DNA of 64,000 nt from Tubulanus polymorphus (taxonomy: Eukaryota > Animalia > Nemertea): positions 21,324,345 to 21,388,344 of the forward strand of contig NC_134028.1 of assembly GCF_964204645.1 (NCBI RefSeq), written 5' to 3'. The notes below the pieces were generated by a model. The model was not told the origin of the DNA. It made no database searches and was given only the letters and a program-made list of their open reading frames with translations. The position numbers and the translations under genes were made by a program. Each line of letters begins with the position of its first letter. Positions within the stretch are counted from its first letter, which is position 1. Of the stretch, positions 1 through 64,000 are shown piece after piece.

Positions 1-983
1 ATGTGTATTTGTATCGAGATGCTGTACAGAAATGTATTGGCGGTGGCGGTAAATGGTAGGGGCATTGTCGGGTTTTTTTCAGTTCAGATTTCAACCTAAT
101 CTTCCTTACATTGCGAAACTTGGCGGTATGCGGGTGGCCCTTTATGGGAGGGCGGTATATTTCGCATCTCGTTTCGCATATAGGAAATCCTTCGTCCTTT
201 ATCACTTTTTCGTTGAGAGTTTCCTCGATTTCAAAATTCCTTACTGATACCAGGCACTTCAAGCAGGTTCACGTGTAATTATGACATCATCTTTTATTAC
301 AACGAGAAAAACAATCTTTGAATATAATATTGAGTACATTAATGGATCATCATTTTTCTGTATCTTAAAGTATTGTTCTTCATCTCAGCTGTCCTTCCAT
401 CCTTTCGTCCGTTCAAGACCCCACCGCCAGCTTCCTTGTCGACGCAACGCAATCCTTTTGAATTACAGAGCATCGTCATCCCGCATCACCTAAAAATATA
501 AGAAAAGAATTGAAACGCACAACCGGAACGACCTCACACGATGTTTGGCCATACACTGATCATATCTTAGTCAGGACAGCTTAATAGGGGAACCCAATCT
601 ATATGAAACACTGCTACTTACCGAATTTCACGGTCACTTAAAACACCACTTTCTCGTCGACGAGATCAACCTTGAAAGCGCTGCTGTTACCACTCAGCAC
701 CACCCTGAAATAATACAATTATAAAACCGATAGTTTCTGTATGGGCAATTATCACTGCACCCAATAGTTAAGAGAGTTACCCAGTTTATCCCCTAACGAT
801 TTCAATACAAATGGTAATATAGTTCCTCGCCCTCAGCGTACACCTTAACTAGGCCTATGCGTTCAATCATTTTCTCCTTGATTGATCCTCTAATTATACC
901 GGTCATCCCATCTATAATCAATGTAAACCTCTACTCAAAATTGAATTTGAATTCTCGCGCGAGAAAACCAAACTTTTGAATTC

Positions 984-1445
984 TCAGCCGCTACAGTACC
1001 ACTACCACCACCACCAGTGGCAGCAGTAGCAGTGCCGCAACCACCAGCAGCAACAGTAGCTCCACAAGAGTGGGAAAAATTGCAGGACCTTGATGAGGAA
1101 ACTCTTGCACTCATCGGATTCTGGCAAAGCGGTGCCATAGAGGCGTACGTACGAAAATATGAGTTCCCATCCACTGAAAACAATCAGTCTCTATATTAAA
1201 CCAGTACTTAATCCGACTGCATAAAGCTAGGTAGATAGGGTGGGATAAACCGGTTTAACAGCATTCATATTATATTAGAAAAAGATGTTGATGTTGTCAA
1301 CATGGAACTGTGTATTTTACTAGCCACATTCGAAGTGCTTTCAATGGCGAACAATTTGACGAGCTCTTAGATCAGGCTAAGAATAAAATGATCCTATATT
1401 GGAACAATATAATACCGAGGATACTGGTTGGAGGTTTGATTACTA
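984..1445 (+). pseudogene. Degenerate N-terminal fragment of Polinton pPolB (Pro/Ala-rich linker and pre-GSGW region)
   Basis: EWEKLQDLDEETLALIG...YVRKYEFPSTEN; paralogous to 18770-19110; EDTGWRF near 1420 resembles the GSGW motif; frameshifted. Confidence 0.55.
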
Positions 1446-1844
1446 TGTAGATCCGCACGAGTTAGATCCATAAAACTGGAACTCCGAAACGGATGACAAG
1501 AAATATCGTATATCATCAGGTTAAGAGGGAAGGTAATCATCGTATTCAAGGAACAAATCCTCGATGAAGTCGTTACGAGAATAAAGCTTAGTACGTGTAA
1601 AAGTTTACGAAAGTTTATTAGTGCTTAACGGAGTTAAGCAGTAAATTACATGTACTGTACAACAATGTTATAAGAAGTAGGGAAGGAGGAAGTTATTTGA
1701 AAATTTCTTTTGTAGTGTAATTCAAGAACTATTAATGATTTAGGATTTCGACAAGTACTACAACTAATTATAACATTATAATGAGGGAGCTGGGCGGGTA
1801 TTTGATTGTATAACTTCATGTATTTTAAATATAGGACAGGTGCA

Positions 1845-2232
1845 TTTCAACCTTTATATATATATGCGGGGAGCTATATTCCAACCCCTCAAAAATTACA
1901 ATCCACAAAGTCGATTGGTAATATCCGTAACGATGATGATGATAAATGCTTCCTGTGATGTATTCTTGCATCGTTGCATGACATGCCGACTAATGCACAC
2001 AGGTTTACGAAATATGTTGGAATTCAGGACGAACTAAATATGGTTGGAATGAATTTCCCCGTGAAAATTAACCGAATCAATAGATTTGAGAAGCAGAATA
2101 ACAATATAAGTGTTAATGTATATACATTCGAAGATGGAAAAGTTTGACCAAAGCGTCTTGCTAAGGGGAAAACGAGGGTACATCATGTTCACTACTATTA
2201 TTGAAAACTCAAGACAAGCGCATTATCGTCTT
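1845..2232 (+). pseudogene. pPolB (EndoVII-type lineage) terminal-protein-region fragment
   Basis: Manual translation SYIPTPQKL...NIRNDDDKCFL*CILASLH...NFPVKINRINRFEKQNNNISVNVY matches SYIKLPF...NVQNFDDKCLLWTIISCLH of the intact pPolB at 51132. Confidence 0.75.
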
Positions 2233-2628
2233 ATTGTAAAGGGGTTTGATACAGTCAGTCTGCAAAGTAAAATGGTTATGACTAATTGTAAAGAGGTTTT
2301 GATACAATCAGTCTGCAAGCTGAAATGGCTACGACTGATTGTATAGGGGTTTGATACAATCAGTCTGCAAGGTGAAATGGTTATGACTGATTGTAAAGAG
2401 GTTTTGATACAATCAGTCTGTTAGGTGAAATGGTTATGACTGATTGTAAAGAGGTTTTGATACAATCAGTCTGCAAGCTGAAATGGCTACGACTGATTGT
2501 AAAGGGGTTTGATACAATCAGTCTGCAAGGTGAAATGGTTATGACTGATTGTAAAGGGGTTTTGATACAATCAGTCCGCAATGAGAAATGGTTATGACTG
2601 ACTGTAAAGGGATTAGATACAATCAGTC
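2233..2628. repeat. 52-53 bp hairpin tandem array, about 7.5 units
   Basis: Unit GATACAATCAGTCTGCAAGGTGAAATGGTTATGACTGATTGTAAAGGGGTTT, containing the 11-bp inverted pair TACAATCAGTC / GACTGATTGTA. Confidence 0.95.
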
Positions 2629-2659
2629 AGAGGGTGAGGGTGGTTCAGCTCCCGCTCTG

Positions 2660-3990
2660 CTTTCGGGTAGGCTCTACCAGCGCTTTGAGTGTGACAAAGT
2701 TTTTCAGCACTCATGTTGGCGCTCAAAGCACATGCGTGATAATCACCGGGGTACGAAACTGGTGTGCCCGAAGTGCGATTGGGAGTTTGCTTCGGAAGTC
2801 TATATGAGAAGGGATCATTTCCCGAGGTGTCGAGGGGGTCGTGGAGACGACGAGGAACCTCCCGCCAGAGCAGAGGTTGCCGATGTACCACCACCACTAC
2901 CACAAGCACCGGGGGTTGAAAAAAATATTGTTTTAAAACATTAAACAGTATAAATGGTACGAGGATGAATTGAACGTGAATGGTATCAATTATCCGATGA
3001 CCGAAGAGCAAATAGCGATATTCAAAAGACAGAACAATATATCAGTTAACGTTTTCGTCCAAGAAGATGGTAATATTTTCCCTCGTTGTTTGAGTGATAA
3101 ACCACTTGATAAACATGTTAACCTATTAAAGCTTACATTGGGCGATGATTCCCATTAATGCTTGATTAAAGATTTTAATAGATTTTTATACCATATAAAT
3201 AGCCACAAGGCGCGGTCATACTGGTGTTTTAAGTGATTGAACACTTTTTCAACTCGAGATATTCTAAACACTCATCACCAGTACTGTATTCATGGAATCC
3301 AAAGGACTGTACTCCCCGATGAAAATAAGAATATTTTGAAATTTGGTAATGTCGCTAAACAGTATAAAGTCCCCTCTATCATATACGCTGATTTCGAAAT
3401 GTCTTTTTTATCTCCCATTCAAGGATGTTCCCGGAATCAGACCCACAATCTTGGACTTCACGCTATCAGGTACATGAACCATCAGGTTTTTGTTATAAAG
3501 TGGCCGGACCAGAAACCCCTTATTTGAAACCTTCAGTGTTGTTTAAGGGGGAAAATGTTATGAAGACATTCCTCCAAAACCTCCTCGAAACGGCTGAGGA
3601 CATCTTGAACGAGTACAAAAATCCCCAACCTTTGATCGTGAGCGATGCAGATGAAGCGCATTTTAGGTCTACTAAAACTTGTTATATTTGTGATGTCGAG
3701 ATTATCGGGAAAAAATGTAGGGATCACAATCACATAACCAGTAAATATACAGGCCCCGCTTGTAATGCGTGTAATATGGATATGGCGAAGCTTTCCAACC
3801 AGTTCGACATTTCAGCATTTCCCATTGGTCATCCTTCGTCTTTGAACAACGACAGAAAGGTTTAAGTCGAATTCAAGGATGAAACCAATTCTTTCCCATT
3901 GGTCATTCTTCGTTTTCAAACAAAACAAAAACCAGTATTAGGTAAATTCAAGGATGAATTCTTTCCCCATCAAACTGTTCTGTGGTTTGT
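2660..3990 (+). pseudogene. Rearranged pPolB remnant: zinc fingers, exonuclease I, EndoVII-like insert, then a C-terminal piece
   Basis: CDKVF..HMRDNH..CPKC zinc fingers; IIYADFE; HEPSGFCY; CYIC..RDHNHITSKYTGPACNACN; this joins directly to FDISAFPIGHP..VLGKFKDE, implying a large internal deletion; stops and frameshifts. Confidence 0.8.
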
Positions 3991-3997
3991 GGAGTGT

Positions 3998-4595
3998 GAT
4001 GCAATCAGTCTGCAAGGTGAAATGGTTATGACTGATTGTAAAGGGGTTTGATACAATCAGTCTGCAAGGTGAAATGGTTATGACTGATTGTAAAGGGGTT
4101 TGATACAATCAGTCTGCAAGGTGAAATGGTTATGACTGATTGTAAAGGGGTTTGATACAATCATTCTGCAAGGTGAAATGGCTATGACTGATTGTAATTG
4201 GGTTTGTTACAATCAGTCTGCAAAGAGAAATGGATGACTGATTGTAAAGGGGTTTGATAAAATCAGTCTGCAAGGTGAAATAGATGACTGATAGTAAAGG
4301 GGCTTGATACAATCAGTCCACAAGGGGAAATGGCCATGACTGATTGTAAAGGGGTTTGATACAATCAGTATGCAAGGTTAAATGGTTATGACTGATTCTA
4401 AAGGGGTTTGATACAATCAGTATGTAATAAGGTGGAATGGCTATGACTGATTGTAAAGGGGTTTGATACAATCAGTCTGTAAGGTGAAATGGATGACTCG
4501 TTGTAAAGGAGGTTGATATAATCAGTCTGCAAGGTGAAATGGCTATGACTGATTGTAAAGGGGTTTGATACAATTATTCTGCAAGTTGAAATGGT
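3998..4595. repeat. 52 bp hairpin tandem array, about 11 units
   Basis: Same unit as 2233-2628; period of 52 measured between 4050 and 4102. Confidence 0.95.
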
Positions 4596-4598
4596 AAT

Positions 4599-4830
4599 TT
4601 GGATGAAGGATCTTATGAGTTGGCAAATGAGATGTATTTATTGCAGAAACAAGTCACCGAACGACTATGCCTAGGACCAGTCCCCCTACCCAAGTGGTAT
4701 GGGTGCACAATGTGCGAGTTGGTGTTGGCAATCGTGTGCATAGAAAAAGTAAACCGCTTTGTGTCAAATGCGGAGAGGGGTTTAGCACGACGGCCTATTG
4801 GGATAGGCATCAATCACGTTGTGCGAGACC
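4599..4830 (+). pseudogene. C2H2 zinc-finger fragment (probable pPolB N-terminus)
   Basis: WYGCTMCELV...KPLCVKCGEGFSTTAYWDRHQSRC; near-duplicate of 18417-18682. Confidence 0.55.
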
Positions 4831-6569
4831 CAGCGGCACGAGATACATTTGAAAACTGCAGTAAAAGAAGGTATTGTCAATAAAATACACTAAATATTAA
4901 ACTTGTACTTGGATGTTGATCGGTTTGAGAAAGGAACAACTGGAAAAGGGCGTTGTTACACTGGTGCACCTGCTAAAAATTATGTGTCCCCATAAATCTT
5001 AGAGGATAGTTGCGAGTTTAACGTGACCTGCCTATAAAAACTCCTAGCTCTAAACAATTCCTCACAACTTCCCAATCAACTCAGACAACTACTTCAACCG
5101 ATTTCAACTGAATCATGGATTTTAATACTGAAACGATGAGCTGCCTTATTCTGACAAGTACTGTTTTCCAAAACATTTCTTCAATTTCACCCTCTTATTA
5201 CGTGAACTATGTTATCGTCTTAGTCATCATAATCATTCATACCTTATCAGAATTAAAACTATTACTATTTTTATATCTTGATATAATATATTTATACATA
5301 CTTTTCCTTTAGTATGTTCTGTGATAAGACGAGCATTATACGGCTTGCTGGATGCAAGGAGCCACTTTCCGATAGCGGTTTGGATGAATATGCCGACGTT
5401 AGGTAATTATGACCATTTCTTTCCAAATCTTGTTATAGTTCTTGCCATTATGACGATTACCCCTTTTTATTTTATATTTTTGTCTTATCAGTTTCAGACA
5501 TAATACCCATTTTGGATTATCTCTCGGCTATGGAGAGTTTCATTAATTGTAAGTTACACAACCTTAGTGATTTTTCAAAATTATTTCTTTTGTTCTTCTA
5601 TGCGATCAAATTCCCTTACCCAACTATTTATATTTTCAGTAGCTCAACTCCCAACACAATCGTCGGAGATGACACAACCTGTTGCGCCAGAAAATTCATC
5701 GACTAGATTGTCGTTTGATGACGAATACCTCCCGACACCTCCCCCAGTGACAACACCACCAAGTGGTAATATCGTTACTTCCAATGCAGGCGGTCCATGT
5801 TGGTTACGGTGACCAGGACGTCATCCAACATACCGACCGCGATTGCCCCCCGGCCGGAATCATTACCGTCTACAATTAATAAAACTCTAAGTCGACTGAG
5901 GAGCCTAAATCAGCCTTCCACTTCAGTCGGCTTTCGACCTCTTAGTGACGCACCGAGGGGACATAGGTATCGACCTTATCCCCAAACTCGGCAGAAGCAA
6001 TAGTAACTTCTTTCATTTCTCTTACAAATATATAATAAAAATAATTGTTTCCTGGGAAATACTGAGTCATAACTTTGATACCAGGAAGATAGATGAGTAT
6101 AAATAGGCCAAAATTTTACACTTTAAGAGAGTTCTGACCAAACTCTCTGGGCAGAGATATATTTGTAAACTGCAGTAAAAGAGAAGAAGGTATCGTCAAC
6201 AAAATACACTATATATTAAACTTGTACTCGGATGTTGATCGGTTTGAGAAAGGAACAACGGGAAAAGGGCGTTGTAACAACGAGGAACCTCCCGCCAGAA
6301 CTGTTTAATTTCGGTTTTACCTCACTCGTATACATTTTTGAAAAATCAATTTCAATATTATCTTCCAGAGTTGGTATGTAACACGCGTGTGCGTACATAC
6401 CCCCATCCCGACGATAAGACACGTAACCCATATTTTTTTCCCATATTTTATCTACTGTATTTCCATATGCGTTTAATATATGCAACGTGAGTTCTCGACT
6501 ACTGACATTCGAATGTGGATATTCTGATGCAATCAGTCGTAAATTTCCAACACCAATTTTTTGCACTAT

Positions 6570-6890
6570 CGGCCGTTGATCCATGTTGTAATAGCATTAT
6601 TACTATAGCATCGGCGTGCAATGTGGCATTACTAACAAACTATTTGAAACCAACAACAATAGGGTTAATCCTGTCTGGCAGTTATAAGGCTAATGCAAGA
6701 TTTTCAAAGATGGGTATTAATTGGTTATTAAATGGGTGTCCAAAACGAGCAACATCAGAATCCAACACGCCTTGAACGGCGTCGAGGTATCGATTGATCG
6801 CTTTACAGTAGATGGTTATCAAGCCGAATCCAACACTGTGTACGAATTTCATGGTTGCTTATACAAGGGATGTCCGAAGTGTTTAAAAAA
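6570..6890 (+). pseudogene. pPolB fragment of the VSR-nuclease-insert lineage
   Basis: VDP...ITIASACN...YLKPTTIGLI...IQHALNGVEVSIDRFTVDGY...VYEFHGCLYKGCPKC, the typical motif of this Polinton polymerase group; frameshifted. Confidence 0.8.
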
Positions 6891-7079
6891 ATACGCCTTC
6901 ATATCTCCGAAGTGCAGTCGGGAGTTTGCTTCAGAGATATACTTGAGAAGAGATCATTACCAGAGGTGTTGAGGGGGGGCCAGGAGACGAGGAAGACATA
7001 AGAAATCACGATAACAAGCGTTTTCTTTAGTGTATTCTCGCCCATCTTCACCAGGCAGAGGCGAACCCCCAACGGGTAT

Positions 7080-7620
7080 CACAGTAAAAGCAGTATGAGG
7101 ATGAATTGAACGTGAACGGTATCAATTATCCGATGACCGAAGAGCAAATAGCGATATTCAAAAGACGGAACGATATATCAGTTAACGTTTTCGTCCAAGA
7201 AGATGGTAATATTTTCCCTTGTCGTTTGAGTGATAAACCACTTGATAAACATGTTAACCTATTAAAGCTTACATTGGGCGATGATTCCCATTATTGCTTG
7301 ATTAAAGATTTGAATAGATTTTCATACCATATAAACAGGCATAAGGCTCGGTCATACTGGTGTTTCAAGTGTTTAAACACTTTTTCGCCTCGAGACATTC
7401 TAAACACTCATCACCAGTACTGTATTTATCGAATCCAAAGGACTGTACTCCCCGATGAAAATGAGAATATTTTGAAATTTGGTAATGTCGCATAATAGCA
7501 TAACAGCATAATAGCCTTCAATAGAATCCTCCTATATCATGTATTTGGATGCGAATAATTTATATGGTTGGGCAATGTCACAGGCTCTACCTGTGAGCGG
7601 ATTTAGGCGGTTGGAACCCA
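7080..7620 (+). pseudogene. pPolB (EndoVII-type) fragments, including polymerase motif A
   Basis: 7080-7492 is a near-duplicate of 2945-3355; 7530-7620 reads SSYIMYLDANNLYGWAMSQALPVSGF. Confidence 0.8.
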
Positions 7621-8817
7621 TTTGGATTACTATCAACAATTAGTAACAATTGTGGACAAAATAATAACAACTAAACAATCAACGATTCATGAATTGCCGA
7701 AAATACCAACCCCCAGTTTAAAAACATTATTAGGAATTAAAGACACTAGAAGCAAATTAAGTGGTTATGAACTCCACGAATAGGCCTACTTGAAATCAAA
7801 ATTAACGGATTATAGAGATTTGTCAAACTTTCAAGAAATAGATGCGCATATATTTTCAGAAATTAGTGATTTATTGATATCTGAGTATGAAACATTGTTA
7901 ACTAACCAAACAAATCATCTTTGGAATTTTATAATTTTTCGAATAAAGGGTTTGTTCTTTTTCATTCTACTCAAACTGTAAATATTTCATGGACTACTTG
8001 GGTTAAAGAAAATAAACATATTAGTGTCGGGTATGAAGGGAACAAGGAGGAGCGGAACAAAAGCTCGCGTCCGATGTCGAAACCCTAGGCCGAAAAGGCC
8101 AATGGGTGGACCCGTTCAGACTGGAGTGCGCTAACGCCGCTTTCGCGTCATACTGGGACCAGGTGCAGCATAGAAGTCCAGATGAGCTAAGCCTAGGAAC
8201 GTACGCCACCAGGATCTATGCACTTAAGCGCTGGGAAACCAATGGCCAAAGTCAGATCAAAACTCGAATCCTAGCAGCCACAACTCAACAGTTAACAGAC
8301 CAAGTCCCAGCGCTCAGCAGGAAGTTGGGCCAAGCGTGGGCAGAGCACCATCGCAGTAAAGCAGGTACAAAGCACACTTAGAGACAGGAGCGCAATGCAA
8401 AGTGATTTAGAGGTCGGCAATGGGAAATTGGGTTTGAGCACTCCAAACCAATTACATTAACAGCATTTCGAACGTGATTATTGCTCCTATCGCTGACGCA
8501 ATTAAGTGATTAAAAACTTAGACTTACAACCTATGCGAGTTGCCTAAGATGTTTTCAATGGGGGTATAGGCTTTGTATATTTTATTATTAAAACATTAAA
8601 CGAATTTATTACCTGTACAATCTCTTAGACGAGCTAATATAATTCAAGGTGACCAATTACGTATAATCATCTCTAACCTTCGACTTAAAGTAAAATGACT
8701 GATAGCGATCATTGCAAATGCGCTAAGTCGAATTGAAAAATCTTCGAAGAACAACGGTCTCTATCTTGAGAGCGTGTATAAAATAAGGGTTAGAACCTTA
8801 GACAAATCATTTCCAAG

Positions 8818-9120
8818 ATGACAGCCATCGGAGCTCGTTGGATCGAATTTCCCGACGACGCAGAAGCCGTTGTTGGGCGTTTGCCTCGAGACGGGGCAGC
8901 GACACTGGCTACTTTGTAGCCAGTGTCAATATAGACATTTAGTATGTGGGAACTGCGTCGCTGACATTATCTACACGAACATACTAATGGGCAGACATGA
9001 TGCCAACAGCATCATGTTATGCCCCTACTGCCGTAACCATATCAGCTGGGTGAGGATGTTCACCGAATGGATCAAGGCAGAAGAGAGAAGAGTCCGAAGA
9101 AATCGTCGATGCCGGCAGAC
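8818..9120 (+). pseudogene. RING-like Cys-rich accessory gene, frameshifted copy
   Basis: ATG at 8818 (MTAIGARWIEFPDDAEA), then a frameshift into CLETGQ..CSQC..CGNC..CPYCR; paralogue at 17808. Confidence 0.6.
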
Positions 9121-9129
9121 TCGAAGCAC

Positions 9130-9611
9130 AGGACACACAATCCACCGTCCGAAACTATCTAACCGACGTTTTAGCGGCTATAAGTGAAATGCTGAACGCT
9201 CGTTCGAGTGAGGTATATCTATCGAGCACGCGGATCTCAATGGAAACATTGAATTTCCATTCGTACCGTTGGACGAACTAACGGTAGAATATATACTCGA
9301 TAGAATAATCCGTGTTCTACAATCGAATGAGGATTTGTCTTTGGATGGATTAATTTTCCATTGTACATTCATCCGAATGCCGCTAGGTGGTACGCATCGT
9401 AAACGCGTCGAGGTAAATTTCGATTCGTTTAGACAAAACAAACGCTGTATTGTTACGATCGATAATGACGATGATTTGTGTCTTGCTAGGTCATTAGTGG
9501 TAGCAAAGGCGCGTGCGGATAATGACCCCTGTTATGATGTTATTCGTAAATGCGACCGACCGACGCAGAAGGATGCGGCGATTGCCCTACACAAGAATGC
9601 CGGTGTACCCC
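9130..9611 (+). pseudogene. pPolB 5' part, interrupted by the nested Polinton
   Basis: RVLQSNEDL...IVTIDNDDDLCLARSLVVAKA...ALHKNAGVP; reads through in frame as AGVP-LGKCG once 9612-16559 is removed. Confidence 0.85.
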
Positions 9612-9717
9612 AGTAGTGATGTAGGGTATCTTGAGACAGGTGGTTGAAGTGGTTGAGGTGGTTCGTTGCCATGGTAACGGTATCCAAGATGGCGGCCATT
9701 TCCAATATGGCGGATAT
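9612..9717 (+). repeat. Left terminal inverted repeat
   Basis: Reverse complement of 16448-16553; contains GTTGCCATGGTAAC and AAGATGGCGGC. Confidence 0.95.
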
Positions 9718-10293
9718 TTTTTTTTTGTCTTAACCTATATCAAGTTTAGTATTTTGAAATAGTATTCTTTATTGCCATGAAATTAATTGTCACATTATTT
9801 GCCATGCGATTTTCTGCCAACACCTTGAGAGATAGTTGATTTCGATAGTGTTAGTGATATCTCCAGTTAGCATCTCACACTTTGGGTAATTATCAGGTCA
9901 GACTATGTAATGGTGATTGGGTCTTTGAGGGACATCTCACAATGCCACGGTGGATAGTAAACCAATTCTTTTATTTTATAACAATTTATAAACAATATTT
10001 TATAACAATTTATAAGCAATGCTGTCTGTCTATGATTAACGCGATGATGCCAATTTATGGGGTAATTGGCTATCCTTACTGATGACAAAATTAACTAAAA
10101 CAACCTTATGTTTTCTTAATAATTATGACTTTGTAAATTCTTTAAACCATCGACTAATTTTCTGTTTGGTTAGCCATGTAAATTATGTTAGGTAGTTGAA
10201 TAGTATTTAAGACTAGAATATCATCCGAAAAGGAACATTCTCAATTTGATTCCAAAGTGATCATACTGAATTCTACATCAAAAAAAAATCTAA

Positions 10294-10986
10294 ATGGCTT
10301 TCTACGACCAGGCTTTTTACATCGATGTTGCTGACCCTACAGATGTAAATCTGATGGTCAACTCGGATGGTTTGACCATATGTCAAGTGTGTTTTCGGGA
10401 AGTTTCGCGGCCATCGGAGCTAGTTTCGCGGTGTTGTTCTAGAGTGGTGTGCGAAGATTGTTTCCATAACGCGGTGGTATGCCAAATTGATGTTAGCAAC
10501 TTCATTTTGTGTCCGGTAATGCGCGTTTTATTCCGCGATAGCGATTTTCATATTGACGAAATTCAAAAAAGAGGATGCGAAGGAAAAATAGAAAACACCT
10601 TCAACGAATACGGTGTATGCGGGTATTGCAAGAAAGAATATGTGTATAGCAAACTTCCGTGCTGTGACACATTAGGGGACACATTATTGTGTAAGGATTG
10701 TTTATCAAAAATTGCTGCTGACAACACAGAAAACAGGTATAACCTGTTATGTTCGTTTTGCGGGATCGAATCCGACCTTCTGTGCCCGATATGTATGGAT
10801 ATTTGTTATGATAAACCAGTAACGTGTTGTAAAAAACATATACACAGATCGTGTATAAAGAAGTATAAGAACTACACGGATAAATATAAATGTGTGAATT
10901 GTCGATCGATACACGATGATTTAGATCGGATGCAGCCAGGAAGGGTTTTCTACATGAGCCAAATGAACATTACTGTGATCGAGTAA
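10294..10986 (+). CDS. Protein with three RING-like Cys clusters, putative E3 ligase cargo
   Basis: Open 230-aa ORF with CQVC..CC..CEDC..CP, CGYC..CC..CKDC..CSFC and CPIC..CCKKHIHRSC..CVNCR. Confidence 0.7.
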   Translation: MAFYDQAFYIDVADPTDVNLMVNSDGLTICQVCFREVSRPSELVSRCCSRVVCEDCFHNAVVCQIDVSNFILCPVMRVLFRDSDFHIDEIQKRGCEGKIENTFNEYGVCGYCKKEYVYSKLPCCDTLGDTLLCKDCLSKIAADNTENRYNLLCSFCGIESDLLCPICMDICYDKPVTCCKKHIHRSCIKKYKNYTDKYKCVNCRSIHDDLDRMQPGRVFYMSQMNITVIE

Positions 10987-11495
10987 AATGCATTTGAACT
11001 GATGTTTATTAGTTTCGGTAGAAATCATTTTTTGTTTGTATTTTAAATCGATGTGAGAGTAAACATGAAAGTTGCAATAATAAAGGAAATTGAATGTCCA
11101 AATCAACACCATTTTTACAATACCTAAATTTTCACTTCATTTTGATATAATCTCAGTTCCACGACTCATTATACGTCACCTACTACCCCAAATTACATCG
11201 GATGTTCAAATCAACACCATTTTTAGAACACCGTTTCACTCCATTTTGATGTAATCTCGGATCCTTTAACCATTGACTACATCAAATAAGATTTGACGCG
11301 CCAATTTTACTATCCAAGATAAGATCTCCATCCATGGATTAAATAGACGTCAACCTAGACTCATTCGTTCATTTCTGTATTGGAATACGGAAATTAAAGT
11401 AGCTGCTCGAAGAAATCAATATAAAGTGGAAAAGGTGTAATGACAAAAAAGGTAGGCTAATTTTCATTTTTTCTTATATCGTACATTTATTATTT

Positions 11496-11963
11496 TCACA
11501 TCAATTCAAAATAATTTATGATAAAGTTTTTCACAATTATATCATTTTCGGATTTATCCAATGTAAAGCAATTTTGTATTTCGCGTATTTTCATGTTGTG
11601 ACATAATAATATTAACACAAATATAGCATAATAGCCACAGACAACGCTACCCATTTCTTGAAATTGAAATTTATTACAGCTCCATTCTATACAATTTTTA
11701 TTCATGTAATCATCTAAGATCTTGTTATAAAAAATAGGTTTTTGGCCAAAACTATCAAAAAAGTAACCATTTTTTTCAGCGTCGATATAAACTGAAATCC
11801 AATGAGAGCCAGGAAGCGTCGATATGTCTGTATTGCAAATGAAGCAATAAGGTTTTGATGTGTCAAAAGCGGGAATCGTATCACATGCATAAACACCTTT
11901 AAAAATCTCATTCAAACATTCATCATTTTTCATTAGATTAGCTATTTGATTAGTATACAACAT
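11496..11963 (-). CDS. Adenain-like cysteine protease (Polinton PRO)
   Basis: NTD..PGSHW, FFDSFG and Q..GSVVCGYY catalytic motifs; likely start is MLYTNQ just after the capsid stop. Confidence 0.9.
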   Translation of the reverse strand: MLYTNQIANLMKNDECLNEIFKGVYACDTIPAFDTSKPYCFICNTDISTLPGSHWISVYIDAEKNGYFFDSFGQKPIFYNKILDDYMNKNCIEWSCNKFQFQEMGSVVCGYYAIFVLILLCHNMKIREIQNCFTLDKSENDIIVKNFIINYFELM

Positions 11964-11964
11964 C

Positions 11965-13267
11965 TTAAAAGTCAATTTCAATATCGCGAGTTTTTGTTAC
12001 TTGTAAAACTTCATCAAAAACACCCAATATAACCAAATTAATATTCCGCGGTAAATCTTTTGCGAATGTTAATTGCAACTTTAAAGAACCACGTTGTATT
12101 AATGACAAATGTTTATCTCCTAAACTCGAGGCAATGTTAAAAATACACACAAAATTTCCCTTTGAAAAATTAGCTCTTGACACACCAAAACTTTCATTCT
12201 TATAAAGCATCCCGCGAGCCAAGAGGGCATTAAAATAACACTCTACTCCATCCCCATCAGATTGTATAGTTAAAGGGCTACATTCTACATGCATATTATT
12301 TACAAGAATAGAAATTTTCGACAAGTCATTTGATCTGAAATCGTATGGAGATTTATCATAGCAGCCAGACATGGCATCATCATCCACAAAACATGCTACA
12401 ATCGCCCTAGGAATTTCACCCAAAAATAAACCATCTTTTGTAACTGAACGGTGACCTCTTTGTAAATTAATAGTATGCATTTCAGACCTAGTAAAAAAAT
12501 ATTTAGCAGACTTATTTTCTAACGCCTTTGCATGGGCTAACAATATCGAACTGTCTATTTCACAGGTGCGAATGTATAATTGCGCGCTTTCGATTTTCAC
12601 CTTGTAATTAGCATTTTGTTCTGGTGACATTAAATAGAAATTATCCTTTGATCGTATCAATTTAACAGTAATGTCTATATTGTTTAGTAACACTTTATCC
12701 ATACGAAACACGTCAGCATGTAATCTGGTATACGCCATTACTAGTTTGCTATTCTTGATATATTCGTGTCTTTTGCGTAATCCTGAATTACCACCAACTG
12801 TTGTGGGATCATTGTCACCCTTTAATCCGCCATCGTCTTCGGCATAGATGTCGCAACCTAGCCATGATTTGTCCTTGGTATCGTGGTCATAATTAATCAG
12901 ATTTTCAATTTCACACCTAATAGGGTACATACCATTGTCTCGAGAGACAATTTTTCCATTGAACCTGAACATCACTAAACATGCTGTTACAGCTATTAAT
13001 CGTTGAAATTTTATCCGCATCGGTCAAATTAGACCCATCACCATGCAGCACTCGGAATTTCAACTTTAAATACGTTAAATTCAAATCTAGATATTTATCC
13101 GTTATCGGAATACGAAAAACTATAGGACCATTGTCGTTAATCGATGTTGATGATTCGTAAACTACATATTCATTACGTTTGTAGCTAAAAACGGAGGCGG
13201 GTACTGTGAACAAGTCCAATTCGCTGCTAGCTGCTAATTGTGAATCCGGGTGTACAAGAAATGACAT
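11965..13267 (-). pseudogene. Major capsid protein (double jelly-roll), one frameshift near 12961
   Basis: SELDLFTVP...YLDLNLTYLKL (ORF 12917..13267) continues in ORF 11965..13020 (RLHADVF..LLNNIDI..RGSLKLQLTFA). Confidence 0.85.
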
Positions 13268-13273
13268 GATGAT

Positions 13274-13696
13274 TTAATAAGCCTCGTTGTAACAGTCAGA
13301 AGAATTTCGTAATCTTTTGCGTTTAGCTAATCTTCCTCTTCGAGCAATTTTCCGTCCTTTTAATACGTTTGAATTTTCTGTAAAGTTCGACTTCATGGCT
13401 TTGTCGAACGTTTCCATGGCGCGACTTTTTATCGACGCGCCTAATGGGTGTCCAGCTAAATAATCATCAGCAACGTTTAACCCAGATTCTAGAACCAACG
13501 GTGCAGCCTTCCTTATAAGTGGCATTGCTGTATTTCTCAACATGGGTAGAGCGCCTCTGATAAGTCCACTAAATACTGATCCTAATCCCTGACCACCCTG
13601 GACAGGGTATGCTGTATAAATATCTATTCCAGATCCCGTTTGATTTGCATAATATCTTTGACACGCACCATGGTCGATATGACACACTTGCCTCAT
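13274..13696 (-). CDS. Basic core-like protein with GxG motifs (C-terminal part of ORF 13274..14629)
   Basis: YYANQTGSG..QGGQGLGSVFSGLIRGALP and an Arg/Lys-rich tail; has its own ATG at 13696. Confidence 0.7.
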   Translation of the reverse strand: MRQVCHIDHGACQRYYANQTGSGIDIYTAYPVQGGQGLGSVFSGLIRGALPMLRNTAMPLIRKAAPLVLESGLNVADDYLAGHPLGASIKSRAMETFDKAMKSNFTENSNVLKGRKIARRGRLAKRKRLRNSSDCYNEAY

Positions 13697-14599
13697 ATTA
13701 ACTGATTCTTTTTTTTTGAAGTGTAAAACCAAGTTAACTTTTCCTTTCTTGAACACGGGTGTTCGACCGCTAGGTCTTTTAATGATTATTTCGATGACTT
13801 GAAAACTATTGCTTTTCAACGGTATATAGTATGGTCTTATAAACTCAGAGTTGTAATGACGACCGTTTATACTTTTCAAATCCAAAATACGCAGCAGTTC
13901 AGCTGAAGTATGGCCTACCAGTTGAGGTTGAACTATATTGCTATAAACCATCAAGTGGTGATAATCAATCATCAGGTCAAACGTCCTATTGGCTATTACT
14001 TTGACGCTTGAAATATATTCATGTTCTGAAGGTTTCTTTTTAGATTCTACGATCAAATTATGCAAGTATTCCGGATCGTTTGGTTTATCGACGTTATTTT
14101 TCAAAACGTTCCCAGATTTTATCATTTCGAAAATTTTTAGTCCCTGTCTGGTATCATCTAGGATACTGTTGATCTCTACTCCGTCGCGGAACCCTAATAT
14201 CCACGCTAAGTCATTTTTGAACTGAATGGCGCTGTTCTGAAGTAGATGAACCGTTACACGTCCACTGATGGGGTCATGCGATAATTTGATTAAATCTGTT
14301 CTAGAAACAATATCTATTTGTTTCTGAATTGTCGCTAGTAATTGTTCAATAGTGTCGTATCGCCCTTCGGGTATCCGCCCCTCCAACCACTTGCCGTCGC
14401 CAATGTTAAAGTTGAATCGACCATCGCAAACATTATCAAAGTCCAGAACAGCTTGAATTTGTTGAACGCCGCATACCCATTTTCCTGTTAAATTTAACGG
14501 TTCACGCAATCTAACTTTGAATTCTTGTTGTGTGTTATCTGGGTATAGATCAGCACTAGCGTCACTTTTTAGATAAATGTAAAAGTCGTTTTGATTCAT
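13697..14599 (-). CDS. Minor capsid (penton) protein
   Basis: FYIYLKSDASADLYPDNT..FKVRL..L.GKW and VYSNIVQPQLVG..LLRI..YIPL..LVLHF; its ATG overlaps the integrase stop (ATGA). Confidence 0.8.
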
Positions 14600-15687
14600 A
14601 TTTGTTGTATATCTGATGCTTTGACCCAAGAATTGAATTTTGCAGGATAATTATACCAACTGACGAAATACTCTTTTTTACGACCAGCGCCACGGGATTT
14701 TAAAATTTCATCAGTTTTGAAAGTCGCTTCGTCGACTCTTTTATTGAATTTAATCATTTCCTGCTCATAAAACGTCCCTTCTATTTCTTCACCATCCAAA
14801 TCAGTTAGTCTATATACGGGGGGATGTCTTTTTATCCGATTAACAATCCTGAAAAGTTCCGTACTGTGCGTGGGTAAATATCCCTTTTGAAACTTTCCCT
14901 TCAATTCTGTAATTCGCACAATGTCACCAATTTTAAAATTGAATTTCGCTACACGCGTTTCAGTACCGTAAAGCGTTTTCAATACTTTGTGTTCATTAAA
15001 CATGTTTACATCGGCGGGTGGCATTTTTATACTAGAATGTCGCTTTTTGTTATACGAGTCGATGACGTCTTCGAGCACGTCTAAATAATACCCATAACTA
15101 TTTCTATGCGAAAAAATCCGGTATAATTTACTTTTTAGAGTTCGGATAAATCTTTCTACAATTGCGCATTTCGTTTCATTCTTTGTACTGAAAAATCGTA
15201 TGTTTTGCGATTTTGAATATTTCTGGGTTACGGCGCCGGTGAATTCTCTGCCATCATCAGTTTGTAAAACTTCTGGTTTACGAATGTTGAAAATTTTTCC
15301 GAATCCTTCAACAACGGTTAGGTTATACTTGTTTTTAATCGGCACTGCAAGTGCGTATCTACTCAACACGTCAATGACGACTAAAATAAAATTATGTCCG
15401 TCGTTGTATTTTGAAATGTTTGATACATCACACAGGTCACCTTGGAATTGTTCGTTCACGCGATACGCAACTGTCTTATTTCTCGGAAATTTTTTCCGTC
15501 TCTGCGCATGTAAAGTATAAACTTCGTTCCCCAGCAACCAGTCTTTAATCTGCCGTAGTGTTATAGACAGATCGTTCTGCTGAGCAATCTTGTGTAATGT
15601 CTTTGCGCTTCCGAAAGATCCTGGATTTTTTGGTGTAAAATATACTTTGCTTAGGAATCTTTTTTCCGGATCCGTCAGGGCGGTCAT
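14596..15687 (-). CDS. Retroviral-like DDE integrase with C-terminal chromodomain
   Basis: FQGDL, IDVLSRY, LQTDDGREF, VERFIRTLK, YFVSWYNYPAKFNSWV; ORF is intact. Confidence 0.95.
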   Translation of the reverse strand: MTALTDPEKRFLSKVYFTPKNPGSFGSAKTLHKIAQQNDLSITLRQIKDWLLGNEVYTLHAQRRKKFPRNKTVAYRVNEQFQGDLCDVSNISKYNDGHNFILVVIDVLSRYALAVPIKNKYNLTVVEGFGKIFNIRKPEVLQTDDGREFTGAVTQKYSKSQNIRFFSTKNETKCAIVERFIRTLKSKLYRIFSHRNSYGYYLDVLEDVIDSYNKKRHSSIKMPPADVNMFNEHKVLKTLYGTETRVAKFNFKIGDIVRITELKGKFQKGYLPTHSTELFRIVNRIKRHPPVYRLTDLDGEEIEGTFYEQEMIKFNKRVDEATFKTDEILKSRGAGRKKEYFVSWYNYPAKFNSWVKASDIQQI

Positions 15688-15917
15688 TACTTTGAATAAC
15701 AGTTGTGCCCTTACAACAACTCGATATACAGTTGATTTTGGTCACTTTACATTCCAAGTGTAATTCCTTCTCTGATCGACTGCAGCAACAACAATATTTT
15801 AGAATTTCACTAAGCATTTTAACGATTCCTGCTATTCATGAATACATAGCAAAACGTTCAAAAGAATGTCGGAGAACACGCTTTTAATAACATTTTCGTT
15901 TTTGGCCCCAGACAAGA

Positions 15918-16335
15918 TTATAGTACCGCCGGTATGAACAATAAATTTAACACAGATCGACCAGAACCACGCTGATGCATCGTCTGAGCCTCGTCGTCAC
16001 CCTTTTGTCTTTTTGAACGTTTGGTTATAACATCAAAGGTAATTTCATCTTCGTTTAATATGACTTGTTTTAATTTACGATTATTTAACAGAGTTAAGGG
16101 TGCATTTAGTTTCTGAAATAATTTAATGAACTCTACCATGCCTGGCATGTGTAAATTTGTTGATTGACCCATGGATGTGTATAAAAGATCAATAATATTA
16201 CTATCCGGTACAGAGTTTCCATTGTATATTAGTTCCAAACGATCCGTCAAATCAAAAACGTTTGATTTTTTAAACAATTTTATCAACTGTTTAGATTTTT
16301 CTCGAAATTTCTCATGGGTTTTTATTGTCCAGGGT
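15918..16335 (-). pseudogene. 5'-truncated conserved Polinton ORF
   Basis: ELIYNGNSVPDSNIIDLL..PGMVEF motif; the reading frame is cut off about 110 bp from the right TIR. Confidence 0.55.
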
Positions 16336-16447
16336 AACTCGCCCAGACATGTTCAATGACGTAATCATTGAAAGGGGTAATAAATATTTCCCCCCCCCCC
16401 CCATAAAAAACACAAGATCATAGCCGCCATATTGGAATGATCACATG

Positions 16448-16553
16448 ATATCCGCCATATTGGAAATGGCCGCCATCTTGGATACCGTTACCATGGCAAC
16501 GAACCACTTCAACCACTTCAACCACCTGTCTCAAGATACCCTACATCACTACT
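16448..16553 (-). repeat. Right terminal inverted repeat
   Basis: Reverse complement of 9612-9717. Confidence 0.95.
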
Positions 16554-17650
16554 TACCCCTAGGCAAGTGTGGATTGTGCGAGTTGGACGTATTTGCGAAA
16601 CAATTATCGAATTATTTTATCATGGTTGTAACCGGTGATGATATCGCGTATCACATTTTATACGAGAACAACCGCAATGTGTTGGACGTTCAGGGTGTAA
16701 ATGCCAAAAAGCTTATATTATTATATACAGATGGACATTTCGATGTAATTACATCGATGGCTTCATTTACCTGTCGTTCATACTATTGCTACATTTGTAA
16801 AAAGGGGTATACGAATACAGAGCGACATCGCTGTACAGACAAATGCAGACTTTGCTTCGGGGATTGCGTAGAACAACGGTGAAATTATTTGTGCGCAAAG
16901 TGTAACATTTATTTTAAATCGGAAGCGTGTTTAAGCGTCTGTGATTCGAGAGCGAGATGTTTACAATGCGGGTCTATTGTATCTAGAAAGAAACTTGATC
17001 CTAAATCTCACGACTGCGGGCAGAAATACTGCAGTTCGTGTAAAAAGCAAAAACCTAGCGGTCATCTTTGTTATATCGGGGTCGCCAAAAGTCAGGATCA
17101 CGTGGTTTCTGAGGAACAGGGTAACCCTCATACACTAATCAACCCGTATTTGGGCGAAAAAAGCTGGCGATGAGCTAAAATATAGAAAGTTCATCGCATT
17201 CGATTTCGAAACAACGACCGTGGATTCGAACCACGTTGTAGTATTGGGTATAGCGCATAGAATATGTCAAATGTGTAAATGGTCGAAACGGACCTCTGAC
17301 TCGGTTTGCGATTATTGCGGTAAACATGAACACGTGTTTAAAACGGACTTTGAAAATATGCGAGTGGTTGTTTACGGAAGAGAATAGGGGCGTCATTGTT
17401 TTTGCGCATAATTTTCAATCCTTTGACGGTTACTTTATTCTTCAATATTTGGTGTCACAAGGTATATTACCAGATATTGTACAAAATGGCGGGAAAATAA
17501 TGACTATGACCGTTAAAAATTTGGACATAACATTTTTGGACACACTGGACAATTTTCTACCAATGAAACTTGGTAAACATTAGGTATTCCGGAATTTAAA
17601 AAAGGTATTCTCCGTATAAATTCTGCACTCCTGAGAATATTGATTATGTG
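16554..17650 (+). pseudogene. pPolB 3' continuation after the nested insertion, decayed and truncated
   Basis: LGKCGL..LLYTDGHFDVITSM..YYCYIC; FIAFDFET; FAHNFQSFDGYFIL; FLDT..FLPMKL; several frameshifts. Confidence 0.85.
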
Positions 17651-17807
17651 ATATTAGACCAGAGTATCAAAAACATCGTTAATTATATGCGATAGAATCC
17701 TCAAATACTTTGAGTAAACTGTTAGACTATGAGAATTAATCAATTAATTAGTCGTCTGACTTAGACCCATAAATAAGGGGGTAGTTTTAGGACAAATCAT
17801 TTCCAAG

Positions 17808-18149
17808 ATGTCTGCTATCGGAGGACGTTGGTTTGAAATTCCCGACGACGCGGAGGCATTGCTTGAGTGCGGCATATGCTTCGAGACGGGACAGCGGTGC
17901 TGGCTATTATGTAGCCAATGCCAATATCGAAACCTGACGTGTGGAAGCTGCGTCTCCGCCATAATACGCAGAAACCTTCAACTGGGGTGTGAAGACGCTA
18001 ATGATGTTTTTTCATACCCGTTCTGTAGAAATATTGTGCGCTGGGCACGTATGTTTGCAGAACATATACGCAAAGAAGAACAAAGAATGCGACGAAACCG
18101 ACGCCGCCGTCACCAGAGACGACAACAACAGCAGCAGCAACGTCGATGA
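17808..18149 (+). CDS. RING-like Cys-rich accessory protein with Arg/Gln-rich tail
   Basis: CGICFETGQ..CSQC..CGSC..PFCR; upstream CATAAATA and TCATTT resemble TATA and Inr elements. Confidence 0.55.
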   Translation: MSAIGGRWFEIPDDAEALLECGICFETGQRCWLLCSQCQYRNLTCGSCVSAIIRRNLQLGCEDANDVFSYPFCRNIVRWARMFAEHIRKEEQRMRRNRRRRHQRRQQQQQQRR

Positions 18150-18416
18150 TATCGATGATGACGATGACGACGACAACGAACTCGGACAATGACTTCATTC
18201 CTCAAAAGGTCCTTGTGGTCCTCAAAAGGTCCCACTTTTCAGGACCACTTCAATTTCCAAGAAAGAACCACTGTTTAAACGCCTCGCCTCGCTTTTTGCT
18301 TCAGTTTTTTCTCCAAGTTTTAAACAAAACTCTTCTGGTGAGTTTGTAGAATTTAAAAAAACGACTAAATTCATATATATAATAGTTTATTATATACAAT
18401 TATTCTGCAAGTTGAA

Positions 18417-19130
18417 ATGGTAATTTGTTGAAGGATCTTATGAGTTGGCAAATGAGATGTATTTATCGCAGAAACAAGTCACCGAACGACTATGACTAGG
18501 ACCAGTCTCCCTACGCAAGTGGTATGGGTGCACAATGTGCGAGCTGGTGTTCGCACACGCCAGCTCGAGATCCCGGCACATTAATCGTGTGCACAGAAGA
18601 AGTAAACCACTTTGTGTCAAATGCGGAGAGGGGTTTAGCACGACGGCCTACCGGGATAGGCATCAATCACGTTGTGCGAGACCCCTCCTAATCCCAGCGA
18701 CCGGTCCTTGAACCAACAGTAACTGGACCACCACCACCAGCAGCAGCAGTAACAGTAACTGGACCACCACCACCAGCAGCAGCAGTAGGGACACCGCCAG
18801 CAGCAGTAGGGACACCGCCGCTACCACCACCAGCAGCAGTAGGCGCACTGCAGCCACCACCAGCAGCAGCAGGGGCACCGCCGCCACCAGAATGGGAATG
18901 GGAAGAATTGTCGGACCTTGATGAGGCAACTCTTGCCCTCATCGGGATCCTCAGAGGGGTATATACGAAAATATGAGTTCCGATCCACTGAGAACAAGTT
19001 CGATCTGATTGAATTCCATAATGATATCAAACCGCACCTCATCCGACTGCTTAAAGATGATTTAGGTAGATTGGGTCGGATAAAATGGTTATCAGCATTC
19101 ATACAATTCTAGGAAAAGATATCGATGATG
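18417..19130 (+). pseudogene. pPolB N-terminal remnant: two C2H2 fingers, Pro/Ala repeat and following domain
   Basis: CTMC..HINRVH..CVKC..HQSRC; CCA/GCA-rich repeat at 18705-18890; YIRKYEFRSTENKFDL..GRIKW. Confidence 0.65.
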
Positions 19131-19689
19131 TCCATCAACAAAGGTTTAATTTTAGAAAATTTTAGAAAAAATAATAGAAAACCAGCAATCAAGCGTAATA
19201 TCATTACCGAAAAGACCAACAACCAATGTAGAAATATTGTTAAACCTAAAAGGAACAAAAACTAAAAAGAAAATGAGCGGAAATGAGTTAAATAAGTTTA
19301 ATCAATTATCAATTGAAACAGATGTAAGTTATAAAGAAATAGAAGGTGTAACAACATTTGATGAAATTACTGTTTTATTGAAAAAAAATTATAGAACTTT
19401 GTTATGTAAAAAAGCAAATCATTTATGGGACCATATCATTTTCGGGGATTATTTAAATAGGGGATTTTTAATGTTTAATAAACAAACTGCGGGGATTTTT
19501 TGGACTTCTTGGGTTAAAAAATACATAACTATTAGTGCCAGACATGATAGAAGATTAAGAAGCGTAGGTAGACTAATTACATATAAAAAATTCCAATTAT
19601 TAAGCTTGTCATTTTGTATTGTGTACTTGTATAATGTATTGTGTAAATCTACTTGGTGAATGTTCTATGTTCGGTCGTTTCTATTTGCA

Positions 19690-20240
19690 TAATGAATATA
19701 TAATGATGATTAACGCATGCGCATTAAGCAAAAGTGGACATCAATGTCCGCATGTGATGCATGTAACGCATGTGACGCGGACATGAATATGTTTGAATTT
19801 TCTGTGTTCAGTTGTTTCTATTTACAGAATGAATATATAATTATGATTAACGCATGCGCATTAAGCAAAAGCGCTCCTATAAGAGCGGTTTTGCCTAATG
19901 CGAACACGTTTTGATATTTTATGTCGGTTGTTTCTATTTTACAGAATTTATAGAATGAATATATAATTATGATTAGCGCATGCGTATTAAGCAAAAGCGG
20001 ACATCAAAAGCCGCATGTGACACATGTAACGCATGTGTTGTCTCTATTTTACAGAATTTATAGAATGAATATATAATTATGATTAGCGCATGCGTATTAA
20101 GCAAAAGCGGACATCAATGGCCGCATGTGACACATGTAACGCATGTGTTGTCTCTATTTTACAGAATTTATAGAATGAATATATAATTATGATTAACGCA
20201 TGCGCATTAAGCAAAAGCGCTCCTGTATGTCCGCATGTGA
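19690..20240. repeat. About 110 bp tandem repeat, about 5 units
   Basis: TAGAATGAATATATAATTATGATTA recurs at 19951, 20061 and 20171; core CGCATGCGCA. Confidence 0.9.
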
Positions 20241-20429
20241 CGCGGGTATTGTAACTGGTATGATTTAGATATCAAGGAATGGAAACGACTTATCAAAAGC
20301 AACGAGGAATGAAAAAGGATGACGTTGGTCGAAGAAATGGAAGAGTATTCTAAAATATTAACCAATTTAGTAAAAAAATATGTATAATAAATGGAACCAG
20401 AACAACCACAAACTATCAATATTACAAAT

Positions 20430-20690
20430 AAGTCCTATATAGAGGAGACGATGTTATGAAGAAATTCCTAACATCCCTCATCGAAAAAGCAGAGGAAATA
20501 TTAAAGGAATACAAAAATCCTCAACCTTTGGTTATGAACGACGTCGAAACACACTTCAAACCAACTGATATTTGTCATATATGTAAGGAAACCATAAATG
20601 GTAAGAAATGTTGGGATCACGATCATATAACCGGCAAATCAGAGGCCCAGCTTGTTATTCATGTAATCTAAGTTATAGGGTTCATACACC
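20430..20690 (+). pseudogene. pPolB exonuclease/EndoVII fragment
   Basis: CHICKETINGKKCWDHDHITGK; paralogue of 3545-3775. Confidence 0.75.
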
Positions 20691-21083
20691 GACAGAGATC
20701 TTGTCCCATTCAGCAGGAAGGACAAAAAAGATGTTATTATGCACTTTCCTCCTATGACGATGACAACAATGTTTCGGTATCTAAGATACCACATACAATG
20801 TTGACAAGAATGGTCGCATTCGAATGCGTGACATCAATTCACCAGGTCAAGCAAAGCGAAAATTACGAATGCAACAATACTCCGTTCCATGAGTAATGCC
20901 CTAGGTCGATATGCTTTTTTGTTTTACTATCATTTTGTCACTCGAGGTATGGCATTGATAGCGATAACGACAATAACGATAATGGAAAGCGTCGCCAAAT
21001 TGTTTCACGATGCCATACTTCGAGACTTTTTAGGTAAAGATGGCTCAATATTAGACAACGTTGAAAAACTTTTGATTGTATCA

Positions 21084-21259
21084 GACTGATTGTCGAGGGG
21101 TTTTATACAATCAGTCTGCAAGGTGAAATGGTTATGACTGATTGTAAAAGGGTTTTTATACAATCAGTCTGCAAGGTGAAATGGTTATGACTGATTGTAA
21201 AGGGGTTTGATACAATCAGTCTGCAAGGTGAAATGGTTATGACTGATTGTAAAGGGGTT
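21084..21259. repeat. 52 bp hairpin tandem array, about 3.5 units
   Basis: Same unit as the arrays at 2233 and 3998, in the same orientation. Confidence 0.95.
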
Positions 21260-22310
21260 CAAAACTTTTGGCTCAATTGAATTGCAATGTTTCTGTCATG
21301 ACACAAACGAATGTACCAATCCGTGTGTTTGAAAACGATGACAATGGTTCAATCAGTCTGGAGGGAGGAGTGGCAGTAGCGTCATTTGCTGTCACCGTGA
21401 CAAAGAAGGGTGAAATAGAATATACACTGTAACTGACTGAAGTCTTACGTCAATTCCTGATGCAGGAGCCGCATAGGATCAATCATACCTGTTTCACTCA
21501 CATCCCAATAGTTTCACTGGTGAAGAACATTTACCACTGATGCCAATATGAGGGTTAGATAGAATTCCCAGTTACAGACCCAAGCATGTATCGAGCGATA
21601 ATGAAAATACTTAGGCGATGAGGAAGAGATAGGAAGTTTATTGGCACGATTTGTAAATTAAGAGTAGATCTGATTGATTAAAGAAATGTTGCCTGCTCAC
21701 CTTGTGACTTGATTATTCTGTCATCTTATTCTCATTCTTCTTGTCGCTACCATCGTGATGGGTGTCCATCATAAAATATGATCAACACTACTCAGAGACC
21801 ACAGTCCAGTGAACCAATGTCCATCGGTCATACATCGGAGAAATCAGGCTGGTTTATCCTTGTGTGTTCATCATTGATCTTTACCGTGGTCGTCTTCGAA
21901 ATGTCTACAACAGAAAGAACATAAATGTAACCGATCTACTTTTGAATGAATGAATGCTTTATTCTCTCTAATTACAAATAATTAATATACACATATAAAT
22001 ACAATTGAAAAGGACATCTCCAAGCCGGGGGCTGTACCATAAGGGGAGATGCCCTGTAAAAACAAGTACCCGTATTTCAACAACAATTTAATCTAGATTT
22101 AAGCTAGGGGTTGTCCTTATAACCGAGATGATACAATTTACCGAGATGAACCAAGATGTGTTCATTTCTTCGCAGTGGATATTTTACCCTATACAGCTCA
22201 TGAGTATTTCTGCTATTTTACCGTACATCGTCGCTGATTTACGCTGCGCATGCGCACAGAGGTGCAAGGAAATTGTGGAGAACAGAGTTAGAGAAAATAG
22301 AGCGGATAGA

Positions 22311-22372
22311 GTGAGACTCGAACCCGGGCCAGTAAATTATTAGCGCAGCGTCATACAACTAGACCACCGAGC
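22311..22372 (-). repeat. tRNA-derived (SINE-like) head
   Basis: Minus strand GCTCGGTGGTCTAGTTG...GGGTTCGAGTCTCAC has A-box and B-box motifs but no convincing cloverleaf. Confidence 0.45.
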
Positions 22373-22933
22373 TCGCTGAGAACCGAATGTTTTAACTATC
22401 TACAGTACCTCACCTTACCTAATCCTATCCCTAGGGGTAAAACGGAACCCTTTGGACCCTCTTCTCATCCTCTCGACACTAACCCTATACGGTACTTTAT
22501 TTATAAAAAGAAATGGGTCGAAACTCCTATACAGTCACTTCGATTTAAAACTGCTATAACTTTAGTTAGTTACTGATTGTTGGTGGAAAGCTTTTTATAA
22601 TTGGGTAGGGTTATACCACATATCTGTATAGATTAGGCCTATGAGGTTTGTGAAAAATATTCGATCTTGAAACTAAACCAGTCAGGTTACTGACTACTTT
22701 AACTCCTAAATTATCCAAAGGATTTCGATGAAATCCGTTCTAAACTGTTCAAAACATTCTGTATTTTCTAAATATGTCTACTTGGAGGCCAGTTGATAAC
22801 GTTACACCACTCAAAATTGCGATTAAATGCGCCAGAGACCCCAAAAAAATCCTGTAGGGCCTACTTATACTGCAATTTATCAGTTTATTGCTATGGCAGC
22901 AAAAATCGGTAAAAATGCAGATCCGCACCTCTC

Positions 22934-24137
22934 CACAGGGGTTTGGCGATGGGCTTGGATTTTATTTCCGGGTTGTTGATAATCTCGCGAGAATGGCTCT
23001 ACATATGAACTGCGAATAAATTCAAAATATCACGGAAATACCTTGTGTTTACATTGTTGATTTATCCGCTATAAAGTTTCGTAAAAATTGGTCGTTAAGA
23101 ATCATTATCAGACGGTCGTCACGCTACTATATAAAATAACAAGGGATGAAACGCCTTCAGAGTTGTGCCAGCCAGAAAGTTGGGACAGTCACGTGACATT
23201 CTGATGATGTCATCACATTTAAAACTTTAACATGAAAAGTTAACATATTCACAGACCGATATCAATTGTCAGATTATGATTCATATGAAATTAATAACTT
23301 ATAAAGAATAAATTGTGATCAAATATATAATTCATAGAAAAAAATGCATTTGAATGTAAGTTATTCTCAAATATTTTTCGTATCATAGTTTCTATCTTAG
23401 ATGCTTCGGGTTTGCATTCAGTCAAATAAGAAGCGCGACTGTCACGTGACTGTCCCAACTTTCTGGCTGGCATGAATTGAACTGCGTTTCATCCCTTGTG
23501 ATTTTATATAGTAAAGCGTGACGACTGTCTGATGATGATCCTTTACGACCAATTGTTTATCGGAACTTTATAGCGGATAAATAAACAGTATAAAAACAAG
23601 GTATTTCTATGATATTTTGAATTTATTTGCAGTTCATATTTAGCGCCATTCTCGCGAGATTATCAAAAACCCGGAAATAAAATCCAAGCCCATCGCCAAA
23701 CCCCGCAATTTAGGTAATGTTGAAACCATCCACAAAACGGAATATTGAAAAGAGACAAAATGGCGGCTTTTTGAATCGCAGAAGGGGTAGGGTTTAGGGT
23801 CTAGGGTTTAGGGTCTAGAGGGTCCAGAGGGTTAGGGTCAAGAGGGTCCAGAGGGTTAGGGCTACGGGAAGGATTAGGGTTAGGGTTAGGTTCCGTTACA
23901 TATTATAACATTGTAGGGTTAGGATGAGGCTATAAGTAGTTAAAAAGTTTCAACTGAACGAAGCAATCGTCGTAGCGCTTTGGGGTAACGTTAGGCTTGC
24001 ACTCTTGTGCTTGCGTGTTCAAATCCCAATTTTCGTGAATCTTTCTCAGAATTTTCTAAGTCCAGCGCATTCGCGCATGCGCATTGGATTGATTTGTGGA
24101 TGGTTTCAACATTACACAAATTGCCCAAACCCCTGTG
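22934..24137. mobile_element. MITE with about 265-bp imperfect TIRs and 8-bp TSD (hAT- or P-like)
   Basis: Ends CACAGGGGTTTGGCG...CCAAACCCCTGTG; TSD CACCTCTC at 22926-22933 and 24138-24145. Confidence 0.85.
23705..24124. mobile_element. Nested 420-bp MITE with 32-bp TIRs and 9-bp TSD (Mutator-like)
   Basis: GCAATTTAGGTAATGTTGAAACCATCCACAAA and its inverse with 2 mismatches; TSD CCAAACCCC at 23696-23704 and 24125-24133; internal TTAGGG-like repeats. Confidence 0.85.
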
Positions 24138-26931
24138 CACCTCTCGTGATTGACGCAATCTGCTGAATGACAGAATCCAGGCTAAAATCTTTCTACTCTC
24201 TCTGACTCTATTGAAGATATCTTACAATTAGCCAATGGCAATGTACTGAATTGCTGATGACGTTTTGAATCTGAAACAATGATAATTAATTTAATTGATT
24301 TTACCGTTTACGCGGAGAGGTGCGGATCAGCACTTTTACCCAAAAATCCTCTACCTTTCAACTTTAAGTGAAAAGCTCGTGGTGATTTCAGCGTCTAAAA
24401 CCAACAAACGATACATCAATCGAAGCGCAACATCTCATATTTGGTTCATAACCAGAATTTATTCATCAAATGAACTTATTCTGAGTTTGAGAGAGCAAAA
24501 TTTGCAGAAAAGCGGAAAGCTAAACGCCCAGATACAAATGCAAATTCAAATTTACTGCGCAAACTTTCTGAGGAATATATTCGCGACGGTTTTGGTAGTT
24601 TAAAATACAATCCATGTGATAAGACCCACGTAGAATACAATTTCAATGATCTAACGGGATTAATTAGTCATTTCAAAGTAGTTTCCTGAAAGTTTGCGCA
24701 ATAAATGAATTTGAACCAAGATTCTTAAAACAGCACTGAAACTTCTCAATTGGCAATTTTTCGGATGCATAAAAATCATAGCTTATAAGACTATATATAC
24801 TAAATGACAGCATGTAGTCCGTTGTACTCGGTAACAAAAAAGACTTCTGAGTTTGGTTGACCGGTTTCCGATTATGAAAGCATACTAAAACAAAAACCTA
24901 CGAGAGTAAGATATAGTATTCTTTTTTAGTACCACACTTTAAAATAATTCGAGTCTCAAATGCTCAAAACCCTGGATAGTAGCGATTCCATTTCTGATAA
25001 AGTTTAGTTACGACTTGCATTCTTTTGCTAAGTTTGAGTTTAGATCTTTATTGAATAGTGAATTTGTGTTACGACCGATATTTTTAGTTTTTACACATTT
25101 AGATGCTTGATTATAGTTTAGTTGAAATTTTCCCCGTTAATCCTACGCGTAGATAGAATATATAAGTTAAAAACCTACGTACCTATATTCACGGGCATCA
25201 ACCCTAATTTGGTGCGCAGGTCTAGTGCTCTGTACGGCGAGCAACAAGTGAGCGAACGGGACCTATTCGTAACCACACGCATGTGAACAATGGCTGCTCA
25301 AACAATAACCAAGCTATATTTAGCTGTGCATCCGGTGTATTGTGTTCCTCTCTACCGAGCAGGCTAACGAGGGGGAAATCTATGAGACGATAAATGCTCC
25401 TAGCCTATTCAATTGGCCAAACAAAATAATGCCAGAATATATAATAATTATATATAATCCGTATATATAATATATATAATAATGTATATTATTCAAACGA
25501 CAGCGAAATAGGGAGCATTTTGCGAACTAGTAACATCTCTTATTTCGGAACGGGATAGTATTTTGAAATCCTTGTAAATTCTCGGGTCTAACAATTCGAC
25601 CGATAGTATCATTCGGATTTTTCTTGCATTTTTTGTTTTTTTTTGTTTTGTTTTTTTCAATGATCATATGATGTAATGACTGCATCGTATACTGTATGCC
25701 GCATTTAACCTCTCATCCCTGAATTGCCAGAGCCAACAGCCTATGATTAACACCTGCATAATGTAGGTAGAATGCCCTCCCCCGTAAAAATCCAACATCC
25801 AAAATCAAACTTAAGTAAAAACCTTAATGAAATAGGTAATACTTTTTACAATAATAAGGTTTAGGGATGTAGCTTAGGTCTTTGAAGCACTAAAAAAACT
25901 GTTCAAGGAATTTCGTCAAATTTGGATTTTATAATAAATTCTAACGTTTTTGATATTTCAACTCTTCTAATGTCCGCGGGACTAGGATTTACTTATTCAT
26001 TCGCGACACAATGCGAGGTTCTTTAACCTCGTCTCTAACTTTTCACCCCCAAATATGATATCAACTTGGGCCAACGAGTCTAGCGTGCATCGCACTATAA
26101 AATCAGTTTAGGGCGTCTTTTCGGTCATTAGCATTTTATCAAAATTAGTATATAACAATGAATTGATATCTTCTGGAAGTGGTTTTGAAAAATCTATGCG
26201 AAAGGATCATCAGATCGCTGAGGGATAAAGAGATGCCTAGGCTGATCTGATCAGCTTAAATCCTGCCAAGTCAAGTATTATTTCATTATGTCAACTCTCA
26301 AAATAACGCGGAACAGTTAAAAAGATTTTTTTCAAATAAACGAGCTTGCTTCTAAGACAATTACGGACAAAAACCAGGTATAATACGTAGGCTTACAATG
26401 TGAAAAAACCTATTTAGATACGCACTTTAATTGCTGCTGGTATATAGAACCTAGCCGGGAACCCGCAACAACGTCTGGTATTCCGACTATCGCTGGTGAT
26501 GTTTTCAAACCACGAAGTTTGAATTGTATTTTTTGAGTAGTAAATGTATATATGTACGAATTGAACTCAGCTGATATTGAGAAAAGTCCAAAACGAGATA
26601 AAGATAAAACCACAACGCACTCTCTGAAAAGGACAGAGGATGCATGGAATTCAGAGAACCACGAGAACTACCCGAAATGATAACATTAAGCTTTAATTGT
26701 GTCCAAACGATGGTGTATTATGGTAATGTAAATGTTCACATTTCCTATGAGTATAGGCGTACAGACATAACGATTAATGTTGTTATATCCTTTACTACTT
26801 TACAAAGTGACGGGTGCCGATATAGAAACGGCGTTAGGACATATTATATTTGATATTTTCCGAAATGTAATGTATAGTTCTGAAAGTACTGTATTTATAG
26901 AAATTTATTGTATGAAATTAAGGACCATGAT

Positions 26932-27083
26932 TATGGAAGACCTCAGACGACATACGAGATATGAGATATAACATACGAGATATGAGATGCAACATACGAG
27001 ATACGACATATGACATACGAGATACGACTTATTTACAGTACGGGTGTCCGTCCGCTAGCGCCACCGCAGTGTATATTTTTCAA
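26932..27083 (+). repeat. About 150 bp repeat with an inverted copy at 36337-36489
   Basis: TATGGAAGACCTCAGACGACATACGAGAT...GCTAGCGCCACCGCAGTGTAT. Confidence 0.85.
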
Positions 27084-27138
27084 CATCTACTCGGCGTTGC
27101 GGCGTATACTACGACACGTGCGCAGGCAGTGACGTATA

Positions 27139-27567
27139 TGTGACAGAGCTTTTCCTCACGAACCCAGGTTACGGAGCTTTTTCTTACAATTGCTCTTAAC
27201 CTGCCCTGTCGGATCTATTATAAATCGCTCGAGCCCCTGACGGCGGATCTGCATGCAGGACAAAAGAGGTTCGCACGAAGCGACGGTTGTCTCCTCAGTG
27301 ATTCCTCTCCGACGAGGCGCGGAAATACGATCCTTACAGCTTCCTCCGTCCGACGACGCCGACTCTAAATAAACATAACATAAGATCGAAATTAAATACG
27401 ATCGAGTTTATTTACATACAGCAGGCAGAAATCAAACCATGTCGTTTGATTTCCTATACCAGAGTGGAGACTATACAACACACTATAAAGAGGGCACACT
27501 AAGTGGAGGCGCCACTATACAGTGCTATTAAAGAGTCCTCATACATCACCCGAATCACTCTCTCACA
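27139..27567 (-). repeat. 3' LTR
   Basis: No differences from 34296-34724 seen by eye; adjacent polypurine tract AGCGGGAGAG on the minus strand at 27568-27577. Confidence 0.95.
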
Positions 27568-28082
27568 CTCTCCCGCTGCTAAAATGATATAGTCCCTATA
27601 TTTAACAACTATGATGAAAGCCAGCACGAATTTTACAGTTAACTCCTATAACTAAAACTCATTTCACAGTCACTTGAACAGAAACAGGTCCTTGATGACC
27701 CCTTAACCCCTTAACATACTTAGATCGAGAATATAACCCTGATTATAAAAGGGAAATCTTGATTGATACAAATAAGCCCTAATATTAAACTCCTGACAGC
27801 TAATTTGGAATTCCAGATTCGGTAAATAGAGGGAATGCCCGCAATCAATAGATTCACTTTCACACCCTAATTACGCGAGTTTTACAATTTTTTTTCAAAC
27901 AACCCCGTACAGAACTGTCTGAACCATTAAAAATATCTCATCACAACCTGACAAGCAATTTAAAAGGAAAAAAAAAAAAAAAAAAAAAAAAAAAACAACA
28001 ACAACAACGACGCATGTCTTTTTCCCATTTACTCGTCATAATACCAATAACAGTTACACTAATAATATTTCGCAATTACCTT

Positions 28083-31000
28083 CTACCCCTTCCCCTCTTT
28101 CAAAAATGACGGCCACACCGTAATAACACCTCCAGTCAAAACGAAATCTCCTAATCGAACTGGTAATCGCCGTACACGAGTAGACCTACGGGGTACAACC
28201 TCTTCAGCTTCGTCATCCCCAACGACGTTTTGATCCATAACGTCGATTTCAACACGATTGCTTCCAGGCTCACCGACACCCAAATCATCCTGACTTATAT
28301 CTAACATAGGATCTGGACTCACTAGTACCGAAACTGGAGAATCAATTTCCTCATATGACCTGGGTATACCAGATTCATTTCCGGGTTCAGTCCCAGCGGG
28401 TACTGTAGTCCTTACGCAGTTTTCCAACGCTTCGGCTTCACCCTGACTTGTCGTAGGAACCACTTTTGGCGTATCATCAAATTTCCTCTGCTGGTGGCTA
28501 ACCCGAAGCAATAATTCCTCCCCTCGTTCATCCTCTTCGGATTCTTCGGAGAGCGTAGATTCCCCCAGAACAACTGCTGACTTTGGACTTTTCAATTCCT
28601 TGGACAGATTGCTGGCACTAGAAGTTGATTCCCTCAAAGGGAAGGGCAAAGCATACAACATATTTCGGTGTAAGGTTCGGTGCTTTCCTGTTCTCAAACT
28701 CTCAACCACATATACTGGGAAGTCTTCATTAGGCTTATGTACTACTACATAATCCTCATCTATCCATCGATCCGACAATTTATTTTGAGCATTTGGGCCC
28801 ACGTTTTTCACCAGCACTCGATCGCCGCTCTGTAGCACTCGGCCTTTCGCCTTAAAGTCATAATACTTACCGGACTTAACTGCGGCCTTCTCTATCCTGT
28901 CACGAGCCAATTTCCATACCCTTTCGATATCCTGTTGGAGCTCTTCACCAAATTTCGTTCGACAATTCAATTTATCCAATCCGAAAACTCGATCCAACGC
29001 CAAGACAGGTTCCCGTCCGAACAACAAGTAGTATGGACTAACTCCTACAGTACTATGGGGGGTGCAGTTGTATTGCCACACCACCTTTTGCAAGAACTCT
29101 TTCCATTTGCCTTTCTGATTGGGTTCTAAAAGGGACAAGCGTTGAATCAGTGTCCCATTCATCCTCTCAACACACCCATTTCCTTGAGGATGGTAAGGAG
29201 TAGTACGGCTTTTGTCCATTCCTAACAACTGACAAAGTTCCTTTATGACTTCACTCTCGAAATTCCTTCCCTGATCACTGTGCAATCTCCGAGGAATTCC
29301 ATATTTCACGATGAAGTTGTCGAATATGGCTTTAGCAGTGGTTCTCGCTAGCTGGTTCTTAGTCGGAATCACGACGGCAAACTTCGAAAAATGATCCGTT
29401 AATACTAACAAGTTCTCAAATCCTTGCGACGGTTCCAGCTTGAGGAAATCCATACACAACAATTCCAAGGGTTCCGAAGTTAGAATGGACTCTAATGGTG
29501 CCTGTTGAGTTGGAGACTTATTGAGAACACACCTGCGACAGGACTTCGCATACCGGTCTATATCCGAAAACATTCTAGGCCACAGAAATCGGGACTGGAT
29601 CACGGACCACATTTTATCCTTACCTATGTGACCTAATGCTTCATGCGCGTAATACAAAATTACATCTTTCTTGTCCTCAGGAACCAGAGCCTGCACGTAT
29701 TCCTTTCCATCTACCATCTTCTTTCGAACAACCATGTCCTCCACAATCGCTAGAGAAGGAAAATATTTCACGAAACGTTGTTCCTCCCGACTATCTGGCC
29801 GAAACTTCTTCTTAAGGATTATACATTGTTTTAATTTCCTGATTACCTCATCCGATTCCTGAAGTTTCACCAGGTCCTCTTTCGGTAACTGAGTCGTCCA
29901 ATGATCGATGTCGTCCAGGACGCAGGTAGGAACCGCTGATGTAAACGCTGCCGAACATACCGCTCTCACCACCTGTGATGACACCCGCCGGCTGAGAGTA
30001 TCCGCATCAATCATTCCTTTCCCCGGGGTATACACCATATCCAGATCATACACTGAAAGAGACTGAAGCCACCTGTGACTAGCCGCGTCTAATTTAGCAC
30101 TATGCAGCACATAGGTTAATGGATTATTATCCGTTTCAACAGTACAAGTGTGCCCGTACAAATAATCGTGAAAAACATCCGTCACAGCCCACTTTAACGC
30201 CAGAAATTCTAACTTGTGAATTGCGTACCGAGCTTCAGAATCTTTAACTGCGCGACTTGCATAACCAATTACTCTTCTGCAACCGTTCTGTTGCTGATAC
30301 AAGACGGCTCCTAATCCTTGAATCGATGCATCCGTCCTGAGAATAAATGGAAGATTGTAATTCGCGAACCCCAGAATCGGAGGGTTAATTAAACATTCCT
30401 TCAATCGTTGGAACGATTCTTCAGCCTTCTCATTCCAATCCAGCTGACTCTTTTTAACTCTCCCTTTCGAATCTTTCGGAACACCCTTCAACTTGTCCGT
30501 TAACGGCTTTGCGATACGTGCAAAGTTTTCAATAAAGCGTCGGTAGAAACTGGCAAATCCGAGAAATGAACGTAACTCGCTGATTGTTGTCGGTCTTTCC
30601 CATTTCCGAATTGTCTCCGTTTTCGCTGGGTCCGTCCGAATACCCTTTTCGGAAATAACATGCCCTAGATAATGAACTTCTGGTTTCATGAAAACACATT
30701 TCGATGGTTTGACCTTTAACCCCGCCTTCTCCAGCCGACGAAATACTTCATTCAGTCTTTCTATATGCTGCTTCGCCCCTTTTGAAAAAACAATTATATC
30801 GTCAATATAAACGATACATGTACGTAAGTTCAAGTCCCCTAGCGCTCGCTCCATCAGCCTCTGAAAAGATGCGGGTGCACCGGTCAGACCAAATGGCATC
30901 TTATTAAATTCATAAAAACCGAAGCCCGGTCCCACGTTAAAGGCCGTCTTCTCCCGATGTCGACGTGACATCTTGAGCTGCCAGTACCCGGATTTCAGAT

Positions 31001-32204
31001 CTAGCACTGTAAACCGATCGCACTCGGCTAGATTATTAAGGACCTCATCAATTCGAGGAAGACTATATCGATCCGGTATTGTTTTCTTGTTCAACTCCCT
31101 ATAATCTATGCAGAACCTGAGCTCGCCATTCTTCTTTCGAACCAATACCACCGGACTGGAGTAAGGACTACAGGAATGTCGAATGACTCCCGCATCCAAC
31201 ATCATCCGCAAATGTTGCCTCACTTCTTCGACCATCCCGGGAGGTATCCTTCGATATCGAAGATTGACGGGTTCTTCATCAGTCAAACGAATCGTATGTT
31301 CGAATAAATCAGTGGAGCCTAGCTCTAAGTCATTGAGCGCAAAAACATGCTTCCATTTCACCAACAACTCCTTAAGCATGGTCTTCTCAACTTCTGTTGT
31401 AACCCCTGTGAGATCCACACTTTTAAAGAACTCTTCATCCGAAACTTCGGTCTTCGACTCAACTCGCCCATCCGTCTTTTCTGACTTATCGTCAACTGTA
31501 ACTTCATCCACTCGAACCAGACTACAAACCGGTTTCTGGGTAGGTATACTTACATCTTGTTCGCTACTGTTACGGATCCGGACTGAAACGCGACAGCATT
31601 TCACATCGGGGAGTGAACTTACCGTGGGAATCACGATTAACTTCCCAGAAGCTCCTTTGAGGTGATTATCAGTCATCACTACACCCCCAACACCATCGGT
31701 TCTCACCATTCCGTGTACCGTGACTTCTGTCCCTGCTTGAATCCGTATGTTTCGTGTCGATCTAACCGTACCTATTTTACAATCCCTTTTCTCAGAAAAC
31801 GGCAACCCAGACATCCGTTGTATGACATTGGTTCCAATTAGAAATGGTACTTGTTGATGGTATTCCGTGGACTCTACAACCAATGCTAACACATCCAGCT
31901 CTTGTTCCCTGTATTTTATAGAAATTGATACGTAACCATCAAAAGGTAGTCTATCTCCACTTACAGTGTGGACCTCCAATTCTTCAACTATATCTGAAAG
32001 CGGATAAATGTTCACATTCGGAAGTGATTCCCTCACAAACGATCGAGAAACAGTTGTTACCATCGATCCAGAGTCAACCAAAGCTCTACAAGGTACTTCA
32101 TTTACTGCAATTTCAATCTCATTGGGAGCTCCAACTAATTGGGAAAGGTTGAGGCCTATATTCCCGGCCGAACGTCGCCTCCCTTTGGTATCGACCGGTT
32201 GTCG
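28083..32204 (-). CDS. pol: Gypsy Pol polyprotein (protease, RT, RNase H, integrase), reached by -1 frameshift
   Basis: LVDSGS, YIDD, TDAS, zinc-binding H-H-C-C, HSDQGRNF, GDRVL; the frame is open upstream to the slippery site. Confidence 0.95.
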   Translation of the reverse strand, partial: RQPVDTKGRRRSAGNIGLNLSQLVGAPNEIEIAVNEVPCRALVDSGSMVTTVSRSFVRESLPNVNIYPLSDIVEELEVHTVSGDRLPFDGYVSISIKYREQELDVLALVVESTEYHQQVPFLIGTNVIQRMSGLPFSEKRDCKIGTVRSTRNIRIQAGTEVTVHGMVRTDGVGGVVMTDNHLKGASGKLIVIPTVSSLPDVKCCRVSVRIRNSSEQDVSIPTQKPVCSLVRVDEVTVDDKSEKTDGRVESKTEVSDEEFFKSVDLTGVTTEVEKTMLKELLVKWKHVFALNDLELGSTDLFEHTIRLTDEEPVNLRYRRIPPGMVEEVRQHLRMMLDAGVIRHSCSPYSSPVVLVRKKNGELRFCIDYRELNKKTIPDRYSLPRIDEVLNNLAECDRFTVLDLKSGYWQLKMSRRHREKTAFNVGPGFGFYEFNKMPFGLTGAPASFQRLMERALGDLNLRTCIVYIDDIIVFSKGAKQHIERLNEVFRRLEKAGLKVKPSKCVFMKPEVHYLGHVISEKGIRTDPAKTETIRKWERPTTISELRSFLGFASFYRRFIENFARIAKPLTDKLKGVPKDSKGRVKKSQLDWNEKAEESFQRLKECLINPPILGFANYNLPFILRTDASIQGLGAVLYQQQNGCRRVIGYASRAVKDSEARYAIHKLEFLALKWAVTDVFHDYLYGHTCTVETDNNPLTYVLHSAKLDAASHRWLQSLSVYDLDMVYTPGKGMIDADTLSRRVSSQVVRAVCSAAFTSAVPTCVLDDIDHWTTQLPKEDLVKLQESDEVIRKLKQCIILKKKFRPDSREEQRFVKYFPSLAIVEDMVVRKKMVDGKEYVQALVPEDKKDVILYYAHEALGHIGKDKMWSVIQSRFLWPRMFSDIDRYAKSCRRCVLNKSPTQQAPLESILTSEPLELLCMDFLKLEPSQGFENLLVLTDHFSKFAVVIPTKNQLARTTAKAIFDNFIVKYGIPRRLHSDQGRNFESEVIKELCQLLGMDKSRTTPYHPQGNGCVERMNGTLIQRLSLLEPNQKGKWKEFLQKVVWQYNCTPHSTVGVSPYYLLFGREPVLALDRVFGLDKLNCRTKFGEELQQDIERVWKLARDRIEKAAVKSGKYYDFKAKGRVLQSGDRVLVKNVGPNAQNKLSDRWIDEDYVVVHKPNEDFPVYVVESLRTGKHRTLHRNMLYALPFPLRESTSSASNLSKELKSPKSAVVLGESTLSEESEEDERGEELLLRVSHQQRKFDDTPKVVPTTSQGEAEALENCVRTTVPAGTEPGNESGIPRSYEEIDSPVSVLVSPDPMLDISQDDLGVGEPGSNRVEIDVMDQNVVGDDEAEEVVPRRSTRVRRLPVRLGDFVLTGGVITVWPSFLKEGKG

Positions 32205-33532
32205 TTTCCCTCCTTAGGACAATTTCGTCTCAAGTGCCCTTTCTCCTTACAACCATAGCATCTCCTCTCTCCCAACGGTACAAATGTTGGACGGTCTCTT
32301 GGCCCACTCTGCCAACGACTGCCCCGCCAATTCCTATACTCGAGTTTCTCTTCCTTCAAGGAAGCTATCTCCTTCTCCATTTTGTTGAGATGTTCCAATA
32401 CTTGCTGCATTTGTTGCGCCAAAGATGCAGTGCCGACTTCGGTTTGGCTGACCCGAGCCTGTTGATTATAAGACCTCCGGGGAGAATTTTTCTTTCTCCC
32501 GTTTTCGATTTCACATTCACTATCTGCCTTTCTGGCTTCAATGACTAATTTTCTAAAAGAGTAACCAGGTTCCTTGTAGTGTCGGATAGCCATTTTCAAG
32601 GGAACAGATCTCAATCCCCGCCAGAACTGAACCTTGAGAGTCTCATCGTTTATATAAACTGACCCGTGTCCAGCTGCTTTAACTTTACTGGCTATTTCCT
32701 CGACCCGAGCCGACCAATCAGCAACAGATTCCATTTCCTCCTGTTTCGCGGAATGGAATTTGACCATGATCTCCTCTGCAGACAAAACCTCTCCGTAGAC
32801 CAATTCCATCTTATCCACCACCTGTTGCGTAGTAGGCTCATTATCCCCATCATACAGATTGGTAAGTATCCTGAGCGCAGAACCTCTCAACGACCCGCGA
32901 ATTAACCGCATACACATTGCTTCATTCAATGATTCATCACGGATGAGTCCTTTGACTTCCTGACGCCACTGTATATATGATACTTCCCCTTTATGTTCAG
33001 ATCCACTAAAAACGCATAGACGAGGTGACTGTACGGAAACATTCACCTGAGGGGCGTCCCTAACGTCTACGTTTTGCTGAACCAGAGGTGCAGGTTGATT
33101 AATAAAAGAAGCACCCAAGTCCTCGATTTTAGGGGGATAGAGACTAGGCTTTTCCTCCCAACACCCGGCGGCGGATACTAATTTGTCCACCAACCTACTT
33201 TGTGTGGTTCTGGGAAGACTAGAAAAAGTTTTCACCATCGCGTCTAAATCGCTTTCAGCCTTAACAGCATCATGCAATATCTTATTTTGAGACATGTCAA
33301 CGCCCCGTACTGACAATTTAATTACCTTACTGCCAACAGTTACGGAATGAAAGTGAGCCTCATGACTACGTCGAGCACTCTCAACTAATTCAAAGATAAT
33401 ATAAACACCCTCAGGAGTTGAATATGTAGCCACAATAACACCACAGGTTTTGAAATACTCTTTGCAAAATTCCACAGGGTCAGCGAGAGATCCAATTCCA
33501 CCCACAAAAACGGACCTTTCGTGCAGTGACAT
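32156..33532 (-). CDS. gag: Gypsy Gag (PNMA-like capsid, CCHC knuckle, RRM-like N-terminus)
   Basis: LCVFSG..YIQWRQEV..SLRGSA; CYGCKEKGHLRRNC. Confidence 0.92.
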   Translation of the reverse strand: MSLHERSVFVGGIGSLADPVEFCKEYFKTCGVIVATYSTPEGVYIIFELVESARRSHEAHFHSVTVGSKVIKLSVRGVDMSQNKILHDAVKAESDLDAMVKTFSSLPRTTQSRLVDKLVSAAGCWEEKPSLYPPKIEDLGASFINQPAPLVQQNVDVRDAPQVNVSVQSPRLCVFSGSEHKGEVSYIQWRQEVKGLIRDESLNEAMCMRLIRGSLRGSALRILTNLYDGDNEPTTQQVVDKMELVYGEVLSAEEIMVKFHSAKQEEMESVADWSARVEEIASKVKAAGHGSVYINDETLKVQFWRGLRSVPLKMAIRHYKEPGYSFRKLVIEARKADSECEIENGRKKNSPRRSYNQQARVSQTEVGTASLAQQMQQVLEHLNKMEKEIASLKEEKLEYRNWRGSRWQSGPRDRPTFVPLGERRCYGCKEKGHLRRNCPKEGNDNRSIPKGGDVRPGI

Positions 33533-34275
33533 CCCTGGTTAATATTTTGATCCCACTATTAATGCGTATCCCAAGGTTCGGTATGACCCTGACTACAACC
33601 AAAGCACAAATTAAATATCAATGACATGCAAATATGCAATACAGAAGCTTTTAGACATGCGACATACAAAACAACACATTTAGTTATCAAACCAACTAAT
33701 AATAGATGCCTCAAACAATATGCAATCAAATGATGTAAGCACCAATCTATGGCACACAAACAAAAAAAAAAAAAAAAAAATGAAAAATATTTAAATAATA
33801 GCAATAATTGTAGAATAAAATAATAATGAAAGCTTGGCAGCGCCAAAGATTATACAAACTGAATGGAGACCTAATACAAAATAAACACAAAAAAAATGAA
33901 AAGAAAATGTCCAAGACCGAACAATCTGCAGCAGTCTTAACACCAACTAAACATAAATGTATCTCAATCTGAGCAAAGTAACATAAACACCAACATAAAC
34001 ACAGGACAACACATGCGCACACAACACAGCTATAGCAAGTTAACACAAGAATCTGCTCTACTCTCCAGCCACCTAGCGACGTATATTTTCGTACTCACTA
34101 TTTGCTGAAGACAAACATCGAATTCGAATTTACACCGGTTTTTTTTTGTAGCAGTCGTCCAAATCAACCACTTAATAACAACCAGACGTCCGGTCGACCG
34201 ATTAACGGCGGCAGGCGGTTATACGTTTCCTTCACGGTAACTTCGCCTTCCGTGTACCGAGCAATTTCCAATGAT

Positions 34276-34293
34276 ATCCGGGCGGTGCCTCCA
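34276..34293 (-). promoter_or_regulatory. Primer-binding site, probably for tRNA-Thr
   Basis: TGGAGGCACCGCCCGGAT lies 2 nt inside the 5' LTR and is complementary to the ...GCGGTGCCTCCA end of tRNA-Thr(AGT) as I recall it. Confidence 0.7.
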
Positions 34294-34295
34294 AA

Positions 34296-34724
34296 TGTGA
34301 CAGAGCTTTTCCTCACGAACCCAGGTTACGGAGCTTTTTCTTACAATTGCTCTTAACCTGCCCTGTCGGATCTATTATAAATCGCTCGAGCCCCTGACGG
34401 CGGATCTGCATGCAGGACAAAAGAGGTTCGCACGAAGCGACGGTTGTCTCCTCAGTGATTCCTCTCCGACGAGGCGCGGAAATACGATCCTTACAGCTTC
34501 CTCCGTCCGACGACGCCGACTCTAAATAAACATAACATAAGATCGAAATTAAATACGATCGAGTTTATTTACATACAGCAGGCAGAAATCAAACCATGTC
34601 GTTTGATTTCCTATACCAGAGTGGAGACTATACAACACACTATAAAGAGGGCACACTAAGTGGAGGCGCCACTATACAGTGCTATTAAAGAGTCCTCATA
34701 CATCACCCGAATCACTCTCTCACA
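34296..34724 (-). repeat. 5' LTR
   Basis: Followed on the minus strand by the primer-binding site. Confidence 0.95.
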
Positions 34725-36336
34725 TATACATTAACTATGAATATCAATATGCGAAAAACGTTTCATTTGAAACGAAAAATATTTAAAAATATTCGATCAA
34801 CCACTCCCGGGGACCGGCTTCTCGCTGTGACGTCAGTGGGCCACTCTTAGTGTGAGACACCGATGGTCCGGTGATTCGAGTTGGCTCCAAATACGGGGCT
34901 ACAGCCCCTAAATCCACCAAAAACGCCTCAAATTCCATTTTTGAGTGTACAAAAATCCCCCAAAAAGAGTTAGCCATGGCCCCTTCAAATTGGTGGTCAC
35001 TAAGAATTGCGCCTAGTCAAGGGTTTAAACTTCGCGTTCGATCGAGGGTTTTCGATGAAGAATGAAAGATGTATGTATATTACGAATGCCGATGACCAAA
35101 GAGTTTGAAAAAAATTCCGACACACGCGGAATCTGTTTAGTGTACTATGATTTCAACGAATGAATTGGAAACATGGACATGAATTAAAAATACTAAAGAT
35201 AACATAAATTTATTGAATGAATTATTCATTAAATATTGTATCACTCTCAGCTCCTGGCCCTAGTCCAGCTGATTTCGTTTATCACGACGTTTTTTGCGAC
35301 GGGTGCAAACGCAACATGCAACGTTCCGGTGCTCCGCTAATTCCCTGTCTAAAGAAATGTTACTTGATATTTCCATGGATCTCTTATCTTTACAAATGTA
35401 AGAGCTGTTGTGTTTTGCTGAAGACTTATGTATGTGGTTCCTGTACTTTTGTCAATAACAGTTTTAAAACTGGCCATGATAATTGATAAGAATGATCTTA
35501 AATTGGATTCTCCGATTATGAAAGTTATTCAGATTCAGCCATTGGCCCTTTTCATGAAAGATGTCAGAAAAGAAAGATAGCCAAAAAGCCCTCAGAATAC
35601 ACAAGTACCTAAATTGAACAAATTTTCAGGGGAGGACCCCAGACTATGGCTTCAGAAAGACAGTGCCGCATACTGCCCTGACGGTTAGCGAAAACTGGCC
35701 AGTCTCGACTCTCAACGGCTGGTCTAGTGGACTCACCAGTCTGCCCCGGTAGCTCGATAGGGATGGAATTTAGTTGGGGATTTCACACCTTGAGAGAAAG
35801 CACGGGAGTTCTTAATCTGGATACCAGGGCGATGTACGGGTTCCCGGGTTGTTTGGGATTCAAGAACTCAGGCAGGGGTGTCAAACAACGGAGGAGGGGT
35901 ACAAGGGAGCCGGGATTTCCGGCTGCGGATTTAGAATTTTGATTTCTGATGCAGAAAAGCCGGCGGTTACGGCGGGCGGTGAACAGTAGTTATTTTTTCT
36001 GCAGGCAGTGAGTAACCGGAACCCCGGCTCCTGAACACCAGGCCGTTTTCAGACCAAAGGAAGACAAGAAATAGCATAATATTATGAACTTGAACAGTTT
36101 GATATCTTTTTAGTTTTGTGACTTGAAAAACCTTTCGTCGCCCGCGGGAGAGGAACGGCCGGCGCGCCTAGTCCAGGGTGTTCACAGTATGGCCTAATCG
36201 TTGTGTCCGGTCCAGGTGTCCATTATCCAAAAGAAATCTATTTCTGGTTTGAATAAAATGTTGACTATGTTGGTTTTCATATAATTGACGATGACTGTAC
36301 GCGTCACCATGTTAAACGATTTATATGCAGTAAATA

Positions 36337-36489
36337 TTGAAAAAACATACACTGCGGTGGCGCTAGCGGACGGACACCCGTACTGTAAATAAGTCGTACC
36401 TCGTATGTAATATGTCGTATCTCGTATGTTGCATCTCATATCTCGTATGTTATATCTCATATCTCGTATGTCGTCTGAGGTCTTCCATA
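36337..36489 (-). repeat. Inverted copy of 26932-27083
   Basis: Reverse-complement match with few substitutions. Confidence 0.85.
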
Positions 36490-36978
36490 CATGATGGTCT
36501 ATTTCAATAAACTTAAACTCAAACATTTATAACTTAAACATAATCCCACAGACCAAGACCCTACATCCAAATTACTAATAACAAAATCCAACATCGGACA
36601 AAATACCATTTAAGTATTTCAAGATTTAGGATAATTAATGTATGTATAATAAAATATTGCTGTTCAAGTTCTATGTTGCAAGCTGCAAAATTCTCAAAGA
36701 ATTTCACGTTAGATTCTAATATCTATTCCTTTTCTTAAATTCACGTTTATGCTGCGCCATCTGGTGCCAGGTTATTCAACATCATTCAACAACATTTTCC
36801 TGATACAAACTGAATTATATCAAACAGTCAGAAAACCGTTAATATTGATTGCACGAGAAACATATAATTTTTGCATTGAAGATTAATCCATTATACGGCA
36901 TTCTAAAATGCAGTTAAGTATCAGGTTTCAAATATGTAAGGAACCATTGATTTGCCGATCAATCTCTCATCTTTGACG

Positions 36979-38052
36979 ATGGAAATTTCTAACGCAGTCA
37001 ATGCGACGTCGATTGAAACTCGTTCGATGTGCAACAATAAACTAAAGCTCTCGAATCGTTTCCTACTGAGAGTAACGTTTCTGCCCGCTGTGATAGTCGC
37101 CGGTATTTTCTTTAACGGCTTGAGTTATGAAATTCTAAAACGCCAATCGTCGCAGCACCGGTCGATTTTTCTCCTCCGAGCTCTAGCCGTCGCCGACGTA
37201 TCTTTTCTCGTTGTAAAATTCTTTCGCGAGTTTTTACGTCCCGTTCTCGACGCTGTAGTTTATGGTTTAGCGTTCCAACGCCTCGCCGGTTTGATTAGAA
37301 ATACTAGATTTGCCGGGTTCTTTGGAATCTATTTAGCGATGTTTTTCTTTAACAGGTCGACGAAATTGACCAGAAACTGGATAACGGTACTGATAGCGAT
37401 GGAACGGGTTATAAGTCTCGGTTTCCCGTTGTTCGCCCAGGCTCACATAACCAAAAGACGCTTATATATATGTATTTGCGTACAGTATGTCTTATTTGCT
37501 TGTTTCGGTATCAGTTTTATGTTAGATATTGGCGATTCCACATATTGGTTCGATGTCTGTACGGGAATTCACGTTCCGTTTATTACCCGCCGAAAACTAT
37601 CCCCGATTGAAACGCGTGTACGTTTCTACGTGGAATCGATATTGACCTCAGTTTTCACGAATCTTCTTCCGATTTTATGTCTCGTGATTCTCAATACAAT
37701 TTTGATTATAGTGCTTAAAAGAATCGGCAAAAATAGGGAGCATCTCACGCGAGAATCGAAATACAGAAACATCGACCAAAAAGCGACTAAAATGGCAATA
37801 GCAGTGATCGTTTTATTCATTGTTTTAGAATCCGCCACTTCGCTTGGAACTTATATTAAAATTCTACGTACATTATTCGGTCTACCAAAGCTAAGTTCGA
37901 GTATTCGTCAAGTTGTTTCAAGCATCACTAACGTAGGATCAGATATTCTAACTCCTCTGGATTCAAGCGTTAACTATTTTGTGTATTGTTTGACCAATGA
38001 TAGATTCAGAAATGAGGCGAAGAAAATATTCAAACGGAAAGTGGAAAAGTGA
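36979..38052 (+). CDS. Intronless rhodopsin-class GPCR (FMRFamide/peptide-receptor-like or chemoreceptor family)
   Basis: Seven hydrophobic segments; GIFFN, LAVAD, RNWITVLIAMER, SSVNYFVY..FR; first ATG at 36979. Confidence 0.88.
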   Translation: MEISNAVNATSIETRSMCNNKLKLSNRFLLRVTFLPAVIVAGIFFNGLSYEILKRQSSQHRSIFLLRALAVADVSFLVVKFFREFLRPVLDAVVYGLAFQRLAGLIRNTRFAGFFGIYLAMFFFNRSTKLTRNWITVLIAMERVISLGFPLFAQAHITKRRLYICICVQYVLFACFGISFMLDIGDSTYWFDVCTGIHVPFITRRKLSPIETRVRFYVESILTSVFTNLLPILCLVILNTILIIVLKRIGKNREHLTRESKYRNIDQKATKMAIAVIVLFIVLESATSLGTYIKILRTLFGLPKLSSSIRQVVSSITNVGSDILTPLDSSVNYFVYCLTNDRFRNEAKKIFKRKVEK

Positions 38053-38639
38053 AAAATGTCTCGTAGGATGAACAAGAGTTATGATAGAATAAGCTATAAG
38101 CTATAACATTCCTTTTTAAACAATATTCATATTACCAATTTCAACCTATTTTTGTAGCCTTACTTTTCATCGTAAAACGACACTGAGAGGCAGTGTAGTG
38201 CGGTCCCTGAATGTACATGTATTTTATTATCATTTATTGATTGGCACGTCAACACAAGGTGGCATCTATGAATTATCTCTCCTTTTTTGTGGGGGATGGT
38301 GATCGAATTTACAGACTGTTTTGTTTAAATCGAACATAGTTGGAAGTATGCAGCGAAATATTCCAGGCTAATGTAACATAATATAAGTCCGAAAAGTTTA
38401 CTTCAAGCTTATAATCTATTGATGCGACGTTGCGGTGACCAGCGAAGTACGGTACTTCATAAGCGCCGAATCTAGTATGAACGCGGCTATAGATGGAAAT
38501 TGATGATGGTGTAATTTTCCGATGATTACGATAATTTTGGCATCAGTGAATAATAATGACTTCCTAATGTGATACTTTGTTTAATGAACTATGAAGTTAG
38601 CAACTATCTATACACTAGAATTGCCCACCGTTTAATTTC

Positions 38640-39655
38640 CGGCCAATAAAAGACTTCATAGTCTCCAAGATGCATTGGTTAAAAAGGGATCTAGAGCATT
38701 ATTCAACCTCATAAAAATTCCTGGCTTTAGAAATTTAGGCATCATCCAACAACTGCAACTTTTCAACAGTCTCATCAAGCCTATTATTACATATGGTAGC
38801 GAGGTTTGGGAGTCACACCTTTGATTAAAAATCTAAATAAAGGAGATGATCGTACTATAAAAGACAATATAGGAGATATCTTCAAACTTTGCTCAATGCA
38901 AAAAATAGTTAATTGTTTCCTTCGTCATATCCTTGGTCTCCATAACAAATCACCTATTCTACCTCTCCTTGGAGATCTTGGACAATTTCCCATACTCATT
39001 GAAATAATTTTATCTTCTGTGAAATATTGGTTAAATTGCATGAAAAATAATCAAAACTCCCTGCTCTATCTTTGTTTGTTAGATATGCATGATTCCTCGT
39101 CCCGAGAGACTCTCGTTTTAATTTTGTTTCTTGTATAACAAAAATTCTATTAGACTGTAATCTTAACCATATATGGGAAAATTTAGGGCACAATCCAAAT
39201 ATAACCAGATCAACTAGGATTGTATGTAAATATATGCAGGAGAGTTTTCTTATTTTTTGGAATTCAGAGATCAATGATCCAACTCACAGCCGGTATAACT
39301 TTGATAGAACTATGAAATCTAAATTTGAGCTAGAACCATATTTATTATTCTTAAAAGACCACTTTCTAAAATCAGCAATAGCAAAACTTCGAATGTCATG
39401 TCATATATTAGTTAATTGAAAAAGGAAGGAGACTCGGCATCGCTCAACCAAATCGTATTTGCCCTCACTGTAACGCTGTCGGCGACGAATCCCACTTTCT
39501 TTTTTATTGTAAACTGCAGGATAACTTAAGAACTAAATATGATATTGTAAATCTAAACCTAGACACTTTTCTTTCGGACTTTACTAATCCCAATAAACCA
39601 ATCTTCTTAAATATCGCGAAATTTATATATTATGGGCTTGTAAATATCACTTAAA
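38640..39655 (+). pseudogene. Decayed LINE ORF2 3' end (CR1/L2-group-like)
   Basis: LFNSLIKPIITYGSEVWG, GDLGQFP, AKLRMSCH..IEKGR, RICPHC..DESHFLFYC; frameshifts. Confidence 0.75.
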
Positions 39656-40532
39656 TAATATTGTATGTGTATGTTAGACATTGTATCCTTCTCTCTCTCC
39701 TTTTATTATTTTTCCTTTATTGTACATCATTTTTGTTCTTTGTCTGTTTGATGTTATTGTTGTTTTTCTTCATTCACAATCTTATACTTTGGATTTATGA
39801 TGAATGAATTGAAATTGAAATTTACAATACACAAATTCGAATCGAATCCAAGTTATAATGTCAGTGGTAAAAATACCAGGGGAAAGGCCAAACATGGATA
39901 AGAGGGCTTTTTTAGCTTTTTTTTAATCTCCGCGCGCTGTTTGTTACAATGTATTCTGCAGGTAACAGATTCGTATCAATTTCAGGGTAATCAACCTATA
40001 CATTTTGTCATGGATTTTGTTTGGTAGAATAATTTAACATTGAAAATTCGGATACATAGTATCTATTGTGTATTCATTCATCACATTCTGGTTTATGAAA
40101 CATAACCTCCTCTGTATGGAAGTCTCTGCAGTTGGGATCAATTTTATATGATACGTTGAATGAACTTTTGCACTTCTTTGTGTGAAGGATTGGCAGAAAT
40201 CCATGAAAGTTTGCCGTGAAATATGGCGGCCTTTCAGTTCCAATTAATGATCAAAATTTTGATTTGTGTTTTTGAAATCATTCACACGTTGCAAACGATC
40301 AATGATCGTGGTGGTCAATGAGTACATGTCTTTTTATCTTCATTATATCAATTATATGAATACACAATTCATAATGATTTTTGCACTTTTACGATTTTGG
40401 CACATTTTATCCCCAGCAAACAAATGGATGTGCACGTAGAGAATTGGCGTCTGAATTCATTGACCGATTGACGGTTCGATTGAGCCAGCGTATACACTTC
40501 TACGATTGAACCAAATCATTCACTTGGAAAAA

Positions 40533-40612
40533 ATGATAATCATAATAACAACAATAATAATAATGATAATAATAATAATAACAATAACAATAACAATAAC
40601 AATAACAATAAC

Positions 40613-40649
<37 letters not shown>

Positions 40650-40662
40650 TTAATAATAATAA
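40533..40662. repeat. (AAT)n/(ACAATA)n microsatellite
   Basis: Directly visible. Confidence 0.95.
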
Positions 40663-40799
40663 TTTATTCATTCATTCATAAAGCGCATTTCTATTAAACG
40701 TAATAATAACTGCACTTTACATTTTAAGGAGATAAGAGGGCCAAGCAAATAGAACATTATTGTACAATTTCCTAAAATTTTTAGGAAATTGTACAATAA

Positions 40800-41300
40800 T
40801 TTAGGTTTTTAGACGTGACTTAAAAAATGAGACGGTTGGACTTTCTCGAATTCCCTTTGGTTGTAGATTCCATGAAATTAGTGCCATGAAAGTAAAAGCA
40901 TTACGTCCAGCAACACGACAGTAATTAGGTTTAACTAAAATTGTAGGAACATTGCTAGATCTAAGTGGTCGACTAGGAACATACTGAGTAAAAGGGCTTT
41001 GCAAATACACTGGAGCATTTCCATTAAGACATTAAAAAACAAGTAGTAAAACTTGAAAAATTGCCTCCTTCCGAGATGGGAAGCCAGTGTAGATCACGTA
41101 AAACAGGAGTAATACGATCATATTTTCTAATTCAAGTTATTTAACGTGCTTCATTGTTTTGGACAAGTTGCAGTTTTTTAATCTGGGATACAGATGTACC
41201 AGTCAGCTAAGAGTTTGAGTAGTCTCACCTGAAAACAACTAATGAATTAACAGCAGTTTTACAAGATTGGTCGTCCAAAAGGTGACGGATTTTTTTCCTC
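40800..41300 (-). pseudogene. Decayed L2-like LINE ORF2 3' end
   Basis: ITPVLRDLHWLP, YVPSRPLRSS, WN.., FKSRLKT. Confidence 0.7.
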
Positions 41301-41803
41301 ACGTTTCATCGGGCCAATGTTCAATAAATACCAAGCTAGATCTTTTGAAAGTTGAAATGTGTCTTATTTGACGTTTCAAATCGATCTTATGGCTTTGTTT
41401 TGTCAAATGATATCTCCCACGGTGGAGGGAGAGATTACAGATAAAAGGTACAGACTCATCAGTGCTCGCCTCTCTCATGTCACCTGTACCAGGGGCGGAT
41501 CGAGCATTTTGAAGGGTAGGCATACGAAAGCAACAGGATTGCAAAGCATTTTCTGCTCGGAAAAAAATAGGGGGGCGCACGCCTGGGTCCAACACTGTGC
41601 GCAATATCTATAATCGTGATCCTAATACACGACCGCGTTTATTTTACTGTGACTAGTTATGAGGGTATTGGACTATTACGGAATATGAGATATACACCGT
41701 GACTTGAAGGCGCTTTACGGTCAATATCACCCACTGTGACGTTACGTGTAGACCCTGTATAGCGCCATCTTTGCTTCGCACACTAATGTACATCGAGTCT
41801 AGT

Positions 41804-42829
41804 TCATCTTTGTGAGTATGTTGATCGACATTTGAACAGAATATTTTTTAACGATTTACGGAAGGAAGGACTAGCTAGAACAAAAATAATGAAATTACTA
41901 ACCGAATCGATTCTATTGAGTAGATCTACCACGGGATCTGTAATTCCTTCAACTGGATATTTAATCTTTTTAAAACGCTTCAAACTGATCAGAATGTTGT
42001 TTATACCACCGGGCAATTCAAACAATGCATGTAGACCTATGATACATAATGTCATTTTCATCGCTTGCGTCGAATTTTTGTCGCTAGTACTTGCAGCCAC
42101 TTTCTTTTGACGCCTGCGTATTTGCATTGTTAATATCAGCGTTGCAACGGTGAACGCTGCGAGAAACGTTAACGGTGCCAACGAACTTAATGTAGAACCA
42201 TAATACCGACCGAAAGATACATTAACCCTTCCAAAAATTACTCTATAACCGGGTTTCCTGTACGGACACGTTCGTTTCGTCCATTTAAGTCCGAGGAAGA
42301 AGTATCTATACATTTGACTACAAATTGAAAGTAACGTCAGCCCAATCACTACGACAAGACATCGCCTACGTGTGAACCATTTAAGGGCTTTAAAAGGAAA
42401 CGCAACATGAACGAGTCTGTCTAAACTCATTAGAACTATCGTCCAATTCCGATTCTGTAGAGCTATGCCCTTGGCGGTTACTGTACTAATCAGCATCAGT
42501 GGTTGCATCGCAGCCGACATCCTGAATACATCGTATCCGAGTTGTATCATCGTTATCAGGTATCTTAGACCCCTATAGTTCAGATCGGTGACCAAAAATA
42601 CACTATCGGCGACGCTGAGATACTTCAACAGAAACAAAGCTGAATTAAAACTTTGTGCTGACATGTGGTTCAAAACGACGACTGATAAAACATTAAGAAT
42701 GATTCCTATCACTGATGCAGGAATTCCTAAATAGACGTGCAGTGGAAATAAAGCGTATTGTGTTTTTGGTTTTATAGAACACAAAGAAATTCTCGAGGAG
42801 AACTGCGGCGTCGTCACATTTCCATCCAT
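41804..42829 (-). CDS. Intronless rhodopsin-class GPCR, distant paralogue of 36979
   Basis: Seven hydrophobic segments; GIILN, LSVAD, RNWTIVLMSLDR, SVSNFIIF..FR. Confidence 0.88.
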   Translation of the reverse strand: MDGNVTTPQFSSRISLCSIKPKTQYALFPLHVYLGIPASVIGIILNVLSVVVLNHMSAQSFNSALFLLKYLSVADSVFLVTDLNYRGLRYLITMIQLGYDVFRMSAAMQPLMLISTVTAKGIALQNRNWTIVLMSLDRLVHVAFPFKALKWFTRRRCLVVVIGLTLLSICSQMYRYFFLGLKWTKRTCPYRKPGYRVIFGRVNVSFGRYYGSTLSSLAPLTFLAAFTVATLILTMQIRRRQKKVAASTSDKNSTQAMKMTLCIIGLHALFELPGGINNILISLKRFKKIKYPVEGITDPVVDLLNRIDSVSNFIIFVLASPSFRKSLKNILFKCRSTYSQR

Positions 42830-45049
42830 TCCTCTCTAGTGTTTGTGTACTATCATCCAATCTAATAGTCAGTGTTGAAGTGAGCGGAGTTTTCTTCGCG
42901 ACAATACACTACAATAACTGATGAAACTATTCACAAAGCTTCAATTTAGATTAACAAAGCTTTCATTGCATGTGCAAATTTCAATGCGCGATGCTCGTTA
43001 AACAAATTTCATTCTCATTGTACCGACGGAATCCTCGGCGCGACCATATCACCATTAAATCTTAATTTAATCTAGCGCTATGAAATATCTTTTGAAAGTT
43101 GATATGAAAGTCGAAAACGTTTATCCATTTAGGATTGTAACAACAGATTGAACAGAACAATAGGAGAGTGTAAAATTTCCCGTATATGCATATACGAAAT
43201 ATAGCCTAGGTTTACGTATATTCCCTTTGTGTAATAAGGACCAGCAGAACAAAAATCCCTCGGGTTACAATATTGTGCACATACTTTGCACGGTGAAATT
43301 CATTTGAGAACTCTGAGAATAGAAGCAAGCTATGAGACTTTGAATAAATAACAAGACCCACTATGAAATTAATGATAAAAAGAAAGAAATTCTAAAAATG
43401 CCGACATGGTTGCACTGAGTGCTTGTGTAGTGGTTGTTTTATTTTGCATTGGCGGATCTAGCCTAGGTTTCTGAGGACTGGCCCAGCTGTGGAAGGGAAG
43501 TTTGAATTTTTAGGGCTCTGAGATGCAATCCGAGTCAATTTTGGGCATCTAGTCCTTCCGCATCCACAAAAATGACATTTTGACATGAAGAAGAAAAAAT
43601 CATTCATAGAAATAAAGAAGTTTACCCATTTTCGGTTATTTAAATTGGCCATTTTACATTACTTCCACCAGAACTTGATTATGGAAGAGAACTTCTAGCA
43701 TCGTGACATCCGCTCAAGCGGTAGTAGCGGAAAGCTGGATCCGCTTCTGTATTGTAGTAGAAATAATTGAACCTTTTGAACTGATGACTTTGTAAATAGC
43801 ACAGATATCAGTGATTAACTTACATCTTGTTACACCCTGGGGACGGTTTTAGACTGTTTATTGGACTGTAAGTGCTAGTTTCTAGATGGTTGTTAATTAA
43901 TGGGGTGTCATGTCGGAATCTATCATGTGTTGAAGATTACAGTAACCCTAGCCCTACGAACATTAAACCTAACTTATGCAGGTCATGTTGAAATAATTTT
44001 GCTGTATAGAAATTAACAACTTATGGAAAACTCGCGACTAACTCAGTCTGATTACTACATAGATATTATATCTTCAGACTGAAGAGAAGAGCGCAGAAAA
44101 AGTAGTTCATGTAGCGTAACCATTTATTTCAAATCTGGTACGAAGATGCCTAGGTTCGATTCCCGTACACGGCATTATTGGCAGTCGGATTAACCCCAAA
44201 AACGAACATAGAATAGGAACTACGATTCATTTTTAAGTGATAAATACTTGAAGCAAGAATAGGTTGTATCTCCTTCACAATTCATTCGATCAGCCAGTAA
44301 AGTTTAATGCGATCATAGACAGCCGTAAGTTCAAGAATTTCAAGTTCATTTATTGAAATTCATATAAAACATAATGATATTTGCAGTTACGGGATCTCGA
44401 AAACTTTAATAAGGTATACTAAAATACTAGAAAAAAAGAATTTCTAAAGCGAGCACCTAGGATTGAAATATACATTAGACTATTTTACTGCGTATTTGTG
44501 CAGTTATAACAGGTTGGATTGTTGCAAAAACGATTATCTGTGTAGAGGGAAATGAGATATGATTTTATTTTGTGTTTCAAGGTATGTTTATTCATTTGAA
44601 GTGAGACTTTGGAGGTGGAAAAGATTTGCCATATGTTCGATAGAGTGTTTTCAGTGGATTGAGTAATTCAGTGTAAGCAGTGAAGATAACGAATACGAGT
44701 GATCAACTTGATTATTACGACATGAGTTGAATTGTCATGAAAGGTTTTCAGCTGGGAAGAGAGAGAATTAGAGAAATATTTTAGGATGACATGAATTTTG
44801 TGGAGATTGTTGATTTGATATGATAAATTGCAACAGACTATTCATTTGATCGCTGATTAGATATTATCAATTAGAAAAGCTTTTGTATTTCAGATTGATC
44901 CCGTTGATGACGTCAGCGTATGATGTCATCAGTATGATTAGGCATGCCTAGGTTGACCGAGAACGGTTCCGCATGAATGCTCATATCGTCAGTAGAACTA
45001 TTGTATTGAAAGCCGTTACACGATAATCTATGAAGGACACACCGTTAGT

Positions 45050-45865
45050 ATGGATCTACAGCGACAACTGAATACCCAGTACCAAAGAGACCCGCTGGAT
45101 AACCCGGATGTATGCATCATAATTTCTAACCTGAAAATGGAAACAGACGAAAGTCTCGAAACTATCTGTTCAAAAGTCATGCAAAAATTAATACAGCCGA
45201 CCCCGAGGGTAATTAAGTGTGTGCGACTGAAGCCCCGAGTTGAGAGCGTACCACCCTTAGTGAAGTTAGCGTTGGAAAGTAAGGAGATAAAGATAATTGT
45301 CCTCGGTGCAAAAAATAAACTAAGAGATGACAAAGAATTCGGAAGTATCTGGCTCCGTTGCAGCAAATCTCATCTTGAGCGTTTACATGAGATAAACACT
45401 CGGGAATTACTTGAAATGGTTCCAGGTGGGAAAACACTCAAACTGGCGAGCAATGGTTACTCGAAAAAAATTCCAATAAGTAAGTAAATCCAGCAGCCGC
45501 CCCGGCAACAAACACGGGACGTAATCCTCGACAGAATAAGTCTGCCACCGATAACAGCCCAGTTGATGATGGACGAGATATGGGTACCGGCAGCGGAACA
45601 AAAAGAGAACACATCCCCTCAGACGATTCAACGGGGGATATCACACCAACTAGGAGTGCAAAACAACTGCCTAAAAACAGAAGCAGGACATGGCAGATAT
45701 ACCAGAAGATATTAAGGCTGGCTTTCAGTGACGCGCTGTCACAAACTCGAAACATCCTGAACATGGATACAGGTGTCGTCATCGCTTAGGAATGCCAGGC
45801 TTACATAAGGCTAAGCTTTGGTCAGTGCAATGTGAACGGTCGGGCGGATACTAACAGCGTAACTG
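45050..45865 (+). pseudogene. LINE ORF1 remnant plus first codons of the ORF2 endonuclease, cut off by Polinton-like DNA
   Basis: IIISNL..VRL..PPLVKLAL..KNKLR is ORF1-like; IRLSFGQCNVNG near 45805-45840 resembles the APE N-terminal WNVNG motif. Confidence 0.55.
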
Positions 45866-46253
45866 AATGTTTATATTTATTGAATAAATTTGATACTTTA
45901 GATCTTAAACATTGTTTCAATTTAATATTAAAATCTGTTCGGCATCTTTCTGTATAATATTCATTAAAATGTTCACGATTATTATCCCTCCATTCTCTCA
46001 TATATTCTGTCATAAAATCTGGATGATTTTCTCTCCATTCCTTTTGATAATCTTGATTATTTACTCGATATTGTTTATTAATTTCTTTAACACAAATTCT
46101 ACAAATACTTCTTTTACCATCTTTCTGAGTTTTATGATTATAATAGTCTGTAAATGGCTTATTCAATTCACATTTTGAACATGTCTTATAGTAAATATCA
46201 ACAACACCAGTGTTATTTGTAATATTAATAGTTTGTGATTGTTCTGACTCCAT
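45866..46253 (-). pseudogene. 3'-truncated zinc-ribbon and helical-repeat ORF resembling N-termini of large-DNA-virus HNH/EndoVII-type proteins
   Basis: KTCSKC..KPFTDYY..KDGKRSICRIC, then repeated xEWRENx and KQCLRSKV; runs into LINE sequence at about 45866. Confidence 0.55.
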
Positions 46254-46299
46254 TTATTATACATAATTTTTACTAAAAACTTTTAACATGTTAAAATCC

Positions 46300-49200
46300 T
46301 TTTAATAATCTCATTTCTCTTCATCCCCTTTGAACTTTAAGTATTCATCTAAATTGCAACCATACGCAACTGTATGAATTCCGTCATCAAATATGTATCG
46401 TTTATCATCAAATGGGTTTCAACTAACCCTTTCTATCTCTTCAATAAACATTTGATGGTCTTCAGATCTTAAACATTTCATCTTATTTCATCTTTTTCTA
46501 ACTTTTTTATTAAATATACAATTGATGTAATCTTTAAAATGAATATTTTTTTCAACAACGCTTTTTGTAATACCTTTCAATTTTTTAGATTCATGATTTT
46601 TAGTTTTATAACTATACATTTTAGATAGAATTCCAATGAACTATATCATTTCTTCACCACATAATTCATCCTTAAACTTCCCAGGAACCTTTTTATTTTC
46701 GTAACTAAACAATTCATGATTTTTAGAATAATTACTAAAGTCGAAATGATGTTTTAAAGTTTTTAAATCATCTGTTATATTATTAGTTTTTATCTTTAAT
46801 ATGTCGATATCAAAATATTAGATTTCTATATGCTTTTCTCCAAAATGAGGTTGTAATACGTTATAGTAAAATTCATACATTAATAATTTCGATATTTCTA
46901 AAACTGATGCTCCAACATAAATTGGTTTATTAAATTTCATAGAAGTTCTCATTTTAACTGCAGCTAAATTGTCATCAAATATTAATGTTTGTAAATGTCT
47001 AATTCTTTTACCATTACTAACTAACTCAATATCATTTCTATTTCTAATACAAGTCTTACCATAGAATACATTATTCATTAGTTTGAAAAAATCTTTCTTG
47101 AAATCAGTTTTATCTTTAGTTCTCTGTTTGGTGTTAAAATCTATATATTTTTCGATCCATTTAGATTGACTAAATGAAATATATCTATGTACTTTTTTTA
47201 GAATCATTCCTTGATTCAAAAAAAATTTAAAATTCTATAATGTACTGCATAATTATATTTATCTTCCTGAGTCGCCATTAACTTTTCTGTATGAATATGA
47301 TTTTCAGGTTTAATTCTTTTTTGATAATTTGATAATTCTTCATGTGTTATAGTTTTATGTTCGGGACAGTATGCTAGATTTCTAGATTCAAATTTAATAT
47401 GTTCAGGATATTCCAAGTCTACAACAAAAAAGTAACCAGTATCTGAATTATCTGCAATATCTAGAATTCTTTTCTTCCAATCAAATTTATCAACATTTTC
47501 GTGCTGTAAAATTCATTTTATTTAAAATTGATTTATTTTTTATTATCAGTTATTTGAAATACTCCATAAGGTTGTGGTTCCATCATTGACCAACCATATA
47601 GATTATTTGCATCTATATATAATAACTTATTTCCAGGATGATCATTTACATTGAAATATCTATCACCTAATACACCTGAAACACCTCCTCTTATAGATTT
47701 TTCAAATAATAATAATTGGTTTATATATTTCTATTTCTAATAAATCCATTTTTATATCTGTAAATTTTAAACCACAGTCCCAAGTTAAACCTGGACTAGA
47801 ATAACAGTGGTAAGGACGCGATATCAAAATATTTTATATTTACATCTTTAAACCGTTCAAATATATCAGTTGATAATAATACATCTGATTTTGAATATAA
47901 ATCTACTAATTGTCCATGATTTCTTATTTTGAAATGATTCCAAATATTCAATGTTCTATTATAAACTCCATCTTTAACATATTCCGATCTTAATTCATCA
48001 TATAATTGTTCTTTTAATAATTCAGTTATGTTAAAATCATTATGATTCTTATAAAATGAATATAAAATGGAATTGCTCCTGCAATCTCATTAATTGAAAA
48101 TCATCATTATTTGGATAGTGTTGCTTTAATATTTCTAATTCATCGTCAACTAATGATTTTGATAAATTATCTAATGAACTACTTAAAAATCTATATGAAT
48201 CTATAAATCTTAGACATCCAAATTGGAAAGATATATAATTCTCAGATGTTTAAGCTAACATTTTGAATTAATAAGTTGGTATTTTAACAACATCTTTTGA
48301 TCTATTTGAATTTAATCTTTCTATTTCATTATTGATTTCTTCTATTTTATGACATAGTTGCTTGATGAATAAATGTGCATCATATCCTGATGAATTATGA
48401 AATATAACTGGAACAAAATTGGTTTTCTTAGCTTGTAACTTACAATTCTCATGTGCTGCACCTCTAAATTTACCATTCAAATGATCATGATCTCTTACTT
48501 TTTTATCAGATGAATAGAATACTTGATTACAATAATAACATTTATCTGCAAAATCAAATTCTTCTTTGTCTTGTTCTGTAATTATAATTTCTATATTTGT
48601 ATCTAATAGTTTACTAAACTTCATTTCATATTCAATTAATAAGTCACAAAAATGATTGATAACATTTTCATTTCTATAATGATAATATTCACTTTTAATA
48701 AGTTCTGGATAATCAGATTTTATATTTAATCCAAAAACTGAAGCACTTTGATGAATCTTTTTAATAGTATTTGTTTTTGGTGGTTCTTCTGAAAAATCAT
48801 TTTCATTAGAATTTGATTTCTTTCTTTTATAATAGATTTTTTTTATCTTGATCAGTTAATTCTTTATCTAATGATTCAAAATCTCCATAGATTACAAATG
48901 GTACTTTATTCTTGTAATCATATTTTTTTAATTCTAATATCTTATCTTTTTCATTTGGTTAAATTAATTTACAATAATAATGATTATCACATAATTGTTT
49001 ATGATTTAATAATGCACTTTCATTACTGAATTTAGTTATATATTTTCTACATAGATATATTTTACGAGTATAATCATTTTCTGATTTAAAAAATGAATCA
49101 ATTTGTTTTATCCACATATAACGATTCTCATAATATAATATATCTATAACACCATTTGAATCATAATCTTTTAATAAATACAAAGGTTCTAATGCATAAT

Positions 49201-50330
49201 GTTTAATATCATTACCTTTTATTTGGTAATTTGATTAAATCAAATACATTTATTTTTAGATTATTATCTCTTTCTATTTTTGGAATATTTTTAATTCTAA
49301 CATGATAACTTTCTATCTTATAATTATTTTCAAATGGTATATAATTTGATTTTCTACAAATATTATCAGTTGCAGGATGTAGGGAACTAATAATTGACCA
49401 TAAAAACATATATTATCTTCATTTTCTACATTTATAACAGCATTATTTCTAAATGGTAGTTCAATATAACTTGATGCATTTATATTATCATCTTTATAAT
49501 ATGATAAATTATTTTCATCAATTGGTTTCGATTAAGTTAATTTATTATATTTTGTATTGTACACATGTAACGTCATAAATATTATTTCATCAAATATTAA
49601 ACCAGATCCTTCAAACTATTTCTCATCTAATCTACTTTTTATTTTATTAATTCATTTATCTAATCTATCATCTACATGTTGTTTTGAAATAATATGTTGT
49701 GAATGAGAATTTATATTATATATTGGTTTATCTTCAGATTTCATAAATTTAACTTTAGCAGATATACTAATTTTAGGTTATTCCACGTCTGTAATTATTT
49801 TTATAATATTTTTCATATTTTCCTAAATGCTTTTTATTTTCTTCTTATGATTTGCCTTTATAAAATTTAAACTCGATAGCAGCTGGTACAATATCACTTT
49901 TAAATGCTTCGGTTATATCCATATCTTTTTTAACAACTAATGAATTAATATAATTTCTAACATCATCCATGTATGGTCTTTTATTGTTTAATTTATTTTT
50001 TATTCTTTTAATCGTGCTTTGTTTCTTATCATTATCTTTGGCAAAATAATCTACACCTAAAATATCATTGTTAATATTTCTAATTTGATTCTTAGATTTT
50101 AAATGTTGTTCATAATATCTTTTGTTACTAAATGATTGATTACATGTATCACATTTATATATTTCTTTTTCATTCTTTAATTCTTCTAATTTAGTTTCTA
50201 ATATATCATCTTTATATTCTAATTTTAATTTATTTTCTAAGTGAGATTTAGTATCATTATGTCTTGCTTTTTGAGATCTATCTATATTAATTTTACATGT
50301 TGGACGGTAGTACTTATTGTTTGCTTCCAT
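46300..50330 (-). pseudogene. Decayed full-length pPolB, inverted paralogue of 50776-54800
   Basis: Colinear fragments (ORFs 49845, 49212, 48959, 48268, 47216, 46818) with many stops and frameshifts. Confidence 0.92.
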
Positions 50331-50340
50331 TTATTATATA

Positions 50341-50693
50341 AGTAATAGGGATAATAGGCTTTCAGATCAAAGGTCGAACGGTCGAGCTCATTAAAAAACA
50401 AAAAACATAAAAATAATAACAATTTCTACTTGAATTACTCGCAAAACTCATAAAAATGAACAATAATTCTCGCACACTCGAATTTATTTTTCATTTTCTA
50501 CTCGCTAGAAGAAAGTGTGAGTAAAGTGTGAGTGAAATAATTCATAAATCATTGAATATTTATATGCGTTGGGTTCATTTTTATGAGTTTTGCGAGTAAT
50601 TCAAGTAGAAATTGTTATTATTTTTATGTTTTTTGTTTTTTAATGAGCTCGATCATTAAACCTTTAACCCGAAAGCCTATTATCCCTATTACT
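50341..50693. repeat. Inverted repeat between the divergent pPolB copies
   Basis: Perfect 80-bp arms at 50382-50461 and 50573-50652 with a 111-bp spacer, plus perfect 23-bp arms at 50341-50363 and 50671-50693. Confidence 0.92.
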
Positions 50694-50775
50694 CTTAAAA
50701 TATTCACATATATATGAATAACATTTAAATCATTGAACTTCTAAAATCAATTTTAATAAAAAATTTAGTATTAAA

Positions 50776-53700
50776 ATGGAAGCAAATAAATACTACTGCC
50801 CAACATGTAATATCGATATAGACAAGTCTCAAAAAGCAAGACACAATAAAACTATAACACATTTAGAGAATAAATTGAAACTAGAGTATAAGGATGATAT
50901 ATTAGAAACTAAATTAGAAGAATTAAAGAATGAAAAAGAAACACATAAATGTGATACATGTAATCAATCATTCAGTGATAAAAGATATTATAAAGAACAT
51001 TTAAAATCTAAAAGTCATATTAGAAATAAGAATAATGATATTTTAGGTGAAGATTATTTGATAATGATAACGATAAGAAACAGAAAACAATTAAAAGAAT
51101 AAAAAATAAATTAAACAATAAAAGACCATACATGGAAGATGTAAAAAATTATATTAATTCATTAGATAATAAAAAAGATATAGAGATAACCGAAGCATTT
51201 AAAAGTGATATTGGTCCAGCAGCTATCGAGTTTAAATTTCATAAAGGTAAAACATTAGAAGAAAATAAAAAACATTTAGAAAATATGAAAGAAATAATAA
51301 AAATAATTACAGATGTTGAATATCCTAAAATTAGTATATCTTCTAAAGTAAAGTTTATAAAATCTGAAGATAAACCAATATATAATATAAATTCTCATTC
51401 ACAACATATTATATCTAAACAACATATAGATGATAAATTAGATAAATGTTATAATGAAGTAAAAACTAAAATAGAAGAGAAATATTTTGAAGGATCTGGT
51501 TTAATATTTGATGAAATAATATTTATAACTTTACATGTTTATAACACAAAATATAATAAGTTAACTAAATCAAAACCAATTGATGAAAATAATTTATCAT
51601 ATTATAAAGAACCTGATATTGAAGCATCAAGTTATATTAAACTACCATTTAAAACTAATGCTGTAATAAATGTACAAAATTTTGATGATAAATGTTTACT
51701 ATGGACTATAATAAGTTGTTTACATCCTGCAACTTATAATATTTGTAGATTAACTCATTATAAACCATTTGAAAATAATTATAAGATAGATAAGTATCCT
51801 GTTAGAATTAAAAATATTCCAAAAATAGAAAGAGATAATAATTTAAAGATAAATGTATTTGATTTAATCAAATTACCAAATACAAAAGGAAATAATATTA
51901 AACATTATACATTAGAACCTTTATACCTATCAAAAGATTATGATTCAAATGATGTTATAGATATATTATATTATGAGAATCATTACATGTGGATTAAACA
52001 AATAGATTTATTTTTCAAATCAGAAAATGATCACCATAATAAAATATATCTATGTAGAAAATGTTTACATAAATTTAGTAATGAAAGTACATTATCAAAT
52101 CATAAACAACTATGTGATAATCATGATTATTGTAAATTAGTTTTACCAAATGAAAAAGATAAAATATTAGAATTCAAAAAATATGATTACAAAAATAAAG
52201 TACCATTTGTAATATATGGAGATTTTGAATCATTAAATAAAGAATTAACAGATAAAGATAGAAAAGATATATATTATAAAAGAAAGAAATTAAATTCTAA
52301 TGAAAGTGATTATTCAGAAGAACCACCAAAAGCAAATACTATTAAAAAGATTCATCAATCAGCTGCTGCTTTCGGGTTATATATAAAATCTGATTATCCA
52401 GAACTAATTGAAAGTGAATATTATCAATATAGAAATGAAAATGTTATCAATCATTTTTGTGACTTATTAATTGAATATGAAATAAGATTTAATGAAAAGT
52501 TAAATAAGAATATAGAAATAATTATGACAGAAGAAGATAAAGAAGCATTTGCGTTTGCAGGTAAATGTTATTATTGTGAAAAGACATTTAATTATAAAGA
52601 TAAAAAAGTAAGAGACCATAATCATTTGAATGGTAAATTTAGAGGTGCAGCACATGAGAATTGTAACTTACAAGCTAAGAAAATTAATTTTGTACCAGTT
52701 ATATTTCATAATCTATCAGGATATGATGCACATTTATTTATCAAACAGCTATGTTATAAAATAGAAGAAATCAATAATGAAATAGAAATATTAAATTCAA
52801 ATAGATCAAAAGATAAAATACCAACTTATAAATTTAAAATGTTAGCTAAAACATCTGAGAATTATATATCATTCCAATTTGGTTGTCTAAGATTTATAGA
52901 TTCATATAAATTTTTAAATAGTTCATTAGATAATTTATCAAAAAGTTTAGTTGATGATGAATTAAAGATATTAAAAGAATATTACCCAAATTATGATGAT
53001 TTTAAATTAATGAGATATAAAGGAGCAATTCCATATTCTTTCTATAAAAATCATAATGATTTTAAAATAACTGAATTATTGAAAGAACAATTCTATGATG
53101 AATTAAAAAATGAATATGTTAAAGATGAAGTTTATAATAGAACATTGAATATTTGGAATCATTTCAAAATAGAAAATCATGGACAATTAGTAGATTTATA
53201 TTTAAAATCAGATGTATTATTATTAACCGATATATTCGAAAGGTTTAGAGATGTAAACCTAAAATATTTTAATATTGATCCTTGTCATTGTTATTCATCA
53301 CCAGGATTAACATGGGATTGTGGATTAAAATTTACAGATATAAAAATGGATTTGTTAACAAATATAGATCAATTACTATTATTTGAAAAATCTATAAGAG
53401 GAGGTGTTTCAGGTGTATTGGGTGATAGATATTTCAATGTAAATGATAATCCTGGATATAAATTATTATACATAGATGCAAATAATCTTTATGGTTGGGC
53501 AATGATGGAACCACAACCTTATGGGATGTTTGAAATAACTGAAGTTTTACAAATTGATAAATTTGATTGGAAGAAAAGAATCCTAGATATTGCAGATGAT
53601 TCAGATATTGGTTACTTCTTTGTTGTAGATTTAGAATATCCTGAAAATATTAAATTCAAATCTAGAAATCTAGCATATTGTCCCGAACATAAAACTGTTA

Positions 53701-54800
53701 AACATGAAGAATTATCAAATTATCAAAAAAGAATTAAACCCGATAATCATATTCATACTGAAAAGTTAATGGTAACTCAAGAAGATAAATATAATTACGT
53801 TGTGCATTATAGAATGTTGAAGTTTTATTTGAATCAAGGAATGATATTAAAAAAAGTACATAGATATATTTCATTCAATCAATCGAAGTGGTTAGAAAAA
53901 TATATAGATTTTAACACCAAACAGAGAACTGAAGCAAAAACTGATTTTGAAAAAGATTTTTTTAAGTTAATGAACAATGCGTTCTATGGTAAGACTTGTG
54001 AAAATATTAGAAATCGAAATGATATTGAGTTAGTTAGTAATGGTAAAAGGATAAGGCATTTACAATCATATCCTAAGTTTATAGGTAACAGAATATTCGA
54101 TGAAAATTTAGCAGCAGTTAAAATGAGAAGAACAAGTATGAAATTCAATAAACCAATCTATGTTGGTGCATCAGTTTTAGAATTATCAAAATTACTAATG
54201 TATGAATTCTATTATAATATATTACAACCTCATTTTGGAGAAAAAAATATAGAAATATTATATTTTGATACAGATTCTTACATATTAAAGATAAAAACTG
54301 ATAACATAACAGATGATTTAAAAATATTAAAACACCATTTTGATTTCAGTAACTATCCAAAAAATCATGAATTGTTTAGCAATGATAATAAAAAAGTTCC
54401 TGGGAAGTTTAAGGATGAATTAGGTGGTGAAGAAATGATAGAGTTCATTGGTATTAGATCTAAAATGTATAGTTATAAAACTAAAGAACATGAAGCTAAA
54501 AAGTTAAAAGGAATAACCAAAAGTGTAGTAGAAAAGAATATTCATTTTAAAGATTACATCAATTGTATATTCAAAGAAGAAGTTAGAAAACATAAAATGA
54601 AATGTTTAAGATCTGAAGATCATGAAATGTTTATTGAAGAGATAGAGAAGATAAGTCTAAACCCATTTGATGATAAAAGATATATTTTAGATGATGGAAT
54701 CCACACAGTCGCCTATGGTTGCAATTTAGATGAATATATAAAATTCAAAAGAGAAGAAACAAAAGAAAATGAGATAATGAAAAGGATTCTAACGTGTTAA
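50776..54800 (+). CDS. polB: Protein-primed family B DNA polymerase with N-terminal zinc fingers and EndoVII-like insert; one frameshift near 51058
   Basis: YGDFES, VRDHNHLNGKFRGAAHENCN, FHNLSGYD, YIDANNLYG, KLMNNAFYGKT, YFDTDS; the inverted copy (ORF 49845) reads through the frameshift position. Confidence 0.95.
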
Positions 54801-54828
54801 TAAATTTCAATAAAAATTTGTATAATAA

Positions 54829-55153
54829 ATGGAGAGTAAACAAGTACACAGTGAATTCTTAGATAGAATTAAAGATACCACAAATGTAAAATCTGTAGAT
54901 TATAAATTCAAAAAGTTAACAGAATTAACAATTCACAAGAAATATTTAATTACAAATATTGTTACAGTTACTAACAAATATGGAGATAAATTAGTAATTC
55001 ATTTAGAATATGAAGGATTAAAAGGAAACTTATTTACCAGATAGATTTCATAGATTATCAAGTGAAGATCTAGAAGAATTATGTTCTGGAGATTTCTATT
55101 TCGTATACAAAGGTAAGAATGAAAAAGGACACCATGAAATAGATTTCGAATAA
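54829..55153 (+). CDS. Small conserved protein (possible OB-fold), frameshift near 55022
   Basis: FKKLTEL..KYLIT..TNKYGDKLVIHL continues in another frame as ETYLPDRF..FVYKGK..IDFE*. Confidence 0.55.
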
Positions 55154-55170
55154 GAAAATATGTAAAATAA

Positions 55171-55929
55171 ATGGCGGAATTAAAAGAATACAGAATATTT
55201 GTTGATTCTAGAAAACTTACAAATTATAAATCACATAATTTATTAGTACAATTAGATAGAGAATTTAAGAATTGTGTAGATTTAAAATTAGTAAATATAA
55301 GTTTATGTAATTCTTTTTACAATGTATCGGATAAAACTCTTGAACATAGAGTCTTTTTAATTCATATTAGAAATATAAATAAATGGTTTCATCTATTTTT
55401 AAAACCAGGGTTATATAATTTAGAAACATTAGCCCAAGAAATTAATCGGAGAGCACGATTAAAACTTGGAAGTGAATATAAGTTTTTAATTAGATTTATA
55501 AAAAGTGATAGTTCTGATAAAATTAAAATAAAGTTAGATGATGAAAGTCAACATGCATTTATGGTAAGGAAACCTTTAGCTAAACTGTTAGGAATTAAAC
55601 CACAAACTGTTACAGGAAACGTAGATGGTAATTCAAATATAATTCCTTTTACACACCTTTATATTTATTGCAATTTAATCGATCCTACAAAAACATTTGA
55701 AGCTACTAAAGATATAACTTGTAATTCTAGTATACTAAATATTTTACCAATAAAAAATGTTAAACAATTTGGAACTCAAATAAATTATAATTTAACTGAA
55801 TGTGATTTTAAACCTTGCATTCCTAAATTTAATAATTTTAAATTAGAAATAAGAAATCATAATGGATACTTAATTGATTTAAATAACTTTCCTGTGATAT
55901 ATGAATTAGTTATAAGATGTAAAGAGTAA
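55171..55929 (+). CDS. Minor capsid (penton)-like protein
   Basis: IFVDSR..NSFYNV..PGLYN..LYIYCNLID..LEIRNHNGYLIDLNNFPV, a single jelly-roll-type pattern. Confidence 0.7.
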   Translation: MAELKEYRIFVDSRKLTNYKSHNLLVQLDREFKNCVDLKLVNISLCNSFYNVSDKTLEHRVFLIHIRNINKWFHLFLKPGLYNLETLAQEINRRARLKLGSEYKFLIRFIKSDSSDKIKIKLDDESQHAFMVRKPLAKLLGIKPQTVTGNVDGNSNIIPFTHLYIYCNLIDPTKTFEATKDITCNSSILNILPIKNVKQFGTQINYNLTECDFKPCIPKFNNFKLEIRNHNGYLIDLNNFPVIYELVIRCKE

Positions 55930-55945
55930 TTTTTTCATTATATAA

Positions 55946-56305
55946 ATGAATATAACTGTTGGACCGAGTATATGTTTTGGATTTGATTTTAAACGTGAGA
56001 AAGAAATGAAATTTAACATGAATGATGTAATTACACATATAAAAAATGTTGTATTTTCTAATGAAACAACATTTGAGTATGAAACAACAATAGATAAAGA
56101 AACTTTAAATGTAGAAAAGATTACTAATTTAATTAGAGAATCTTTAAGATTTTATGAATTAGATGAAGATTTTATCATCGATGATATTAAAAAAATAATA
56201 ATTGAAATATATGATAATCATAAAACTAGTAATAAAATAAATGTTGAAATAATCATAAATAAGATAACTAAATATTTTGATGATAGTAATTTTTTTGATA
56301 AATAA
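55946..56305 (+). CDS. Hypothetical protein
   Basis: Open ORF in the packed gene array with the T-tract/TAAATG start motif. Confidence 0.6.
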   Translation: MNITVGPSICFGFDFKREKEMKFNMNDVITHIKNVVFSNETTFEYETTIDKETLNVEKITNLIRESLRFYELDEDFIIDDIKKIIIEIYDNHKTSNKINVEIIINKITKYFDDSNFFDK

Positions 56306-56527
56306 ATGAGTGATAATAAGTGGATAATAACTGGATTATATAATGGCGCATTACTATCAGTTGGAACTGTTGGTTATTCAATGGTATTAAAAAAAGTATT
56401 CAAAATGGGAAGTGTTAATGTTGATAGATTTGATATAAATGATATTTTAAAGTTAACATTAGCAGTTACTTTATCTAATTTAACTATTGATTATTTGGAA
56501 AAACAAAAATATATTCCTCCCATATAA
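56306..56527 (+). CDS. Small hydrophobic protein
   Basis: Two hydrophobic helices; TAAATG start overlaps the upstream stop. Confidence 0.7.
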   Translation: MSDNKWIITGLYNGALLSVGTVGYSMVLKKVFKMGSVNVDRFDINDILKLTLAVTLSNLTIDYLEKQKYIPPI

Positions 56528-56551
56528 ATGCATAATTTTTTTGTTAAATAA

Positions 56552-56974
56552 ATGGCTTCTGCAATTATAACTATTATAGGATCAGCAATTGTTAACGCTT
56601 TAGCATTTACTGGTGGTGGATATTTATTTAAACATATTGATAAAAATGGATCATTAACAGAACAAAAAAGACATAATTTAGCGTTAGAGAAATATAATAA
56701 AGATGCAGAAGAATATAGAGAAAAGAGGCAAAACTATATGGATTACATCAATAAAGAATTATATGATCAGAAGATTTCACATAGAGATTTTCAATCAGTT
56801 GATGATGCAATGAGTTTATATAACGCGGTAACAAATAAAGAAAAATTACATCTATACAAACCTAAATTATCATATTATTATACCCCAAGTAAAGAACAAC
56901 AGAAATATGAAATAATATGGATTTTAGGTGGAACTGTTATTGTTATATTTGTTGCTTATAAGTTTACTAATTAG
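56552..56974 (+). CDS. Membrane protein with hydrophobic ends and a central coiled coil
   Basis: MASAIITIIGSAIVNALAFTGGGYLF..EQKRHNLALEK..IIWILGGTVIVIFVAY. Confidence 0.75.
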   Translation: MASAIITIIGSAIVNALAFTGGGYLFKHIDKNGSLTEQKRHNLALEKYNKDAEEYREKRQNYMDYINKELYDQKISHRDFQSVDDAMSLYNAVTNKEKLHLYKPKLSYYYTPSKEQQKYEIIWILGGTVIVIFVAYKFTN

Positions 56975-56993
56975 TAATTTTTTTGCTAAATAA

Positions 56994-57422
56994 ATGGAAG
57001 ATAAAGTTGATAGTATTGATATTATTCCTCATGATATAAATAAAACTAAATTAAAAACATATTTAGAAAAACAAATATTAGAATTTGAAAGTGACTTAAA
57101 GATAAAAAAGAAAAAATATATAAAAAGTAAAATTATATATTATCTTATTATTAGTGGTTCGGTTACAATTAGTTCTGTAATAACATTTCTAGCAATATTT
57201 AGTCCATTAACACCTTTAGCTATATCAATTGGTGTATTAGGATTAAGTTCAAGTGTTTTAACTGGTATAAGTTCAAAATTAAATATAAAAAGTAATAAAG
57301 AAAAAATTAAAACAAAAGAAATTAATAAATTAAAGAACACACTAGATTATATAATAAGTTTAAATGGTCATATAACAGTTGAAGAACAAGATAAATTATT
57401 AAAAGAATTAATAAATTATTAA
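56994..57422 (+). CDS. Two-transmembrane-segment protein
   Basis: IIYYLIISGSVTISSVITFLAIF and LAISIGVLGLSSSVLTGI. Confidence 0.7.
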   Translation: MEDKVDSIDIIPHDINKTKLKTYLEKQILEFESDLKIKKKKYIKSKIIYYLIISGSVTISSVITFLAIFSPLTPLAISIGVLGLSSSVLTGISSKLNIKSNKEKIKTKEINKLKNTLDYIISLNGHITVEEQDKLLKELINY

Positions 57423-57438
57423 TTTTTTAATTATATAA

Positions 57439-58740
57439 ATGGGGTTTCCAAAAGCTTTCCAATATAATAAATCAATTAAATATAATATTCCAGCAATAGA
57501 TTTTAAGAAAAATATTACATATAAAAATATAGTTTTAAATTCATTAACTAATTTAGAAATTTATGTTAATGAATCACAGTTTTTTATTTCTAAAATGGAA
57601 AATATATTTAATACATATGAAGTTACTTTTACTCGAGATGAATATCATATATATAAAGTAAAATCTAATATGAAATATTGGCAGAATCAATTAAATTTTG
57701 CTGTTTATTGTGCAACAACAGGATGTGGAATAAGTTGGAATGATCATTTAAATAACTTAGATAAAAATTTGAAGTATTCTGATTTAAAATTAATTCACAC
57801 AATATTTAGATTTCACACATATTTTCAAATCAGAATAATATTAAATGAATTAGAATGTCCTTTACCCGGGTCTAAATATTTTAAAGAATTGGATAATAAT
57901 ATTAATATATCCAAGTTTTATAAAATATGTAATGAATTTAATATAAATATTAATTCCGATTTTAGAGCGCATGGTAAATTGCAAGGTGTTGGTGAAGAGT
58001 TTGAAATAAAAAGAATTGATTATATGCATAGAATTTCAGCTTATCATAATTATAAAATTGATAATAATAATGGTTGGGTTAATTTCATTTTAGAAAATGG
58101 TGAAGGTTTTACAAAATCAGGTATACAAAGAATAAATCAATCTATTAGAATTTATTTGATATGTATTCTAGGCGCCCAAGTTGAAACAAGATCACCGATA
58201 ATTGGAAATGATAACACTTCATTCGATGCGCAGAAACAGTTTAAAGTTTTATTTGAAGATTCCATACATGATGATAAAAATAGATCGATTCCAGAAAACA
58301 TTATAAGATATCAAAATTATTTAGATAAATCTCATGTAAGACTTAATTATTGTATAGGCCCTAATCTATTAATTATTTCTAATGATTTAGTATTAAAGAT
58401 GGGAAATATAATTGGTTATAATAATCTAATTAAAACTGCAACAATAAATAATTCATTTGGGTTAAATGATATAAATAAAAAGATTATTACTGCTCCAAAA
58501 TTAATGGAAGGTGAAAAAAATAAAAAACACATTCAATCAACTGAAACTAAAACTAAGAATATTAAATTAAATAATGATTCTAAAATAAAAGATTACAATA
58601 CATCAGAAAATAATAGAACTGATATTATTCAACATGATATAATTAAAACTAATGATGATAATAAATCCCATGAAAATACTAAATTAGCTATAACTTGTAT
58701 AGGAATTGTAATAGGAGGAATATTATATTTTAAATTTTAA
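57439..58740 (+). CDS. Hypothetical 433-aa protein with C-terminal membrane anchor
   Basis: WQNQLNFAVYCATTGCGIS motif; ends LAITCIGIVIGGILYFKF. Confidence 0.75.
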   Translation: MGFPKAFQYNKSIKYNIPAIDFKKNITYKNIVLNSLTNLEIYVNESQFFISKMENIFNTYEVTFTRDEYHIYKVKSNMKYWQNQLNFAVYCATTGCGISWNDHLNNLDKNLKYSDLKLIHTIFRFHTYFQIRIILNELECPLPGSKYFKELDNNINISKFYKICNEFNININSDFRAHGKLQGVGEEFEIKRIDYMHRISAYHNYKIDNNNGWVNFILENGEGFTKSGIQRINQSIRIYLICILGAQVETRSPIIGNDNTSFDAQKQFKVLFEDSIHDDKNRSIPENIIRYQNYLDKSHVRLNYCIGPNLLIISNDLVLKMGNIIGYNNLIKTATINNSFGLNDINKKIITAPKLMEGEKNKKHIQSTETKTKNIKLNNDSKIKDYNTSENNRTDIIQHDIIKTNDDNKSHENTKLAITCIGIVIGGILYFKF

Positions 58741-58756
58741 TTTTTTTATTATGTAA

Positions 58757-60445
58757 ATGGATGTAGAAGGTGGAGAAGATTATGAAATTGGAGAAATGGG
58801 AAATAATAATGAAGGATATATTGATGATGATTATAATGATGCAGGTGCTAATATTGATAATGATGATGAATCAGCATATAATACTAATTTAGGTGAAGAT
58901 GATGATTATGATGATGATTATGATGATGATCCCGAATTACGTGAAAAATTAAATAAATATTTAGAAGCTCCTGAAAGGGGTAGAATTTCAACTAGAAGAG
59001 AAAGAAAAGAATTTATGAAACTATTAGTAGAACAACAAGAAAAATATCCTGATAAACCTATGGAATTATATAGAATGAAATCTAGAGTAACAGATACAAT
59101 TGTTAACGAATTATTACCAAAAGTTGTAATAGATGAAATTGAAACTGAAGATGTTGTAGAACAAATTTTTAAAGATGACCCATATTTCACAAATAATTTA
59201 GAATTTAAAAATGATTCATGGTATTATAATGTTAATTTAAATAACAAAATTGTATCAATTCAATTATCTAAAATGGGTCAAGAAAATATTTATGAACCTG
59301 GAATGCGAGCATTATCTACAATTGAAAGTTCAAAAGGTGGTAGAGAATTTCTCAGAATTATATGGAATGCACTCGATAGAGTAAATGAAGAAGAACCAAT
59401 TCCTAATATTGATATAAACAAATATTCACCATTTAAAAATCCAAATCCTACTGATTTTGATCCAGAAATGGAAGAGAATAGAAATCAATTAGATAAATTA
59501 AGATCTTCAACACCCGAAACATCGAGAAGAGACACTCAACAAATTGATAATGATTCAAGTCAATTACAATTAACATTAGAAAAACAAATTAATAGATTAA
59601 GTGATTCAGAAGAAGAAATGAATAGTACTGGAATAAATCAACTGCAATATTTACTAGAAAAAGGATTATTTGATTTAACTGATGATGAATTAGAAGCATT
59701 TCCTGAACAAGCACGTAGAGAAATTAAAGGTATGCAAGAATCAGCTGATAAAATTGCGCATGATAAAAGTATAAGAGATTTTAAGATTAGAACTTTAGAA
59801 AAAGAATTAACTGATAAAAATAAAGAAATAGAAAAAATAAAGTCTGATTTAGATCATCAAGTAATTGATGAAATAGAATATAGGCAAAAAGAATTACGTT
59901 TAGAAAAAGAAATAGATGATTTAAAATATAACAAAGAATTACAGGAAAAAGAAAGAGATACATTATTAAAATTATATGATAATAATATTAATAGATTAAA
60001 AGTTAATTTTAAAGATTTGTTGATTAAACCAGATTCTGAAATATCATTAAAAGACAGAATAAAGTTATTATTTAAATTAGAAGGTATAACAATTCTTTCA
60101 ATTCTAACAGCTGTAACTATGTTATTTACAACAATAGGTTTAGCTATATCAAATGCTTAAAAATCTACTCCTACTCCAAATAAACCGGATAAACCTCCAG
60201 GCAATAATTCTATACAAGATAAAGTTAAAGATGGTTTAAAGAAATTAGCAAAATATTTATGGGAACTATCAAAGAAATCTGCTGCAGCATTGCCAGGAGT
60301 TATTGCTTCAATTGTTGGTTTTGTTTTAAAATCTGCAGGAAACATTATTAACTTTGCTGCTGAACATATTATTTTATTTTTAATTACAGTTGTAAGTGCT
60401 ATTATTTTTGGGTTAGTAAATATGATATCAAAAAATATCAAGTAA
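58757..60445 (+). CDS. Acidic coiled-coil protein with hydrophobic C-terminus; frameshift near 60158
   Basis: Adding one T at GCTTAA gives ISNALKSTPTP..AAALPGVIASIVGFVLK..IILFLITVVSAIIFGLV..KNIK*. Confidence 0.75.
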
Positions 60446-60485
60446 CCATGATAAAAAATAAATAATTAATTTTTTTGTTAAATAA

Positions 60486-61733
60486 ATGAGTGGGAGTTAT
60501 ATCAGTCCTTCTAAGATTTCTAGAATATCTAACGCTATTAAAGCAGAAAGATCACATCATATAATTACTCATAACCCTTCAAATATTAATCCCGATGAAA
60601 CTTTATACGTTAGAATTCCGAGATTAACACAAAATACTTTTTATGTTCCAAATAGTATTTATTTATCAGCTGATATAAAAGTAATCGGTAATAATAATAA
60701 TTATGTTGTCGATAATGTTGGAAGATATTTGATTAAAAAGTTAACAATAAAGATTGGTCCGGAAACAGTTTTCTCATTAGATGATTATAATTTATTTATG
60801 CATTATAAAGATTTATGGTTAACAAAAGAAAATAGAAATAATATGATATTTCAAGGCATCCAATCAGAAAACCAAAATAAATTAAGATCAGAAGCTAATA
60901 GCGCAATATTAACAAATGATGTAGATAAATTGATAAAAAGTATATATGGAAGCAAATATAAAATTCCATTAGACTTTGAATTGATAAATAATAATGCGCC
61001 TTTATATAAATACGCAATTCAAGAAGATATTATATTCGAGATAACATTTGCTCCTGTAAATGAAATTGTATTATCTAGCGTTAATAAAGATATGGGTTAT
61101 AAATTATCGAATATATGTTTAGAATATGATACAGTAACTGATGAAAATATTGCTAGAACAATTCAAACTCAATACAATCAAGGGTTTTCATTATTATATG
61201 ATTATATTGATAAATTTAAAACTGTAACTATTAATGCAAATGATGAAATAATTAATGAGAATATTAACTTCCCTAGAAGATCTATTAAAGGTATATTAAT
61301 ATTTCTTACCATTGGAACGTATACTAATGGTGCAATAAATGTTGACAATTATTATAATCCTGAAATAACAAAAGTAGAAATAACTATTGAAGGTATAGCA
61401 AATAAAATATTTTGTCAAGGAATGAGAATGATTGATCAATGGGTAGAAATTAAAAAACATTTTATGAATGAAAAAGTAAAATCATTTGAAAATTGTAACA
61501 TTAATCAAATTGATTATTATACCGGTAATAAATATGCATTATGGGTAGATTTTAGAACAACTGAAGATAATTCATTACATGGTTCTGGAAAAAAACTACA
61601 AAATACAAAAGATGGAATACAATTATTCATGACAAAGAAAAAAGGAATTAAAAATTTTAAAATGCATATTTATATTATATCTGACGCGCAATTAAATATT
61701 GTAAATTCACAATTAGATAGTGTTATGTATTAA
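60486..61733 (+). CDS. Major capsid protein (predicted double jelly-roll)
   Basis: 415 aa, beta-rich; NPSNINPDETLYVRIPRL, NVGRYLIKKLTIKIG, LSNICLEYD, ALWVDFRT; size and position fit a Polinton-like capsid. Confidence 0.8.
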   Translation: MSGSYISPSKISRISNAIKAERSHHIITHNPSNINPDETLYVRIPRLTQNTFYVPNSIYLSADIKVIGNNNNYVVDNVGRYLIKKLTIKIGPETVFSLDDYNLFMHYKDLWLTKENRNNMIFQGIQSENQNKLRSEANSAILTNDVDKLIKSIYGSKYKIPLDFELINNNAPLYKYAIQEDIIFEITFAPVNEIVLSSVNKDMGYKLSNICLEYDTVTDENIARTIQTQYNQGFSLLYDYIDKFKTVTINANDEIINENINFPRRSIKGILIFLTIGTYTNGAINVDNYYNPEITKVEITIEGIANKIFCQGMRMIDQWVEIKKHFMNEKVKSFENCNINQIDYYTGNKYALWVDFRTTEDNSLHGSGKKLQNTKDGIQLFMTKKKGIKNFKMHIYIISDAQLNIVNSQLDSVMY

Positions 61734-61765
61734 AATTTTAACTTTAATAAAAATATATATAATAA

Positions 61766-62824
61766 ATGGAAGGTAAAGTATATAAACATATTCCATACAT
61801 CGATACCGATGAAAATAATGATGGTTTATATTATGTAATACCTTGTAATATAGCTTTGATATTTGATCCTATTTTTAAAAATTATAAAACTAAACTAATA
61901 GAAATCGATAATAATAAAAGTGAAGTTGTTGATAATTTAAGTAATGTAATTGATAATAATGTAATACCTTCTACATCTAATAACATAATACCTTCTACAT
62001 CTGTAATACCTTTTACATCAAATAATATAATACCTTCTACACCTGTAATACCTTCTACATCTGTAATACCCTCTACATCAAATAATATAATACCTTCTAC
62101 ACCTGTAATACCTTCTACATCTAATAATGTGATGCCTAATACATCTAATAATGTAATACCTTCTACATCTAATAATGTAATACCTTCTACATCTAATAAT
62201 GCAATAATATTAAATGTTAGTGAAAATAGAAATTATTGTGGTTATTGTAATGGTGAATTTTCAAACGCTCCATCAAATTGGAATAAACATATGAATACAA
62301 ATTCACATATTACTAATGTTATAGAACGTGTTGGTAAAAAAGAATTTATAGAACACCCATTTAGATATGTTACAAAGTTTGTTTCAAATAAAAAAGTAAA
62401 TGGTGAAAAAATATATGAAGATTTATTATTAGCAACACCTAATAAAGATGAATTAGATTTAACTGATGCTAATGAAATATTAGGATCAAACACTGTAAAT
62501 GAAATATTAGGAGCAAACACTAATAAAGATGATGTCATACACCCACATGATGATATAGTTACAGATAAACATATTGATAATAAAGATTCTATAAAACTTA
62601 AAGTAGAAAATAATGATAAATTTGATTGGAACAATAAGCTTAACAATAAAACAACTATTGATGATTTAGTAAAAAATGTGAAAAAGATGAAAAAGGTGAA
62701 AAAGGTGAAAAAGGTGAAAAAAAATTATAAAGATGTTGATGTAGATTCGGTAGAGCATTTAAATATGTTGTTAGCGTCTGATAGTGAAAGTGATTCAGAA
62801 ATTGATTATCTAACACTCGAATAA
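61766..62824 (+). CDS. Low-complexity protein with (NN)VIPSTS repeats and one zinc finger
   Basis: 18/24-bp repeats at about 61955-62205; CGYC..HMNTNSH; KKVKKVKK; acidic tail. Confidence 0.7.
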   Translation: MEGKVYKHIPYIDTDENNDGLYYVIPCNIALIFDPIFKNYKTKLIEIDNNKSEVVDNLSNVIDNNVIPSTSNNIIPSTSVIPFTSNNIIPSTPVIPSTSVIPSTSNNIIPSTPVIPSTSNNVMPNTSNNVIPSTSNNVIPSTSNNAIILNVSENRNYCGYCNGEFSNAPSNWNKHMNTNSHITNVIERVGKKEFIEHPFRYVTKFVSNKKVNGEKIYEDLLLATPNKDELDLTDANEILGSNTVNEILGANTNKDDVIHPHDDIVTDKHIDNKDSIKLKVENNDKFDWNNKLNNKTTIDDLVKNVKKMKKVKKVKKVKKNYKDVDVDSVEHLNMLLASDSESDSEIDYLTLE

Positions 62825-62949
62825 TAAAGGTTGAAAATTATATAAAATAATATTAAATAAAAAAGGGGTTTTAATTATTTAAGGTATCTAATAGGGTATC
62901 AGGTATTAGGGTATATAATAGGGTATCTAATATATAGGTAAACAAATAG

Positions 62950-63561
62950 TTATTTTATAAATTTATATTCATATGGAAATTGTAATCTCATTAATAATTT
63001 TGAACCTTTATTATTTTTTAATTTATTCATATATTCATCATGTAATTCAGGAGGTATAATTTGATTTTCTTCCAATGATTGTTGCATAGATTTTCTATCT
63101 TTGTTGTAGAATAAAACTAGAAATCTTATATTCTCTCTAAAATCTTTCACAATTGAATTATATTTCTGATTTAAAACCCATGTTGTTATCCCAAAATGTC
63201 TACCAGAGAAAGCTAAATAACATAACTCGCTTTCTCTAATTTTAGAATCATGTAAATTTGCGCAATCATCGATAATAAATAATGTATTAGATCCTTTATA
63301 AATATCTAATGTAATTTTTATACAATTATCTAAATTTTCTTTTACTGTTTTAGGGTCTAATATAATAAACTTTTTTATCTTAACTATATCTCTATTATAT
63401 GTTTTATTCATTTCATATGTAGGACAGAATAATATTATATTATCAAAATGATTCTTATAAATAGTTTCTAATAAATCTAATATGAAGTGTGTTTTACCAC
63501 AATTGGTTACACCAGTAACTAACATATTATGAGGTTCAAATATAAATAAATCTTTATTCAT
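62950..63561 (-). CDS. A32/FtsK-HerA-type genome packaging ATPase
   Basis: Walker A GVTNCGKT, Walker B LFIIDD, and GRH motif. Confidence 0.92.
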   Translation of the reverse strand: MNKDLFIFEPHNMLVTGVTNCGKTHFILDLLETIYKNHFDNIILFCPTYEMNKTYNRDIVKIKKFIILDPKTVKENLDNCIKITLDIYKGSNTLFIIDDCANLHDSKIRESELCYLAFSGRHFGITTWVLNQKYNSIVKDFRENIRFLVLFYNKDRKSMQQSLEENQIIPPELHDEYMNKLKNNKGSKLLMRLQFPYEYKFIK

Positions 63562-64000
63562 TTATTCTTTTAATTTTACTAGATAAAATCCATTCATTAA
63601 ATTTATCATCATATCCTTTATATTTCACCAAAGAATACTTTTTTCCTTTAAGAGTTTTTGTTTTCAATACTTTTTCTATTTTGTATTCTATTTCATCTGG
63701 ATTTGGTACTAATGATAATTCTTGTTCATAGAAATAACCTAATATTTCTTCATCTTTTAGATCTTCTAATTTATAAACAAATGGTTTAGTTAATATTATC
63801 TTTTTAATTTTAAATATTTCTTCAGTAAAATTAGGGGTATAACCTTTATAAAATGTTTTTCGATATTTAGAAATTCTAACGTGTTGTCCTATTTTAAATT
63901 TAGGTTCTCCAAAATCATGTGTAACAAATGCTCCATATAAATTATTCCAAACTATTTCTGAATTTTCTTCTTTTCTAGCTTGTATAGGTTTCATATTTAT
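63554..64000 (-). CDS. Polinton integrase, C-terminal part with chromodomain (5' part outside the window)
   Basis: MKP..PKFKIGQHVRISK..KGYTPNFTEEIF..FYEQEL..LVKYKGYDDKFNEWI; aligns with the C-terminus of ORF 14596..15687. Confidence 0.9.
   Translation of the reverse strand: MNMKPIQARKEENSEIVWNNLYGAFVTHDFGEPKFKIGQHVRISKYRKTFYKGYTPNFTEEIFKIKKIILTKPFVYKLEDLKDEEILGYFYEQELSLVPNPDEIEYKIEKVLKTKTLKGKKYSLVKYKGYDDKFNEWILSSKIKRINE

Follow-up and report, generated by a model that had tools for sequence, protein, structure and literature searches.

The window, by which we mean the whole 64-kb stretch of DNA that was analysed, contains part of an endogenous, virus-like Polinton that is present in multiple copies in its animal host genome; the element part is 23% GC. 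The plus strand carries a polymerase gene (50776..54800), broken near its 5' end and matching Pfam DNA_pol_B_2 over its C-terminal 716 aa (E 7.9e-17), a penton (minor capsid) gene (55171..55929), g8 (58757..60447), which has an in-frame stop at 60158-60160 with the frame open beyond it up to 60447, and a double jelly-roll major capsid protein gene (60486..61733). On the minus strand lie an A32-like packaging ATPase gene (62950..63561; Pfam Pox_A32, E 1.8e-11) and the 3' part of an integrase-chromodomain gene (63554..64000; Pfam Chromo), which is cut by the window end and is 87% identical to the rve integrase of the related locus L001 (rve E 1.7e-9 for that ORF). The capsid assignments come from predicted models: the AlphaFold2 model of the penton (pLDDT 69) had mavirus penton as its top Foldseek matches (E 1e-9), which backs the earlier note's description of the 55171 gene as penton-like, and the major capsid model (pLDDT 81) matched PBCV-1, iridovirus, and mavirus capsids (E 1e-16 to 1e-10). 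With its DNA_pol_B_2 polymerase, rve integrase, model-based double jelly-roll capsid and penton, and A32-like ATPase, the element is a Maverick/Polinton (Polintoviricetes), and pPolB and the other four genes are those of Mavericks, Polintons, and adintoviruses in the available portions of two published accounts (PMC8502044, PMC11131425). Unlike in those elements, no protease gene was recognised in the element part seen; the search for an adenain-like maturation protease covered the window part, 26 scanned ORFs of relatives, and others by eye, and the window end cuts the element. A peak in read depth together with loose ends near 50340-50730 is consistent with a terminal repeat, and a single element end lies inside the window. 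Head to head with the main copy is a decayed inverted partial copy of the polymerase end of the same element (45822..50461, minus strand; 84-92% alike). PDB sequence searches with the polymerase and with g1, a 71-aa gene in the slot after it, were blank.

Nearly every gene of the element begins at the same short sequence. Between 50560 and 64000, TAA directly precedes the ATG at 11 of 12 gene starts and at 37 of 551 other ATGs; the polymerase start at 50776 reads TAAAATG rather than TAAATG. A start at 50330 on the minus strand, absent from the earlier note, has the initiator without a tract upstream. Across the window and its relatives, TAAATG was present at 67 of 70 listed starts, a list hand-picked from loci of the TAAATG group, and 57 of these 67 read AATAAATG or TATAAATG. 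Two simpler origins for the initiator were rejected. Stop-start coupling is contradicted by the finding that the TAA of the start is the upstream stop codon in 1 of 10 plus-strand starts, and a pure polyadenylation hexamer (AATAAA) by the share of starts that read AATAAATG, 36 of 67, and by the persistence of TAAATG between head-to-head genes. Motif scans of viral contigs returned 5 loci in a first set, in which tblastn found no gene of the element, and 39 in a second set, where two loci had at least 40% TAAATG starts (6/15 and 6/11). Because both of these are giant-virus bins, TAAATG is not exclusive to poxviruses.

Upstream of the initiator, the earlier note distinguished a T-tract class from an A-tract class. 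All seven T-class motifs that it placed at 55946, 56306, 56552, 56994, 57439, 58757, and 60486 are present, and the pattern TAATTTTTT(T)-N5-7-TAAATG matches seven times on the plus strand of the 64 kb and never on the minus strand, with every match at one of these starts. These T-orientation, promoter-like motifs precede g3 (119 aa; 55927..55948), g4 (73 aa; 56287..56308), g5 (140 aa; 56533..56554), g6 (142 aa, hydrophobic; 56975..56996), g7 (433 aa; 57420..57441), g8 (58738..58759), and the major capsid gene (60467..60488), all on the plus strand. The T-run begins exactly at -16 in all seven, and a T6 run at -19..-9 is found at 7 of 11 TAAATG starts and 0 of 37 other TAAATG sites between 50560 and 64000 (p 4.5e-6; here and below, the patterns were picked after viewing the data and such start-versus-background p values are descriptive only). 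The 22-mer ahead of g5 is identical to that of the capsid gene, as had been claimed, and the g4 tract does sit within the final codons of the upstream ORF (encoding NFFDK), inside the 3' end of g3; g4 is also the sole gene whose start TAA is an upstream stop codon. The leading TAA of the motif, by comparison, is the upstream stop codon in three of seven cases (55927, 57420, and 58738), the first being the penton stop.

The A class stood less completely. Its proposed consensus, read literally as AAAAT-N0-2-TATAATAAATG, matched nothing, and the tracts were recovered with a looser pattern, which occurs at 4 of 11 TAAATG starts and 2 of 37 other TAAATG sites (50560-64000; p 0.019, descriptive). 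A-orientation tracts lie before the polymerase start (50758..50778, with the TAAAATG variant), g1 (54811..54831), the penton gene (55153..55173), and g10 (352 aa; 61748..61768) on the plus strand, and before the packaging ATPase on the minus strand (63559..63579), where the motif falls within the end of the integrase coding sequence and its start at 63561 had been overlooked. Position -13 is an A in all five window A starts. Two further members proposed earlier, in the decayed inverted copy (46251..46271, minus strand, heading an endonuclease-like ORF) and on a short remnant (20373..20393, plus strand, 80% alike to 46213-46303), do exist; however, the starts at 54829, 46253, and 20391 represent one slot after the polymerase gene in related copies and not independent promoters.

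The two classes mirror each other: reverse-complementing the T-class tract gives the A-class tract, and both occupy a common slot at about -18 to -11. When the T-class profile is flipped, its best match to the A-class profile is at -18..-11 within the window (r 0.90) and at -19..-12 across 25 T and 17 A starts outside head-to-head pairs (r 0.96). These correlations are partly circular, since the classes were defined on the same -19..-10 window, but the step positions and intergenic gaps are not: the A-to-T step falls before -16 in 7/7 window T starts and before -12 in 5/5 window A starts, which are exact mirror positions. Moreover, head-to-head genes of relatives that lie 28-30 nt apart have one common tract, which reads as T from one gene and as A from its neighbour, as seen for g8/capsid in L008 and L009 (28 nt) and ATPase/capsid in L011 (30 nt); a 28-nt gap maps the tract slot onto itself. 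The clean head-to-head evidence amounts to two independent pairs. Gaps in L013/L014 (24 nt), L001 (19 nt), and L022 (37 nt, not TAAATG) fit more poorly, and head-to-head genes in L003 (72 nt) and L007 (64 nt) have separate tracts. One pair (L009 646-/675+) was dropped because its plus-strand ORF is an antisense shadow of g8, and the window capsid gene was tagged 'divergent' in this survey only via a shadow ORF. Orientation can also be exchanged at one gene, as at g3, whose T tract in the window gives way in L003, the closest syntenic relative, to an A tract that the end of the penton coding sequence supplies at that same position. A common tract does not prove equal timing, as a pair of T-late and A-intermediate genes would look alike.

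The earlier note had read T-class genes as late structural or membrane genes and A-class genes as mostly earlier. Tract-to-ATG spacing is indeed conserved in relatives. Class, however, failed to track gene identity beyond the closest relatives: both classes occurred in 9 of 14 gene groups with at least two classified members, including the capsid and penton groups, and on the capsid tree the A label requires at least three changes. Near-duplicates L002, L014, and L017 (of L001, L013, and L016) were excluded from the gene-group and U-run counts, and L014 was retained in the spacing and head-to-head survey, the capsid tree, and the mirror-profile correlation. Given the mixed groups, the mirror-image classes, and the existence of non-structural T-class genes (a nucleoside kinase and two HNH-like genes), a fixed rule of T for late structural and A for earlier genes is unsupported. 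A softer difference in timing or strength may nevertheless exist, since L003 keeps the class of 8 of 10 genes (g1 is T-class there, by weak orthology at 29% identity), no T-class member occurs across relatives for the ATPase (4 A, 2 unclassified) or g10 (3 A), and vaccinia intermediate promoters prefer A where late promoters prefer T.

Comparison with vaccinia virus sharpens both the resemblance and its limits. Vaccinia late promoters, in the available text of the relevant studies, have TAAAT at the start and a T-run that covers the 10th base upstream and ends 6-7 nt before TAAAT (PMC11980589, PMC5294985); upstream T is preferred in late and upstream A in intermediate promoters of vaccinia and mpox (PMC11980589). 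The intermediate factor reads an AT-rich core by shape while the polymerase reads TAAA, and the G8R core spans -26..-13 with contacts at -18/-19 and -21/-22, according to the portion available of PMC12917281. The likening of window starts to poxvirus post-replicative promoters is borne out: TAAAT(G) overlaps the start codon at 11 of 12 starts, and T-class runs (-16..-10/-11, spacer 6-7 nt) cover the 10th upstream base within the 5-7 nt spacing of a late core, whereas the A class lacks this arrangement and has the TAAA, A-preferring upstream region, and absence of a 10th-base T of an intermediate promoter. Counted from the inferred start, the A run occupies about -16..-11 with a 9-nt spacer and overlaps partially with the vaccinia intermediate core, which has a 12-bp spacer. 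TAAAT on the start codon, an A-preferring alternative, and an AT-rich core without base-specific reading are common to both systems, as far as the vaccinia promoters are described in these sources. Several features set the element apart from vaccinia. Its A form mirrors the T form exactly and sits nearer to the start than the vaccinia intermediate core does, and the same initiator serves its replication genes as well. The carrier, known here from sequence alone, is a small element without an RNA polymerase gene in the parts seen, and Pfam scans of 23 window ORFs and 26 ORFs of relatives gave no match to a poxvirus RNA polymerase subunit.

Four other explanations were weighed against these data. 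A helper virus might impose two temporal classes, A being intermediate-like and earlier and T late, with genes able to switch class in evolution. The vaccinia and mpox preferences fit this, as do the closest clade, in which g4-g8 and the capsid gene are all T and the polymerase, ATPase, and g10 are A, and the intermediate expression of the vaccinia A32 ATPase and D13 capsid scaffold, which would match an A-class ATPase and a flippable capsid gene. We nonetheless consider two such classes rather unlikely, given the mixed gene groups and non-structural T genes, an A tract (-16..-11, with an AT-rich block that reaches about -18) that lies some half a turn nearer than the G8R core would require, and a shared avoidance of U-rich runs. 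That avoidance bears as well on the possibility that the chief role of the T tracts is to terminate the preceding gene (as TTTTTNT or poly-T signals), the promoter being TAAATG and general AT richness. TTTTTNT is present in 23 of 30 T cores, and its depletion is confined to coding strands of TAAATG-type loci (18 observed versus 47 expected; 120 versus 122 on the opposite strand), with none at seven loci with other initiators (8 versus 8.4). These counts are not independent across loci, and one capsid site recurs in three of them. However, a terminator need not lie exactly at -16 from the next ATG, T cores also precede head-to-head genes with nothing upstream to stop, and TTTTTNT occurs within 60 nt of 2 of 16 convergent gene ends, some of whose ORFs are possibly spurious. 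A strictly TTTTTNT-specific avoidance is itself weakened by an equal depletion of other T6 runs (4 versus 12), and termination as the main role of the tracts appears very unlikely. The earlier suggestion that the tracts could also act as TTTTTNT early terminators survives in part: U-rich runs are avoided in the coding strands of both classes (ratios 0.42 for T and 0.24 for A), so the T tracts may double as terminators, but only 5 of the 7 window tracts contain TTTTTNT and the avoidance is not particular to the T class.

Alternatively, the element could be transcribed in the nucleus by RNA polymerase II of the host or by its own factor, the motif being a compact TATA/initiator or poly(A) grammar that merely resembles poxvirus promoters. 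In favour, the element is integrated and multi-copy, most TAAATG starts have the AATAAATG or TATAAATG form, and a distant relative carries its own VLTF3-like gene, for which no longer relatives were found. Polinton hallmark genes are also expressed in corals, in an account whose available text does not name a helper (PMC11131425), which counts against a need for one. Against this rival, with a TATA box placed right on the ATG, polymerase II would have no room to initiate, and a T at -3 gives animal start codons a poor context. The motif further persists between head-to-head genes where no transcript ends, including in variants without AATAAA, and a second Polinton of the same host, in the same window, has 0 of 7 starts of TAAATG type. 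On balance we regard transcription by the host or by an own factor as improbable. Chance, or copy-paste filler in 23% GC DNA, would suit the strong AT richness and the one exactly duplicated 22-mer, yet it is scarcely credible, being refuted by the lack of T tracts at the 37 non-start TAAATG sites and by a 49% GC relative that keeps the tract and an initiator at 8 of 12 starts versus 10 of 387 background sites.

The reading we favour, at roughly even odds (about 0.5), is that the near-universal TAAATG and the one reversible A/T tract ~11-18 bases upstream together make up one kind of post-replicative promoter, which a co-infecting large DNA virus would serve with its own RNA polymerase. An initiator at nearly every gene, together with one tract that can face either way, points to helper-virus transcription machinery as more likely than a fixed early/late programme of the element's own. 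Transcription would begin at TAAAT, through a poxvirus-type polymerase that adds a short A leader, and the tract would be a promoter core read by shape. How the genes are arranged, and their history, would account for its orientation, which may modulate strength or timing; facing as T, it may also terminate the transcript coming from upstream. The element would then act as a virophage-like satellite, and by analogy the helper may be poxvirus-like or another large DNA virus. Virophages are known to copy helper promoters, as mavirus and EMALEs carry the CroV late motif and PgVV Gezel-14T the PgV early motif (available portions of PMC8547959 and 10.1101/2022.07.28.501842). Like these, the element here integrates, encodes a capsid, and places one motif ahead of most of its genes, and the motif varies by lineage, relative L016 having a TATA(G) initiator instead of TAAATG; unlike them, it has an animal host, a Polinton-type capsid gene, a poxvirus-type motif, and a putative helper. 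The TATA-initiator system, whose initiator resembles that of L016, likewise places the initiator beside the ATG with a close AT-rich upstream element and uses U-run termination at all stages, whereas the element here uses TAAAT.

Polinton-like viruses that occur with entomopoxviruses provide a precedent for polinton-like satellites of poxviruses (PMC11296320), although that source, in the portion available, has no occurrence of 'promoter', 'motif', or 'TAAAT'; metagenomes and large eukaryote contigs are the sources of the relatives described here. Searches of viral contigs with the capsid and ATPase found no relative, and neither these searches nor the motif scans identified a helper sequence. 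A broader scenario, put forward tentatively and doubtful as a whole, is that this animal-genome Polinton lineage consists of integrated virophages of an unseen poxvirus-like invertebrate virus, in which reversible core orientation sets read-through and possibly timing (T, a late promoter and terminator of the preceding gene; A, read-through and earlier expression). Sister lineages whose initiator is TATA and which carry a VLTF3-like gene would be tuned to other large viruses, so that the initiator would predict the helper.

The reversible promoter core and the test of class against gene identity stem from the present analysis. The word 'promoter' does not occur in the available text of PMC8502044 or PMC11131425, and a literature search for a TAAATG-type motif in Polintons, covering non-subscription papers, brought up none among the matches listed, which concerned protist virophages and polintons or were unrelated. 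The motif bears on the transcription of animal-genome Polintons and on their possible dependence on a helper virus: a promoter of poxvirus type ahead of almost all genes indicates which sort of polymerase to examine. It points to an unseen large virus of the host and allows Polinton families to be grouped according to the helper predicted for each, while the mirror-image core is a natural experiment on the distinction between intermediate and late promoters.

The TAAATG start with its upstream tract is a real feature of the Polinton that runs off the end of the window. TAA directly precedes the ATG at 11 of 12 gene starts, compared with 37 of 551 other ATGs, and a run of six T residues lies at -19 to -9 at 7 of 11 TAAATG starts, compared with 0 of 37 other TAAATG sites. 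The pattern that the earlier note described for seven T-class starts (those with a T-run upstream of the ATG) was found in the window at those seven places only, with the T-run setting in at -16 in 7/7, although in three the TAA at its front doubles as the stop codon of the upstream gene. Its list of A-class starts, which carry an A-run, needed amendment: 50776 reads TAAAATG; 54829, 46253, and 20391 are a single slot in related copies; and the ATPase start at 63561 (minus strand) is a member that had been overlooked. The post-polymerase slot of 54829, 46253, and 20391 is a variable cargo site, preceding different small ORFs in different copies (the small gene g1, an endonuclease-like ORF, and a remnant).

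GC content falls to 20–25% from about 45800 up to the window end, the region that holds a protein-primed B polymerase (start at 50776; Pfam DNA_pol_B_2, E 7.9e-17), interrupted near its start by a frame change, a penton (55171) whose predicted model matches the mavirus penton (E 1e-9), a double jelly-roll capsid protein (60486) recognized from its predicted model, an A32-like ATPase, and the end part only of an rve-chromo integrase; the gene g10 holds a tandem NNVIPSTS-type repeat (61960–62236). An inverted, decayed copy of the polymerase end adjoins the Polinton head to head. Raw DNA reads of run X7 covered most of 50271–61993 at about 280–1250-fold (70 in one bin), compared with 6–30-fold on the flank, and were mostly 90–99% identical, indicating that the Polinton family has many copies. 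In 169 of 862 DNA reads the g6 T tract (56977) has one extra base; its spacing thus differs by one between copies. A 50773/54827 junction, in 58 DNA reads, links the polymerase promoter with the next A-class promoter and skips the polymerase gene; these reads come from deletion derivatives that arose between two look-alike promoters.

The Polinton is flanked by retrotransposon and 7TM receptor genes, namely, LTR retrotransposon gag and pol (28083–33532, minus strand), with direct repeats of 300 nt at 27138 and 34295, and two Srw-type receptor genes (36979–38052 and 41804–42829); this gene content suggests that the host is an invertebrate animal. A second, unrelated Polinton of about 35% GC (11496–16172, minus strand) carries an adenain-like protease (Pfam E 7e-4, short of the cut-off), split capsid-like ORFs, a penton-like ORF, and an rve-chromo integrase. 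None of its seven starts is TAAATG, making the motif a trait of the lineage rather than of the host. Also outside the element are a RING-finger ORF (10294–10986, plus strand) with a TAAATG start behind an A-run, a 52–53-nt tandem repeat family (2230–4600 and 21086–21260), and degraded polymerase-like fragments of another element (1777–7480).

The earlier note took T-class genes to be late structural or membrane genes and A-class genes to be mostly earlier ones. As a fixed rule this fails, since class does not track gene identity among relatives; a bias remains. Both classes occur in 9 of the 14 gene groups that have two or more members assigned to a class, including capsid (8 T, 3 A, and 3 unclassified), penton (3 A and 2 T, with distant members identified by profile at E 5e-11 to 5e-5), g5, g6, and g8, and the A label requires at least three changes on the capsid tree (20 rows). 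No T-class member was found in the ATPase or g10 groups and no A-class member in the g4 or g7 groups. In the syntenic relative L003, class is kept in 8 of 10 genes and switched in g1, whose orthology is weak, and in g3, where the T-run is absent and a run of A residues at the end of the penton coding sequence occupies the same slot. Nonstructural genes in the T class include two that are HNH-like and a nucleoside kinase; the kinase, a deoxynucleoside kinase gene of the close relative L003 (10340–10981, minus strand; Pfam E 1.7e-31), has a putative T-class promoter.

A single element, present in either orientation, makes up both classes. At T starts, -18 to -10 holds two A residues and then a T-run; at A starts, an A-run covers -18 to -13 and T follows. 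When the T slot is mirrored about its center, the A-to-T step, which precedes -16, comes to precede -12, and A starts show the step before -12 at 5/5 in the window and at -12 or -13 at 21 of 24 overall. Correlation of the flipped-core profile peaks at -18 to -11 in the window (r 0.90) and at -19 to -12 with relatives included (r 0.96), although it arises in part from how the classes were defined. Among 45 related loci surveyed, a single tract is common to head-to-head g8 and capsid genes in L008 and L009, whose start codons are 28 nt apart, the distance at which the slot coincides with its own mirror image, and to ATPase and capsid genes in L011 (30 nt); in these shared tracts, one gene gets A and its partner T. 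The fit is looser at spacings of 24 nt (L013/L014), 19 nt (L001), and 37 nt (L022); at 72 nt (L003) and 64 nt (L007), each of the head-to-head genes has a tract of its own. One further pair was set aside because one of its members is a shadow ORF.

In vaccinia late promoters, TAAAT(G) overlaps the start codon, and the 10th base upstream is a conserved T in the company of further T residues (PMC11980589); their core lies 5–7 bp from TAAAT (PMC5294985). The T class agrees with this description in motif, T position, and spacing. Vaccinia intermediate promoters have TAAA without that T and prefer A (PMC11980589), a preference shared by the A class, and vaccinia D13 and A32 belong to the intermediate genes. 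The vaccinia G8R core spans -26 to -13, with contacts at -18/-19 and -21/-22, and is read by shape, with the polymerase reading TAAA (PMC12917281); the A-class run is nearer by about half a helical turn. Entomopoxvirus late genes use TAAATG too (PMC3061580). Poxviruses are not alone in having the motif, however: among 39 viral loci, two giant-virus bins have TAAATG at 6/15 and 6/11 starts. These bins, L081 and L085, show T-rich tracts upstream of their frequent TAAATG starts. The 49% GC relatives L016 and L017 keep an A/T tract upstream, with a TATA(G) initiator that lies a few bases ahead of the ATG (10 of 12 starts versus 25 of 387), which resembles the late initiator of ASFV (African swine fever virus; PMC7163114). 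L016 also contains a VLTF3-like late transcription factor ORF (6543–7052, plus strand; Pfam E 6e-4, under the cut-off) whose top three Atlas clusters are Pox_VLTF3 (0.88–0.89, a lead only); VLTF3 in polintons has already been reported (PMC11131425). A poxvirus RNA polymerase subunit gave no Pfam match among 23 window ORFs and 26 ORFs of relatives.

Of the seven T tracts, which the earlier note suggested could also act as TTTTTNT early terminators, five contain that motif. Favoring termination, TTTTTNT occurs 18 times in coding strands of 16 TAAATG-group loci versus 47 expected from synonymous shuffles, the counts being nonindependent between related loci; its reverse complement is not depleted (120 versus 122), nor is TTTTTNT in seven loci with other initiators (8 versus 8.4). 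U-run termination could plausibly act on every gene, but the data do not single out an early terminator: other T6 runs are also depleted (4 versus 12), U-run depletion is present in both classes, and TTTTTNT falls within 60 nt at only 2 of 16 convergent gene ends; that the tracts are terminators only is very improbable. Stop-start coupling, which accounts for just 1 of 10 plus-strand starts, was rejected, as was the AATAAATG reading, which covers 36 of 67 starts only, with TAAATG persisting between head-to-head genes. Transcription of the element genes by host polymerase II is unlikely. A T at -3 and a TATA box placed at the ATG suit this enzyme poorly; expression of coral polinton genes (PMC11131425) speaks in its favor.

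We give a probability of roughly 0.5 to transcription by the post-replicative machinery of a helper. Such a helper would be a large DNA virus infecting the cell, and its machinery would transcribe the element, by then no longer within the chromosome, from TAAAT, with the tract serving as an orientation-tolerant core. Which way the tract faces would depend on gene arrangement and may modulate strength, timing, or read-through. A two-stage version, in which A and T mark different stages, is doubtful, if less so than host transcription. No helper was found in the viral contigs scanned, and the literature searched (main texts, with few subscription papers) yielded nothing on Polinton promoters of the TAAATG type. 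Helper transcription would have parallels in mavirus and elements akin to it, which carry motifs matching those of their helpers (PMC8547959; 10.1101/2022.07.28.501842), and in polinton-like viruses that occur with entomopoxviruses (PMC11296320, a paper that does not discuss promoters). The Polinton promoter pattern would in that case be a form of virophage-style promoter mimicry.
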